Assembly (NCBI GenBank): GCA_002269645.1
Contig: NIVC01001645.1
Span: 62,001-126,000 of the forward strand
DNA from: Macrostomum lignano
Taxonomy: Eukaryota
Length of the DNA stretch: 64,000 nucleotides
Direction of reading: 5' to 3'
The position numbers and the translations under genes are program-made. Numbering within the stretch: position 1 is the stretch's first letter; each line of letters begins with the position of its first letter. Under the pieces are notes generated by a model, which was not told where the DNA came from, did not search any database, and saw nothing but the letters and a program-made list of their open reading frames with translations. This document shows, piece after piece, positions 1 to 64,000 of this stretch.

Positions 1-369
1 CTGTTCGCCTGCACTAGGCAATGAAGCCATCCTTCTGACCCTATCAAGGTCGGGTTTCTTCCCAGTGCTTCCCAGCAACTTCCACGTTGCTTTGCAAAGA
101 TCTCGAAGTTCTTTTTTTCCTGGACTAGTAGCTCGTATTACGCGTTGCGCTCCCCCCCCCCTGTTTCAACTCTCCCAGCAACAACGAAAGGCTGCCACCT
201 GATACGAAAATTATCAAGACAGAAATGAGTTACAGAATGGAAATTTTAAACTGTAATCTTTGGGTATTATTAAGAAACCGAAAATCTTTTTTAACGTTAC
301 CCAATAAAGCGACTAACCAGGAGGGCAGGAAATTCTGTCTATGAGGCTCGATAAGAAGGTATTATCGGC

Positions 370-620
370 ACCATCAGCATCAGTGGTGCCAAATGGGTGT
401 CAGTGGTGCCAAATAGGTGTCATTGGCGCCAAATGGGTATCAGTGGCGTCAAATGGGTGTTAGTGGCGCCAAATAAGTGTCAGTGGCGCCAAATGGGCGT
501 CAGTGGCGCCACATGGGTGTCATTGGCGCCAAATGGGTGTCATTGGCGCTAAATGAGTGTCAGTGGCGCCAAATGGGTATCAGTGGCGCCAAATGGATGT
601 CAGTGGCGCCAAATGGGTAT
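370..620. repeat. 20-bp minisatellite (CAGTGGCGCCAAATGGGTGT)n, followed by a short 40-bp repeat to about 705
   Basis: Direct reading of repeated units. Confidence 0.9.
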
Positions 621-1802
621 CAGAATATGCTAGATGGCTGTCAGAAAGCGCAAAATTCGTGTCAGAATATGCGAGATGGCTGTCAGAAAGCGCAAAATTT
701 GTGTCAACTACTCGACTTTTTGAGGCTGTTATAAAGCATCGAAAACTGCGACCCATATACCTTCACTAAGTGCTTGTCAGTCACGGTGAGAACTTCAAGT
801 CCGGTTTCTATTTGGCCATCTCCATCGACTCACTCCATGCCCACAATACTGAGCTTCATCTCAAATCAATGCTCAGTGTGGGACAAAATGATTTGCCAGC
901 AAAATCAAGCATAAATGACAGTCCCACAATCGGAGAGGCAATTGTCAACAATAAAAAGTTTTCAATACCGCGAAGATCGGCGGCACTGCTTTGACGGGGA
1001 GCGTTTGACAGTTGGGGGGGGGGGGGTTCTGGGACTGGGCTAAGTGGGATGAATTCCTCAAGAATTAAAAATCTCTAACAAAGCAACTTTCCTCTTTCTT
1101 TGACAGACGGACAGACAGACAGCGGGAAGCGGTTTCCCAGAAGGAAGCTGCCGGTCACCCCTCGCACAGATTGATATGCGGCAGACCGCCAGAGCCCCTT
1201 AAATAGAATTTTGGTCATATTGGCGTATTTAAAAAGAAGCATTTTTGAGTTTCAAATTGCCAGAATTAGGAGAGAGTGAAGACTGCATTGAGAAGAGTAG
1301 GATGAGTAAGTTGATGAAGTCTGCTGCGGCTGGCAAGTCTTCCCCAAAACCCGGATTTTTTTCATCTTTTGGTGCCACAAAGTCGGCAAACTGCAACTCC
1401 CTCTGCTTCTGCTCTCCAAATCTGAGATGGAGAGAGTTGGAGAGAGTAGTTAGGGTGGAGAAAGAGGCTTTGCCTCATCAGCTCATTGTGCTGTCACAAT
1501 CAACTGTTGCCCTGTGGGCAGCTGGGGAGAACTGTAGATGGCTCTAACTACAACCGTGTCCATTTTTTCTGCTTCTATATAATATTTCCTCTACTTTTTC
1601 TGTGCGTAATAAGACTGCATAGGCGACAAGACACTCGCGTCCTGAGTGGAGGACAAACTCTGTGTGCCATCCTGCATTGACAAGCTGTTGAGAGTGAGCT
1701 GGGGCTGCAGGCCATTGAGAAGCCTTGCTAAAGCTTTTGTCTGTTTTGATGGCCTGCAGTAGTCCTGCTTGCAACCGCTTAGCTCGCTTTGGCGAGAATT
1801 CA

Positions 1803-2660
1803 ACTGCAGATTGTAGGCTGAGAACTGCAGATTGTACAGGCTGAGAACTGCAGATTGTACACTGAGAACTGCAGATTGTACACTGAGAACTGCAGATTGT
1901 ACACTGAGAACTGCAGATTGTACACTGAGAACTGCAGATTGTGCACTGAGAACTGCAGATTGTACACTGAGAACTGCAGATTGTACACTGAGAACTGCAG
2001 ATTGTACAGGCTGAGAACTGCAGATTGTACAGGCTGAGAACTGCAGATTGTACACTGAGAACTGCAGATTGTACAGGCTGAGAACTGCAGATTGTACACT
2101 GAGAACTGCAGATTGTACACTGAGAACTGCAGATTGTACACTGAGAACTGCAGATTGTACACTGAGAACTGCAGATTGTGCACTGAGAACTGCAGATTGT
2201 ACACTGAGAACTGCAGATTGTACACTGAGAACTGCAGATTGTACAGGCTGAGAACTGCAGATTGTACAGGCTGAGAACTGCAGATTGTACACTGAGAACT
2301 GCAGATTGTACACTGAGAACTGCAGATTGTACAGGCTGAGAACTGCAGATTGTACACTGAGAACTGCAGATTGTACACTGAGAACTGCAGATTGTACAGG
2401 CTGAGAACTGCAGATTGTAGGCTGAGAACTGCAGATTGTACACTGAGAACTGCAGATTGTACAGGCTGAGAACTGCAGATTGTACAGACTGAGAACTGCA
2501 GATTGTACAGACTGATAACTGCAGATTGTACAGACTGAGAACTGCAGATTGTACAGACTGATAACTGCAGATTGTACAGACTGAGAACTGCAGATTGTAC
2601 AGACTGAGAACTGCAGATTGTACAGACTGAGAACTGCAGATTGTACAGACTGAGAACTGT
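1803..2660. repeat. 21/23-bp minisatellite (ACTGCAGATTGTACACTGAGA)n
   Basis: About 40 near-identical units; accounts for the overlapping repetitive ORFs at 1544-2936. Confidence 0.95.
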
Positions 2661-3498
2661 AGACTTTAAGCAGTATTTTACTAGTAGGCAGGTCAAAATG
2701 GTCCCACATCCTGCAATTGATGCTAGGCATGTGGTATAATAGCCCCTTCTGACTTTCATAAAATAAAGCACAGAGAGTGAGAGACTGCGAGAGAGATTTG
2801 AGCTCAATGTCGTAGAAAAAATTCCGACTGAATGTCGCTTTACTTGATTTCCGCCCAGCCCTTCAATATTCACCCCCCCCCAGAGTTTTGAGAGTCGCCG
2901 CCCATCCACCATGCAGTGTGCGAGTCGAGCCCGCATCCTGAGCTGGGCTGATGAAGAGCGCCATTCGCAACTTGCGAGAGATGGAGAGAGACGAGGTTCA
3001 AGAGGGACGCATTCAGACCCATTAGCAGTTTATTAGAATTAAACTTGACCCTCCCCCACTCTCTCCAAGGATTCCTCACTGCTCAGACAGGTGAAATACA
3101 AATTAAATGAAGGTGTAAATTCAAGTAATATGGCAATGATATTAGGCTATCATTATTATATCTCAGTATAGTGGGAGAGATGCGGGCACTTTCTAGAATT
3201 CTCTCTCTGACTCACTCAGATGTTCTAGAGGTCTGCTGTGTTTAGGTATGTAAAGTCTGCTTGGGTTATGGAGATGAGGGGCCTGAGAGCAACTGGACAC
3301 AACACAATGATTACCAAACTTTGATCATTCTCAGTCATTCGTTTTTAAAAAATGCTAACTGGCTAAGAAACAGGCTTAAAATAACGCCAGATTTCTGCGC
3401 CATCTCCTTGCTCAAATCCACCCAATAATTTGATTGACTAATTTCTCACCTGCCAGCTGGCCACCTCCACCCACCCCACCATCGCACCTGTCAGCCCC

Positions 3499-3532
3499 CA
3501 GCCAATGAGTGCTCAGCCTTCCAGCCAATGAG
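3499..3532 (+). promoter_or_regulatory. Tandem CCAAT boxes upstream of Six3/6
   Basis: Two AGCCAATGAG motifs about 22 bp apart, roughly 300 bp upstream of the ATG. Confidence 0.45.
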
Positions 3533-3809
3533 CTGTCGCCGCTGACGAGGCAGACGGCAACTCAGCGGGGCGCCAGGCGGTGAGCAGGGGATTGGGGCGG
3601 GTGGGGCAGCGGGCCACGGGGTTAAGAGGCTCGACATCCTCAAACTTCCTTTTAAAAAAATCTGTCGCTTATCCAAGCCCCAGAATCTTCTCCTCATCAG
3701 TTAGCCAAGTCTCTGTGGCAGCCGGAATACCCAGAAGAGCAGCGAACTGGATCAGCGCAGTCAGCAGCAGCAGCAGGCGTCGGCGTTGGCCGCCCTGTTC
3801 CACGAGATC

Positions 3810-6800
3810 ATGCGAGAGCGGAAGCTTGCCGCCGTGGCTGCGGCAGCCGCTCCTGGAAGCAGCAATCCGTTTAGTCTGCTCATGGAGCAGCAACAGCCGC
3901 AGCCGCCGCCACCGCCGCCGCCCGCGATGCTTCTCCCGCCACCCCCGCCGCCGCCGCTACCGTCGCTGCAGTTCGGGCCGGAGCAGGTTGGCCGCGTCTG
4001 CGAGACCTTGGAAGAATCCGGCGACATCGACCGGCTGGGCCGCTTCCTCTGGTCGCTGCCGGCCAACCCGCTGCTGTGGGAGGCGCTGAACCGGCACGAG
4101 TCCGTGCTGCGGGCCCGTGCCATCGTGGCCTTCCACACCGGCAACTACAGGGAGATGTACCACCTCATGGAGATGCACCACTATGGCAAGGAGTCGCACG
4201 CCAAGCTGCAGGCCATGTGGCTGGAGGCGCACTACTTGGAGGCTGAGAAGCTCCGGGGCCGCTCGCTGGGCCCGGTGGACAAGTACCGGGTGCGGAAGAA
4301 GTACCCGATGCCCAGGACCATCTGGGACGGAGAGCAGAAGACGCACTGCTTCAAGGAGCGAACCAGAGGCTTGCTGCGCGAGTGGTACCTGCAGGACCCG
4401 TACCCCAACCCGGCCAAGAAGAGGGAGCTGGCTGCGGCTACTGGCCTGACGCCCACCCAGGTGGGCAATTGGTTCAAGAACCGGCGACAGCGGGACCGGG
4501 CCGCCGCGGCTAAGAGCAGGTGAGCTGACCAGTTATAGCGGTTGCTATGTGCTTGGGATCTGAGGGATCTCAGCTTGGGGTCTGAGGGATCTCAGCCTGG
4601 GGTCTGAGGGATCTCAGCTTGGGGTCTGAGGGATCTCAGCCTGGGGTCTGAGGGATCTCAGCTTGGGGTCTGAGGGATCTCAGCTTGGGGTCTGAGGGAT
4701 CTCAGCTTGGGGTCTGAGGGATCTCAGCTTGGGTCTGGGGGATCTCAGCTTGGGGTCTGAGGGATCTCAGCTTGGGGTCTGAGGGATCTCAGCTTGGGTC
4801 TGAGGGATCTCAGCTTGGGGTCTGAGGGATCTCAGCTTGGGTCTGGGGGATCTCAGCTTGGGGTCTGAGGGATCTCAGCTTGGGTCTGGGGGATCTCAAT
4901 TTCAGGTCTGGTGGGATCTCAGCTTCAGGCCTGAGGGATTTCAGCTTCAGGTCTGGGGGATCTCAGCTTCAGGTCTGGGGGATCTCAGCTTCAGGTCTGG
5001 GGGATCTCAGCTTCAGGTCTGAGGGATTTCAGCTTCAGGTCTGGGGGATCTCAGCTTCAGGTCTGGGGGATCTCAGCTTCAGGTCTGAGGGATTTCAGCT
5101 TCAGGTCTGGGGGATCTCAGCTTCAGGTCTGGGGGATTTCAGCTTCAGGTCTGGTGGGATCTCAGCTTCAGGTCTGGTGGGATCTCAGCTTCAGGTTTGG
5201 GGGATCTCAGCTTCAGGCCTGAGGGATTTCAGCTTCAGGCCTGAGGGATTTCAGCTTCAGGTCTGGGGGATCTCAGCTTCAGGTCTGGGGGATCTCAGCT
5301 TCAGGTCTGGGGGATCTCAGCTTCAGGTCTGAGGGATTTCAGCTTCAGGTCTGGGGATCTCAGCTTCAGGTCTGGGGGATTTCAGCTTCAGGTCTGGTGG
5401 GATCTCAGCTTCAGGTCTAGGGGATCTCAACTTCAGGTCTGGTGGGATCTCAGCTTCAGGTCTGGGGGATCTCAGCTTCAGGTCTGGGGGATCTCAGCTT
5501 CAGGTCTGAGGGATTTCAGCTTCAGGTCTGGGGGATCTCAGCTTCAGGTCTGGGGGATTTCAGCTTCAGGTCTGGTGGGATCTCAGCTTCAGGTCTAGGG
5601 GATCTCAACTTCAGGTCTGGTGGGATCTCAGCTTCAGGTCTGGGGGATCTCAGCTTCAGGTCTGAGGGATTTCAGCTTCAGGTCTGGGGAATTCGGGTTT
5701 CGCTACTAAAGGGGTGTCTTTCAGATTGTTTCGATTTAAAGGATGCCATTTTTTCGGATTTGAGGATCGTCCTAAGGGAAAAGATTTTTGGGAACTATGA
5801 AACAGCATTTAAAATATGAAATGTGGGATTTTGAAATTAGATCAGGAAGATAATCTATTCTTTCAGAGCAGGCACCAGTTTGTCGGGCGCGTGTCTCAGA
5901 CCTTGGCTCCAATATAACTGCGCAGTTGTTGTGTCAAGACGGCACCAGAACTGCTGCAAATTGGTCTTCTCTCTTTTCCTTCACAATTCACTCATTCAAT
6001 TCACTCACACATTCACTCGCCAACACGCTGGCTGTCTATCCAATGCTCTCAACTCTTGGGGGATCTTGCCACACGACAGCGGGGGCCAACTGATTCTGGA
6101 GCACAATTGCTTGTCGGCGCCACAGAGTCTGCGCCGCCTCATCACTCCCAGTCTCCTACTCCGCCTCATCTGGGCAGTGCCGCCATGTCAGTATATATCT
6201 CAAGTGGGCCTCCGACGCACAACCACCCCAAGTGCCGGGCGCAGGTCTATTACCATTTTTTGCTGCTTCTAGCAGACAGAGGTGAGGGAGGGAACACCAA
6301 GAATAATCCACTTCTGTCTCCTTTCATGAAGGACTCATTTCTGTGTGCGTGTTTTTTTAGTCCGGGCCCTCACCGCGAGCCAAATCTGCTCAGTGGGGGG
6401 CCCTCAGCTTGAAGGGGGGTGTTGGTGGTTAGTTTAACAACATCTAATATACTGGCGATCATCGGTCTCAATGCAGCATCAAGTGATGCTTGTTCACCGG
6501 CCTCGCTACCAGATGATGATGAAGAGAGGATAGATTTAGATTGAGAGGCATAAAAGCCCAAACAGAGAATGCTGGTGACGGCCCATTGTCTTGCGAGAGA
6601 TGAGAGAGAATTAGAAACAGATGATGGAAATTCCTGGCTGGCGTTAATGACCCTAATTGACTGGAGAGCTGGGCATTGAGTCCGAGTTTATGACGCGGGG
6701 GACAGGCTGTCAGTCACGGGCCTCCCGCTGAGCAATGTTGTGAGGCAAAGTGCTACACAGCTACACACGCATAGATATGTAATCATTGTAGAGCATAATT

Positions 6801-9396
6801 GTTGAGTACGGTAGTTGCCATCTGATGCCGCAGCGGGGTTGCCAATCCGGCCCACCGTCCGCTCCGTGTCTAACACGAAAGCTGACTTGTTTAACACCAG
6901 CTGTAATTAAGATTCTAGTTTTTGCAAAGCCAAGGCATTGTGAAACAACTTTTCAAGCAAAGCTGCTTTGGGGTTCTTCACTTCAAAGTTTTCTCAAGTT
7001 TCTTCTTTGAGAACCAAAATCTGGCGCTTTGAATTTGAGATTAGGACTCAGCAGAAGGCGTTGATTTTTATTGACAAAGAGGCGGCAGGGGTGGATGCGC
7101 AGCGGGGGGGATAGAGAGTGGATTCGCGGATGTGAGGGCCGGATAGAGAGCGGATTTGTGAATGTGGTGAGCGGATAGAGAGCGGATATGTGAATGTGGG
7201 GAGCGGATAGAGAGCAGATTCGTGAATGTGGGGAGCGGATAGAGAGCGGATTTGTGAATGTGGGGAGCGGATAGAGAGCGGGTTTGTGAATTTGGGGAGC
7301 GGATAGAGAGCGGGTTTGTGATGTGAGGGGCGGATAGAGAGCGGATTTCTGATGTGAGGGGCGGATATAGAGCGGATTCGCGGATGTGAAGGGCGGATAG
7401 AGAGCGGATTCGCGGATGTGAGGGGCGGATAGAGAGCGGGTTTGTGAATGTGGTGAGCGGATAGAGAGCGGGTTTGTGAATGTGGTGAGCGGATAGAGAG
7501 CGGGTTTGTGAATGTGGTGAGCGGATAGAGAGCGGGTTTGTGAATTTGGTGAGCGGATAGAGAGCGGGTTTGTGAATTTGGTGAGCGGATAGAGAGCGGG
7601 TTAGCGGAGGACCCGACGGCAGCAATTGCATATAGAGAACAATGAGCACTAGTTAGAGCTAAATAGGGACTGAGCGAGCGGGAAGGCAGGACAAGAACAC
7701 ACAGGAAGCCGCAGCTGATCAATGTCGAGTCAAAACAAGCCAGAAAAGCTCTGGCCAACCCCCAAGCAGGGGGTGCAGACGCAGGCACTGGGGGGGGAGT
7801 CAAAGACCTACCTGACAACAGGATCCATGTCTCAAAAAAGTGATACTGCACCAAATAATGCTTTTTTCTCCCTAACACCACTGACGCCTCTTCCAGTCTC
7901 TCCCGGGCTCTTCATCTCCTCCCGCTCATTGAGGGTCACTTCCCTTCTCTCTTTCTGGCATATTTCTACTCGTACAATAACTCCACCCTCAGAGACTTCC
8001 TCACAGCGGGACCCCCCAAAAAGGCGGATCTTTGCGTGTCTAACAGTCTAAGCTATCCGCTATTGTTCAGCTTTTTTTCCCAATGCTATCTCCCCTGCAT
8101 CAGCCGCGCCAGCCTCTTTCTCACCCGTGTAGTGCGGAGTCGGATTACCGAAAATCTTTTCCCGCGCGCAGCTGTTCAAGGCTGATCCTCAGGGCTGTGG
8201 AAGCCATGCTTTATTAAATACTGCTGTAGGCTTTTTTCCTGGGTTTCAAAAAATCAACTGGGAAAATGTGCTAACCCGTGACTGAACTTGAGAATGACTC
8301 CTCGAGATATCATCATCTTCCCAAGAATCTCACCGACTCCAAAAGAATCTCACTATCTTCCCAAGAATCTTACTATCTTCCCAAGAATCTCACCGACTCC
8401 AAAAGAATCTCACTATCTTCCCAAGAATCTCACTATCTTCCCAAGAATCTCACTATCTTCCCAAGAATCTGACCGACTTCCCAAGAATCTCACTATCTTC
8501 CCAAGAATCTCACCGACTTCCTAAGAATCTCACTGACTTCCCAAGAATCTCACCGACTCCCCAAGAATCTCACCGATTTCCCAAAATATCATCATCTTCC
8601 CAAGAATCTCACCGACTCCCCAAGAATCTCACTATCTTCCCAAGATATCATCATCTTCCCAAGAATCTCACTGACTCCCCAAGAATCTCACCGACTCTCC
8701 AAGAATTTCACTGACTCCCCAAGAATCTTACCGACTCTCCAAGAATCTTACCGACTCTCCAAGAATCTCACTGACTCCCCAAGAATCTCACTGACTCCCT
8801 ATTAATCTCACTGACTCCCCAAGAATCTCACTGACTCCCCAAGAATCTCACTGACTCCCCAAGAATCTCACTGACTCCCCAAGAATCTCACTGACTCCCC
8901 AAGAATCTCACTGACTCCCAAGAATCTCACCGACTCCCCAAGAATCTCACCGACTCCAGAAAAATCTCACCGACTCCAGAAGAATCTCACCCCTTCCTCG
9001 AAGCGACATCTTGAAAAAACCTCACCAAGTCAAACCCGAACGCCCACCACCATCACAACAATTCCAAGGGTGCACAACTTGTCAGACTCGAACTGCGAGG
9101 GTCCGTCCAAGTCGGACGACGAAGAATTCTACGACGTGGTGGACGACGTCGATGTCGACGATGACGGATTCGGCGAGGCGGACGGCGCGGACAGCTGGCT
9201 GGACGTGGAGTCAGACGGCGACGACGAGATAAAGGTCGCATCGGACTGCCGCGGTCAGCAGCAGCGGCCGATCGACTGCTCGTTGAAGCGAAGGCACAGC
9301 CGGGATTCGACGGAAGCAGACGAGGCTCCGAGTACGTCGGTGAGTCGCAAGCGCAGCCGCCCACATGAGGGATTTAAAGCCATTCGCAACAACTGA
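3810..9396 (+). CDS. six3/6: Six3/6 (Optix-class) homeobox transcription factor; exon 1 3810-4519, putative exon 2 9069-9396 (about 345 aa)
   Basis: SIX domain [30 protein letters not shown]; homeodomain begins QKTHCFKE, diagnostic of Six3/6. Phase-2 donor AG|GTGAG at 4520 lies in AAAAKS-R, the conserved Six3/6 intron position. Acceptor TTCCAAG at 9068 restores the frame ([10 protein letters not shown]) into an acidic tail. Exon 1 is near certain; exon 2 about 0.55. Confidence 0.93.
4553..5690. repeat. 22-bp minisatellite, two sub-arrays (GGGATCTCAGCTTGGGGTCTGA, then GGGATCTCAGCTTCAGGTCTGG), in the Six3/6 intron
   Basis: Direct reading; unit type switches near 4900. Confidence 0.95.
7110..7605. 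repeat. 32-bp minisatellite (GCGGATAGAGAGCGGGTTTGTGAATGTGGTGA)n
   Basis: Direct reading. Confidence 0.9.
8310..8990. repeat. 20-bp minisatellite (CCCAAGAATCTCACTGACTC)n
   Basis: Direct reading. Confidence 0.92.
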
Positions 9397-9659
9397 CCGG
9401 CGTGCGATGCACATCGCCACGGGTGGACGAGAAACTAGTCAACTGGACACCGCGTCATCAAGGTCATCTACTTTAACCGCGACTGATTAGTTTAAAAAGA
9501 TTGTGTTGTTTTCCTTAATTTGTCTCTCAGATTTTGTTTCACTTTTGTTTGGCTTTTGTAATTTTTGCTTTTCTATTGAATCCACCTCGTTTTCTATTCA
9601 GTAGACAGTGATGTTTCTGCTAATTTGTATGGTAGAAAATTTTATACTATCTGCCAAGT

Positions 9660-10710
9660 CGGGTAGACAGCAGATAGAAGAGGGTGAGGGAGATGGAGAG
9701 ATGCAGAGTGTCGGGTAGACAGGAGATAAAGAGAGATGCAGAGTGTCGGATAGACAGGAGATAGAGAGATGCAGAGTGTCGGGTAGACAGGAGATAAAGA
9801 GAGATGCAGAGTGTCGGATAGACAGGAGATAGAGAGATGCAGAGTGTCGGGTAGACAGGAGATAAAGAGAGATGCAGAGTGTCGGATAGACAGGAGATAG
9901 AGAGATGCAGAGTGTCGGGTAGACAGGAGATAAAGAGAGATGCAGAGTGTCGGATAGACAGGAGATAGAGAGATGCAGAGTGTCGGGTAGACAGGAGATA
10001 AAGAGAGATGCAGAGTGTCGGGTAGACAGGAGATAAAGAGAGATGCAGAGTGTCGGATAGACAGGAGATAGAGAGATGCAGAGTGTCGGGTAGACAGGAG
10101 ATAAAGAGAGATGCAGAGTGTCGGATAGACAGGAGATAGAGAGATGCAGAGTGTCGGGTAGACAGGAGACAGAGAGAGATGCAGAGTGTCGGGTAGACAG
10201 GAGATAGAGAGATGCAGAGTGCCGGGTAGACAGGAGATAGAGAGAGATGCAGAGTGCCGGGTAGACAGGAGATAGAGAGAGATGCAGAGTGCCGAGTAGA
10301 CAGGAGATAGAGAGATGCAGAGTGCCGGGTAGACAGGAGATAGAGAGAGATGCAGAGTGCCGAGTAGACAGGAGATAGAGAGATGCAGTGTGCCGGGTAG
10401 ACAGGAGATAGAGAGAGATGCAGAGTGCCGAGTAGACAGGAGATAGAGAGATGCAGTGTGCCGGGTAGACAGGAGATAGAGAGAGATGCAGAGTGCCGAG
10501 TAGACAGGAGATAGAGAGAGATGCAGTGTGCCGGGTAGACAGGAGATAGAGAGAGATGCAGAGTGTCGGGTAGACAGGAGATAGATGCAGAGTGTCGGGT
10601 AGACATGAGATAGAGAGAGATGCAGAGTGCCGGGTAGACAGGAGATAGAGAGATGCAGAGTGCCGAGTAGACAGGAGATAGAGAGCTCCAGACTGTCGGG
10701 TAGACACGGA
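9660..10710. repeat. 33/35-bp minisatellite (GATGCAGAGTGTCGGGTAGACAGGAGATAGAGA)n with a 68-bp dimeric higher-order repeat in its 5' half
   Basis: Alternating CGGGTAG..ATAAAGAGA and CGGATAG..ATAGAGA units from about 9700 to 10150. Confidence 0.93.
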
Positions 10711-11224
10711 AAACATACCCGTAATAAAAGTCAGTGGTTCAGATTAGCAGATGAAAACTGGAACACATTTTCCTGGAAGTGCCGCAGAAGCGGTCAGCTG
10801 GGAGTTTCAACCAGAGACAATTGCGCCCGCCCTCCCCATTGTGTTCGCACTCAGATCCCATCGTTAAGCAATGGGATTCGAACATGACCCTACACATCAG
10901 ACTGTGAATTGTGACGCACTTTGTACTGTAATTTGTACCCCTCCCCTTGCTGTGTCTGGTACTTGATAAAGAAAAAACTGTGCAAATTTAATTTTAAGAA
11001 TATATTACGACAAATATTCATCGCAGCGGATACTGCGGAATTAGTGGATGTATTCAGGTGATACCTGTTGTCTATAAAAAAACAAAATCAAGATAACGCT
11101 TTTTCAAAAAAACGTAGTCAATCATTTCCTGATCCTTAAACAAACAGTACAAAAGTCTAAAGAAACATCAGAGCGCATGCTTCAATTGTTGTAACATTTA
11201 AGTTTTTTGTAGAATTCAGTTAGT

Positions 11225-11630
11225 GGCATCAGCGACATGAGTGACATCAGTGATCAGTGAGATCAGTGCCATCAGCGACATGAGTGACATCAGTGATCAG
11301 TGACATCAGTGCCATCAGCGACATGAGTGACATCAGTGATCAGTGACATCAGTGCCATCAGCGACATGAGTGACATCAGTGATCAGTGACATCAGTGCCA
11401 TCAGCGACATGAGTGACATCAGTGATCAGTGACATCAGTGACATCAGTGACCTCAGTGGCATCAGAGATATCAGTGACATGAGTGACATGAGTGACATGA
11501 GTGACATGAGTGACATGAGTTACATCAGGGGCATGAGTGACACAAGTGACATGTGATTCACATGAGTGACATGAGTGACATGTGAGTCACATGAGTGACA
11601 TAAGCGACATGTGAGTCACATGAGTGACAA
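11225..11630. repeat. 9-bp-based repeat (AGTGACATG/C) with a 43-bp higher-order unit
   Basis: GCCATCAGCGAC recurs at 11268, 11311, 11354 and 11397. Confidence 0.88.
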
Positions 11631-12359
11631 CTCCCAGTTTTATTTACTGCATGAAGCGATGCAGATGAATTGATGGTGCTCGGAAGGCAGCTGGGGGAGA
11701 TTAACCCAAGGTGCCTCCATTGACAACCCCGATACAAAAAAATTGAGCCGGGCCATTTGAGGAAATTTGTTTAGAAAACAGCCGCAGGTGCAACCAATCA
11801 GGATCGGGGCAGTCCCCGCTGCTATCAGCAATTAGCGATTGACTTTGCCCATCCCTACTGGAAAAGAATCAATCACTGTGCTAAAAATGATCCAGACTAA
11901 AAAAGGAAAAAATCTTAGGTTTTCAATCGTACAGAGAGTCTAATCTAAGTGGAAGCCAGTGTCTCGGCAATTTTCCATCTCGGCAGCTTTTAAAGAAAAG
12001 ATTGCCCCGTTTAGCCCGCGTCAATTAGGCAAATTTGTTGTAAAGCCGGCGCACCTGCAATCTGCGGATTTCGCTTTGAGTTGATTGGCCGGTCAACAAG
12101 AAGGAGATGGCGGCGATTGAAAGATCAGAACCAGCTTTTAGGGTTCGCCGGCCTCGGTTGTTTCTCTGTCCGCGAGAATTTGTTTATAGATAATTTATTT
12201 TTCAATAAAAATTTGCCCCACGATTACGTTTGTATTGGGTTCTAAATCCGATAATTACTCGATCGCTCTTCTAGAGATTTAAGCGATGCAAATTGGAGCA
12301 AATGTTTTGTCAGTCTGGGCCGGAAAAAATTGCCCCACCTTTTTGAGTCAAAACAGGTG

Positions 12360-13295
12360 CATTGGCGCCAAGTTGGATTTTAGGGGCGCCAAATTAGATT
12401 TTAGGGGCCCAAGTTGAATTTTAGGGGTGCCAAGTTTGATTTTAGGAGCGCGAACTTCGATATCAAGGCGCCAAATTAGATTTAAAGGGCGCCAAATTGG
12501 ATATCAAGGCGCCAAGTTGGATATTTGGGGGCGCCAAGTTTGATTTTTGGGTGCGCCAAGTTGGATTTTAGGGGCGCCAAGTTTGATTTTTGGGTGCGCC
12601 AAGTTGGATTTTAGGGGGTGCCACACAAGCTGGATTTTCGGGGGTGCCAAGTTGGATTTTAGGGGCGCCAAGTTTGATTTTTGGGTGCGCCAAGTTGGAT
12701 TTTAGGGGGTGCCACACAAGCTGGATTTTCGGGGGTGCCAAGTTGGATTTTAGGGGCGCCAAGTTTGATTTTTGGGTGCGCCAAGTTGGATTTTAGGGGC
12801 GCCACACAAGTTGGATTTTCGGGGGTGCCAAGTTGGATTTTAGGGGCGCCACACAAGTTTGATTTTTGGGTGCGCCAAGTTGGATTTTAGGGGGTGCCAC
12901 ACAAGCTGGATTTTCGGGGGTGCCAAGTTGGATTTTAGGGGCGCCAAGTTGGATTTTAAGGGCGCCAAGTTGGATTTTAGGGGCGCCAAGTTGGATTTTA
13001 GGGGCGCCACACAAGTTTGATTTTTGGGTGCGCCAAGTTGGATTTTAGGGGCGCCACACAAGTTGGATTTTCGGGGGTGCCAAGTTGGATTTTAGAGGCG
13101 CCAAGCTGGATTTTAAGGGCGCCAAGTTGGATTTTAGGGGCGCCAAGTTGGTTTTTCGGGGCGCCAAGTTGGATTTTAGGGGCGCCAAGTTTTTTTAGGG
13201 CGCCAATTTGGATATCAGGGCGTCAAGTTTGATTTTAGGGGCGCTAAGTTGGATACCAGGGGCGCCAAGTTTGATTTTAGGGGTGCCAAAATGAA
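12360..13295. repeat. 21-bp-based minisatellite (GGCGCCAAGTTGGATTTTAGG)n
   Basis: Direct reading. Confidence 0.92.
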
Positions 13296-13421
13296 TGTCA
13301 ATGGCGCCGCAAATAACTCGCGCGTTGACTTTGCCCGACAACAAAACGTTTCAGTGAAGGACAGGGCACAGACGCGTTGGTTGGAAATTTACAGCAGCTG
13401 ATTTCACAGCGTCAAGAGCAG

Positions 13422-13526
<105 letters not shown>

Positions 13527-13707
13527 GACGTTTGGAGAGTCAGCCGGGGGGCGCACGGAGAGAGTGAGAGAGTCACGCCAATATAGATAACAGTGAGCAC
13601 GCGCAGTTGCCAGTCGCTTTAGATAACAACAGTTGTGAAGCAAATCCGCTAAAGCAGAAGATTAGACGCACACACACACAGCGCGAAGCAACTCACTGAG
13701 CACGAGC

Positions 13708-16074
13708 ATGGCCTGGCAAGACTACGCCGACGAGATCCGGTGGCTGGTGCGCACCGGGGCGCCAATCTCGGTCACGCAGCTGTTCTACTCGCTCGTGATG
13801 CCGACAACCCTGGCCTTCTGCGGCTACCTCGGCAAAGAGGAGCTTGACTCGGCCGGGCTGGCCATCTCAATTTTCCAGCTGAGCGTGGCCAATTTTGCCA
13901 GTGCGGTGCGCTGGGGCATCATGCCGTTCCTGGCGCACACCATGGCCGGCAGCAAGCCAGCTCGGGTTGGCATCTTCGTGCAGCGCGGCCTGCTTGCCTC
14001 CCTGCTGCTGGCCTTCTTCAGCTGGACTCTGGCCTGCAATTCGGCCAATCTGCTAATCGCCACGGGCCAGGACCCGGCCATTGCGGTGAACACTGAGATG
14101 TACTTCCTGCTGCTCAGTCCGGGCTGCCTTGGCATCATCGCATTCAGAGCTCTGGTTGCTTATACTGACACGCTGGGCCGGCTGTGGCCGACTCTGCTGG
14201 TTCACGTGATTGGGTTCTTAGTTAACCTGCTGCTGCAGTACGTGCTGGTGCTGCATACGGACCTGGGCTTGGCCGGCTCGGCGATTGCTCTGTCTGTCAC
14301 CCTGGTTCTGCTGGCCGTGTTTCAGGCCATCTTCATCTGGAGGCTGCGGCTGTACAAGGACACCTGGACGGGCTGGTCGCCGAGGGCCTTCCTGGGCTGG
14401 GGCAAGTTCTTCGGCGGCATGCTGCCCGCCATCGGCACCCAGACGCTGTGGATCTTCGGCACCGAGGTTGGCAATTTTCTAGCCGGACTGCTGGGCAAGT
14501 CGGAGATCGCGGCCGAGTCGCTGCTGTTCCAGATCAACTTCCTGGCCTTCCTGCTGCCCGTGGGGCTGGGCAGTGCCGTCATCGCCAGGGTGGGAGCCTA
14601 CCTCAGGTACGAATGGGGACTGGGGATCAAGCTTAGGGTTATTATGGTGCACCAACTAAGGATCAAGCTTAGGGTTGTTGTGGTGCACCAACTAGGATCA
14701 AGCTTAGGGTTATTGTGGTGCACCAGCTAGGATCAAATTAGCGTTGTGGTGCACCAGCTGGGATCAAATTAGGGTTATTGTGGTGCACCAGCTGATCAAA
14801 TTAGGGTTATTGTGGTGCACCAGCTAGGATCAAATTAGGGTTGTGGTGCACCAGCTGGGATCAAATTAGGGTTATTGTGGTGCACCAGCTGGGATCAAAT
14901 TAGGGTTATTGTGGTGCACCAGCTGGGATCAAATTAGGGTTATTGTGGTGCACCAGCTAGGATCAAATTAGGGTTATTGTGGTGCACCAGCTGATCAAAT
15001 TAGGGTTATTGTGGTGCACCAGCTGATCAAATTTGCGCTAAACCAACCTCAGCCAACAGGAGCCGGAGCGGGCCAAGCGGACCTCCCGCGCCAGCCTGCT
15101 GTTCATGTCCGTCACCGGCCTGCTGGTTGGCGGCATCTTCATGGCGCTGCGGTTCCAGATTCCCAAACTGTACTCGCTGGACGCGGAGTCCACCAGCCTG
15201 TTCGTGAGCCTCATGCCGTACCTGGCGGTGTACACCACTCTGCAGCTCATCGCCTATCCTTGCGTTGCCACCCTGAGAGCCTGCAATCACCATGTAGTTG
15301 CCATGGTGATCAACTTTATTGCCTACTATGTGGTAAGTGGGTCGATTTTTTGGTTGATTTCCCAGCGAACTCACTGAGTCAAATTCCATCGTTGCCCCAC
15401 TGAAGGATTCGAGTCCAGAGCCTTAATTTCGATATTGAAGGATTCGAGTCCAGAACTTTCATTTCTCCACGGATGGATTCAAGTCCAGGACCTTAGGCTT
15501 AACTTATATAGTGAAGGAATCGAGTCCAGGACCTACATCTAAGCGATTCTCAAACACTCAAAACGCAATCTCCTCTACCGCGACACAGGTGAGCCTCCCG
15601 CTGGGTGTCTCCCTGACCTTCGCCGCCGGCTGGGGCCTGCGAGGCCTCTGGGTCGGCTTCGTCTCGGCCTCGGCCACCTTCCTGGTGCTGCTGCTGCTGG
15701 CCATGCTGCGCTCCGACTGGCGCCGGCGCTCCAACCTGGCGCACGCTGACGCCGAGTTCGAGACCGATGCGGAGGCTCCGCTGGCGGCCGGCGAGCGGGC
15801 GCCGCTGCTGATGGCCGAAGAGGACAACGCCGAGGATTGGCAGCTGCTGGATCGTCAACAGAAGCAGCGGCAGCAGCGAGGCAGCAGCAACCGCCAGGTT
15901 TGGTGGCCAGCAGTCCGCGCCAAGCTGCCAGTCCTGGGCGCGGCAGTTCTGGCGCTGCTGGCCTCGGCGATGATTCGAGTGTTGGTGCCGCCGCGGATTC
16001 CGCTGTACCCGATGGCGAATGCCAGCAGCTGGAACTCGACGCTGCCTCCGGTAGCGACACTGACTACTAATTAG
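13708..16074 (+). CDS. slc47: MATE/SLC47-family transporter; exons 13708-14606, 15053-15332, 15589-16074 (554 aa)
   Basis: Multi-TM protein with MATE-like segments EVGNFLAGLLG, RVGAYL(S)QQEPERAK, YYV|VSLPLGVSLTF and GLRGLWVG. GT/AG junctions keep the frame (phase 2, then phase 0). An extra C-terminal hydrophobic helix is present, as in animal MATE1. Confidence 0.9.
14627..15030. repeat. 34-bp minisatellite (CAAATTAGGGTTATTGTGGTGCACCAGCTAGGAT)n filling MATE intron 1
   Basis: Direct reading; occupies about 90% of the 446-bp intron. Confidence 0.92.
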
Positions 16075-16437
16075 ATGACGAGGCGATTAAGTTTGAAAAT
16101 TAAGTAATAGTTACTCTCACCGACTACTTTCAAAGACTGATTGTTTAGCTTTCTAGAGCTTTTATTGCAAACGATTATTTGGAAAAAAAATATTGCCAGG
16201 TCTGCTTCTAGTTTTGCATAACTGAAGCACCTTTTTCTGTCATAAATGCATTTTGCAATATCTGTTACTCTGTACGCATTAGTGTTTTCTTGCAAAGTTA
16301 AATTACATATTCAGACAATAAAAGAATTCACGAAGAAGCTAACAAGACTACTACTATTCTGAGTTCAGTAGTACAAAAAAGGCTTCTCTAAAAGCAATAA
16401 AAGCAGTAGTAATGCATCCTGTTTGTGTCTTTGTCTC

Positions 16438-16757
16438 TGAGTATGAGTGGCTGAGTAAGAGTGGCTGAGTATGAGTGGCTGAGTATGAGTGGCTGAGCAT
16501 GAGTGGCTGAGCATGAGTGGCTGAGCATGAGTGGCTGAGCATGAGTGGCTGAGTATGAGTGGCTGAGCATGAGTGGATGAGTATGAGTGGCTGAGCATGA
16601 GTGGCTGAGCATGAGTGGCTGAGCATGAGTGGCTGAGCACGAGTGGCTGAGTATGAGTGGCTGAGCACGAGTGGCTGAGTATGAGTGGCTGAGTATGAGT
16701 GGCTGAGTATGAGTGGCTGAGTATGAGTGGCTGAGTATGAGTGGCTGAGTATGAGTA
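16438..16757. repeat. 14-bp minisatellite (ATGAGTGGCTGAGC/T)n
   Basis: Direct reading. Confidence 0.93.
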
Positions 16758-17294
16758 TCCGAACATCCATTCCCTCCACATCAGCACAGCCCTCTTGATC
16801 CCCAATTATTCAGAGTCAATACCAGATTAAAAAAGCAATGCCAAAAAAGTGTCAGTCACTTTCCGAGGTGGCAATAACAGCAGTCTTCGTGACTCGCTAA
16901 TGGCCCGCCGAAACGTCCTGCCTGTCGACTGGAATGCGCCACACCAATGGCGCAGCAGCTGCTTCGCGACTGACTTGACACCAACTTGCAGGCTGCCACT
17001 GGCTGCCCGCGGTTTGAACTTTGTGAACTGCCGTAAACTGGGGGAGTGTACTAAACCCACAGGCCGTGCTGACAGAGCGGTTAGGGGCAACTCGAACTGA
17101 CTCGAAGACGGAATTCTGTCGCCTGGGCCGGGGGGGGGGGTTATCAACTGTCTGACTTGGTCTGCGACTGCACGCTTAAAGCAAAGCTTAAGTGCCTCTG
17201 CTTAACTGCCTTATTTATTGCTTCTGTGCACTGCAGCTGGCTGACGCATTTTGCCTGTTCTGCATTGTCGGCTGCAGTGTGACAGCGGTGTGAA

Positions 17295-18310
<1,016 letters not shown>

Positions 18311-18699
18311 TATACATACTCTAATCATATTGTTACATGTTATGCAGCAGGACAAGGCAGTTCAGAAGTAGAAGCGAGAGAAGGCCGTCGGTAAAATGAA
18401 CAAGAAGATTTAGAAGCATGACTGACAGCACCATTTAGTCGTATTTGTTATTGACTTAAATGTGTGTAATATACTGAAGTACGGCACATAGGTTCCAAGA
18501 TATGTTCGCGCATAGTTGCGCTAACAAAGGACTGCTTCTTCCAATATAGTCTTCTATTCTATTAGCTTACAAAGCATTGCAAGGCAACCCAATAAGACAA
18601 GATACATCGATAGATGCATATGTACTGTCTGCATTCCGATTCCCGTGTCTCTCGTTCTATTTGCAAACCCTGTGCACTTTCGAATCTTCAAACTCCGTC

Positions 18700-19145
18700 T
18701 ACTTATCTCTCAGCCTCTCTCCTTATCTCTCAGCTTCTCTCCTTATCTCTCAGCCTCTCTCCTTATCTCTCAGCCTCTTTACTTATCTCTCAGCCTCTCT
18801 CCTTATCTATCAGCCTCTTTACTTATCTCTCAGCCTCTTTACTTATCTCTCAGCCTCTCTCCTTATCTCTCAGCCTCTCTACTTTTCTCTCAGCCTCTCT
18901 CCTTATCTCTCAGCCTCTCTACTTATCTCTCAGCCTCTCTCCTTATCTCTCAGCCTCTCTCCTTATCTCTCAGCCTCTCTCCTTATCTCTCAGCCTCTTT
19001 ACTTATCCCTCAGCCTCTCTCCTTATCTCTCAGCCTCTTTACTTATCTCTCAGCCTCTTTACTTATCTCTCAGCCTCTCTCCTTATCTCTCAGCCTCTCT
19101 ACTTATCTCTCAGCTTCTTTCCTTACCTCTCACCCTCTCTACTTA
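18700..19145. repeat. 20-bp minisatellite (CTTATCTCTCAGCCTCTCTC)n
   Basis: Direct reading. Confidence 0.92.
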
Positions 19146-19539
19146 CCTCTTCCTTTATTTACTTTCATTTCTTAGTCTCAGCTAAACACTCCATATTCAC
19201 GGTTTCTCTATAATAATTAATAGAAAAAAATTCAGACAACCTGAGGCTGCAATACACATATACTACTTAGTCTCCTTGGCCAATGACAGCTCACCAGCCA
19301 ATCCTTCGAGTCGAAACCGACCATTTTTAGCTCTTTATAATGCGTGTACGCAAAATAATGCGCAATCTAGAGGCAACTCGGCTGCAATAAAAAACTAAGG
19401 TAAGGCCTCTTCAATATTATTTAATGCTAATTTTAAATACGATCATTATGCGTAGATAGTAGACGATAGTAAGAGATGGCAAGGGTAGTCAAAGTAAAAA
19501 GCCTATGTGTTAATCAAATCTGGAAATTGCCTGATTAAA

Positions 19540-20235
19540 AATTGAGAGAGTGACAAACACAAAGGGAGGAAACTGAGAGAGTGACAGACACAGAGGGAGG
19601 AAACTGAGAGAGTGACAGACAGAGAGGGAGAGAATTGAGAGAGTGACAAACACAGAGGGAGGAAATTGAAAGTGTGACAGGCACAGAGGGAGGAAATTGA
19701 GAGTGTGACAGACACAGAGGGAGGAAATTGAGAGAGTGACAGACACAGAGGGAGGAAATTGAGAGAGTGACAGACACAGAGGGAGGAAACTGAAAGAGTG
19801 ACAGACACAGAGGGAGAGAATAGAGAGAGTGACAGACACAGGGAGGGAATTGAGAGAGTGACAGACACAGGGAGGAAATTGAGAGAGTGACAGACAGAGA
19901 GGGAGAGAATTGAGAGAGTGACAAACACAGAGGGAGGAAATTTAAAGTGTGACAGACACAGAGGGAGGAAATTGAAAGAGTGACAGACACAGAGGGAGAG
20001 AATCGAGAGAGTGACAGACACAGGGAGGGAATTGAGAGAGTGACAGACACAGGGAGGAAATTGAGAGAGTGACAGACAGAGAGGGAGAGAATTGAGAGAG
20101 TGACAAACACAGAGGGAGGAAATTTAAAGTGTGACAGACACAGAGGGAGGAAATTGAGAGAGTGACAGACACAGAGGGAGGAAATTAAAAGTGTGACAGT
20201 CACAGATGGAGGAAATTGAAAGTGTGACAGACACA
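19540..20235. repeat. About 31-bp purine-rich minisatellite (GAGAGAGTGACAGACACAGAGGGAGGAAATT)n
   Basis: Direct reading. Confidence 0.92.
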
Positions 20236-20459
20236 GAGGGAGGAGGAATCCCCCCTCTTGGTAGTTCGACGGGCGGAAAAATGGCTTGGTATTCCTACTG
20301 TTAATGAGCGTTTCAGCAAGACAGGGTGAAAATTTTGTGCAAAACAACTGCTTTGAGTGGAAACCACTTCGTTTCTGACTTTTACGAGTTACAGCTGCTA
20401 CAGACATCGTAGAAGAAATGAGGAGAAAATGGTGAGGGTTTAAAAGTTAGACTCTAACG

Positions 20460-21960
20460 GTGAGAAGGGAGAGAGTCTATGGAGTGAGAAGAGAGAGAGT
20501 CCATGGATTGAGACGGGAGTCTATGGGGTGAAAATGGAAAGGGTCTATGGGGTGAGAAGGGAGAGAGTCTATGGGGTGGAAAGGGAGAGAGTCTATGGGG
20601 TGAAAATGGAAAGGGTCTATGGGGTGAGAAGGGAGAGAGTCTATGGGGTGAAAAGGGAGAGAGTCTATGGGGTGGGAAGGGAGAGAGTCTATGGGGTGAA
20701 AATGGAAAGGGTCTATGGGGTGAGAAGGGAGAGAATGTATGGGGTGAGAAGGGAGAGAGTTTATGGGGAGGGAAGAGAGAGAGAGAGAGTCTAGGGGTGA
20801 GAAGGGAGAGACTCTAGGGGTGAGAAAGGAAAGAGTCTAGGGGTGAGAAGGGAGAGAGTCTATGGGGTGAAAAGGAAGAGAGTCTATGGGGTGGGAAGGG
20901 AGAGATTCTATGGGGTGAAAATGGAAAGGGTCTATGGGGTGAGAAGGGAGAGAGTTTATGGGGTGAGAAGAGAGAGAGAGAGTCTATGGGTGAGAAGGGA
21001 AAGAGTCTAGGGGTGAGAAGGGAGAGATTCTAGGGGTGAGAAAGGAAAGAGTCTATGGGGTGAGAAGGGAGAGAGTCTATGGGGTGAAAATGGAAAGGGT
21101 CTATGGGGTGAGAAGGGAGAGAATCTATGGGGTGAGAAGGGAGAGAGTCTATGGGGTGGGAAGAGAGAGAGTCTATGGGGTGAGAAGGGAGAGAGTCTAT
21201 GGGGTGGAAAGGGAGAGAGTCTATGGGGTGAAAATGGAAAGGGTCTATGGGGTGAGAAGGGAGAGAGTCTATGGGGTGAAAAGGGATAGAGTCTATGGGG
21301 TGGAAAGGGAGAGAGTCTATGGGGTGAAAATGGAAAGGGTCTATGGGGTGAGAAGGGAGAGAATGTATGGGGTGAGAAGGGAGAGAGTTTATGGGGAGGG
21401 AAGAGAGAGAGTGAGAGTCTAGGGGTGAGAAGGGGGAGAGTCTAGGGGTGAGAAAGGAAAGAGTCTAGGGGTGAGAAGGGAGAGAGTCTATGGGGTGAAA
21501 AGGAAGAGAGTCTATGGGGTGGGAAGGGAGAGAGTCTATGGGGTGAAAATGGAAAGGGTCTATGGGGTGAGAAGGGAGAGAGTTTATGGGGAGGGAAGAG
21601 AGAGAGAGAGTCTATGGGTGAGAAGGGAAAGAGTCTAGGGGTGAGAAGGGAGAGATTCTAGGGGTGAGAAAGGAAAGAGTCTAGGGGTGAGAAGGGAGAG
21701 AGTCTATGGGGTGAAAAGGGAGAGAGTCTATGGGGTAAGAAGGGGGAGAGTCTATGGGGTGAAAATGGAAAGGGTCTATGGGGTGAGAAGGGAGAGAATC
21801 TATGGGGTGAGAAGGGAGAGAGTCTATGGGGTGGGAAGAGAGAGAGTCTATGGGGTGAGAAAGGGAGAGAGTCTATGGGTTGAAAAGGGAAAGGGTCTAT
21901 GGATTGAGAAGGTAGAGAGTCTATGGGGTGAGAAGGAAGAGAGTCTAGGGGGAGAAGCGA
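20460..21960. repeat. 24-bp G-rich minisatellite (GGGAGAGAGTCTATGGGGTGAGAA)n with an internal 628-bp duplication
   Basis: Variant units recur 628 bp apart (20602/21230, 20698/21326, 20731/21359). Confidence 0.92.
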
Positions 21961-22437
21961 GTGAGTCTAAGGTGAGTCTAGGAGAGTCTAAGGGTGAGAA
22001 GAGAGTCTATAGAAAACTCTAGAAGGGAGACTCGAGGGTTGAGCGAGAGTCTAAACGGCGAGAAAGGAGAGTCCATTTAGGTTAGACAGATAACGCGGTA
22101 GTAAAGTTTCCCTGTACTTCCATTAATTATCTCACATCTCATCAGTTTAGACTTGACAACTTCACTAACAAAGCTACTATCTAGATATAGAACAATCGTT
22201 TGGTCTTTTCTTAGTCCACAAGGAAGTCCAAGCGCTTTCCTAGCTTAGCATAAACACAGCGATGGTCAAATACAATACTGCCAAAAAACGGCACAAAAAA
22301 CACTGCTGACATCAGAGATCTTGGTCTGATAAGCCCGAACATAACTATTTGCACAGTTAGCACTGAATTTCACCTTTTGTGGCTTGGTAGAAATTGATTT
22401 TGACAGGCTGGCAGTCTTTGTCCTTGGCGGCGTATAG

Positions 22438-23096
22438 CAGGGGTTGGCAAATTCTTTTAAACGTAAACGCCAGATATAAAATCTAGCGCGTGACTGCAGG
22501 TTAGAGAGAGGAGAGAAGGATGAGGAGAGAGGGGAGATGATGGGAGAGAGGAGAGGGGAGATAAGTGGTGGAGTGGAGAAGAGAGGAGAGCGGTGAGAGG
22601 AGAGTGGAGATTAGAGGAGGGAGGAGAGGGGAGAAATGAGAGAGGAGATGAGAGATGAGGGAGAGAGAAAAGGAGGGAGTGGAGACTCGGAGAGGGGGAT
22701 GACAGAGGAGAGGGGAGATTGGGGAGAGAGGCGAGAAGGGAGAGGAGAGAAGGGAGATGATGGGAGAGAGGAGAGAAGGGAGAGGAGAGAGGGGAGAGGA
22801 GAGTGGAGATTAGAGGAGGGAGGAGAGGGGAGAAATGAGAGAGGAGATGAGATGAGGGAGAGAGAAAAGGAGGGAGTGGAGACTCGGAGAGGGGGATGAC
22901 AGATGAGAGAAGGGAGATGATGGGAGAGAGGAGAGAAGGGAGAGGAGAGGGGAGAGGAGGGGAGAGAGGAGAGGAAGAAAAGAATCTAGATAGATTTCTT
23001 CTCTCTTCTAGAACTGAGAAGAGACGCAAGTCTTGAGAGGGCCGAATTGCTATTGTGAAGTTTCACGGACCCGAGGGCCGAACTTGCCGTTCCCTG
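22438..23096 (+). mobile_element. hAT (Charlie/Buster-type) non-autonomous element with a GA-rich interior
   Basis: Termini CAGGGGTTGGCAAATT and AACTTGCCGTTCCCTG; 8-bp flanks GCGTATAG/GTGCATAG (6/8 match). Subterminal ATTGCTATTGTGAAG..GGACCCGAGGGCCG is shared with copies at about 50120 and 55850. Confidence 0.65.
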
Positions 23097-23609
23097 GTGC
23101 ATAGGGAAGATTTTCAAACTGGGGTTATGGATTTGAAATACGAAGCACTTTTAGCTAAAAAAAAAGACTGGGCTGAGTCATGCAGCCTGCAGCCTCAATT
23201 CCGGGGTCTGGGCTGGCGCTCACTCTGGCTGGAAACCCTCACCAACCACTCGTGCCCCCCTCTCTTGACGATGTCAGACAAAACGGTGATTCACTGATAT
23301 CCTGACAAGACTGATTTACTCGGCGTTTGCTGATAGACCAGCGCAGCTTCCAATAGTTTGCTCTGGAAGTTAATTCAAAGAAAGGTATAGTCAGCAATAA
23401 TTTCCTCTGAAAGAGACCAGCACCTGGGCACTGGACAGTCAACTTGCTGTTGGAGTAAGTTGGAGTAACAGAAGTCGATTAACTTCTATGATAATTCTGC
23501 TTTTTCTTGTCTCATGATCTGCTTTTTCACACCTGCACACACAGGTTACTCTACTGATAGTAGGCGATTGCGCTCAGTTGCCATCAGCCAAAACACAAGC
23601 CGCAGTCGG

Positions 23610-24512
23610 ATGCCTCCAGCTGCACCAACTTTGGCCACGGCAGCGGTTGTGGCAGCCGTAGTCTTTGCTTCATCAGCTGCTCAACCGCCGCCGACAAATT
23701 CGCCGTCGACAATCCGCCGACTGCCGCAGTGCCTGGTGATCGGCGCCAGAAAGTGCGGCACCAGGGCGCTGCTCAACTTCTTGTCGCTGCACCCGCTGGT
23801 GCGGACCGCCCGCGGCGAGGTGCACTACTTTGACAGGCGGGACTACCGCCAGCTGGGCCTGGCCTGGTACCGCAGGCGCATGCCGCCTAGCCGGCCAGAT
23901 CAGGTGACGCTAGAAAAGTCCCCGGCCTACTTTGTCACCCCGTCGGCACCAAGTCGGATTCGCCGGGTCCGGCGCGACATGCGGCTGCTGCTGGTGCTGC
24001 GGGACCCGGTGCGCAGGGTCGTCAGCGACTATGCGCAGCGGCTGCACCGGCGGGCCAGCCAGGGCCGGCCGCCGGTGTCGCTGGAGTCGCTGGTGTTCCG
24101 ACGCGGCGACGGCAGTAGACAGATCGATCCGCGATCGCCGCTAGTGGCCACCTCAGTGTATCACCGGCATCTGGCCCGCTGGCTGGCGGAGTTCCCGCGT
24201 CACCAGCTGCACATCGTTAACGGCGACCGGCTGGTCGAGAAGCCGTTCGAAGAGCTTCGACTGGCTGAACAATTTCTCGGCCTGCCGATCTGCTTCCGGC
24301 CGGAGCAGTTCGTCTACAATGCCAGCAAAGGCTTCTACTGCGCCAGACGGACCGACAACTCCGTGCCGCGCTGCCTCGGCCCCGGCAAAGGTCGTCGACA
24401 TCCGCCGGTGTCGCCGGAGACGCTTGACCGGCTTAGGGCCTACTTTGCTGGCCAAGAGGCCAAGCTGGCGGAACTGCTCCCAGGGCGCAGATTCGCCTGG
24501 ATGAAGCTGTAG
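23610..24512 (+). CDS. hs3st: Heparan sulfate glucosamine 3-O-sulfotransferase (HS3ST1/5-like), single coding exon, 300 aa
   Basis: 5'-PSB motif LVIGARKCGTRALL, EVHYFD, EKSPAYF, 3'-PB motif LRDPVRRVVSDY, KGFYC and CLGPGKGRRHP. Hydrophobic N-terminus after the ATG at 23610; upstream acceptor CACACAG at 23544. Confidence 0.95.
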   Translation: MPPAAPTLATAAVVAAVVFASSAAQPPPTNSPSTIRRLPQCLVIGARKCGTRALLNFLSLHPLVRTARGEVHYFDRRDYRQLGLAWYRRRMPPSRPDQVTLEKSPAYFVTPSAPSRIRRVRRDMRLLLVLRDPVRRVVSDYAQRLHRRASQGRPPVSLESLVFRRGDGSRQIDPRSPLVATSVYHRHLARWLAEFPRHQLHIVNGDRLVEKPFEELRLAEQFLGLPICFRPEQFVYNASKGFYCARRTDNSVPRCLGPGKGRRHPPVSPETLDRLRAYFAGQEAKLAELLPGRRFAWMKL

Positions 24513-25669
24513 AATAGAAAGCTATTTTAGTATAGCTACTCCCAACTGCTGGCATTAGCTAACGACTGCAACAGACTCCACGCAAGGACCACTAGAAGTA
24601 ACCGTTGTATCAGGACGTAGGGCGCTCAGGTATCGAAAAATTATTGAAAGGCCTCTGTCCAACTGAAGCTAAAATTACCAACAGGCGGACAGTAAAGGTT
24701 TAAATGGTCGTAATAAAATGTTGTAAGAGAGAGCGAGAGGTGTTAAACCGAGGCGAGGGCCAGGCTATATTTAGAAACAATAAAACTGGACCTCTTCATG
24801 CGCCACGCACATGGAGAGCCTAAATTATCGATCGGTAAATTATTTGCAACTGGCATGAATACACATACTACAAAGCACAAAATAAAACGGCCCACTTGGG
24901 CGCTACCATATGCTGAAGCTGAACCAATTCTGAAGCGTCTGTAGCACAAAGCTAGGTTCAGTTTTATTTAAACACAGTCGAATGGAAGGCTTTCCTGAAG
25001 GCAAGCATCGCCAAATTACACGTAAACAAGCGAGCCTTCAAATAATTTTCCTGATACTTTTAGTGGTCCTTGGCTTCATGTTTTGCACACGTATACATAT
25101 ACAAGGTAAAATAGATTCAAGCAGCGTCCTACAAGTAGATGATGCAGGACCGCGTTGGCAAAAGTGCATGGCGTTCCTAATGGCGTATTAAATAAAATAC
25201 CAAAGTTGACTCCAAAATGCGATCTCTGTTAGAGCGTAAAATACCCCACATGGCTACGGCCCATTATGCCTCGACAAGTGGAGGCACTTAAGCATCCTCG
25301 TGGTTCCTTCATCCCAGGCGTTTAACTTCTGTTCCTGAGTCTGAGTGTATTTTAATCTTTTTAAAACTAAAATTAAAGCATTAATGAAGTACTCGTGTTC
25401 ACCGTATATGATAGTACAGACCTTAGCCTGAGAAATTCGTACGATCATTATCTCAATAAACAGCCGCGCCCGAGTTTCAAACCATATCTATTATTAATAT
25501 TTGGGTAGTTTGCACCTGTTTCACCTGTCAAGACAGTCAGTCATCTTTCTTGAAATTCCTGATGCTTTGTGCTCGGAATTCATTAGACTATAATAACTAG
25601 GACAACAATTTTTGGAGAGAAAGTTTCATCTAGAAATATTTTAAGTCCACGGCATTTGACTTGCCGACC

Positions 25670-25778
25670 CTAGCCTAAACCCTAACCCTAACCTAAACCC
25701 TAACCAAAACCTTAACCCTAACATAAACCTTAACCCTAACCTAAACTATAACCCGAACACCAACTCTAGCCTAACCTC
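25670..25778. repeat. Degenerate (CCCTAA/CCTAAA)n telomere-like tract
   Basis: CCCTAACCCTAACCTAAACCCTAACC and variants. Confidence 0.75.
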
Positions 25779-26688
25779 TTTTAATTTTATAGGACTGCAA
25801 TTTTTCCAATAGCTAGTTTTCGCAAGCTGCAAATGTGTTTTTTCGAATTCAATATCAATTAGTTTGCGATTAAAGAACCACTTACAATAGTTTCTGAAAG
25901 GCATCCCTTCCTATTCCCAAGCTAACAAGCGCAACTTCCACTAATCGAGGCCTTGAAGCTTAAACTGGCTCCTCCATCCCGTACTCTGTGTCCTAAAATT
26001 CAATGCACTCCCACCCCCCTCTCACCCCCGGATGCTCTGGAACTCAACAACTGAGTCTTTTTTATAACTCCATAAGCAAAACAGCAGTGGATAAAACTAC
26101 TCCAAAAATGGGCAGATGCTGATGCAGTCTTATACTAAACGCGTGCAGACAAGCTGCAGACCGCATGCGAACATCTGCTGCCAGTACGGAGGGAGGTAAG
26201 GGAAGAAGTGGAAAGGAAAGACAGACAGACACTGTTGCTGCAGCTGCAACCCGCAACCACCTGCTCTGAATTCCACTGCCTCAACGCTGTCTCTACATGT
26301 CAATGGCACCCAACACCCGCTACTCATTCAGCCAATCAGCATGGGGGATAGGAGTTGAGACCACTTCCTCAGCTAGCCCGTTGTCCTAGCCGTCGACCTC
26401 ACACCCTGCACTGTGCGCCCAACCAATCTGCCGTCGCCACGACTGGCTTTGCTCTGAGAACGGCTTAACAATCCCTTCCCCTATCCCAGTCTCTATTCTC
26501 TTCCAGAGCTTCTATTCACATGAAGCAAATACGTTTCTGCTTCCTTCATCCCTCTTCTCCTCCCTCGTCATCCATTCAACCAGGCAGTATTTATAGCGAG
26601 TAGGCCATATAAATTTAGCTAAAATAGACTCCAACAGACCGAAATACGCGGTTGTGTGTTTCAAAAAGACAGAAGAAAATCGACAATA

Positions 26689-27669
26689 ATGTCGGCCGGC
26701 GAAAACCCAAAGAAGCAGACTGACATTGTGCGAACAGCTGCTGTTGCTTCAAAAGCTGAGCGCAAACTATTCCAGCACAGGGACCGCGACTTCCAGATCT
26801 GGAACGAGGCTGATCAAGAGAAGCCCGGCATAGCGGAGGCAGTTGATCAAGGCAAGGACAATGAGATACAGCTTGGTAATAGCGACAGTGCAGGCAACTG
26901 GCCGTGGTCATCGCAAAAAGTTACTAGCGGCAGTAGCGGCTGCTTTGAGCTGCCCCTGGTGATGCAGCGGCTCAATCCTGAAGCAAAAGACTTTCAGCCT
27001 ACAAATCCGGAACCGACAGAAGAGCGGCAGCACGGCATGGTGTCTAATCAGTTTGGCACATTCCTGTTGCCTCTGGCTAATCATTTAACACTTCTAGACG
27101 TGCGCCGGCCAAACCCGATGTGCAAAAATTGTCAGCAGAAGTCAGCGGAGGCTGCGACAACAACTGCACTATCAGCAGTGGCCAACACCAGTACCGAGGC
27201 CGACAAGCCGGCTCCGAACCAAGGCGACAAAGTGGCTCGGCTTCCCAACTCCAAATCGCCGCGATTCTCCAAGCTTGCCAGGCAAACTTCCTTGCAGTCA
27301 CCGCCGCCGCCGCCATCTGTAACACCAACACAGTCGCAGACGCCTACAGCTAAGGCTAGCAGCTCGCCAATTGCTGTAGTTCGACCTCAACCGCCAACTT
27401 CTTCAACTAGGCTGCCGCTTGCCTACAGCAGCAACTATCCAGCGCTGCAGGCGCCTGTACTCGCGCCTGGGCCAGCATTCGGGCCTGTGGCGGCCTGCTT
27501 TCCGCCTGTGGCTATGCTGGCTGTGCCGGCCAGACCGCACGGAGTCTTAATGACTGCAGCGCCTGGTTTTCACCATCCGCAGGCGGCTCAGCTGCAGTGG
27601 GTGCAGCTGCAAGCGGGCCAGCCTCCGCTAGCGATGCTGCATCCATTTGTTTGTCCCAGAACGCAGTGA
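26689..27669 (+). CDS. Intronless Pro/Ala/Ser-rich ORF (326 aa) with a PAM2-like PABP-binding motif
   Basis: Non-repetitive 981-bp ORF; LNPEAKDFQP at 26971-27000 fits PAM2 LNxxAxEFxP. CCAAT motifs (about 26333 and 26443) and TATA-like sequence (about 26588-26613) lie upstream. Confidence 0.7.
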   Translation: MSAGENPKKQTDIVRTAAVASKAERKLFQHRDRDFQIWNEADQEKPGIAEAVDQGKDNEIQLGNSDSAGNWPWSSQKVTSGSSGCFELPLVMQRLNPEAKDFQPTNPEPTEERQHGMVSNQFGTFLLPLANHLTLLDVRRPNPMCKNCQQKSAEAATTTALSAVANTSTEADKPAPNQGDKVARLPNSKSPRFSKLARQTSLQSPPPPPSVTPTQSQTPTAKASSSPIAVVRPQPPTSSTRLPLAYSSNYPALQAPVLAPGPAFGPVAACFPPVAMLAVPARPHGVLMTAAPGFHHPQAAQLQWVQLQAGQPPLAMLHPFVCPRTQ

Positions 27670-28740
27670 GGACTTTGTCCTGACGTAACTACAAATTGTA
27701 TGATCTGGTATTGTTTCTGTCTGATTTTTTACTGTTAAAAAGACAGTGAGGTCTTTCTTCGAATTTATGTTAAACTTAGTCTGCGGCGCCTTAAAAAATT
27801 AAGCTCTTTTTTTACCTAAAACTGTATAGTTGTGATTTTTCAATCTAAATGGTTCACACACTGTCATCATCAACTAAGCATTATTTTGCTATACATTTTG
27901 ATTTTTAATAATATTGATGCTTTTTAACGTAGTCTCAAGATAACAATATGCACACTCTGCAACAGCGAATCCCAACTCTAACCCCACAATGTCCCTCCAA
28001 TGAGTGCCCAAGAGAAAATGTGAGTAAGCAGGGTTTAGCTGCTGAGGATTATAATTCTAATTATTCCAAAATCTTATTCTTTTATAATAAAGCGTGTGCT
28101 TCTGACTCTGTTTGTGTCTATCACGTGCTGTTTATCTCTAAACATTTGACAACACAAACAAAATATTAGCGTGAATAACCAGCTTTTTCCAGTTTTAAAA
28201 GAAGATTCACTAATCCTTGTTTGTAGGATTTTATTACAAGAATATGTCATATATATTTGTCAAATCATGGCTGGCAAATGCTAACATTCTTAGCATAAAA
28301 ACAGTTTACTATTCACATAAATAATAAATAATTATTAGTGACAATATTACGATTAGTTAAATTAACAAAAACGAACAAGCACAACAAAAAATATGAAGCA
28401 AAACACGGTGCGGGTAACCATAATTTAACGCGACTCATCAAATCATATTATAATAAATTGATTTCCGAACATAGAAATTTTTATTTAATAGTAAAATTCT
28501 ACAGTAATTTCGAATAATTTAAGACTCTAAATACGAGTATAGCTCATACAGTAGTAGTTCTAGCACAAAATGCAGCTGTTAAAATTATACGATTATATCA
28601 TCCAACTTTACAGAGACAAAATGAGAGCAATTGCATTTTCAATAGCTAATAATTGATAAAGCTTTTGAAAAATGCTAAGAGGGTTTCTACTTGTCCGTAT
28701 AGTTTGGCTGTCGGAAACAATGGACCAAGATGAACAGACT

Positions 28741-30300
28741 TTATAATGCGGTGTGGTTGCCGCCACCCTTCTCTTGGGCCTTTATCATAGCCTGAATAGC
28801 CCTAGCTCTCATCTCCAGCTCCATAATCTTTAGCTGGCGTCGGGACATGCCATCCAACGACGGCTGCTGCCGAGGCGGCGGCTGCGGTGCCGGCTCGTCT
28901 TCAACGTCGGACAGGTCGACAACTTCGTTCAGGATGACGCTGTCAGCCTCAGCTTCTGCTACGCTGAAATTCAACAGCTTCACTTCTGCGCCGACTACAT
29001 CTTCTGACTCTTCGTTCGATACCGCAGCTTCTTCTGTCATTGAGTTCGGCTCCGCCTCAGCCTCCGCCTCAGCCTCAGCCTCCGCCTCAGCCTCCGTTTC
29101 TGATTCAACTGTCGCCTCGGAATCTGCTTCTGCCTGACCTTTTACTGACCATTCTACTTCAGATTTGGAGTCTGCAGTTGCAAACTCGATTGCTTTAGTA
29201 TCGTCATCAGCCTTATGGTCTGCCGCTACTTGAGCAGAGAGGGAAGCAGTGAATTTCGCCTCTGTCTGATCCTCAGTTGTTGTTGAATCTGCAGCGGCTA
29301 TCGGCGTGCTGTTGTTAGAAGCAGCTAAATTTGCTTCATCAACAACCGCTTTGGCATCCGCATCCGGTTTCTGCCCAGCGGCCAGAGATTCGTCAGTGTC
29401 AGACGAGCTGATTGACGCGGCGCTGTCGCCGGCTAAAATCCGTCGAATCCGTTTGGCCGACATGCCCTGCAGTAGCGGCAGGCAGCGATCGCGAAGTTTC
29501 GTCAACGGCCAACGTCGAAACTCTTCTGGTACAAGAGCGCGAAGCTGCTGACCCCGAGTGGCGCTGAACATCTGGTGCAGCATCTCCGCCCGGTCGTCCA
29601 GGTAGTCAGCGATCGGTCGCAGGGGCGGACAGCCGGGTTCGGAATTGGCTGCATCAGCATCGGAATCACTGTTCTCATAATGGCAAGGAGCGTTGGAAAC
29701 GGCGGCTACTGCTGAAGTGGCTGGAGAAGACGGCACTGAGGAGGCTGATGATACAGACGATGAAGCACTAGATGTTGAGACAGCGTATGAAGTTGCAAGG
29801 TTTTTAGGCGGCAATTCTTTTGAAGCTTTGCTCACTTTTGTCTTCTTAGAGGCTTTCAATTTTGCCTTTTTGGCCTTCTTATCCTTTTTCTTCTTCTTTT
29901 TCACTGTCTCCGCTTCAACACTGGACTTCTTAAGCTTCTTATGTTTTCTTGTAGCGTTCGAGGAATCAGAGTGAGACGAGTCATCCTCCAGCTGATGACT
30001 TCTACTCACTTTGTGCTTTTTCTTGTCTTTCTTCTTCTTTTTCTGCTTATCCTGGACCGCTATGGTCTTTCGTTTAGCTTCGGACTTCTGCTTGTGATGA
30101 TGCCGTGGCTTCTCTTTCTGCTTCGAGCTGCGCACCACGGCATCTCTTGAAGATGCTGAGGATTTTGACGACTCGCGCTGCTTCCTGCTAGAGACAAGAG
30201 CTGCCGAGGAAGATTCTATTCGCACCTGCTTCCGACTCTTGAGCGAGGGCTCAGCTATTGAAGCTGTCGATGGACGCTTGCCGCTACTGAACTGGTTCAT
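28741..30300 (-). CDS. caap1: Caspase activity and apoptosis inhibitor 1-like protein, intronless, 519 aa
   Basis: LRPIADYLDDRAEMLHQMF...LRDRCLPLLQGMSAKRIRRILAG and C-terminal MELEMRARAI match CAAP1 blocks. Lys/Ser-rich N-terminus and an (EA)n tract. True ATG at 30300 (the track starts at a TTG). Confidence 0.85.
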   Translation of the reverse strand: MNQFSSGKRPSTASIAEPSLKSRKQVRIESSSAALVSSRKQRESSKSSASSRDAVVRSSKQKEKPRHHHKQKSEAKRKTIAVQDKQKKKKKDKKKHKVSRSHQLEDDSSHSDSSNATRKHKKLKKSSVEAETVKKKKKKDKKAKKAKLKASKKTKVSKASKELPPKNLATSYAVSTSSASSSVSSASSVPSSPATSAVAAVSNAPCHYENSDSDADAANSEPGCPPLRPIADYLDDRAEMLHQMFSATRGQQLRALVPEEFRRWPLTKLRDRCLPLLQGMSAKRIRRILAGDSAASISSSDTDESLAAGQKPDADAKAVVDEANLAASNNSTPIAAADSTTTEDQTEAKFTASLSAQVAADHKADDDTKAIEFATADSKSEVEWSVKGQAEADSEATVESETEAEAEAEAEAEAEAEPNSMTEEAAVSNEESEDVVGAEVKLLNFSVAEAEADSVILNEVVDLSDVEDEPAPQPPPRQQPSLDGMSRRQLKIMELEMRARAIQAMIKAQEKGGGNHTAL

Positions 30301-30639
30301 TGCGGCAGCCAAAACAATAATCTAGAATGCTACTGTAAGTAGCCTAATTCGGATAGTGATGTATACGAATTCTCTTGCGATTTTTTTCTACCATTGGCTG
30401 GCTGGAAGCCGCCTTGTTAGCTGAAATGATTTCGGTAAATTGTTGAACTGTGTCTGCAATGGAAAAATACGCGGATAGTCAGATATTGTAAATCCATAGA
30501 ATCATGTTTTTATACTACTTGCAAAGTAGCTTATATAACCGATCTTTCAGCTACTTGAACAATGCTACAGTAAAAACTGAATGGTAGTTAAGGACCAATT
30601 AATTATGGGACGTTTTTAAGGTACAAAAGGTACAATTCT

Positions 30640-31662
30640 CATGGGGCAGTTAAGAGACGATTCTCATGGAGAAGTTAAGAGACGATTCTCATGGAGAAGT
30701 TAAGAGACGATTCTCATGGAGAAGTTAAGAGACGATTCTCGTGGAGAAGTTAAGAGACGATTCTCATGGGGCAGTTAAGAGACGATTCTCATGGAGAAGT
30801 TAAGAGACGATTCTCATGGAGAAGTTAAGAGACGATTCTCGTGGAGAAGTTAAGAGACGATTCTCATGCGGCAGTTAAGAGGACGAATCCCATGGGGTAG
30901 TTAAGGGGACGATTCTCATGGAGTAGTAAAGGGGACGAATCTCATGGGGTAGTTAAGGGGACGATTCTCATGGGGTAGTTAAGGGGACGAATCTCATGGG
31001 GTAGTTAAGAGACGATTCTCATGGAGAAGTTAAGAGACGATTCTCACGGGGTAGTTAAGAGACGATTCTCATGGAGAAGTTAAGAGACGATTCTCATGGA
31101 GAAGTTAAGAGACGATTCTCATGGGGCAGTTAAGAGACGATTCTCACGGGGTAGTTAAGAGACGATTCTCATGGAGAAGTTAAGAGACGATTCTCATGGA
31201 GAAGTTAAGAGATGATTCTCATGGGGTAGTTAAGAGGACGAATCTCATGGGGTAGTTAAGAGGACGAATCTCATGGGGTAGTTAAGAGGACGAATCTCAT
31301 GGGGTAGTTAAGAGACGATTCTCATGGGGTAGTTAAGGGACGATTCTCATGGGGCAGTTAAGAGACGATTCTCATGGAGAAGTTAAGAGACGATTCTCAT
31401 GGAGAAGTTAAGAGACGATTCTCACGGAGAAGTTAAGGGACGATTCTCACGGAGAAGTTAAGAGACGATGCTCATGGGGGCAGTTAAGAGGACGAATCCC
31501 ATGGGGTAGTTAAGCGGACGAATCTCATGGGGTAGTTAAGCGGACGAATCTCATGGGGTAGTTAAGCGGACGAATCTCATGGGGTAGTTAAGGGGACGAA
31601 TCTCATGGGGTAGTTAAGGGATGATTCTCATGAGGCAGTTAAGTGATGATTCTCATGGGGCG
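30640..31662. repeat. 25-bp minisatellite (GACGATTCTCATGGAGAAGTTAAGA)n
   Basis: Direct reading; related arrays at 34105 and 43815. Confidence 0.93.
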
Positions 31663-31922
31663 TCAGATTATCAAAAAGAAAAAAATAAATATTTCAGTTT
31701 GATTTAACAATTTATAAGTTTTAACTTTTAACATTTTGTACTATATTTAAATGGCTTGTAAATAAATATTTTTACAAAAAGTGGACGGAATGCACAGGAA
31801 AATCCTGTTAAATATCAGGCAGTAAAATCTGTTCAGCGTCAGGCCAGGTGGGTGAGGACTGACACGCACTAAAGCACAATAGATAGATCGAAAGACAGCC
31901 ATCAACAGAGCTGTTGCTTATC

Positions 31923-32880
31923 TCAGTCCTGACGTTGGAACAGCACCCGCTGCAGGTATTCGGCCTGACGCTGCTCCAGCTCCGCCTCCTGCTGCTGCGC
32001 TCGAGCTGCGGCCAACTCAGCGGCTAGCCGTCCGGCCGACCGACCGCGCTCGTCCAATCGGCGAGCCTGCTGCTCGCATTTGGCCAGCGCTGTTGCTAGG
32101 GACGCCTCCGCGTTGGCAAGCCGACTCTCGGCGGTTGTCAAGCTGGTCTCCAGGCGCTTGACTGAACGGCGTTCAGCGGCTAAGCGGCGTTCGAGAAGGC
32201 TGTACCGGGCCTGAATATCGGTGTGGGGATCAATGAGTGCCTGAATATGGGATCAGTGAGTGACTGAATATGGGATAAATGAGTGCCTGAATATGGGATC
32301 AATGACTGACTGAATATGGGATCAATGAGTGCCTGAATATGGGATCAGTGAGTGACTGAATATGGGATCAATGAGTGCCTGAATATGGGATCAATGACTG
32401 ACTGAATATGGGATCAATGAGTGCCTGAATATGGGATCAGTGAGTGACTGAATATGGGATCAATGAGTGCCTGAATATGGGATCAATGACTGACTGAATA
32501 TGGGATCGATGAGTGCCGGAATATGGGATCAATGAGTGCCGGAATATGGGATCAATAACTGACTGACTGAGTATGGGATCCATGAGTGCCGGAATATGGG
32601 ATCAATGAGTGCCTGAATATTGGTAGACTCTCGCCCTCCCCCTTGGTGCGAACTCACTAACCTGAGCTTCGTTAGCCGCCGTCTCAGCTTCCAAGCGGCA
32701 GCGCCGCTCCTCGGCCAACTCCATTTCGACCAGGGCCAGCCGTTCGGACACGGTCAGCGGCCGAGCCGATGACAGCTGCTGCTGCTGCTGCAAGGTGGCG
32801 GCCCCGACTGTATCTGTTGCTGAGCCGCCGCCTAACGATGAGGCGGCCGCTGTATCGAGAGACGCCAGGGCTGCGGCTGA
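31923..32880 (-). CDS. Coiled-coil protein of unknown family; exons 32880-32662 and 32210-31923
   Basis: Acceptor TTTCACTCAG at 32881, donor CAG|GTTAGT at 32661 and acceptor ATATTCAG at 32211, all phase 0. Heptad-rich sequence RLALVEMELAEERRCRLEAE...LERRLAAERRSVKRLETSL; TGA at 31923. No start exon found. Confidence 0.7.
32211..32620. repeat. 23-bp minisatellite (TGAGTGCCTGAATATGGGATCAA)n with a 92-bp four-unit higher-order repeat
   Basis: GATCAGTGAG variant at 32251, 32343 and 32435. Confidence 0.9.
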
Positions 32881-32979
32881 CTGAGTGAAACAAAATACCA
32901 AATAATCTGTGTATTACAACTGGACTGGCCACGGTATAAACTTGTTTTTTACAGACAAATCGGACGCATGGAATTGGGA

Positions 32980-33932
32980 TGATACTGGGGCTAGATGGAG
33001 CTTCAGCTGAGGATACTGGGCTAGATGGAGCTTCAGCTGAGGATACTGGGCTAGATGGAGCTTCAGCTGAGGATACTGGGCTAGATGGAGCTTCAGCTGA
33101 GGATACTGGGGCTAGATGGAGCTCCAGCTGAAGATACTGGGCTAGATGGAGCTCCAGCTGAGGATACTGGGCTAGATGGAGCTCCAGATGAGGATACTGG
33201 GGGCTAGATGGAGCTTCAGCTGAAGATACTGGGCTAGATGGAGCTCCAGCTGAGGATACTGGGCTAGATGGAGCTCCAGATGAGGATACCGGGGGCTGGA
33301 TGGAGCTCCAGCTGAAGATACTGGGCTAGATGGAGCTTCAGCTGAGGATACTGGGGCTAGATGGAGCTCCAGCTGAAGATACTGGGCTAGATGGAGCTCC
33401 AGCTGAGGATACTGGGCTAGATGGAGCTCCAGATGAGGATACTGGGCTAGATGGAGCTCCAGCTGAGGATACTGGGCTAGATGGAGCTCCAGATGAGGAT
33501 ACTGGGGGCTAGATGGAGCTTCAGCTGAAGATACTGGGCTAGATGGAGCTCCAGCTGAGGATACTGGGCTAGATGGAGCTCCAGATGAGGATACCGGGGG
33601 CTGGATGGAGCTCCAGCTGAAGATACTGGGCTAGATGGAGCTTCAGCTGAGGATACTGGGGGCTAGATGGAGCTTCAGCTGAGGATACTGGGCTAGATGG
33701 AGCTCCAGATGAGGATACTGGGCTAGATGGAGCTCCAGATGAGGATACTGGGCTAGATGGAGCTTCAGCTGAGGATACTGGGGGCTAGATGGAGCTCCAG
33801 ATGAGGATACTGGGCTAGATGGAGCTTCAGCTGAGGATACTGGGGGCTAGATGGAGCTTCAGCTGAGGATACTGGGCTAGATGGAGCTTCAGCTGAGGAT
33901 ACTGGGGCTGGATGGAGCTCCAGATGAGGATA
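32980..33932. repeat. 30-bp minisatellite (GAGGATACTGGGCTAGATGGAGCTTCAGCT)n
   Basis: Direct reading. Confidence 0.94.
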
Positions 33933-34104
33933 TAAAAGTACAAAATACAAACATAATAATAAACATTGTTAACGAGCATCTATTTGAACATTTATTCTTG
34001 AAAAGTACAGAGACAGAACAGAGACAGAGCAGGACGGAATTGGCAGAAATGTTTTAATAAAACAAGACAATATAATTCTTTATTTAAGCAATGCGCAGTT
34101 TTGA

Positions 34105-34512
34105 GACTATTCTCATGGGGAAGTTGGGGGGGTAGTTAAGAGGCAATTCTTATGGGGCAGCCGGGGAGTTAAGAGACTATTCTCATGGGGCAGTTGGGGG
34201 GTAGTTAAGAGGCAATTCTTATGGAGCAGTCGGGGAGTTAAGAGACTATTCTCATGGGGCAGTTGCGGGGTAGTTAAGTGGCGATTCTCATGGGGGCAGT
34301 TAAGAGACGATTCTCAAGGGGCATTCAAGAGACGATTCTCAAGGGGCATTCAAGAGACGATTATCATGGGGGGCAGTTAAGAGACTATTCTCAAGGGGCA
34401 TTCAAGAGACGATTATCATGGGAGGCAGTTAAGAGACGATTCTCATGGGGGGGCAGTTAAGAGACGATTCTCATGGGGGGGGGGGGTTAAGACACGATTC
34501 TCATGGGGCAGT
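34105..34512. repeat. Degenerate 25-bp GATTCTCATG-family minisatellite in the putative ZMYND15-like 3' UTR
   Basis: GAGACGATTCTCATGGGGCAGTTAA units; minus-strand AATAAA at 33996-33991 lies beyond it. Confidence 0.85.
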
Positions 34513-34519
34513 CAGTGTG

Positions 34520-37500
34520 TCAGGCAGGATACACCAGCTCGCTGATGAAGGCATTCGAATAGCTCGGCAAATCCAGCTGCTCGTTCGGCACTCGGATTGG
34601 CGATCTGAACGGATTAATCCGCTGAGGCGTCAGAGTCCCAATCCCTAATTTGTCGCACATCACGGCTGACAGCTCCATGCTGAACTCGCAATAGTCTGTC
34701 ACATAGGTGCGAATGGCCAGCTTCTGTGCAATGAAAATTTTATATGGGAGGGGTGTCAAGTTTATACACTACTGAAAGTAGGATAAATTAACTAACTAAT
34801 AATAAAAATTTACCTTTAGAAACTCCAGCGTCGCCGGCCAAGAGATGGAGGCGGCAAAACCGGCATTGAAAGCCACAATGAGGTCGGGTCTGGCTGGGCA
34901 CGAGCTCTCTTCATCACCACTGTCGGTAATGCCATCCTGATGCTTTTGATTCAACAGTCCGGCGGCTACCTGGTGGTAGAGGCCTCTGTACACTGAGACA
35001 CGAAATCTGCCGTCTAGCTCAGTGTGGACACTCTTGTGTACCGATGGGGACACTTCCTGGTTAGAGGAATGGCAAGGATAGTCAGTTGATACAGGACTTA
35101 CGTAGAACGGAAAACTTGCGTTTCCTAGAAAAGTTTTGAAGGCTGGTTTTACGCGAACACTGCAACACGGCACCAGAGATTGTTTTCCAGAGACAGAGAG
35201 AAATAGACATCTTTTATTGCTATATTGAGTTTTTTAAGACTTGTCACACAACCGGCGAGAGGCATTGCTGCCCATTCCGCCAACTCCCCTGAGCAGGCAC
35301 ACAAGCGCGCGGATACGTACGCAGTCATACGCACAGGCACACACTCACACAGGAGTGTACATCGGCCCTGACTTTATTTATCGTTAGGCATGTACACTTC
35401 ACTGTGCCTTGGGGGTTGGCCCTCAAGGGTGTTAGTTGCACGAGCAGAGCCAAGCCGAGATTTCAATTCAGTCTCAAATTTATGCGACTGCACTTGGAAT
35501 CGAGCCTGGGCCACTGGCACATCAGATCGCCGCGCTAGACCACAGGGCTACGGCTTCCCTTCAGACAAGCTTCAAAATAACTGTCTTTAACTTGAAGGGA
35601 ATAAATTACTGGTAGATTTAAATTGGGGGTTGGTTGTGGGGTGGAGGCGCAATAAGAACGAGAGACGGGGAAGAGACTGAGCACGTGACTGGGGTAAAAG
35701 GCACACAGACCAGGGGGCAGTAAAAATGAACGGTAGGAATATGCAGTTGAATTTTTGCGAACACACCTTGCCAACAAGCACCAGCCGGAAGCTGAACCCG
35801 GGCGCCAGTTTAGCCAGTTCGCACAGAGCCGGGATGAGTTCCACCTCCTTCTCGACGCCGATCAAGTGTACAACAATCCGACGAAGTTGACAAGGCCGAT
35901 TGTCACCGACTGTTGCAGTCAGCCGTTTGTAAGCGTCGGGAGCGTCAACGGGTAGCCGCTCGAACAGCAGGTGATAAAGCGTCAGCGGCCACTGCATGAG
36001 AACGCAGACTGGCGAGTCGACAGGCAGCCCCCGCATCTGATAATAATCCGACCAGCTGGATATTCGAGGCGGCGGCTCCGTTGCCGACACAGTTGACGGC
36101 GCCTCGACGAGAACGGCGGCCTCGTCTGGCAGCGCAAACGGATCCGGGTCTGGCGCCAGGTCGCCCGGAAGCGGCACGCCGCCGATATCTGCGTCGTTGT
36201 CGTCGTCGTCAAACGGATGCGGATGGACGCCCAGCCAGGCGTAGCACTCGCGGCGCCACATGCCCCGGCCGAGAAGGCCGCGCTCCAGCAGAAAGCGGGA
36301 CAGGCACTGCGGCGAGTACATAGACAATTAAGAGATTTGGGTGTCCATTTTGAGCTTTTGGGTGTCATTTTGAGATCTAGGTGTCAATTAAGGGATTAGG
36401 GAGCAAATTATGGGATTTGGATGTAAACTAGGGGATTTTGGTGTCAACTGAGGGTTTTGGGTGTCAATTAGGGGATTTAGATGTCACTTTTGGGATTTGG
36501 GTGTCAACTAGGGGATTTGGATGTTGTTGGGAAGAGAGGTTATTTCTGCGCATGTTTGTCAAGTAAAGATATTTATTTTCTTTATATTTTTTGGTTATTT
36601 TGATTAAAACGTACTTTGGTCAGCCCCAACCCCTGTTTTGAGTGTGCACGACACCCACCCCCCTATTACGTGGGTGCGGGTAGACGCTCAAAATATAAAG
36701 TTACGGTCTCCCGCTCCAGTGAGAGTGCATATGGTTTTTTGGTTGTGGCGTTTTGGCCTTTGGCCATAAAGACAATCTGCTTTTTTCTGAGGATTCAAGT
36801 TATTTTCATAACTGTAAAACAACGTAACAACAGGTGTCAATTAGGGGATTAGGGTGTCAATTAGGGGATTAGGGTGTCAATTAGGGGATATGGGTGTCAA
36901 TTAGGGGATATGGGTGTCAATTAGGGGATTAGGGTGTCAATTAGGGGATTTAGGTATCAATTAGGGGATTTGGGTGCAAATTAGGGGATTTGAGTCTCAA
37001 TTAGGGGATTTAGATGTCACTTTTGGGTTTTGGGGTGACGATTTTAAGATTTGGGTGTCAATTAGGTGATTAGGATGTCAATTTTTGGATTTGGGGTGTT
37101 GATTTTAGGATTTTGGCTGTCAATTAGGGGATCGAGGCGTTGAATCTGAGATAAGCTGCCAAATGAAAGATTAAAGCACCAAACTGGAGATTGCAGCGCC
37201 AAATTAAGGATCAACAAAGCCAAATAAAGGGTTGGGTATAATTCAGTGGATAATTCGATTTACCTGAGAATCAAAGGTATCAGCCGTAGTGACAGATGCA
37301 AAACCAAATGGCAGCTCAGCTAGCGCTGGGGCCCGCTGTCTGAACAGGCGCAGCCTGGCACACCAGGCTTTGTGTGCCAGGCCAGGGTTATCTGGCTGGT
37401 TGGCGTGCCGCCTCTGACAGGCTTCACTGCAATAATAGACACAGCGGCACTGGCTGCACTGCAGGGCGCTGCTTCGATTTAAGAGGCCTGCACAGGTGGA

Positions 37501-37542
37501 ACACTGTGCAAAGAAGGCTGATGAAAAAGGATTAGAGATCAT
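34520..37542 (-). CDS. zmynd15: MYND zinc-finger protein, ZMYND15/MSS51 family; exons 37542-37264, 36306-35767, 35056-34814, 34723-34520
   Basis: MYND finger CSTC..CSQC..YYCSEACQ..HKAWC, then ELPFGFA..TFD, WSDYYQMRGLPVDSP, WPLTLY, RPDLIVAFNAGF and NPFRSP..SNAFI. All junctions are phase 0 GT-AG. The 5' end is uncertain. Confidence 0.85.
36335..37135. repeat. Two blocks (36335-36530, 36835-37135) of a degenerate 20-bp minisatellite (GGGTGTCAATTAGGGGATTA)n
   Basis: Direct reading; intronic. Confidence 0.85.
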
Positions 37543-39461
37543 CCTCTTTGTTCTTTAAAGTTAAGGCATGCAATAAATGGAGTCATTCATTACAACTATG
37601 AACTTGAACTTAATTGTAAATTATAGACTTTTTGGACTTAAGCTATGCATTGTACATGTGAAAAAAGCTTACTAAATAGATTATTCCTAAAGACTTGGTA
37701 CCAAAAATAGTATATATATTTAGTATATTTAGATATATATATTTATCTGTGAATTTAAACCTGCTTAGGGTAATTGGCAGAATAGGTAATATTTGCCTAG
37801 TGCTAATTCTTATTATTATTATATAATTGTCAGATAGCTTTGTTATGCTTGATAAATTAAATTCTGATATTGGCCACTTAATAGAATTCTTAGATTATTA
37901 TTTGTTGTTAGATTTATAATTCAAATGCACTGCAGCATCATGGGTTAAAGTTATTTAATTTACTTTCTCTCTCTCTCTCTCTCTCTTTTTTCAGTTAGAA
38001 TTGAAAAAAAGAATATAAAGATACATAGTAAACTATCTCTCTAAATTATATAATCACCATTTTGGCTAAAATGCCTATAGCCAAACTGGTTTATGGGCAA
38101 AATGGACTATGGGCGAGATGGTCTTAGGGCAAAATGTTCATGGCCAAAATGGTTTGGGGGCAAAACAACTAGAATTCATTTAATCTTTACCTTTCTTCTT
38201 CTTAATCCCTTCTCACCTAGTCCAACTCTATTTTATAGCACAAGTTGCATTATTTTACAGTATAGTTATTACTGTACTAGAATTTTACTATATATTCTCA
38301 AAGATGACATTTTTTAATGTTCTTAAGTATACTAGATTTGGTAAAAGTAACAAAAATTGGACTTGACTCAGGATAAGGAAGATAATTTGGGACTATTTTA
38401 TTATTTTATAAATACTAATAATATAAATAGGCCTAAGAGGCTAAGTAAAATAAAAATGGGCCGATCAAAACAAAAATTACAACAATATTTCAAGTTCAAC
38501 AACTAAATTCCATTTTTGTGATTTTATTTGAAATTTGAAATTGAAATATTTGAAATTCTATTTGAAATAGAATTTTGGTAGTAATAATAGAAAGTAGAAT
38601 GGAAAGTAGGACTTTTTATTGATCAACAATCTTCAGCCAAGATCAACCAAAACTTTTATTTATTGCTGCATCTCTATGCTTTAATCATTTGCTCTGAAAC
38701 TTTTATCAATTTTTGACACATATCTAGGGCACACTAGGCCCTTTTGTATGCCAAGTTGTATGCCAATAGTGTAATCTAGGTCCCTCTGTACGCCAGAAAA
38801 TTCCAGCGTACATGTATACCATCCAGAGTCTGGCATCTGCGGGTTTTCAACATTTATTCCAATAGAGCTTTTATTGGACAAAATAGCAGATGAACTGTCC
38901 ACCCTAGCAAAGACTTCCAGCAGACAAATTGACAGCAGACAAAATGACCTACACCTGCATGAAACAGCACATACAGAATGATACAGTGCACAGAATAGCA
39001 AACACCCAGCAGGATTTTTTGAATGCACAGTGGTGCATAGCAAAAATCTGATCAAAAAACAATTAAAAAAGGAAGCAAAAATATGTTTAGCGCATATTTT
39101 GCCTTGAAGTTTCAACCTAGAAGCTTAAAAATCTGAATTTTTCTGATCCGATTGTCCAAAGTAATTCAGGAATTAAATCCCGGGATCCCGGGATCGCAAA
39201 AACCGGGATTTTGCAATCCCTAGCCCAAACTCTCAAAGTATACTCTGAATTCTGAAATGGACTTTTTAACAACTGTCATTGATTAGGCCTAGGCCTATTC
39301 AAAAACCAGAATTAATTTGTGCGCACGCACATCAGTAACAAGTTTCAGAAAATGAAACGAATACCGTGGCGGTAAAGTTGCGCGTTTGGTAATAAATAGT
39401 AAGATTTATAAGAATGTGAGCAGTAGCATTTTTTGTAAACAAAACGACTATTTAAATTTAA

Positions 39462-40080
39462 GGCACTGCTTATCCCCACGGTACCGTAGGAATAATTTCT
39501 GTCTTATTCCAACGGTACCGTGCGAATAATTTTCTGCTTATCCGCACGGCACACTGAGGAGATAGCTGCCCTATCTTCTACATATGCCGTGCGAATAATT
39601 TTCTGCTTGTCCGCAATATGAATATGAATCATGCGAATTCACATGAGTAGTAAAATTCTACGGAAGCGGCAATGGACTATGTAAATCACGGCGAGATCAG
39701 ATTAGACTTTGCTAAAAATTTAAATAATAAACAACTCTTAGAGTTAATTTAATTTAAATCATTTGCTACTACACAAAAAAATTCTTCTCATAGAAAAAAT
39801 CTTTATTTCTTTAGAACAAATGTTCAAGCCAAGTTATGTTGTTATACTGCACTCAAATCGTATGTACTAAACTTCCCACAACACGGCATATGTAGAAGAT
39901 AGGGCAGCTATCTCGTCAGTGTGCCGTGCGGATAAGCAGAAAATTATTCGCACGGCATATGTAGAAGATAGGGCAGCTATCTCGTCAGTGTGCCGTGCGG
40001 ATAAGCAGAAAATTATTCGCACGGTACCGTTGGAATAAGACAGAAATTATTCCTACGGTACCGTGGGGATAAGCACTGCC
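39462..40080. mobile_element. Mutator (MULE)-type MITE, 619 bp
   Basis: Begins GG and ends CC. Inverted terminal repeats of about 145 bp (GGCACTGCTTATCCCCACGGTACCGTAGG...). Exact 9-bp TSD TAAATTTAA at 39453-39461 and 40081-40089. Confidence 0.88.
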
Positions 40081-40386
40081 TAAATTTAAACTCACAATGA
40101 AATTTCCCGGGAAACTTATTCAATTCAAGCTATAAGCTATTTCTAATTTACCGATTTTGAATATAAATTTTAATAAAACAACTAAGTTTTAATTAAAATG
40201 TCAATAAAATTTATAAGTATCGATCTGCTATTTTAAATTAATTTTAGGCCTATGCTGCGTTTTTTCTAAACTTTATACTGCAAACACTGCGACTCTAGTT
40301 AGATCAATGCACGTTTTTTTATTTGTCAATAACGAATGTACTTGGCGTTTGCGTTATTGGCTTCGTGCATGGCTTGTGCGAATTAA

Positions 40387-40731
40387 GGGCCTTTTCATAT
40401 TACCAATTCCAGAACCAGAACTATTAAACTCTGTTAATATTTGACTGCCTTAACAACCTAACTTAGCACAATTTTTCACTTTCTTCTTGGCGATTGTCAT
40501 TCAATAATAAAAACTACGGTTATCTTCAAGTTTCGTTCGTTTAATTCCAACACCCACCCCCACCACCCTTGAATAGAGGGCGAAAATAATTCCGGAAATA
40601 ATTAAACGAACGAAACTTGAAGATTGCCAAAACTTTATAGCACGTATTTCCCTCTAGTTATGGAGACAAAAAGTTATACTTCACAAATTGGTTCTGGTTC
40701 TGGAACCAGAGCAAGCAATATGAAAAGGCCC
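40387..40731. mobile_element. PIF/Harbinger-type MITE, 345 bp
   Basis: TIR GGGCCTTTTCATATT / AATATGAAAAGGCCC with TAA TSD on both sides; further internal inverted blocks (TCTTCAAGTTTCGTTCGTTTAATT and its complement). Confidence 0.8.
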
Positions 40732-41514
40732 TAAGTAGGACGGAAACCTCGTTTCTTGTAAAATTTTTGAAGGCAGGTTTTTCCGAAAAAATACACACGG
40801 AGATAGTAAGTTTTCATTTTTTCAGCACAAAAATTGTTATTGCTTTTGATTGGAGGCAGATCCAGTGTTGATCTTTTGATATGTTGTGCCTTTCTTATTG
40901 CTCTATCGATATTCATAAAGCTTTCGTTCAAAAAATTAGGATTTTATGTTAATTTTTTATTCTACGTACATCTCCTGTACCTAACAACCATAAAAATGCA
41001 TGGCACAGCTCCAATCTTTGGTTTTATGAATCTATATTATCATCTCTGTTACAAATATTTGTTACACAGTCAGCTAAGAATGTTGAAATAGACTCAACCT
41101 CAAAACAAAACCAAAGAGCTTAGCCATGGCCAATGGCCATGCCATTTTAATGGTTTTTAGGCACAAGATACATCCTGCAAATGTACTGATATATAGAATA
41201 AAAATTAACATAGAATCATAAATTCATAAATGAAATTTGGAAACTATTCTTGTAGGCCTAAACAAAACAGCTAGCTTTTAAAAAAGACCACTAAGTGTAT
41301 ACAGTATTAGGAGACCACTGGAAGGTCAAAAGATACTAAAATACTACAATACTAAGATACTAAAAATACTACAGTACAATAGAATTAAGGGAAATCTTCA
41401 AGTTCTAGGCCTAGTTCTAGGCTAGTTTACTGCATTAAATTATTTTCATGTTTTCATGAAATTTTCAGCCTATCTAATAATTGCCAGATTGATTCTATCA
41501 TCTAGTAATACACC

Positions 41515-41800
41515 TTTCCTAGTTTAATAATACTGATTGATGAATGGCAGGCCTACAATGGCTTGCAAAATAATGTGGCTATCAATAACCAACTTCATTT
41601 TGTGGATCCTCACAACCCAACTGTCCACACAAACACCATTGAGGAGTCATAGGTAGGTATCAAGGCCAAATTTAGGGCAATACATAGATAGTATTAATGA
41701 TGCTTTATTTGATACCTACCTTAATGAGTACTTGTGATGCCATTTCTTTCTACTGTCAAAAGTGTTTGGGAACTTCCTATATTGGGTTAGGCACTATTAT
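41515..41800 (+). pseudogene. Decayed Merlin/ISXO2 (IS1595-family) transposase C-terminal fragment
   Basis: Frameshifted peptides DEWQAYNGLQ, HFVDPHNPTVHTNTIEE*, IKAKF and LFDTYLNEYL* resemble the ISXO2 motifs TD.W..Y..L, NH...FVDP..HT..IE..W and L..YL.E..W. Confidence 0.6.
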
Positions 41801-42229
41801 TGATAGGTCTACTCTGTCTAATGACTAATGTAATGACTTCATAGGCCTATTTTACATTTTTTTCATATTCCTGGCCTCTCCTCCCAAATTTCTAGACAAA
41901 AATTATCCTTCCCTTGAAATTCTAGAAACATCTCTTTAATATAGGCCTACCCCCTCCTTCGGGTGCAGAATGGGCCCCTGAAATAAATTCCTGGCTATAT
42001 TAGGCCTACTAGTTTAGAAAGTGACATATATGCAAAGATTTCTTAGCGTACAACAATGTTATTTGACATTTGTCAATATATATCCTGGTGTATATAACAC
42101 TGTAAAACATCATGTCAGTGACACATTTTTAGTCCTAGTATTAAAAGAGATATTGTACTTTTTTCTTCCACTAGACCCAGTGACCCATTATACACATGAT
42201 CTAAACTATAGGTCACTAGCAATCAAAAG

Positions 42230-42662
42230 CCACTAGCAGTCAAAAGTCATTAGCAGTCAAAAGTCACTAATAGTGAAAAGTCATTAGCAGTCAAAAGCCA
42301 TTAGTAGTCAAAAGTTACTAGTAGTCAAAAGCCACTAGTAGTAAAAAATCACTAGCAGTCAAAAGTCATTAGCAGTCAAAAGCCATTAGTAGTCAAAAGT
42401 TACTAGTAGTCAAAAGCCACTAGTAGTAAAAAATCACTAGCGGTCAAAAGCCACTAGCAGTCAAAATTCATTAGCACTCAAAATTCATTAGTGTCAGTCA
42501 AAAGTCACCAGCAGTCAAAAGCTGCTAGCAATTGAAAGTCATTAGCAGTCAAAAGTCACCAGCAGTCAAAAGCCACTAGCAGTCAAAAGTCATTAGCAGT
42601 CAAAAGTCACCAGCAGTCAAAAGCCGCTAGCAATTGAAAGTCATTAATAGTCAAAAGTCAGA
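42230..42662. repeat. 17-bp minisatellite (AGCAGTCAAAAGTCATT)n
   Basis: Direct reading. Confidence 0.9.
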
Positions 42663-42781
42663 AAACCTTTATATTGTCCTTTTATTAAATGACTTTTGTT
42701 GATATTGAAACCTATTTGCATATAACCTTAATCATGGCCATTATTTCAGCTTGACTTTTAAAGTTCAATAAGAAAATAACA

Positions 42782-45092
42782 ATGGCTCCAATGTTAAGTG
42801 CCTACATGTATGCACTGTTCTCATTCCTGATGGTGATTGCCAACAAGCTGCTGCTCACATCTTACCTATTTCCATCGCCTGCCTTTCTCTGCCTAACTCA
42901 AGTCAGCTCTACCTGCTTGTTTTTGTTGACTGCTCGCGCCTTTGGCATTGTCCAATTTGGAGCATCCCTGTCCGATGCTGCTGGGATATTTCCTCTGCCA
43001 ATATATTTCTTTGGCAACCTTGTGTTTGGCCTGTCAGGTACACAGGTAAGATAATTTTCAGCAGCCTAAGCCATAAAAATATGACTTTTAAGTTACATCC
43101 AACAATGATTTATTTATTAATTTATTCATATTATACTCAGTAGAGTAAGCGCCACATACATGCGCGACCTCCAAAGTCGGTCGGCCGTGCGACTTAGTTT
43201 TAACAAAAATGCGATGTAGTTGTTGGCCAAAAATGCAACGTACATGTAAAAAACGCAATTAACACAACTTTGGGTAAACGGCAGGAGTAACTATGACTCC
43301 TGCTATTAACTATAACTATTATCAAGCAAAAATGCCTCGTCAGCTACTTCGTACTACTACTTGGTGTTTTTCGGGTGGGCATTTTTGCGACTTCCATGGT
43401 TGGCCGCCAAATCGGTCGGCCGACTCGGCCGACTGTTGCGCATGTATGAAGCGCCATATAGCAGATGCAGTTTGGGATAATTAGGATTGTGATGACTAGC
43501 TAGATGGCTAAAAATGTGAAGGAATAGAGAATCGGTTTAGAATGGCTTTCATACATGCGCAACCTTGGGAATCACTCGGCCGTTTCTATTGGCAACACAC
43601 ACATGTAAGTCGCTATTGGCTGAGAGCAGTCACGTGACTACTATTCCGTCCAATAGCGACTTACATGTGTGTGTTGCCAATAGAAACGGCCGGGTGAATC
43701 CCTAGGTTTCGCCCAAGCATGCTTGTATTAGTAATCCCAATGTGCATTTTAAATATGACAGTTGGTTCTTTTTGGTGTCTGTCTACCACTGTCCAGTCCA
43801 TTTCTGCCTAGGTAAGAGGACGATTCTCATTTAGCAGTTAGGGGACTATTCTCATGCGCTGGTTAGAGGGATTCTCATGCGCTGGTTAGAGGGATTCTCA
43901 TGCGCTGGTTAGAGGGATTCTCATGCGCTGGTTAGAGGGATTCTCATGCGCTGGTTAGTTCTAAGGATTCTCATGCGGTGGTTAGGATTCTCAAGGGGTG
44001 GTTAGAGGGATTCTCATGAGGTGGTTCGGGGGATTCTCGTGGGGTGGTTAGAGAGATTCTCATGCGGTGGTTAGAAGGATTCTCATGGAGTGGTTCGGAG
44101 AATTCTCATGGGGTGGTTTGGAGGATTCTCATGGAATGGTTCGGAGGATTCTCATGGATTATTTAGAGTCATTATCATGCGGTGGTTGGAGGCATTCTCA
44201 TGCGGTAGTTAGGATTCTCAAGGGGTGGTTAGAGAGATTCTCATGCGATGGTTCGAAGGATTCTCATGGGGTGGTTCGGGGGATTCTCATGGCGTCATGG
44301 GGTGGTTCGGGAGGATTCTCATGGAGTAGTTAAAGGCATTCTCATGCGGCTGATTGTCTCCCCGCTGCTTACAGGCTGAAAAGATGCTACTGAATTCCCC
44401 TTGAATCACTGCAACCAAACTCGCAGGTGGTCAGCCTGCCAATGTTCACCGTGCTTCGCCGGCTCTGCATTCTGATGACCTTTATTGGCGAATTGATTTT
44501 CCTTCAACGTCGCGGCGACAACAGAGGCGTCGGTTTAGCTGTCTTCCTCATGCTGTTGGGCGCTTCCATTGCCGCTATGAACGATTTGACCTTTGACCTG
44601 GCCGGCTACGCATTCCTAATGCTAAACAATTTATTCACAGCTGCCTATGGCATCACATTAAAGTTGAAAACTGGCAGTTTGAGCGGATTGTCAAAGTATG
44701 GGATCCTGTATCACTGCTGCTCCATCGCTGTGCTGCCATGTCTGGCGCTCAACCTGTGGACTGGCGAGTTCTCCAGAGTGGCAGACTACCGCGGCTGGTC
44801 CCTGCCAGTGGTTTGGGCCCTGTTCTGCACCAGCAATCTGTTGCAGCTGTTCCTGCTGTACAGCACCATACAATGCACCGCCGACAATGGCCCCTTAACC
44901 ACCACCGTGATTGGGGTGTTGAAAAATGTTCTAGTCACCTATCTTGGCATGTTTATAGGTCGGGACTATGTGTTCACGTTGCACAATTTTATGGGCCTGA
45001 ATGTTAGCACTCTGGGCGGCGTTTTGTACACTTATTTGACATTTAAGGCGCCTAAGGTTGAGCCTCAGAAAGGTACCATCATTGTGCGCTAG
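42782..45092 (+). CDS. slc35d: Nucleotide-sugar transporter SLC35D1/D2 (fringe connection / sqv-7 family); exons 42782-43045 and 44427-45092 (309 aa)
   Basis: NKLLLTSYLFPS, FPLP, GLSGTQ|VVSLPMFTVLRR, DLTFDLAGY, KYGILY, LTTTVIGVLKN and GRDYVF..NFMGLN. Phase-0 GTAAG / CGCAG junction. Confidence 0.93.
43149..43454. mobile_element. MITE-like element in the SLC35D intron
   Basis: Imperfect TIRs GCGCCACATACATGCGCGAC / GTTGCGCATGTATGAAGCGC; no clear TSD. Confidence 0.55.
43543..43725. mobile_element. Foldback element with a near-perfect stem of about 55 bp; its 5' end resembles the TIR of the 43149 element
   Basis: 43562-43619 is complementary to 43649-43705; begins GGCTTTCATACATGCGCAAC. Confidence 0.6.
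43815..44350. repeat. 23-bp GATTCTCATG-family minisatellite (GATTCTCATGCGCTGGTTAGAGG)n
   Basis: Direct reading. Confidence 0.88.
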
Positions 45093-45239
45093 TCTGCACC
45101 GGGTCACTGAGCTGTAACCCAATACTTATCTACTCTGATTTGTGCGGTCGGGGTTCTGTGCTCAGATTTTTATTTGCCTTTCTGCTATGCTTCCACATAT
45201 CCATACAGGTTGGCACAGCTCCTTTGTTGATTCCTTATC

Positions 45240-45930
45240 TATCCCCACACCAATCTCTATCCATCCCCACCAATCTCTATCCCTCCCCACCAATCTCTAT
45301 CCCTCCCCACCGATCTCTATCCCTCCCCACCAATCTCTATCCATTCCCACACCGATCTCTATCCATCCCCACACCGATCTCTATCCATCCCCACACCAAT
45401 CTCTATCCATCCCCACACCAATCTCTATCCCTCCCCACCGATCTCTATCCCTCCCCACCAATCTCTATCCATTCCCACACCGATCTCTATCCATCCCCAC
45501 ACCGATCTCTATCCATCCCCACACCAATCTCTATCCATCCCCACACCAATCTCTATCCCTCCCCACCAATCTCTATCCCTCCCCACCAATCTCTATCCCT
45601 CCCCACCAATCTCTATCCATCCCCACACCAATCTCTATCCATCCCCACACCAATCTCTATCCTTCCCACCAATCTCTATCCCTCCCCACCAATCTCTATC
45701 CCTCCCCACCAATCTCTATCCATCCCCACACCAATCTCTATCCATCCCCACACCAATCTCTATCCTTCCCACCAATCTCTATCCCTCCCCACCAATCTCT
45801 ATCCCTCCCCACCAATCTCTATCCATTCCCACACCGATCTCTTTCCCTCCCCACACCAATCTCTATCCATCCCCACACCAATCTCTATCCCTCCCCACAC
45901 AAATCTCTATCCATCCCCACCAATACCTAT
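45240..45930. repeat. 20/22-bp minisatellite (ACCAATCTCTATCCCTCCCC)n
   Basis: Direct reading. Confidence 0.92.
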
Positions 45931-48900
45931 CTATCATTTATTCAATATATTATTGTGCTACTCTGTATAAAATACATTTTTAGTTTTTTTAATAAAATAA
46001 ATAGCCTATAATCAGTTCCGTGCCTTTGCGCCTGTCAGTATTTGCAGCTTTAAATTAAGCCTATAATTGTTATTTTATTCAAATAACGTTAAAGCTCTGT
46101 TTTGTCTTTCTCACTTTGCTCGGTGTGAAATCCTATTGAATAGTTTTAGGCGCTCCGAGAATAAAGCTCTATCATTCGTTATTTTCTTTCCTTCCCTCAG
46201 TAGTTTAATGCGCGTTGTTTTAAATCAAACAATTTCCTTCTATATCAGTTGTCAATGATTTTTCTAGTACGCGTCATAATTGTACGGCAGAGTGCAGCAT
46301 ACTACTGATTCCTAGTAATATTATTTGCATGCCAGATCAATAAAAATTTGATATGTGCCGGTATTGTTTGCAGAAAGAATGAATTGATAGATGATTTTAC
46401 TTTCATATTTTCTAAATAAAATTGCCCCAGTCAGTGATGTAGCATTTACTGTAACTGCTTTATTGTAGCTGTCAAACTTGAAAAAATGAGGATATAATTA
46501 ATTTAATTAATTGATGTTTCTTCTGTACTTTAGTTGTTGTCCACGTGGCAAAATCTAGCTTTGTGCTAATGTATTGCGAGTCAGGTCTGGTTCAGTAGAG
46601 GCAGTATTTGTTACGCCCAGATTTCTATATTCAGATGTATAGTGTGCTACAAATTGCAACCTTAGGAAGAAGAGGAAAGAATGAAAAAAGTATAGAGAGG
46701 AGATGAGATCTGAGATTCTTGCTATTTGATATCTTGGGGAGCAGAAGCAGCAGCTGCGGGGTCGTTCTCAAAGTTTAGTCGTAAGCAGTGAAACAAATAT
46801 TTTTGAAAATCAGCCTGAAATATTGAATCTTTTCTTATTTTAGCTCTAAAAGGACTTAAAAAATATATGCCTCTCATGGGTCTTAATCTTTTTTTAACAT
46901 TGAACTTTTGATGTTAATCTCATCAGAGTGCGCTATTTCATTTTTCGATATATATTTTTATTATCGCACGAGCTATAATACCCACTTTAGAGAAGCTACA
47001 TTCTGTTCACGTGGTCTTATTAAAGAAGAAAGTTGATAAATGTTATTTATAACTTTGGTTAACACAACCTAGAACCCATTTAACTCTTTCGATTGCAAAG
47101 CAGATGTTGCTATTTCGATTTTTGCTAGAAACGTAACATTATGAATGATTAAAAAATTCACTTTTAATTAATTTGTTCTGTTGATAGAATAAGCTAATAG
47201 CTGCGTTTTCTGCTGTTTTTTTAAGAAAGATAGTCATATCTAACACTAAAGTATCAATTAAGGCAGTTTCATTCTATATTAAAAAAGAAAAGTTAAATAA
47301 ATTCAATTTTAAGTTTTTTTCAATAGCACAAAATTAACCTAACAAAGAGAGATTTCGCTGACTACAACAAAGCAAGTAGCACCAAAGTTATTTTAATTTA
47401 AAGTCCTCATCTGTGGGATGAGAAAAAGTACCACTTTTTTGTCTCTAGTTATGAAAAAAAAATTTCTCAGCATATTGTTAGGTTTTTTGGATGTTTTTTA
47501 TGTACGCTCGTATTTAGATGAATTTTTGCTATTAATCACCCAATATGTTAGTCAGAACAAACAGAATTTCATTTATGTAGATAAAATTGACTATTTTTCT
47601 CTTAAAAACAGTCGTTTTTTGTTGTTTTCACACAATTTTTTTAACTGATTTAAAATTTGTATTGTAAGTTACAAGTAAACATAATGAGTCAAAACAAGAG
47701 GTAGTAGAAACTGAAAAGAAAATAAGAGTAACGAATAATAAAAAAGTTGCATGATTTGATTAGTCAAGAAATAGTATAAAAACAATTTTGCATCGGATTT
47801 ATTATCTATGAAATTAGCTGTCTGAAGCACAAAAAATTAATTTCTTTGAAACATTAAATTCATTCTCATATGTTCTGCAATTCATTAAAGATATATATGT
47901 AGCAACTTAAACATTCAGTTGATACTTTCCACCTTTGGATGCATATAGCTACTAACAAGAAAAAAGACAAAAGAAAAAACTTAATTGCCATTGATGCTGG
48001 CAATGTAATATTAAATATGGTACAGAAAGATGGAATCTCTACAGAGTGCTGCCACACGAATTTGTGAAGTGTTTAACAGATTAGTCATGGCAGTACCATA
48101 ACAGACATACTATATTTTATATTACTCTTCGATTGACAATTACGCTTTAGATATGTTTTAGATGATGATTTTCCATTGGGACTGACTCTATATACCGAGG
48201 CCAGACACAGTTAAGTGCGGCTGACAGCACTGAAGCGGCGGTTAACAGAGAATGCGATGAGCTGTGGCCTGTGGAGACAGCCAGCTGATGTACGAGCATC
48301 AGTAAAAGGGAAAGACATCCAATAGTGTCTTGCTATTGGTTTGTTACATGTACAGCGAACATCTACTTTTATTCTAATGTGATCGATTTAATTCTACTGA
48401 CCCAATTGGCTAAAGCACTGTAAACTGCACACCTCTCGGACGGATATGTAATGCCATTTGCTGCACTTTTACCTGTTTCTCTGCCAGAACACCAGCATCA
48501 TTGTATGTGCCACAATGCTAAGATGTGCAGTGGTCCTTTGGATGTGGTTAGTTCTGCAGGCATCGACGTAATTTATCAAATGAGACGAATTGTATACCGA
48601 GCATGACAGCTAGTGCAGGGCCAGAATCGATTACAGAGGTTCGCCAGAGCAATTGCAGTGATCCATGTGGCTGCCGAGTCAGACGTCTGTAATAGGCTAA
48701 TTAACTTACCAAGACCAAAGTATTTAATTTAAATTTATAAGCTGCTCTTTTAGTAGTTATGCAGCATAAGAAAATAGTATAGTAAAATAGTAAAATAGTA
48801 TTAAAGCTATGTTGCAGAATATAAATGCTTGCTGAATTATTTTTAAAAAAAACGCAAGTCTGTTCGAAAAAAGATACATGCATTTTAGGTTTTAAAAGAA

Positions 48901-50109
48901 ATGGCTTCCTAGCTCGTTTACTATATATATTCTAATTCAAAAAAACTTTTAATGCTTTAAAAGACATATTTTGCAAGCCTAATTTTTAGCTAAACCAGTT
49001 TTGTATATTTTAAGCATCATATTTCGGTGTTTAAGTACAATATTAAATTCTTGAGTGGTACAATATCAATTATTTCGGGTGTTTCTTGTTACGCGATAAT
49101 TTTAAATACAAGCAATTTATACGAAAAAAACAAAATGTTAATTTAAAAATAACATTTTCTATTGAAATAATACTTATTAAATAGTAAACATAGAATAAAA
49201 GATGTATCTAATTTATAAAAAAATAAAAGAAAACTTGCATTATTTCACAATTTTTGGTCGTTTTATTTTCCGTTGCGAAAAATAACAAATTGCTAGATTT
49301 CGTCTTAAATATTTGGTTTCTTGTGGTTTTAACGGCAGTTTTTTAATTAAATTGACGAAAGAATCGTTTTTGCAAAATAATTACTTTATTCAAAAACTTT
49401 TTTTTCTGTACCAAAACATCATGACCTTAATTTGAGAACTACCCTGCGTCAGTGGTTTCTGGGGCTTTACCTCTTGCTCTCTTCCACTGCCTGTCAATGT
49501 CCGGCGTCTTTGTTCAGAGCTTTGCTTCGACAGACATCAGTGGTATAGCTAGTCTTTGTTCCTTTCCACTCAATCAATTAAATAGCGTGCGCCACTTATA
49601 TAGATAGTGTTGTCAATTGGGTGGTTTTTTAGTTACAAAAATGCTGGTCGTGTCTGTCTCTTGTGTGTCTATAAAGCATGAAGTATAACCATGCGATTAG
49701 AGTATTTAGTATAACAAACCTGAGCTGTCAAAGCAGCTGCTATAATCGATTATTAAAGCATATAGACTGTGTCAGTTGGTTTCCTGGCTGATTTTATCTG
49801 GCTTAGCTCTAACCATGGACTTCTAAAGATAATGAATCTGGACTGGACTCTGCGCTCGTATTGAAATAGGGAAATCTAGAACTTCCTAGACTGCAAGATT
49901 TTCAAGTTAGCTTTAATTTGTTAACGCAGACAGACATAGGGGGGTCAAGGGGGTCGGCTGACCCCTCAAGAAAAAATCCTGGATCCTAGATGGATCTAGT
50001 AAATATCTACTGGATTTCTAACTAAATCTTGAGGTGACATTAAGATTTTGTCAATCAAAAACACGAAAGGGTATTATGAAATAAACTTGCGTTTTGCTTT
50101 GCTCAAAGA

Positions 50110-50211
50110 CCTTAAGCGGGCCGGATTGCTATTGTGAAGGTTCAAAGGAGCCGGATAGAGAGGCTTCGCTGGCCGCCTGTGGCCCCGCAGGCCGGCGTTT
50201 GCCGAGCCCTG
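50110..50211 (+). mobile_element. Right end of a hAT (Charlie-type) element related to the 22438 and 55825 copies
   Basis: GCGGGCCGGATTGCTATTGTGAAG..GCCGGATAGAGAGGCTT, ending GTTTGCCGAGCCCTG; no left TIR found. Confidence 0.55.
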
Positions 50212-50505
50212 CTTAATAGATAGGTGATGTACCTTAACCTTACTCGCACATTCTAACAAGTAACCTTCCTCCCTCCAATCCATATTCTAAAGTGATTCGA
50301 TGTCCATGTGGCTTTCTCTACATAGCTACATGTAGATCCGCTCACTCATCCGAGCTGATCTCCTATTGGACAGAAGCAATGCTTGACCAATCCTTCCCGG
50401 TCCTGGAGTGTATATGTATATGCATCCAGAATACCCACTAGCCTAGTTCAGCCCTTGTGTTCAAGCAGAAATTCGAAGCCATACACACGGGCTCACAGAG
50501 GGATT

Positions 50506-53500
50506 ATGTTTTTAACTCAACACCCGTCCAAGTTCGCAGCAGCATGGCTAGTCCTGGCCGCTGTTCTGTTCTCGGGTTCTCTGGTTGTTCTCGGACGAGG
50601 CGACAACGTCTGGCGGGACGAGTTGACGCTGCTGCAGGCTCGGGTTGCGGCCGCCTGCCTGACCAACTTCAGCTACGCCGAACTGGCTGAACAGGTGAGT
50701 CAATGCGAGATGTAGAGAGCTCTGTTATCATTAGGCTGGACTTTCTGCCGCAGGTCAGGGCAAAAGACGGCCGGGCAGCCAGCAGAGGCAAGCAGTCATG
50801 TCCGTTCCGCTGACCCCTCGGCACGCTGCAGGCAAACACTCGTAGGGTGTGTACAGCAGCCCTGACTTTCTCATCGTCCAGGCATGTACACTCTGTGCCT
50901 TGGGGGTTGGCCATCATGGGCGAGAATCGCATTGTACGAATCTTCAGGTTATCCTTTCCTTATCCTTTTTTTCTACAGGGTTTGAAATTTCCGTCAAGTT
51001 TCCTCCAAGATCTTCATCTTGGTTCTGCCCCTTTCAGATCTTTTCAGGCTGAGCATCGCTACTCTCTCAAATCTTCGAGGTAGTTAATTTTATGTGGAGA
51101 TTTTCTACTGGTTTACAAGTATTTTGCAAAAAATTCAGTTTCTTAGACAGTTTTGAGTTTTTTCTGAAGATTATAAATCATTCCTTTTCGTTAGTGTAGC
51201 AGTTATCAGAGAAATATACTTAATTCGACAAAACATGAACAACCAGTGTATATGATTCAGACATGCAGGTATCAAATGCAGCAATAGGGCTTTAGTCCGT
51301 TGTAAACCTTGAATTCAACCATTTGACATTTTCGATGCTGCACTGCTTGCAGGCTTTGCGCATTAATCGTGTTTTGACGCATGCAGCTTTGACCCTGGAG
51401 CATTTTATCTCTAAATTCTAATTAGCTAGCTAATCGTTGTCTGAGCATCGTAAATAACTTGACTTGTAAGTATCTTCTATTTCTGTGCTTGCACCAGGAC
51501 ATGATAATACGCGTTTAGGCTCGTGATCTTTGGGCGTAACCTATATGGTTAATTTATTTTTTGCTAGCGGAAGTCGTTAGGTCTGATTTGGGATGAAAAT
51601 GCGCTTGAATGAATATCCATCAGAAATGACTTCGTGCACGAGTAAGGCGGCAAAGAAGAGCAGGACGAAATTGTGAACACGGCAGAACAGTTTTTCATTG
51701 AGGACACAAAAAGAGCGGGAAAATTGTCTTTGACGACACAAGAAACAACTTGGGCACAAGAGATAACTGAACAGTGCATTCTGAAAAAGACACAAGAAAC
51801 AACTTGGGCACAAGAGATGACTGAACAGTGCATTCTGAAAAAGACACAAGAAACAACTTGGGCACAAGAGATGACTGAACAGTGCATTCTGAAAAAGACA
51901 CAAGAAACAACTTGGGCACAAGAAATGACTGAACAGTGCATTCTGAAAAAGACACAAGAAACAACTTGGGCACAAGAGATGACTGAACAGTGCATTCTGA
52001 AAAAGACACAAGAAACAACTTGGGCACAAGAGATGACTGAACAGTGCATTCTGAAAAAGACACAAGAAACAACTTGGGCACAAGAGATGACTGAACAGTG
52101 CATTCTGAAAAAGACACAAGAAACAACTTGGGCACAAGAGATGACTGAACAGTGCATTCTGAAAAAGACACAAGAAATAAGAACTGAAAAATGTTCTTGA
52201 AGGCACAAAAATAATGGGAATCTCTCATCCAGTACACGAGATTTTACATAGATTGAGTAACTGAAGGCTCAAGAACTAAAAGTCCGTTATTGAAGACAAA
52301 AATCATGGAAGCACAAGAGAACTCGGCAATGCAGTGTCCTGGAAGACACAAGAGAACTCGGCAATGCAGTGTCCTGGAAGACACAAGAGAACTCGGTAGT
52401 GCAGTGTCCTGGAAGACACAAGAAAACTAGGCAGTGCAGTGTCCTGGAAGACACAAGAGAACTCGGCAGTGCAGTGTCCTGGAAGACACAAGAAAACTAG
52501 GCAGTGCAGTGTCCTGGAAGACACAAGAAAACTAGGCAGTGCAGTGTCCTGGAAGACACAAGAAAACTAGGCAGTGCAGTGTCCTGGAAGACACAAGAAA
52601 ACTAGGCAGTGCAGTGTCCTGGAAGACTCAAGAAAACTAGGCAGTGCAGTGTCCTGGAAGACACAGGGGAACTCGGCAGTGCAGTGTCCTGGAAGACACA
52701 AGAAAACTAGGCAGTGCAGTGTCCTGGAAGACACAAGAAAACTAGGCAGTGCAGTGTCCTGGAAGACACAAGAAAACTAGGCAGTGCAGTGTCCTGGAAG
52801 ACACAAGAAAACTAGGCAGTGCAGTGTCCTGGAAGACTCGAGAAAACTAGGCAGTGCAGTGTCCTGGAAGACACAGGAGAACTCGGCAGTGCAGTGTCCT
52901 GGAAGACACAGGAGAACTCGGTAGTGCAGTGTCCTGGAAGACACAGGAGAACTCGGTAGTGCAGTGTTTTGGAAGACAAACGCAGGCTAGCAGACTGCAG
53001 TCTTTGAAGATCGCTAAAAGTTCTAGCAAAGGCACTGGTAGCTGTGTGCCAGCAGCAAGATCCCCTTGGTGCACGCAGCTTCCCTCATTAGCAACGATGC
53101 AAAAGACAGATATTTTTGCCGATGGCGCTACTACAACAATCTTAATAAACTATTAGCATAAACCTTGTCAATCACCCTTGGTGCAACAACTGCCACGCGA
53201 TGGAGTTCACTCGGACGCCATGCGAATTGAAGGCTGAACTTTCTTACGCGTGCGCGTGTTGCTTGATTTTCCTTGAGAGAATTTGTTATTGCAGTGCGTC
53301 ATGAAAGGTTGTTGAAGTTCCTATACTAAAAATCAAGACAAGGATAACTTCAGAATCTTATGTAGCCTGTTTCCAATATCCCACGGCCGTGTTTACACTG
53401 AACTGCAGCCTCAACCTCCTGTGCAGCAGATACAGATCGCCTACTTGCCCTGAAGCGAAGCACAAATGTCTAAACAAATCAGCCAGACTGTGAAAAGTAC

Positions 53501-56500
53501 CAATTTTGCAGCGAAGCCTTGCGTTAACACATGGCCGACTCCTAAAGGGTACCAACTGCCAGAACAGAGCGGCCTGCGTTCAATCAGTCTTCGTGGCAGC
53601 AAAAATTGATTTGTCAGCAAGCAAACAGAATGGAAGGATTCTGCATGGTGTCCCACCACTGCAGCTGGTCCCGATCGAAAGTATAGAAAGAGAAACTGCC
53701 TCTAGCTGGGCCTTGTTCAACAATGCCAAGATAAAAATCTCAAGTGGCTATTGATCTCCTAATGACACTTTGCACTTTAGCTTTGCGCCCGGCCAGAAAT
53801 TATTGGAGCTAGAACAGCTAGAACAGCACACACTAAGGGTTACGCTACTAACGCTGTCACGTGCGGTGTCCTGGTGGGTCCTGCAGTGATATCCTATACT
53901 GCCTACACGCAGATTGTGTCCTTGATGTGAGCTGTATCTGGGGCGCTATCAAAAAGTAACGCTCTTATTCTTTTTGAGTGTGGGATAGGTCTTGCCCGTT
54001 CCTGGTACCCCCCTCCCCGATCCACTCCTGACATCGATCCCATTATGAGCTCGATGTCTTTAAAAGCAATAATGGTTTACACCCTACTGAACTTAAATTG
54101 ATTTCTGATCTCAAAAATTTTCCAACTCGTCTTCCAGGGCGGAGTTCACAGCGAGTCTGACGTAGCCGGAGACCAACTGCTTCTTCGTTGCCGTCTCAAA
54201 GCTGATTGTGCCGCCGTAAGTGCGCAATGTTATGGTTTTATGTACGCTCTGCACTGTCAGTCGTTATATTTTCGACCTCGTTAAAAGACGTCTATCTACG
54301 AGTATATTACATTTTTTGGATATCAGAATCAATGATGCCAATTCGAGTAGACAACTGCATCAGGGACTCAGAGTTCTCAAGCTTGGTTTCAAAGACGTGT
54401 TCAAACATCACCTAAATAATGGACCTTTGTAGACCTGTCTGGGCTTTAACTGAAGAGAGAACCTTTACAGATTGCTGAATGATTATAAAAAGGTACGATG
54501 CGATTTTCTTAAAAGTAAAGAATCCTAGCCTTAGAAAGTCGTCACAATTCTCTGGAAAAATCAGGAATATCTGTTTCCAGGCCAAGTCTCCAGAGGTCCA
54601 AGGCTTAAGTAAAGTGCCAGTCACTCTGCACTAAAATTATTTGAAAAAAACTCTTTATTATGCAAGGACTACAGGTATAAAAAAGGACTTTCCACCTTCA
54701 AATCTACAGTGGTTTTTCGGAAGTCCAATAATCTTGCTAGGGGTAGGGTGTAAACCATGGTACACCTTGGTTTGACCATGGGGTTTTACGGTAGAAAATT
54801 CAGAAGTTTAAAATCCATTAAAAATAATACAGCGGAGGCATGAGAAATCTGCAATTTTTAGGGTTCATAACACCAAAAGCTACACAAGACCTTGATTTCA
54901 AAGTGAATGCTTGAACCTTTGTTGATTAGAAATTTAGGCCCAGTGAAAGCGCCCAGCAAATCAGACAACATTGGATCCAACCAACGCTGGATGAGTCAGT
55001 GAGTAGCAGCTTGAGCTTGAGCCGAATTTAAGCCAAAAGCAGTCAAGTTTTCTTTCTAATTTATTCCGCCGCAGAAGAAACTGCCCGATCTTTTACCAAT
55101 TTTTCCAATCGCTTCTAGGAGGGGTGACTCACACCCAGGAAAAAGATTGAGCCGTCTGTGGAATCTCCACCCCCCATCGATGAATCCCTTCTTCCCCCCA
55201 CCCCCGCATCGGCTGTCTCCCAGGATGATGAGTAAAGTTACGCTGCGTAAAACAACACAACGGCACAACACGATGAAGCATTAGAGGAGTCTGGACTGGC
55301 TATAAGCATCATAGTTTTGTTAGCATTATAAGCTGCGGGGGAATGAGGAGGGTCAAATGACTCACGCAGTTCCCCACGGAAGTCTGCGACGCGACCCTCG
55401 TGTACGCTGTTTATATGTCTTACACGACAGAGCAGATTGCGTCATTCTCAATTGCTTTTTCCTCCCCGAATCTTTCCTCCGCCCACCAATTGCTCTTGAG
55501 CAGTGCTGGAACGCTTCGCTCTGGGATCCGCGGAAAACTCAGGAGGCTGACTGCGAGAAACTGTGCTCGGTGAGTGCTTAGGCTTTATTTTTCGAAATTC
55601 TGTATTTATTAATTTTCTGTTTTTACGTTTCAACTAGAGGGATCTGTCAGGAGTTTTATGTTACTAAATTTTGTGCCACTCAGATTGTCATGGAGACAGC
55701 CTGTAAGAATGTTAAGCGATTGCAAATCTTGTATGAGTATAAGCGAGTTGAAGTGACCCGACATCATACGTGTAAAATTGACATGTCTATTGCTTAGATG
55801 GCGTCTGTAGCCTAGTGGTTAGAGCAGAGGTCGGAGAACTCCGACCCGCAAAGCCTCTCTATCCGGCCCTCGGGTCCCTTGAAACTTCACAAAAGCAATC
55901 CGGCCCGCTCAGGGTCTCTTCTCAGCTCTCTTATACCTTCTCTCGATCCTCTCTCCACTTGTTTCCCTCCTCTCTCCCCTTTTCTTTCGTTTCTCTTCGC
56001 TCCTCTCTCATCTCATCTTCTTTCTTATATCTTCTCTTCTTTCCTCTCTCATCTCTCCTCTCATCTCTCTCGCCTTTCCCTCTCTTCTCTCATCTCTCGT
56101 TTCATCTTTCATCTTCTTTCTCTTCTCTACTTCCTCTCCCCTCCTCTCATCTGGCTCGCAGCCATTAGCAAGGTTCTTTACCTGGACCTTGAGGAAAACA
56201 AGTTTGCCGACCTCTGGGTCAGAGCGTCGGACTCACGACGGAAAGGTCGGAAGTTCGATTCTTGACCCACTCGGAACAATTTGTCTCCTTGAGCAAGACA
56301 ACTCTGCATTGCTTCAGTTCACCCAGCTGTAAAATGGGTGCCAGCATTAGCTGGGGTAATTGAGGGTGTGTGGCGACCCCCCCCCCCCAATCCTTGGACT
56401 GAACAGCCGTACGCAGCCTTTAGATAGGTGCACATCTGTCCATCAGGGCAGGTGTAATAAAAATGCTTGAAAATACACGACCTACGAACTATAGTTGGAT

Positions 56501-59500
56501 CTCAACGCAACGACGCTTGTAATAAATTGCAGCAAAATTACCGAGTGTTGAAATGCAACTGCAGGCGCAAAAAAACTTTTTCCAACTTAAGCCACGAGTA
56601 AATCGAGAGAGACAGATTACAGATACGTTTGGGTCCTATAGAGCCTGAGAAAATTCGGAATAGCGAATGATGCAGCGAGTCGCTTTGCTAAGGACGTTTT
56701 TTCCACTTACAGTAGCAGCAGTCGCATATCTACATGCAAAATCTCTACACGTAACAAAAAATCGCCACACCGAAGAACTCGACTGGCTGCCTCGGTTCCT
56801 GCTGCCAACTGTCGGCACTGTTCCACCAGCCGCAGCCCCCGGAGGTCAGAACTCTGCCGCCAGTGCCGCTCGTATCGGTGCGCAACGGCCAGCTGCACTT
56901 TGACGGTGTTGACTGGACGAAGCGACGAGGAACAGCGGTGCAGCTGGTGCTGGCCGTGCAGGCTCGGTTTGATTCTGTCGACTCTGGTGGGCAGACCGGC
57001 AGCAGCGGCTGGCGCAACCTCAGCCTGCTGGCCGGCGGTCCCGGACCCGTCCGGCTGGAGGAGCCCCGGCCGGGCCATCGCTACCAGTTCCGGGCGGCCG
57101 CGGTGTCTCCCGATGGCAGTCGGGGCTTTGGAAAACCGTCGGAGCCGCTGACGTTGCTGCCATTGCAGTCGACAAGGCCGCCAGCTGTCCGGCTGAGCGG
57201 CGGCCCAGCCAGCTTCGATGAGTCGACGGCGGCCGGCTGGGCCAGCGTGGCCGTCTGGTGGTCGCTGATCAATGGCAGTGTTGGCGACACGGAGTACGGC
57301 TTTCAGGTAGGCTGCTTACAGGTAGGTTGCTTACAGGTAGATTGCTTACAGGTAGGTTGCTTACAGGTAGGTTGCTTACAGGTAGGTTGCTTACAGGTAG
57401 GTTGCTTACAGGTAGGTTGCTTACAGGTAGGTTGCTTACAGGTAGGTTGCTTACAGGTAGGTTGCTTACAGGTACATGTAGGTTGCTTACAGGTACATGT
57501 AGGTTGCTTACAGGTAGGTTGCTTACAGGTAGGTTGTTTACAGGTAGGTTGCTTACAGGTAGGTTGCTTACAGGTAGGTTGCTTACAGGTAGGTTGCTTA
57601 CAGGTAGGTTGCTTACAGGTAGGTTGCTTACAGGTAGGTTGCTTACAGGTAGGTTGCTTACAGGTAGGTTGCTTACAGGTAGGTTGCTTACAGGTAGGTT
57701 GCTTACAGGTAGGTTGCTTACAGGTAGGTTGCTTACAGGTAGGTTGCTTACAGGTAGGTTGCTTACAGGTAGGTTGCTTACAGGTAGGTTGCTTACAGGT
57801 AGGTTGCTTACAGGTAGGTTGCTTACAGGTAGGTTGCTTACAGGTTGGTTGTTTACAGGTAGCGCCTTATCGAACTCGTTGCCTATAGCTATAAACAGAT
57901 TTTGCAGATTTGCCTTTTACATGGTGTAAAAAAATTGGAGTTTACCATAGTTTAAAAAGTCTTAGTTAAGAATAAAGGAATCAACTGAAGTGATGGGAAC
58001 AACCGAAATTTCTTGCTTGATTTGAATTTGGATACATACTTGTAACAAACGATGTCTCTCAGATTAAACAGAAGTGTTTTACAGGTTATTCGCAATTTAT
58101 TTCAACCTTTTCACCCGCTGCTGGCAGGTTAGCTGGGCCAAAGCCGCAGCTGGTGTGGATGAGCCGTCTACTGCTAATTCAGCTGTGAAGATATCGCAGT
58201 CACTGCCTGGAGTGAGTTATGGAGTTGATACTTAGGTAACTATGGTAATTACGATACTTACCCTGCATTGCCATTTTCTTTCAACTTTTTCAGACGGCAA
58301 GAAGTTACCAGATCGAACAACTTGAGCCCGATTCACTGTATCACATTGAGGTGCGTGTATTGAGCACAGGTCTATTGAGCACTGTTTCACACAGCTACTA
58401 ACAGTAGGAATAAAGGGTACTTCAATATTATGATCTAAAACATTGAAAATTCGCCATCCTTTGCGCCGATAAGCGACTGGCCTTTTAGCTCGTACGAGAA
58501 GTTTGTTATAATAAACAAAATTTTTTTAGAATTTCCTGTCAAGTCTATGACTATTCAAGCTTCGTGTAGCTTGTTGATCTTGTACTGTCAATTTTGATAA
58601 TTTCTTAAAGAAAATCATGTTTAAAGCAGAACAGCATCAGCCCTGAGAGCCAGCTATCTAATCTAAGATATCAGCCTCCCCTGTGAACTTTTTGGCCTAC
58701 CAACAACTCCCAATTGATCCTTGGCATCTGAGCCTGACGCTTGATGCCTTACGCAGGGACTACTTAAACTAGTTTAAGTAAATGGCCTTAAGTGGCCTTA
58801 CGATTAGAAAGTCAGGGCCGCTGTACACCCTGCCTGAGTACAGTATTGGCGCGTATGTTATGTGCTCAGGAGACTGCAGAATGTCGCCGAAGGTGTTGCG
58901 CCAGTGTGCCCGCAGCCCCCCTGCAATTATTGATTATTTCTGACACGCCCAGGTTCGCTCCCTGACCGCCAGCGGCATCTCAGGCCCGCCCAGCCGCATC
59001 AGCGTCAGCACCGCCAGACAGCCACCGCCCGCCACCTCTTGGCTTCAAGACCGGGCAGGTGGGAGCTCCTCCAAGAGTAGTGACAACGGCGGCTGTCCAC
59101 CTGACGATGACAAGTCGTATCAAACCTACACGCCGAGGACCAGCTTCGCGGACAATGCTGACGGCGTTGTAGCCACGGTAGGCCTGCTGACCGCCGGTTC
59201 CGGTCAGCCGATATTTCTGTTAGAGTGGCGGCGACGCGTCTGCATCGGGGCGCGCGGCGTTGGCGCCAGCGCGGCTTTGTCTGGCGCCATTCTTACGACT
59301 GCCCAAGAGGTGACTGCCAAAAGATTGGCTTTCTTATCTTTGTCACGCATGTAGAATTCGAAACTAAATTGCTCCAAATTTTCGAAAATTTCAAATGCAA
59401 ACAAATACTATTAGCTAATACCACACACCACAAACCACAAATACTAAAAAGCGGTTTTACTGCTGGTGTATCTCGCTTGGCTTGTGTCTGGAAAGTTCAT

Positions 59501-59852
59501 ATTAAAACATTAGCAGTATTTGCTAAATAAGTTGGAACCGCACGAACCTCGCTTTCAGCTGCGCAACTCGACAGTGCGCCTGGGCGGCCTGGAGTTCAAC
59601 TGCCACTACTGGGCTCGCCTAACGGCACTGCCCCACCGGCATCGGAAGTCTGTGCCATCGTCGATGCCTGCGCTGCCAAGGCCGAGGAAAACTGCTGCCG
59701 TCGAGTGGTGCTTTGTCACCCCGGCTGACTGCCGTGGCCGGCCTGGCTGCGGACCAGAAAGTGAGGAATCTGGTGAGAATTATTAATTAGTTAGTTAGTT
59801 AGTCAGTTAATTAGTTAGTTAGTTAGTTAGTTAGTTAATTAGTTAGTTAGTC

Positions 59853-59909
<57 letters not shown>

Positions 59910-59968
59910 ATTAGTTAGTTAGTCAGTTAGTCAGTTAGTTAGTTAATTAGTTAGTTAGTTAGTTAGTC

Positions 59969-60021
<53 letters not shown>

Positions 60022-60188
60022 ATTAGTTAGTTAGTCAGTTAGTCAGTTAGTTAGTTAGTCAGTTAGTCAGTTAGTTAGTTAGTTAGTTAATTAGTTAGTT
60101 AGTCAGTTAGTCAGTTAGTTAGTTAGTTAGTTAGTCAGTTAGTTAATTAGTTAGTTAGTCAGTTAGTCAGTTAGTCAGTTAGTTAGTC

Positions 60189-60231
<43 letters not shown>

Positions 60232-60232
60232 C

Positions 60233-60287
<55 letters not shown>

Positions 60288-60288
60288 C

Positions 60289-60367
<79 letters not shown>

Positions 60368-60368
60368 C

Positions 60369-60414
<46 letters not shown>

Positions 60415-62676
60415 ATATTTTATATATTATATTTTAGAAAATGCTTTGCTTAGAAACTTAATCAATCACAGCGTGTATGTAGCGAACAAATTGCTTTCGA
60501 AAAAAATGCAAAAATATCAGTTTCACTGCTTCATTGATTTTGCCAAAGCTTCAGTTGAAGGCTGGGTTGAAGCAGAGCCTTCAGATTCTTAGAAGGAACG
60601 ATTCGCATTGGCATTAAGCATATTAAGCATATTCTGTAGTACATGTAAACTAAAGTGAATGCACATTTCGTTGACATATACAGTGATGCACAGAGGTTGC
60701 ACAGTGACCCTGACTTTCACAGCGCCCGACATTTTACAGGCGTAATACCGCTGAGCTGATCAGCCCTTGTGGTATCCATCTTTCTCTTAATTTGAAAAGC
60801 CTAAATGCAGCTGTTTATGCTTGTATACGAGTATAATAGTCTTTACTGTAATTTTTTGTCTCCTCAGTGCTCACTATAGCTAAGAACTTTCCCACCTGAC
60901 CAGGTCCACCGACGGCACCAACTGGACTTGACGTGCAGCCCCTAGCTGGCTCCGTTCAAAACCAACCCGGCTGCCTTGTTACCTGGCGACAGCCTCATTC
61001 CGGATGGCGGGCTCCATCCGCTTATCGAATCGTCTGGAGTCCCAGGCTGGACGACTCGGTAATTCCGGATGTCTCCGGCGCCTCGCCGCTGCAGCCGCGC
61101 ATCGATCCGGAGCGGGCGAGAACAAGAGTGGTTGACAAGGTAAACTACCTTTCGGAAACTACGTTACATTACATTTATTCCTTGAGGGTTCTCTCACAGC
61201 TTGGGCAGAGTTCGAACACAATTCAACATAAATTCATATTTTTCAGACAGTCACACGCCTGACAATACGGCCGCTCAACAGGGCGACTCTTTATATTGTG
61301 AAGGTCCGCAGCCTCGCATTCCAAGCCAACGGCAATGTGCTCGCTAGCAACGATGTCACGCAGCTCTGCGCTACCGACGGCTTTCTCAGCCTGAAAAGTT
61401 CGGGCAGCGCTGCGGCGGCCATCCAGCACAGGACGGCATTTAACGGTGAGCCAACAGTTCACAGCGATGCTTCAGCCAGCGTCAGCCACTAGCTCACAGC
61501 AGACTGTCAGACATCATCTCACAGCAAACTGTCAGACACTAGCTCACAGCAGACTGTCAGCTACTAGCTCACAGCAAACTGTCAGACACTAGCTCACAGC
61601 AGACTGTCAGACATCATCTCACAGCAAACTGTCAGACACTAGCTCACAGCAGACTGTCAGACATCATCTCACAGCAAACTGTCAGACACTAGCTCACAGC
61701 AGACTGTCAGCTACTAGCTCACAGCAAACTGTCAGACACTAGCTCACAGCAGACTGTCAGACATCATCTCACAGCAAACTGTCAGACACTAGCTCACAGC
61801 AGACTGTCAGCTACTAGCTTACAGCAAACTGTCAGACACTAGCTCACAGCAGACTGTCAGCTACTAGCTCACAGCAAACTGTCAGACACTAGCTCACAGC
61901 AGACTGTCAGCTACTAGCTTACAGCAAACTGTCAGACACTAGCTCACAGCAGACTGTCAGACATAATCTCACAGCAAACTGTCAGCCACTAGCTCACAGC
62001 AGACTGTCAGCCACTAGCTCACAGCAGACTGTCAGACACTAGCTCACAGCAAACTGTCAGACACTAGCTCACAGCAAACTGTCAGACACTAGCTCACAGC
62101 AAACTATCAGCCACTAGCTCACAGCAAACTGTCAGACACTAGATCACAGCAAACTGTCAGACACTAGCTCACAGCAAACTGTCAGCCACTAGCTCACAGC
62201 AAACTATCAGACACTAGATCACAGCAAACTGTCAGACACTAGCTCACAGCAAACTATCAGCCACTAGCTCACAGCAAACTGTCAGACACTAGATCACAGC
62301 AAACTGTCAGCTACTAGCTTACAGCAAACTGTCAGACACTAGCTCACAGCAGACTGTCAGCTACTAGCTCACAGCAAACTGTCAGACACTAGCTCACAGC
62401 AGACTGTCAGCTACTAGCTTACAGCAAACTGTCAGACACTAGCTCACAGCAGACTGTCAGACACTAGCTCACAGAAAACTGTCAGACACCATCTCACAGC
62501 AGACTGTCAGACACCATGCTACTCAGAATAATTCCGAAAAATCCAAAATTTCAGGCGACTACTCACAGTTCTTGGCAGCGGGCCAGAGTCCAGTACTAAA
62601 TATCGGATCCGACTTAATAAAACAATTATGTATGTTGTTTCTTTGCGCCACAACTTTGCTAGTATTGTTGCGTTAG
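50506..62676 (+). CDS. anos1: Anosmin-1 (KAL1)-like protein, 710 aa: signal peptide, Cys-box, four FN3 domains, hydrophobic C-terminus; exons 50506-50694, 54138-54215, 55504-55569, 56776-57306, 58128-58211, 58294-58350, 58953-59309, 59559-59772, 60904-61139, 61247-61445, 62555-62676
   Basis: LLQARVAAACL resembles KAL1 VQRARCASRCL; RCRLKADCAA|C resembles WCQNHKQCSKC; GCLGSCCQL resembles ECLTSCEFL; PRPGHRYQFRAAAVSPDGSRGFGKPS resembles [33 protein letters not shown] and CFVTPADC resemble LSFSCKY and FFTTPPC. Eleven GT-AG exons join into an open 2133-nt frame. Confidence 0.85.
51733..52190. repeat. 54-bp minisatellite (about 8.5 copies) in anosmin-like intron 1
   Basis: ACACAAGAAACAACTTGGGC recurs at 51736, 51790 and so on. 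Confidence 0.93.
52305..52980. repeat. 35-bp minisatellite (CAGTGCAGTGTCCTGGAAGACACAAGAAAACTAGG)n
   Basis: Direct reading. Confidence 0.93.
55800..56463 (+). mobile_element. tRNA-derived CORE-type SINE interrupted by a hAT MITE
   Basis: A-box TAGCCTAGTGGTTAGAGC; B-box AGTTCGATTC at about 56252. Body GTCTCCTTGAGCAAGACA..CATTGCTTCAGTTCACCCAGCTGTAAAATGGGT resembles the MIR/CORE domain. The 3' boundary is approximate. Confidence 0.75.
55825..56216 (-). mobile_element. hAT (Charlie/Buster-type) MITE, 392 bp, CT-rich interior
   Basis: TIRs CAGAGGTCGGAGAACT / AGTTTGCCGACCTCTG (14/16 match); 8-bp TSD GGTTAGAG / GGTCAGAG. Confidence 0.85.
57303..57862. repeat. 15-bp minisatellite (CAGGTAGGTTGCTTA)n starting at a 5' splice site
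   Basis: About 37 units; the first unit overlaps the donor at 57307. Confidence 0.96.
59787..60415. repeat. (TTAG)n microsatellite, about 630 bp
   Basis: Direct reading. Confidence 0.97.
61485..62515. repeat. 26-bp minisatellite (CACTAGCTCACAGCAGACTGTCAGAC)n filling the last anosmin-like intron
   Basis: Direct reading. Confidence 0.95.
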
Positions 62677-64000
62677 CTTTACAGTGTACATGTTCCTTTT
62701 TTAATGATGCTTTTACAGACTAAAACAGCAAACATCGAATTTTGAGTGCACAGTCTCTGCTGCCATTCGTACAATCTGTACTGCAATCTTAACACATTTA
62801 AAAATACACATCATTCTGATTCGCATGCAATTCTTCAAAACGATTACGGTATTGCTGTATATGTACGCTTAAGTATCAGTAAGTCAGTCGAATGTTACCG
62901 CAGATCAATTGATTTAAAAAAACAACGGATGTCATACTTTTACAATCAAATCGGGTGTAGCTGTGGTATACTTACAGCTTCAGATAATTGCAGTAGATTA
63001 TATCACTGCAGTTAAATGCATATGCATGTCTATATACATGTATTGTAGTTGTGCTTAAGCTCATCAGTAAATCAAATACATGGATTTAGTTAACTAGTTC
63101 CCTGTTTACGCCGTCTACATGCAGCTAATCAGTGAACATATACTCGTAGCTACAGATAAGGTCTTCGTGTCAGAGCTGACATGTGAGTTGACACATGCTA
63201 CACATTTTGGTAGAGACAGTTTAAATCTAACCGGCGTAAAACACACGAGACAATAACATGTATTGGCTGAAATTTATAGCTATAACTAATACACAGTCAA
63301 TGCAATCCCAAAACCTAAAACCCAGTTGAGACAAACTCAGACAAGGAACCACTGAAGTAACGCTGTCGCTAAGTGTACATGTATCATCGAACGAGAGTTT
63401 GAATGAATCAAAGTCATGCCCTTGACCTGAAGAAGAGAGAAAGGACGCAAAACGAAGGGGCAGCCAGTCAGTTTATTAGCAGAGGAGAGGTTAAAGAATA
63501 ATGATAAGTGCCAAAAAGAGCAAAGTGTAGTGTGAGCATCTTTTGCGATAGCCTTGTATTCTATTAGTTAGGTTTTGCATTATTGTTATTGAATTATTAT
63601 TTTGCTTTAGTTTAGTCATACGTTTTTGGTGTACTTTTTCCTTGTTAGTTAGAATCAATTTTGCGTAAACAGGTTAGAGTTAGACGCCAATTTTGTGACT
63701 CAGCGGAGGGTTGAGTTTTTGTCTGCGAACCCCAGCTTTGCGCGGCCAGCCAACCAGAACCGGCCTGGACCCTGGCACGCGGCAAGTTTCAATTCTACCC
63801 GGCGCCGCGGGCACAATACAATTCGGCTTAAGCAAGCGGCCGGCCAGACGACCACCACCCGGCTTGAGGGGGTTTTGAGTGGTTGTGACTCTGACTATAT
63901 ATGAAAGTGTGTTTGGCAATCGGATCTCGCCCTTCTCTCCTCGCCTTCAATTCTCTTTCCTGCTCCGTCCCCGGTTTTGATTGTGTTCCAGCTTCCCGGC

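Follow-up and report, generated by a model that had tools for sequence, protein, structure and literature searches.

The question raised by this 64-kb stretch of Macrostomum lignano DNA (the window) is whether an anosmin gene can encode a protein without a WAP domain, or whether what is left of the domain escapes recognition. The first-pass annotation had proposed a WAP-less anosmin with a vertebrate-like count of four FN3 domains. Our best explanation, held with a little better than even confidence, is that the flagged exon is part of a fast-evolving M. lignano anosmin-1 paralogue with four FN3 domains and a WAP domain that is vestigial, having decayed in place.

The flagged motif lies in exon 6 (56776-57306, +), a single open exon that starts NSTGCLGSCCQLSALFHQPQPPEVRTLPPVPLVSV and continues directly into the first FN3 domain. 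Positions 56755-56901 (+) translate as QKIATPK/NSTGCLGSCCQLSALFHQPQPPEVRTLPPVPLVSVRNGQLHF, the reading frame is free of stops from 56755 to 57885, and an in-frame TAA stands upstream at 56752-54. Since 56774-75 is the sole AG between this TAA and the first Cys codon, exon 6 starts at 56776; its 3′ end at 57306 is followed by GTAGGC. The claim that GCLGSCC and the first FN3 domain share one open exon starting at 56776 was confirmed by translation and by the frame check. The CC codons occupy 56800-56805 and there is no Cys from CC to FN3-1. Because exon 6 is continuous over this stretch, C7 and C8 of a WAP domain cannot be hidden in an intron, and the earlier argument that no intron between the motif and FN3-1 can conceal exons holds downstream of the motif. 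It does not cover the stretch where a WAP domain would be expected, upstream of the motif and spanning the junction of exons 5 and 6, a stretch with introns. The exon 6 acceptor has a poor polypyrimidine tract, and other phase-0 AGs near the exon start (~56829 and ~56835) could, if used, skip the flagged motif entirely.

The gene predicted from the sequence and its splice sites has about 12-13 exons (50506-62676, +), all with open frames and compatible phases:

50506..50694 (+): exon 1, with the ATG, a signal-peptide-like N-terminus MFLTQHPSKFAAAWLVLAAVLFSGSLVVLG, the first Cys in AAACLTNF and a consensus donor, CAG/GTGAGT
50767..50841 (+), alternative start 50779: candidate exon 2, adding ...SADPSARCRQTL; GC-rich island; donor CTC/GTAGGG
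50882..50947 (+): exon 3, ACTLCALGVGHHGRESHCTNLQ, within the Cys-rich region; splice sites, phase 0/0
54138..54215 (+): exon 4, GGVHSESDVAGDQLLLRCRLKADCAA, where the Cys-rich region ends; acceptor tcttccag/, donor /gtaagt
55501..55569 (+): exon 5, QCWNASLWDPRKTQEADCEKLCS, first half of the WAP-like module (possibly C1, then C2 and C3); phase 0/0
56776..56829 (+): start of exon 6 with the flagged motif, NSTGCLGSCCQLSALFHQ; WAP-like C4, C5 and C6, then the C7/C8 stretch without Cys
56830..57306 (+): remainder of exon 6; linker, FN3-1 (with RYQFRAAAVSPDGSRGF) and beginning of FN3-2; 99% identical to P0001
58128..58211 (+): exon 7, FN3-2; tblastn match to P0001; splice sites checked
58294..58350 (+): exon 8, FN3-2
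58953..59309 (+): exon 9, end of FN3-2, linker and first half of FN3-3; matches P0001
59532..59772 (+): exon 10, FN3-3 (second half); its end carries the TP.DC....C typical of anosmins, VTPADCRGRPGC
60904..61139 (+): exon 11, FN3-4; 99% identical to UniRef fragment P0003; splice sites
61247..61445 (+): exon 12, end of FN3-4; spliced at 61445/GTGAGC or read through to a stop at 61490-61492
62555..62676 (+): proposed exon 13 (last), ...GSDLIKQLCMLFLCATTLLVLLR and stop; phase-1 donor/acceptor match, acceptor aaatttcag/

Database models of the gene consist solely of the error-laden UniRef M. lignano fragments P0001-P0003. P0002 includes a portion of exon 1 and an error-laden form of exon 4, which is open in one of three frames; independently of our gene model, it also joins EQCWNASLWD...ADCEKLCS of exon 5 to exon 6 sequence. 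Exon 5 itself has a polypyrimidine tract with an AG acceptor and the donor TCG/GTGAGT. By inspection, the first ATG of exon 1 opens a signal peptide (MFLTQHPSKF-AAAWLVLAAVLFSGSLVVLG-RGD). The Cys of AAACLTNF lines up with the CxxxCL motif in other anosmins, CLTNF corresponding to CLTDF in the paralogue Mlig028549 and to CLSL in vertebrates, and CTLC of exon 3 aligns to their C-x2-C. Candidate exon 2 has phase-0 AG acceptors at 50766 and 50778, and its inclusion would make a C-x5-C-x2-C across the exon 3 junction with the spacing of the human CQNHKQCSKC motif; a start at 50759 was rejected since it breaks the frame, and a variant using the weak donor 50698 is workable in frame yet unconvincing. 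A search focused on the N-terminus, against 5.8 billion proteins, returned no match. At the other end, the predicted hydrophobic tail of exon 13, LCMLFLCATTLLVLLR, hinges on the proposed 61445/62555 splice; it resembles a GPI-anchor signal, the paralogue (P0041) has a comparable C-terminal tail, and the protein may be GPI-anchored. The introns are rich in tandem repeats; a tRNA or SINE origin of intron sequences was rejected, as ARAGORN detected none.

Membership in the anosmin family, which the first-pass annotation had proposed, is supported by several lines of evidence. An exhaustive phmmer search of 1.84 billion proteins gave 53 matches, the top ones being flatworm, nemertean, annelid and vertebrate anosmins. 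Setting aside three M. lignano fragments of the same gene or near-identical copies, the best were flatworm anosmins (E=2e-18 to 1e-13) with the source names anosmin-1 or Kallmann syndrome 1. Human anosmin-1 (PDB 1ZLG) matched with E=2.2e-18, far beyond what chance would give, and the next PDB matches were generic FN3 domains with E>0.02. Exon 6 carries the anosmin FN3-1 signature RYQFRAAAVSPDGSRGFGKPS; when aligned with human 1ZLG or with the family profile, RYQFRAAAVSPDGSRGFGKPSEP falls on the family motif WYQFRVAAVN.HGTRGF..PS. A neighbor-joining (NJ) tree, built with the Schmidtea sequences left out, places the protein within the flatworm anosmin radiation. The phylogenetic check places it inside the family, but on the longest branch of the tree and in a weak grouping with groups II and III (50% bootstrap).

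Alignment shows all four FN3 domains. Pfam fn3 marks three stretches in the whole protein and, on single segments, scores FN3-2 at 33 bits and FN3-4 at 20 bits; it misses FN3-1 and FN3-3 if each is scanned by itself, and these two are recognized solely by alignment to anosmins. The AlphaFold2 model of FN3-1 has a pLDDT of 85-93 and its top Foldseek PDB matches are all FN3 domains, and VTPADCRGRPGC after FN3-3 fits the TPxC...C consensus of alignments A1 and A2. The count itself was correctly given in the first-pass annotation but is not vertebrate-specific: by fn3 stretch counts, M. lignano Mlig028549 and nemertean (Lineus) anosmins also have four, and four FN3 domains are therefore probably ancestral rather than specifically vertebrate-like. 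In the Cys-rich region, the CLTNF, C-x2-C and C-x3-C motifs align with family columns. Pfam Cys_box (PF17869) found no match in the protein at E≤10 and, at E≤1, none in nine flatworm or nemertean anosmins, so this model appears to be vertebrate-centered.

The Pfam check on the spliced product agreed with the first-pass annotation in giving no WAP match. Pfam WAP (PF00095, gathering threshold 20.8 bits) was silent at E≤10 for this product and for its 81-aa and 114-aa N-terminal segments, and it found no match in the three raw frames of 50200-56900. The PROSITE pattern PS00317, C-x-{C}-[DN]-x(2)-C-x(5)-C-C, does not match the protein, where the sequence reads C-S-N-S-T-G-C-x3-CC; the pattern also fails on most flatworm anosmins. 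AlphaFold2, run with the 34-sequence alignment, gave a pLDDT <50 for the whole Cys-rich part (segment residues 1-61), and Foldseek returned only FN3. The search for a WAP-containing paralogue succeeded: BOX15_Mlig028549 (P0041, 784 aa) in the same species keeps all eight WAP Cys. As this protein also gets no Pfam WAP match, HMM silence in M. lignano is not diagnostic of WAP loss. Several parasitic-flatworm anosmins are sub-threshold or negative with the WAP HMM as well.

Read together, exon 5 and the opening 18 codons of exon 6 give C-x15-C-x3-C-x5-C-x3-CC, that is, six cysteines (C113, C129, C133, C139, C143 and C144) and not the canonical eight of a WAP domain. GCLGSCC had been taken for a Cys-box motif, a view that found no support: Pfam Cys_box does not match and alignments put DCEKLCSNSTGCLGSCC on WAP C2-C3-C4-C5C6. 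The motif most likely represents WAP C4-C5C6. MAFFT auto, L-INS-i and the 34-sequence alignment A2 all place CEKLCSNSTGC-LGSCC on WAP C2-C6, with C3, C4, C5 and C6 in invariant Cys columns of A2, and an anchored WAP+FN3-1 profile gives the same alignment as these three. Pairwise phmmer against vertebrate and nemertean anosmins uses a different register, with GC...SC on C7/C8, and the identities of the surviving Cys are therefore ambiguous. With the WAP+FN3-1 profile, the real order scored +13.4 bits versus 6.7 for shuffles (52 of 2000 shuffles reached the real score), and with a WAP-only HMM it scored 4.1 bits (73 of 2000); statistical support for a remnant is modest, at p about 0.03-0.04. For a longer segment the WAP-only test was not significant, 677 of 2000 shuffles reaching the real score, and the exon 5/6 peptide ranked 174th of 3054 GT-AG junction peptides with ≥5 Cys. 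From C6 to the FN3-1 Trp there are 36 residues, none of them Cys, versus a median of 39 in other anosmins, and this conserved length argues that the WAP domain decayed in place rather than being deleted. At the eight positions where human anosmin-1 has the C7/C8 residues SNGCGHTC, this protein has QLSALFHQ; C7 and C8 were probably substituted in place, leaving a WAP remnant. We infer that the six-Cys stretch is homologous to WAP. What holds of the claim that the protein is WAP-less is that no HMM detects the domain and that C7 and C8 are absent; the sequence points to a degenerate WAP with six of eight Cys and not to a clean absence.

It is also possible, although unlikely, that the WAP domain is wholly lost and that the six Cys are a CxxxC extension of the Cys-box with WAP-like spacing by chance. 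The silence of Pfam WAP at E≤10, the unmatched PS00317, a remnant score near chance level for Cys-rich peptides and the absence of an AlphaFold2 fold are all consistent with such a loss, as is the one alignment in which DCAAQC falls on the final CxxxC of the Cys-box. However, the spacing C-x3-C-x5-C-x3-CC, adjacent CC included, is typical of WAP rather than of a CxxxC Cys-box, every multiple alignment assigns the stretch to WAP columns, the distance from CC to FN3-1 is conserved, and Pfam Cys_box is silent too.

That the gene is a decaying duplicate, either a pseudogene or a copy drifting to loss of function with an eroding Cys-rich N-terminus, seems quite improbable. Reading frames are open and phases compatible across its 12-13 exons, the FN3-1 signature is intact with a confident AlphaFold2 model, and fragments from a different assembly or copy share 99% protein identity with it, even though the protein has the longest branch in the tree, has lost Cys in both the Cys-box and the WAP, and has two FN3 domains (FN3-1 and FN3-3) under Pfam detection when scanned alone.

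Hidden WAP exons were sought throughout the region. An anosmin-WAP HMM run on 2932 six-frame fragments of the window gave a best E of 0.26, at unrelated sites, and all GT/AG pairs in 50900-56870, yielding 4585 Cys-rich junction peptides, gave at best 9.9 bits, at arbitrary junctions. A Cys-rich ORF at 53852-53956 (RCPGGSC...) was rejected as a WAP since it is without splice sites and its spacing is wrong. A gene-model or assembly artefact, with a normal WAP supplied by a missed or unassembled exon or by another exon 6 acceptor, is the least probable explanation of all: the poor polypyrimidine tract, a splice model predicted from sequence, repeat-filled introns that could mask assembly faults and error-laden database fragments leave some room for it, but neither the six frames of the window nor the 4585 junction peptides hold a WAP-like fragment, C7/C8 would need to follow CC within continuous exon 6, and P0002 independently links exons 5 and 6.

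If the WAP domain has decayed in place, as we prefer, the product would start with a signal peptide, followed by a reduced Cys-rich region, what remains of the WAP and four FN3 domains, and it would probably end in a hydrophobic tail of GPI type. The first of the six Cys would be WAP C1 or else the last one of the Cys-box, the other five C2, C3, C4 and C5C6, and at most three disulfides would be possible. Canonical WAP connectivity, as in elafin and SLPI, includes C1-C6 and C3-C5; these bonds could be kept here, while C2 and C4, each left without its partner, could bond to each other through disulfide rewiring. By homology, the protein may be a secreted or membrane-tethered matrix protein whose FN3 domains bind heparan-sulfate proteoglycans and which could modulate receptor signaling (FGFR; RoboA in planarians), with its WAP-dependent regulatory input weakened or altered.

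The role of the anosmin WAP is debated: in C. elegans, Drosophila and patients with C163Y or C172R, certain activities require it and others do not (PMC3580776, PMC1629024). Flatworm anosmins were recently linked to stem-cell fate control via planarian Anos1a and RoboA (PMC12932670). Natural losses of WAP disulfides (probably C7/C8 here; C2/C8 in the parasitic-flatworm group III) would indicate which parts of the core evolution can spare, and paralogue pairs could be used to test WAP-dependent versus FN3-dependent functions. We suggest tentatively that this is a naturally WAP-disabled anosmin under selection, a subfunctionalized paralogue keeping only FN3/heparan-sulfate-dependent activities beside an anosmin with an eight-Cys WAP. 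If true, a flatworm amenable to transgenesis would offer a natural counterpart to two kinds of mutant, mWAP in C. elegans and C127/128S in Drosophila. The gene is one of at least two M. lignano anosmins, a modest curiosity and no new type of protein. Domain HMMs miss even intact WAPs in fast-evolving anosmins; thus, where an HMM is silent, the cysteine pattern should be checked before a domain is called lost.

Compared with the WAP of elafin and SLPI (PF00095), the first six Cys resemble C-x(n)-C-x3-C-x5-C-x(3)-CC, whereas C7/C8 and the [DN] at the signature position are lacking, the C4-C5 loop is x3 and not x5, and there is no HMM match and no confident predicted fold. Mlig028549 shares the architecture: Pfam fn3 marks four stretches in it, and its WAP region is equally invisible to Pfam. 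Its WAP, however, has expanded loops (CPAP...C...C...C...CC...C...C), and it groups with flatworm group I in the NJ tree, whereas the window protein groups weakly with II and III. The group III anosmins of parasitic flatworms (Clonorchis anosmin-1 G7Y634, Taenia solium, Schistocephalus, Trichobilharzia and Echinostoma) have a six-Cys WAP, a natural loss of part of the four-disulfide core that sets a precedent for the window protein. They are without C2 and C8 and keep C7 (CC-x3-C), while the window protein is without C7 and C8 and has a shorter C4-C5 loop; group III retains C-x-x-D-x-x-C-x5/6-CC, and some members pass or come near the Pfam WAP cutoff. Relative to anosmin-1/KAL-1, the window protein has six (or five) of eight WAP Cys, fails Pfam and PROSITE and sits on a very long branch; its Cys-rich region has seven or eight Cys versus ten in human, and the position of human N267 is Ser, as in C. 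elegans (S241). With human ANOS1, C. elegans KAL-1, Drosophila Kal-1 and planarian Anos1a-d it shares a signal peptide, the order of Cys-rich region, WAP position and FN3 repeats, the FN3-1 signature (W/R)YQFR.AAV...G.RGF..PS and the TPxC...C after FN3-3. It may also have a GPI tail like C. elegans KAL-1 and planarian Anos1a, for both of which GPI sites have been reported (PMC3580776, PMC12932670).

Several lines of evidence place the protein predicted from this window, genomic DNA of the flatworm Macrostomum lignano, in the anosmin family. When 1.84 billion representative proteins were searched exhaustively with phmmer, 53 matched at E<=1e-3, three of them M. lignano fragments of this gene or of near-identical copies. 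Leading the remainder were flatworm proteins named anosmin-1 or Kallmann syndrome 1 by their sources (Heterobilharzia, E=2e-18; Opisthorchis, E=9e-18; next Spirometra/Sparganum, Clonorchis and Taenia); after these came anosmins of nemerteans, annelids, nematodes and vertebrates. Among all PDB sequences human anosmin-1 (1ZLG) matched at E=2.2e-18, the next being generic fibronectin type-III (FN3) domains at E>0.02. The protein contains the signature of the first FN3 domain (FN3-1), RYQFRAAAVSPDGSRGFGKPS, and a TPxC...C motif after FN3-3; AlphaFold2 modeled FN3-1 with pLDDT 85-93, and Foldseek matches were all FN3 folds. In a rough neighbor-joining tree it lies within the flatworm anosmin radiation on a long branch, grouped with flatworm groups II+III (bootstrap 50%). 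The first-pass annotation had named a phylogeny outside the anosmins as grounds for rejecting its claim of a WAP-less anosmin; given this placement, those grounds do not apply.

Splice consensus, phase and GC islands, together with the UniRef M. lignano fragments P0001 and P0003, were used to predict a plus-strand gene.

Predicted exons
50506-50694, +, exon 1, signal-peptide-like
50767 or 50779 to 50841, +, exon 2, optional in the model
50882-50947, +, exon 3
54138-54215, +, exon 4
55501-55569, +, exon 5
56776-57306, +, exon 6, the flagged exon
58128-58211, +, exon 7
58294-58350, +, exon 8
58953-59309, +, exon 9
59532-59772, +, exon 10
60904-61139, +, exon 11
61247-61445, +, exon 12, alternatively read through to a stop at 61492
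62555-62676, +, exon 13, probable, giving a hydrophobic, GPI-signal-like tail

The predicted product of 717-746 aa, its length varying with exon 2 and the 3' end, is close to the 710 aa proposed earlier. Joining of exon 5 to exon 6 is supported independently only by the UniRef model P0002, a frameshift-ridden prediction from this gene or one nearly identical to it, which holds ...EQCWNASLWD..ADCEKLCS fused to exon-6 sequence. The flagged exon matches P0001, whose annotation is fibronectin type-III protein, at 99% identity. Translated, 56755-56901 (+) reads QKIATPK|NSTGCLGSCCQLSALFHQPQPPEVRTLPPVPLVSVRNGQLHF; the frame is closed upstream by TAA at 56752-54, and the exon starts at 56776 because the AG at 56774-75 is the sole AG ahead of the first Cys codon. 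Its 3' end is 57306|GTAGGC. The exon is thus open from 56776 through the cysteine motif into FN3-1, as first described.

The donor 57306|57307 is exactly where a 15-nt tandem repeat (57299-57862, ~38 copies) begins. Because each GTAGGTTGCTTACAG unit opens with GT and closes with AG, a donor-like CAG|GTAGGT recurs every 15 nt, always in frame; the array encodes VGCLQ repeats in an ORF open to 57885, and splicing from a later copy would lengthen FN3-2 by a multiple of five residues. Long tandem arrays also crowd the gene's introns.

Further arrays
51735-52177, 54-mer x8, intron
52306-52978, 35-mer x19, intron
59783-60414, (TTAG)x158, directly 3' of the exon 10 donor
61481-62514, 25-mer x41, from the exon 12 stop codon, filling the proposed last intron

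At 61437-61445, 45 nt ahead of the exon 12 stop, lies a consensus donor, ACG|GTGAGC, with a phase-matched acceptor 1.1 kb 3' (62546-62676 region); splicing from 61445 to exon 13 would swap the C-terminus for the hydrophobic tail LCMLFLCATTLLVLLR. Upstream, an open stretch of 232 codons (44394-45089, +) has a sub-threshold match to the Pfam triose-phosphate/nucleotide-sugar transporter family TPT (PF03151; E=9.5e-6, 25.6 bits, cutoff 30), followed at 45062-46008 by a proline/serine-rich repeat open in three frames.

Pfam WAP (E<=10) matched neither the spliced product and its N-terminal segments nor the three raw frames of 50200-56900. Nor did a custom HMM of 20 anosmin WAP domains yield a credible match, whether in the six-frame fragments of the entire window or in the 4585 Cys-rich peptides built from every GT-AG pairing in the locus. 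The exon is unbroken from CC into FN3-1, which leaves nowhere for the last two WAP cysteines to be hidden.

Joined, exons 5 and 6 read QCWNASLWDPRKTQEADCEKLCS|NSTGCLGSCCQLSALFHQ, or C-x15-C-x3-C-x5-C-x3-CC, the human anosmin WAP being C-x12-C-x3-C-x5-C-x5-CC-x3-C-x3-C. In three multiple alignments (MAFFT auto, 51 sequences; L-INS-i, 27; auto, 34) CEKLCSNSTGC-LGSCC falls on WAP C2-C3-C4-C5C6, with the C3, C4, C5 and C6 columns invariant among the 34 sequences; GCLGSCC, previously taken for the last Cys-box motif, is instead best read as C4-C5C6. QLSALFHQ stands where SNGCGHTC sits, and C6 lies 36 residues from the conserved FN3-1 Trp (other anosmins: median 39, range 34-45, leaving out one clade with insertions), so C7 and C8 appear to have been substituted in place rather than deleted. 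Statistical support for a WAP remnant is modest: a WAP-only HMM scored 4.1 bits, reached by 73 of 2000 shuffles and not significant with a longer segment, and an FN3-1-anchored profile gave +13.4 bits against a shuffle average of 6.7, with 52/2000 shuffles reaching the real score. The register is ambiguous: when the protein is aligned pairwise with anosmins of vertebrates and nemerteans, the favored match is CSN..GC.G..CQ on CCSNGCGHTCQ, which would equate GC and SC with C7 and C8 and requires more indels and a longer linker. Cys113 takes the place of WAP C1 in some alignments and of the last Cys-box cysteine in others, AlphaFold2 gave no confident fold for the WAP-like part, and at most six of eight WAP cysteines are left in any register. 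Two N-glycosylation sequons lie within this module (55501-55569, 56776-56790): NAS after Cys113, and NST between Cys133 and Cys139, in the place of a conserved Asp/Asn of canonical WAPs.

M. lignano has a second anosmin, P0041 (BOX15_Mlig028549g3; 784 aa; three gene copies, including P0091 and P0092). Annotated only as 'hypothetical protein / FN3 domain-containing', it has all eight WAP cysteines with expanded loops (C2-C3 x6, C3-C4 x8, C7-C8 x9), four FN3 stretches and a hydrophobic tail, and matches neither Pfam WAP, Pfam Cys_box nor the custom HMM. Many parasitic-flatworm anosmins also fall below the Pfam WAP cutoff of 20.8 bits (P0004, 15.6; P0007, 16.3; P0016, 20.0) or have no match (P0006, P0013). 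HMM silence is therefore not diagnostic here. In canonical WAPs (elafin/SLPI) the disulfides are C1-C6, C2-C7, C3-C5 and C4-C8. A trematode/cestode clade (Clonorchis anosmin-1, Taenia, Schistocephalus, Trichobilharzia, Echinostoma; P0007, P0013, P0015, P0017, P0037, P0046) has a six-Cys WAP without C2 and C8 (CP...C-x5-C-x5/6-CC-x3-C), of which we found no description in the literature searched; as the lost cysteines belong to different disulfides, the leftover C4 and C7 may pair. Judging from these sequences, WAP erosion is recurrent among flatworm anosmins, and M. lignano as a species is not WAP-less.

On balance we lean toward a WAP remnant, decayed to six cysteines, in an anosmin paralogue. 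The original observation is confirmed; its interpretation as a clean loss of the WAP is only partly supported, and we consider it unlikely: no profile detects a WAP and C7/C8 are not hidden, but the six cysteines favor a remnant. A decaying duplicate or pseudogene is improbable, and a gene-model or assembly artefact slightly more so.

The decayed remnant would form three disulfides at most: C1-C6 and C3-C5 could be kept, and C2 and C4, left without partners, could bond to each other. WAP disulfide mutants of C. elegans and Drosophila keep some activities and lose others (PMC3580776, PMC1629024), so a reduced WAP is compatible with a functional, subfunctionalised paralogue. The four FN3 domains, first called vertebrate-like, are there, but the same number in P0041 and a nemertean protein makes this probably the ancestral state; the count is three in C. 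elegans and two in Drosophila (PMC3580776). Homology suggests a secreted protein, which would be GPI-tethered instead if exon 13 is real. The tail LCMLFLCATTLLVLLR is similar to GPI-anchor signals described in C. elegans KAL-1 and planarian Anos1a (PMC3580776, PMC12932670), and P0041 has a similar one; planarians have four anos1 genes (PMC12932670). Again by homology, the protein would bind heparan-sulfate proteoglycans via its FN3 domains and modulate receptor signaling, as with FGFR in vertebrates and C. elegans and RoboA in planarians (PMC3580776, PMC12932670).

Follow-up and report, generated by a model that had tools for sequence, protein, structure and literature searches.

A divergent anosmin paralogue of Macrostomum lignano with a putative GPI-attachment signal in its last exon

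A C-terminal GPI-anchoring site has been predicted for KAL-1 of Caenorhabditis elegans (PMC3580776), and a 'putative GPI anchor site' is indicated in the legend of Fig. 3d for Anosmin1a of the planarian Schmidtea mediterranea (Wang et al., Nat Commun 2026, PMC12932670), a protein recently tied to RoboA (PMC12932670). A literature search combining Macrostomum and anosmin found no paper.

We analysed a window of 64,000 nucleotides (the whole stretch of M. lignano DNA studied, from contig NIVC01001645.1), in which the locus 50506-62676 of the plus strand is probably a divergent anosmin paralogue with a putative GPI-attachment signal in the tail encoded by its last exon. The GPI-signal-like anatomy of this tail, taken together with membership of the anosmin family, makes membrane tethering the best reading of the locus.

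Gene model and family membership

The model of the window gene has ten exons on the plus strand (50506-62676) and encodes 685 residues; its introns are all GT-AG and phase-consistent. The order of the domains is signal peptide, degenerate WAP-like motif, four FN3 domains, disordered linker and terminal hydrophobic helix. Exon 1 (50506..50694) contains the ATG and encodes the signal peptide and ARVAAACLTNF, the N-terminal motif of anosmins; it ends in phase 0 at the donor ACAG/gtgagt. The degenerate WAP-like motif is split, and its first half (QCWNASLWDPRKTQEADCEKLCS) comes from exon 2 (55501..55569), whose acceptor was picked by phase and pyrimidine tract and whose boundary is the least certain in the model. 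Exon 3 (56776..57306), identical in the M. lignano model P0035, completes this motif (NSTGCLGSCC), contributes FN3-1, in which the anosmin signature reads RYQFRAAAVSPDGSRGFGKPS, and begins FN3-2. The middle of FN3-2 is encoded by exon 4 (58128..58211; VSWAKAAAGVDEPSTANSAVKISQSLPG), which was placed from P0035, a further portion by exon 5 (58294..58350; TARSYQIEQLEPDSLYHIE), and its end by exon 6 (58953..59309), which continues through a linker into FN3-3, of which it encodes the first half (…IFLLEWRRRVCIG…). Exon 7 (59559..59772), for which 59532 is a possible alternative acceptor, completes FN3-3 (LEFNCHYWARL), adds the inter-domain motif WCFVTPADC and has a phase-1 end. FN3-4 is divided between exon 8 (60904..61139; …YRIVWSPRLDDSV…RIDPERARTRVVDK), identical in P0036, and exon 9 (61247..61445; LYIVKVRSL…), which encode its first and second halves, respectively; exon 9 also contains the start of a Ser/Ala-rich linker.

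The 685-residue model contains two M. lignano models, A0A1I8GHQ7 and A0A1I8G1E9, in full and at 100% identity. A0A1I8GIT7, which models a second copy in the genome, has a different end (…NSWQRARVQY) that depends on an implausible 11-nt intron. A first protein search, for which the query was a rough concatenation of exons, matched only A0A1I8JQ10, and tblastn showed that this model hops between the reading frames of the window locus. A PAN/Apple domain read from A0A1I8JQ10 (KLDCAAFSVPAANCQALF) was dropped once homology to anosmins had emerged and the window had been read as carrying a WAP-like C-x3-C-x5-C-x3-CC pattern. Neither A0A1I8JQ10 nor the HS3ST protein of the window had an exact match in the contig collection. 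For annotation, the locus reveals the existing M. lignano models of the window gene as fragments and the second-copy models as frame-hopping artefacts, one of them mislabelled 'Apple domain'. An Rfam scan of the window also returned no match, and two ARAGORN tRNA-Pro calls in the window sit within a tandem repeat and are probably spurious.

Judged from its sequence, the window gene is a member of the anosmin (KAL-1/ANOS1) family and a divergent paralogue. An anosmin-like identity had been proposed in the sequence-only reading that preceded this work, and it was borne out by human anosmin-1 (1zlg) as the best PDB sequence match (E = 3e-8, the aligned part being the WAP end and FN3-1), by HMMER relatives that carry the names Anosmin-1 or Kallmann syndrome 1, and by FN3-1 itself, which fits the family signature (W/R)YQFR.AAV..G.RGF and in which G186, Y189, G200 and G203 are nearly invariant in the anosmin alignment A1. 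Around FN3-3, where the family has the Cys motifs W.P.VCIE…, LRFNC.Y and CFCTPSC, the window protein reads WRRRVCIG, LEFNCHY and WCFVTPADC, a partial correspondence: C407, C444, C487 and C493 align with nearly invariant columns, but the second Cys of CFC is replaced by Val. Known anosmins have two to four FN3 domains, and AlphaFold2 gave four beta-sandwich blocks in the window protein (118-230, 242-330, 372-482 and 507-621). The best Foldseek matches were four-domain FN3 fragments, with the anosmin-1 model (1zlg) ranking 8th. The putative signal peptide core (FAAAWLVLAAVLFSGSLVVLG, residues 10-30, Kyte-Doolittle up to 2.68), recognised by hydropathy only, aligns with the signal peptides of the relatives.

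The CR region, which lies between the signal peptide and the WAP domain, is represented in the alignments by a gap opposite a block of about 100 residues in the relatives. Its N-terminal motif is kept (ARVAAACLTNF versus A.C.A.CL..F in the relatives), and a CR-region exon within the 4.8-kb first intron may have been missed. A full WAP four-disulfide core has eight Cys (C…C-x3-C-x5-C-x5/6-CC-x3-C-x3-C), the last two of which are missing from the motif of the window protein (QC-x16-C-x3-C-x5-C-x3-CC, then QLSALFHQ). This segment (68-109), to which AlphaFold2 assigned a pLDDT < 50, is a remnant and not a complete WAP domain. The window protein has no His-rich basic C-terminus, its end being hydrophobic, and this does not exclude membership because invertebrate anosmins lack the HR region, according to a review (PMC3580776).

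The absence of the CR region, the shortened WAP-like motif with its low pLDDT and the AT-rich codons of the tail would fit a decaying or non-functional paralogue whose C-terminus has no biological role. The same can be said of the search matches for the window gene, which included older UniProt fragments only and no protein of the Mlig_3_7 annotation (PAA accessions), which we take to be transcriptome-based. Such decay is nonetheless quite improbable in our judgement, since all ten exons are open, with canonical and phase-compatible splice sites across 12 kb, AlphaFold2 models the four FN3 domains at good confidence, and the family motifs RYQFRAAAV…GSRGFG, RRVCIG, LEFNCHY and YRIVWSPR are retained.

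The last junction and the terminal exon

Exon 9 ends with ...TTTAACG followed by gtgagc; as read from the sequence, its donor (AACG/gtgagc) has the GT at 61446-61447 and leaves a phase-1 exon end at 61445. The terminal exon has the acceptor ccaaaatttcag (aatttcag/GC), with its AG at 62553-62554, and its first base is 62555, where the opening letters are GCGACTAC. The 61445/62555 join reads ...TAFNGDYSQFLAAGQSPVLNIGSDLIKQLCMLFLCATTLLVLLR and is translated as ...IQHRTAFN-G-DYSQFLAAGQSPVLNIGSDLIKQLCMLFLCATTLLVLLR. The terminal coding exon (62555..62676, plus strand) thus gives G646-R685, GDYSQFLAAGQSPVLNIGSDLIKQLCMLFLCATTLLVLLR, and the stop TAG at 62674-62676. Both the match of this donor with this acceptor and the tail peptide had been claimed in the sequence-only reading; they proved base-exact on re-reading. 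The UniProt gene-model fragment A0A1I8G1E9 (P0036) includes this last junction and tail at 100% identity.

The last intron (61446..62554, plus strand) is nearly all 25-bp minisatellite (41 copies, 61481-62514). In the 1.2 kb 3' of the donor, 62555 is the only TTTCAG-type acceptor. Other in-phase acceptors (62450, 62453, 62468, 62486, 62579 and 62594) would lead to the same tail; the approximately 120 cryptic AG sites of the minisatellite would lead to short hydrophilic ends. If the last intron is retained, the protein ends in …NGEPTVHSDASASVSH, with a stop at 61490-61492.

The main 3' end could lie elsewhere, through retention of the intron (…TAFNGEPTVHSDASASVSH), use of a cryptic acceptor among the many AG sites of the 25-bp repeat or use of an exon past the window, and the product would then be a secreted, untethered anosmin and the hydrophobic ORF a by-product of the T-rich 3' flank. 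The codon usage of the terminal exon is consistent with this, as it resembled that of the non-coding background (-0.77 log2 per codon on a sample of 39 codons) and decreased to -1.47 in the tail half, where the GC content is 0.33; scores ranged from +0.30 to +0.80 in seven of the nine other exons and were +0.06 and -0.27 in two short ones. We regard the background-like score as a caveat and not as a refutation, because it comes from 39 codons and because T-rich codons are required to encode hydrophobic residues. The T-rich terminal sequence gives hydrophobic peptides in other frames as well. Neither AATAAA nor ATTAAA was found on the plus strand between the stop and position 64000, one AATAAA lies inside the terminal exon (62616-62621), and the databases searched yielded no transcript-derived protein for the locus; a protein search with the last two exons likewise gave none across the 61445/62555 junction.

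Even so, we consider a main 3' end elsewhere rather unlikely. The donor has the GTGAG consensus, the only TTTCAG acceptor that follows it is the one at 62555, which has the correct phase, and an independent gene model picked the same junction. When a loose GPI-like filter was applied to the ORF ends of the window (at least 40 codons, six frames), it was passed by 4 of 731, the tail of the window gene being one of the four; under this filter, a GPI-like end occurs by chance at approximately 0.5% of the ORF ends.

Anatomy of the predicted C-terminus

GPI signals are recognised by a short hydrophobic C-terminal run that is not followed by a cytoplasmic domain and by a small-residue triplet located at the usual distance before the run. 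In the window protein, the hydrophobic segment LCMLFLCATTLLVLL (62626..62670, plus strand) extends over the 15 residues L670-L684, has a mean Kyte-Doolittle value of 2.73 and is followed by a single Arg. Windows of 15 residues with a Kyte-Doolittle value of at least 2.0 were restricted to residues 10-30 and to the last 17 residues. The candidate omega-site region (62575..62607, plus strand), identified by rule only, contains A653-A-G655 (62575-62583), with a 14-residue spacer and at 32 residues from the C-terminus, and N661-I-G663 (62599-62607), with the 6-residue polar spacer SDLIKQ and at 24 residues from the C-terminus. By the rule of thumb for GPI signals, the protein has a signal peptide, no internal transmembrane segment, a C-terminal hydrophobic stretch (defined as about 12-20 residues up to the C-terminus, without a cytoplasmic domain) and small residues at omega and omega+2. 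The predicted C-terminus therefore looks like a GPI-attachment signal. The two hydrophobic segments and the omega candidates uphold the tail anatomy on which the sequence-only reading had based a membrane-tethered anosmin, but the contrast that it drew with canonical anosmin-1 is valid for vertebrates only.

Hydropathy alone cannot tell a GPI signal from a transmembrane anchor, and AlphaFold2 gave one continuous helix at 664-684, after a linker (623-664) with a pLDDT < 50. Both observations are compatible with a permanent type I single-pass anchor that is left uncleaved, with a one-residue cytoplasmic end and no GPI. This is very unlikely, however, because the strictly hydrophobic run of 15 residues is short for a stable bilayer span and stops one residue before the C-terminus, without a cytoplasmic domain, because small-residue triplets are present upstream at the usual distance, and because relatives are annotated with predicted or putative GPI sites (PMC3580776, PMC12932670).

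With a GPI signal as the preferred reading, the signal peptide would take the product into the ER, and the ectodomain would consist of the degenerate WAP-like motif and the four FN3 domains followed by the disordered Ser/Ala/Gly-rich linker. The 40 residues of the last exon would serve as the GPI-attachment signal, with a small-residue omega site, a short polar spacer and the 15-residue hydrophobic end. The omega site (AAG 653-655 or NIG 661-663) would be cut by the GPI transamidase and the protein moved onto the GPI lipid. The FN3 array would then sit on the outer leaflet of the cell that makes the protein and could act locally with heparan-sulfate proteoglycans and receptors. Exon use in the mRNA, cleavage, lipid attachment and function are all steps that we infer.

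Tails of relatives and comparison with known systems

The M. lignano paralogue Mlig028549 (PAA52203.1; locus L001), which has Pfam Ig_ANOS1 and fn3 domains, ends in …KYIHLAAGPALHAVCARLLALCVWASLTAAFLS. No splice has to be inferred for its tail, because one exon encodes both this tail and the last FN3 domain, with no intron between them, and Y-x-x-(x)-LAAG is common to this tail and to that of the window gene. Hydrophobic tails were also found on anosmins of trematodes (Fasciola, Echinostoma, Opisthorchis, Heterobilharzia and Paragonimus), of cestodes (Spirometra/Sparganum, Schistocephalus and Taenia crassiceps), of the nemertean Lineus and of the nematode Caenorhabditis angaria, and most of the full-length protostome anosmins surveyed have one. 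The check for the tail in orthologues that the sequence-only reading had put forward thus produced equivalents in Mlig028549 and in trematode, cestode, nemertean and nematode proteins. The location of such tails directly after the last FN3 domain in the paralogue and in most protostome orthologues, and the LAAG common to the paralogue, also argue against a main 3' end elsewhere. The novelty implied for a GPI-tailed anosmin was lost in this comparison, such an end having already been predicted for C. elegans KAL-1 (PMC3580776) and planarian Anos1a (PMC12932670). Since these tails are predicted in a nematode and a planarian and are common in invertebrate relatives, the window gene is an ordinary addition to the anosmins with predicted GPI-type tails.

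Hydrophobic ends of the GPI type appear to be the rule and not the exception among the protostome anosmins surveyed, and the secreted, heparan-sulfate-held anosmin of vertebrates may therefore be derived. We suggest only tentatively that a GPI-type anchor is ancestral and general in protostome, perhaps bilaterian, anosmins, that vertebrates swapped in a basic His-rich heparan-sulfate-binding end, and that the window paralogue, in which the FN3 array and the anchor outlasted the CR region and half of the WAP domain, was neofunctionalised as a strictly cell-surface co-receptor, for example in a pathway of Robo or of FGFR, along the lines proposed for planarian Anos1a. If the anchor is real, the flatworm anosmin works at or near the producing cell, and this bears on how neurons and the fates of stem cells are patterned by anosmin-type cues as flatworms regenerate.

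Comparison with C. elegans KAL-1, represented by the C. angaria orthologue CAI5438560.1 (tail …STSTSKNILIFPIFFIFFRIFQ), showed that both proteins have a signal peptide and FN3 domains with the YQFR.AAV…G.GF signature and that both are without a His-rich C-terminus. However, KAL-1 keeps the CR region, a full 8-Cys WAP and three FN3 domains, whereas the window protein has no CR region, a WAP remnant and four FN3 domains. Schmidtea Anosmin1a (PMC12932670), likened here by its published description, is likewise an anosmin from a flatworm and contains WAP and FN domains, and planarians and M. lignano both have several anosmin paralogues; Anosmin1a has an RNAi phenotype and a RoboA partnership (PMC12932670), while the window gene is known here from sequence alone. 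Mlig028549 is from the same species and has the same architecture past the WAP domain and the LAAG in its tail, but it is only about 23% identical to the window protein, has a full CR region, and its tail has GC-rich codons, with an ATTAAA approximately 50 nt 3' of the stop.

Human anosmin-1 (ANOS1/KAL1; 1zlg) has four FN3 domains, as does the window protein, and its FN3-1 motif matches RYQFRAAAVSPDGSRGFGKPS; however, it is secreted, with a basic His-rich end, a CR region and a complete WAP domain (PMC3580776), whereas the window protein ends in a hydrophobic segment. Contactins, of which FN3 fragments were among the fold and sequence matches of the window protein, resemble the proposed tethered anosmin in that an FN3 ectodomain is held on the outer leaflet via GPI and has a co-receptor role. 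They are a separate family, with Ig domains and without WAP or anosmin motifs, and the likeness is one of analogy only.

The anosmin-like gene and its setting

Reconstruction of the anosmin-like gene, in a window that is eukaryotic and from Macrostomum lignano, gave ten exons encoding 685 aa (50506-50694, 55501-55569, 56776-57306, 58128-58211, 58294-58350, 58953-59309, 59559-59772, 60904-61139, 61247-61445 and the terminal exon, 62555-62676), with all introns GT-AG and all phases compatible. The UniProt fragments A0A1I8GHQ7 (259 aa) and A0A1I8G1E9 (184 aa) were 100% identical substrings of the reconstructed protein. The UniProt models of a second genomic copy of the locus were poor when compared with positions 50565-59747 of the window: A0A1I8JQ10 ("Apple domain-containing") repeatedly switched reading frame relative to the window's locus, and A0A1I8GIT7 required an 11-nt intron and ended in NSWQRARVQY, which the same terminal exon encodes in a different frame. 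This frame-hopping probably reflects indel errors in the older assembly.

The label "anosmin-like" of the sequence-only reading proved correct. Human anosmin-1 (1zlg) was the top sequence match among solved structures (E = 3e-8), in an alignment that spans FN3-1 and the end of the WAP domain and takes in RYQFRAAAVSPDGSRGFGKPS. A full HMMER search against 1.84 billion representatives gave 34 matches, to flatworm, nemertean and nematode proteins besides M. lignano fragments and a generic FN3-repeat tail of the list; Fasciola hepatica, Clonorchis, Taenia, Sparganum and Lineus contributed several proteins that bear the name Anosmin-1 or "Kallmann syndrome 1 sequence". In alignments, the window's protein was seen to retain the FN3 signatures, the cysteines around FN3-3 and an N-terminal motif of the A.C.A.CL..F type, whereas its WAP motif is only partly preserved (C-x3-C-x5-C-x3-CC). 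The last two WAP cysteines are replaced, which leaves a degenerate WAP (55501-55569 and 56776-56830), and the whole cysteine-rich region of the relatives is missing; the 4.8-kb first intron may hold an exon that the model lacks. AlphaFold2, run on a 16-sequence alignment, predicted four beta-sandwich domains and, at 664-684, a C-terminal helix; the linker at 623-664 came out disordered, and the WAP-like segment was modelled with low confidence. Foldseek placed four-domain FN3 fragments on top and the anosmin-1 model 8th. From the homology matches, the kept motifs and the predicted fold, we conclude that the gene belongs, as a divergent member, to the anosmin family.

Long tandem arrays occupy four of the nine introns of this gene: 54 bp x8 (51735-52177) and 35 bp x19 (52306-52978) in intron 1, 15 bp x38 (57299-57862), TTAG x158 (59783-60414) and 25 bp x41 (61481-62514) in the last intron. 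Minisatellites are plentiful in the remaining window too. A single-exon heparan sulfate glucosamine 3-O-sulfotransferase gene (23514-24512, + strand; E = 3.7e-70 to HS3ST1) lies 26 kb upstream of this gene from a heparan-sulfate-binding family, a proximity that is possibly a coincidence. The + strand also carries an exon with the SIX domain and homeodomain of a SIX1/2-type homeobox protein (3705-4520; E = 1e-80 to human SIX1) and multi-exon ORFs that resemble, by eye from translations only, a MATE-type efflux transporter (13666-16071) and a nucleotide-sugar transporter (42755-45089). ARAGORN called two overlapping 95-nt tRNA-Pro genes (4696-4855, +) where a short tandem repeat begins (from ~4804); these are probably false positives, and Rfam gave no match anywhere in the window.

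The last junction and the terminal exon

The splice and C-terminal peptide proposed from the sequence matched the + strand exactly. Read directly, the exon at 61247-61445 ends in phase 1 with …CATTTAACG, followed by gtgagc, and the 1109-base last intron, nearly all of it the 25-bp minisatellite, ends in ccaaaatttcag before the terminal exon starts at 62555. Joining the two last exons gave …IQHRTAFNGDYSQFLAAGQSPVLNIGSDLIKQLCMLFLCATTLLVLLR, with the stop TAG at 62674-62676. A0A1I8G1E9 consists of the last three exons with an identical junction and tail, so that independent automated annotation picked the same splice.

Other outcomes at this junction differ in their effect on the tail. Several in-phase alternative acceptors from 62450 onward leave it unchanged, while use of any of the many AG sites in the minisatellite leads to short hydrophilic protein ends, and retention of the last intron to a predicted end of …NGEPTVHSDASASVSH. 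A search with the last two exons returned the UniProt cluster only, with no transcript-level support for the junction, and the homology search matches included no protein for this gene from the Mlig_3_7 (PAA-accession) annotation, which we take to be transcriptome-based. Codon usage of the terminal exon was close to non-coding background (-0.77 log2 per codon overall, -1.47 in the tail half); that of the nine other exons was +0.30 to +0.80 in seven, and +0.06 and -0.27 in two short ones. Between the stop and the end of the window (62677-64000) the + strand has neither AATAAA nor ATTAAA; around the gene's 3' end the sole AATAAA falls within the terminal coding exon (62616-62621), 53 nt before the stop.

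Anatomy of the C-terminal tail

Hydropathy showed only two hydrophobic segments in the protein, the signal peptide (10-30) and the last 16 residues. The latter comprise 15 hydrophobic residues (L670-L684) and a single Arg, and are preceded by a spacer of polar character and by a pair of small-x-small triplets, N661-I-G663 and A653-A-G655, which lie 24 and 32 residues from the C-terminal end, respectively. Judged by its sequence, the tail has the build that textbooks give for a GPI-attachment signal; its shortness and its position at the very end do not fit a conventional transmembrane protein. A chance origin of such a tail at the place predicted by the family is unlikely, since only 4 of the 731 ORF ends in the six frames of the window passed a loose GPI-like filter. 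The proposed interpretation was partly supported: a GPI-type tail on an anosmin family protein is the best reading, but its novelty did not stand, as GPI sites are already predicted for invertebrate anosmins. The whole chain, exon use and anchoring included, we consider somewhat better than an even proposition.

Comparison with other anosmins

Comparable hydrophobic ends were found in flatworm, nemertean and nematode anosmins, directly after the last FN3 and behind Ser/Thr/Ala/Gly/Asn-rich stretches. They occur in trematodes (Fasciola hepatica, F. gigantica, Echinostoma and Paragonimus, and, with two paralogues each, Opisthorchis/Clonorchis and Heterobilharzia), cestodes (Spirometra/Sparganum, Schistocephalus and Taenia crassiceps), the nemertean Lineus longissimus (three RefSeq isoforms), the nematode Caenorhabditis angaria and two products from ~3-kb Logan contigs. 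The tailless relatives were mostly truncated models or fusions with a neighbouring EF-hand gene. This breadth across protostomes, a by-product of modest interest, suggests that an anchored anosmin would be the older form.

The second M. lignano anosmin, Mlig028549 (PAA52203.1), is a more canonical protein of 784 aa (Pfam Ig_ANOS1 and fn3) with ~23% identity to that of the window. It ends in …KYIHLAAGPALHAVCARLLALCVWASLTAAFLS, and its tail and last FN3 are encoded in one exon, so that no splice needs to be inferred. Its tail, which uses GC-rich codons, and that of the window's protein (DYSQFLAAG) have a Y-x-x-(x)-LAAG motif in common. A tandem repeat with a unit of ~27 bp (…gggccagttctcatgacatcttag…) lies just 3' of this paralogue, at 29740-29900 of its locus, a further instance of how rich in minisatellites this genome is.

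The sequence-only reading had set a membrane-tethered anosmin against the secreted canonical protein. Invertebrate anosmins lack the His-rich region, and a GPI site, predicted only, has been described for C. elegans KAL-1 (PMC3580776); a figure legend of Wang et al. 2026 gives one, putative only, for planarian Anos1a (PMC12932670). The contrast therefore holds for vertebrates only: the idea of a membrane-tethered anosmin is not new, and among invertebrate anosmins a GPI-type tail is an ordinary feature that the literature already describes as predicted or putative.
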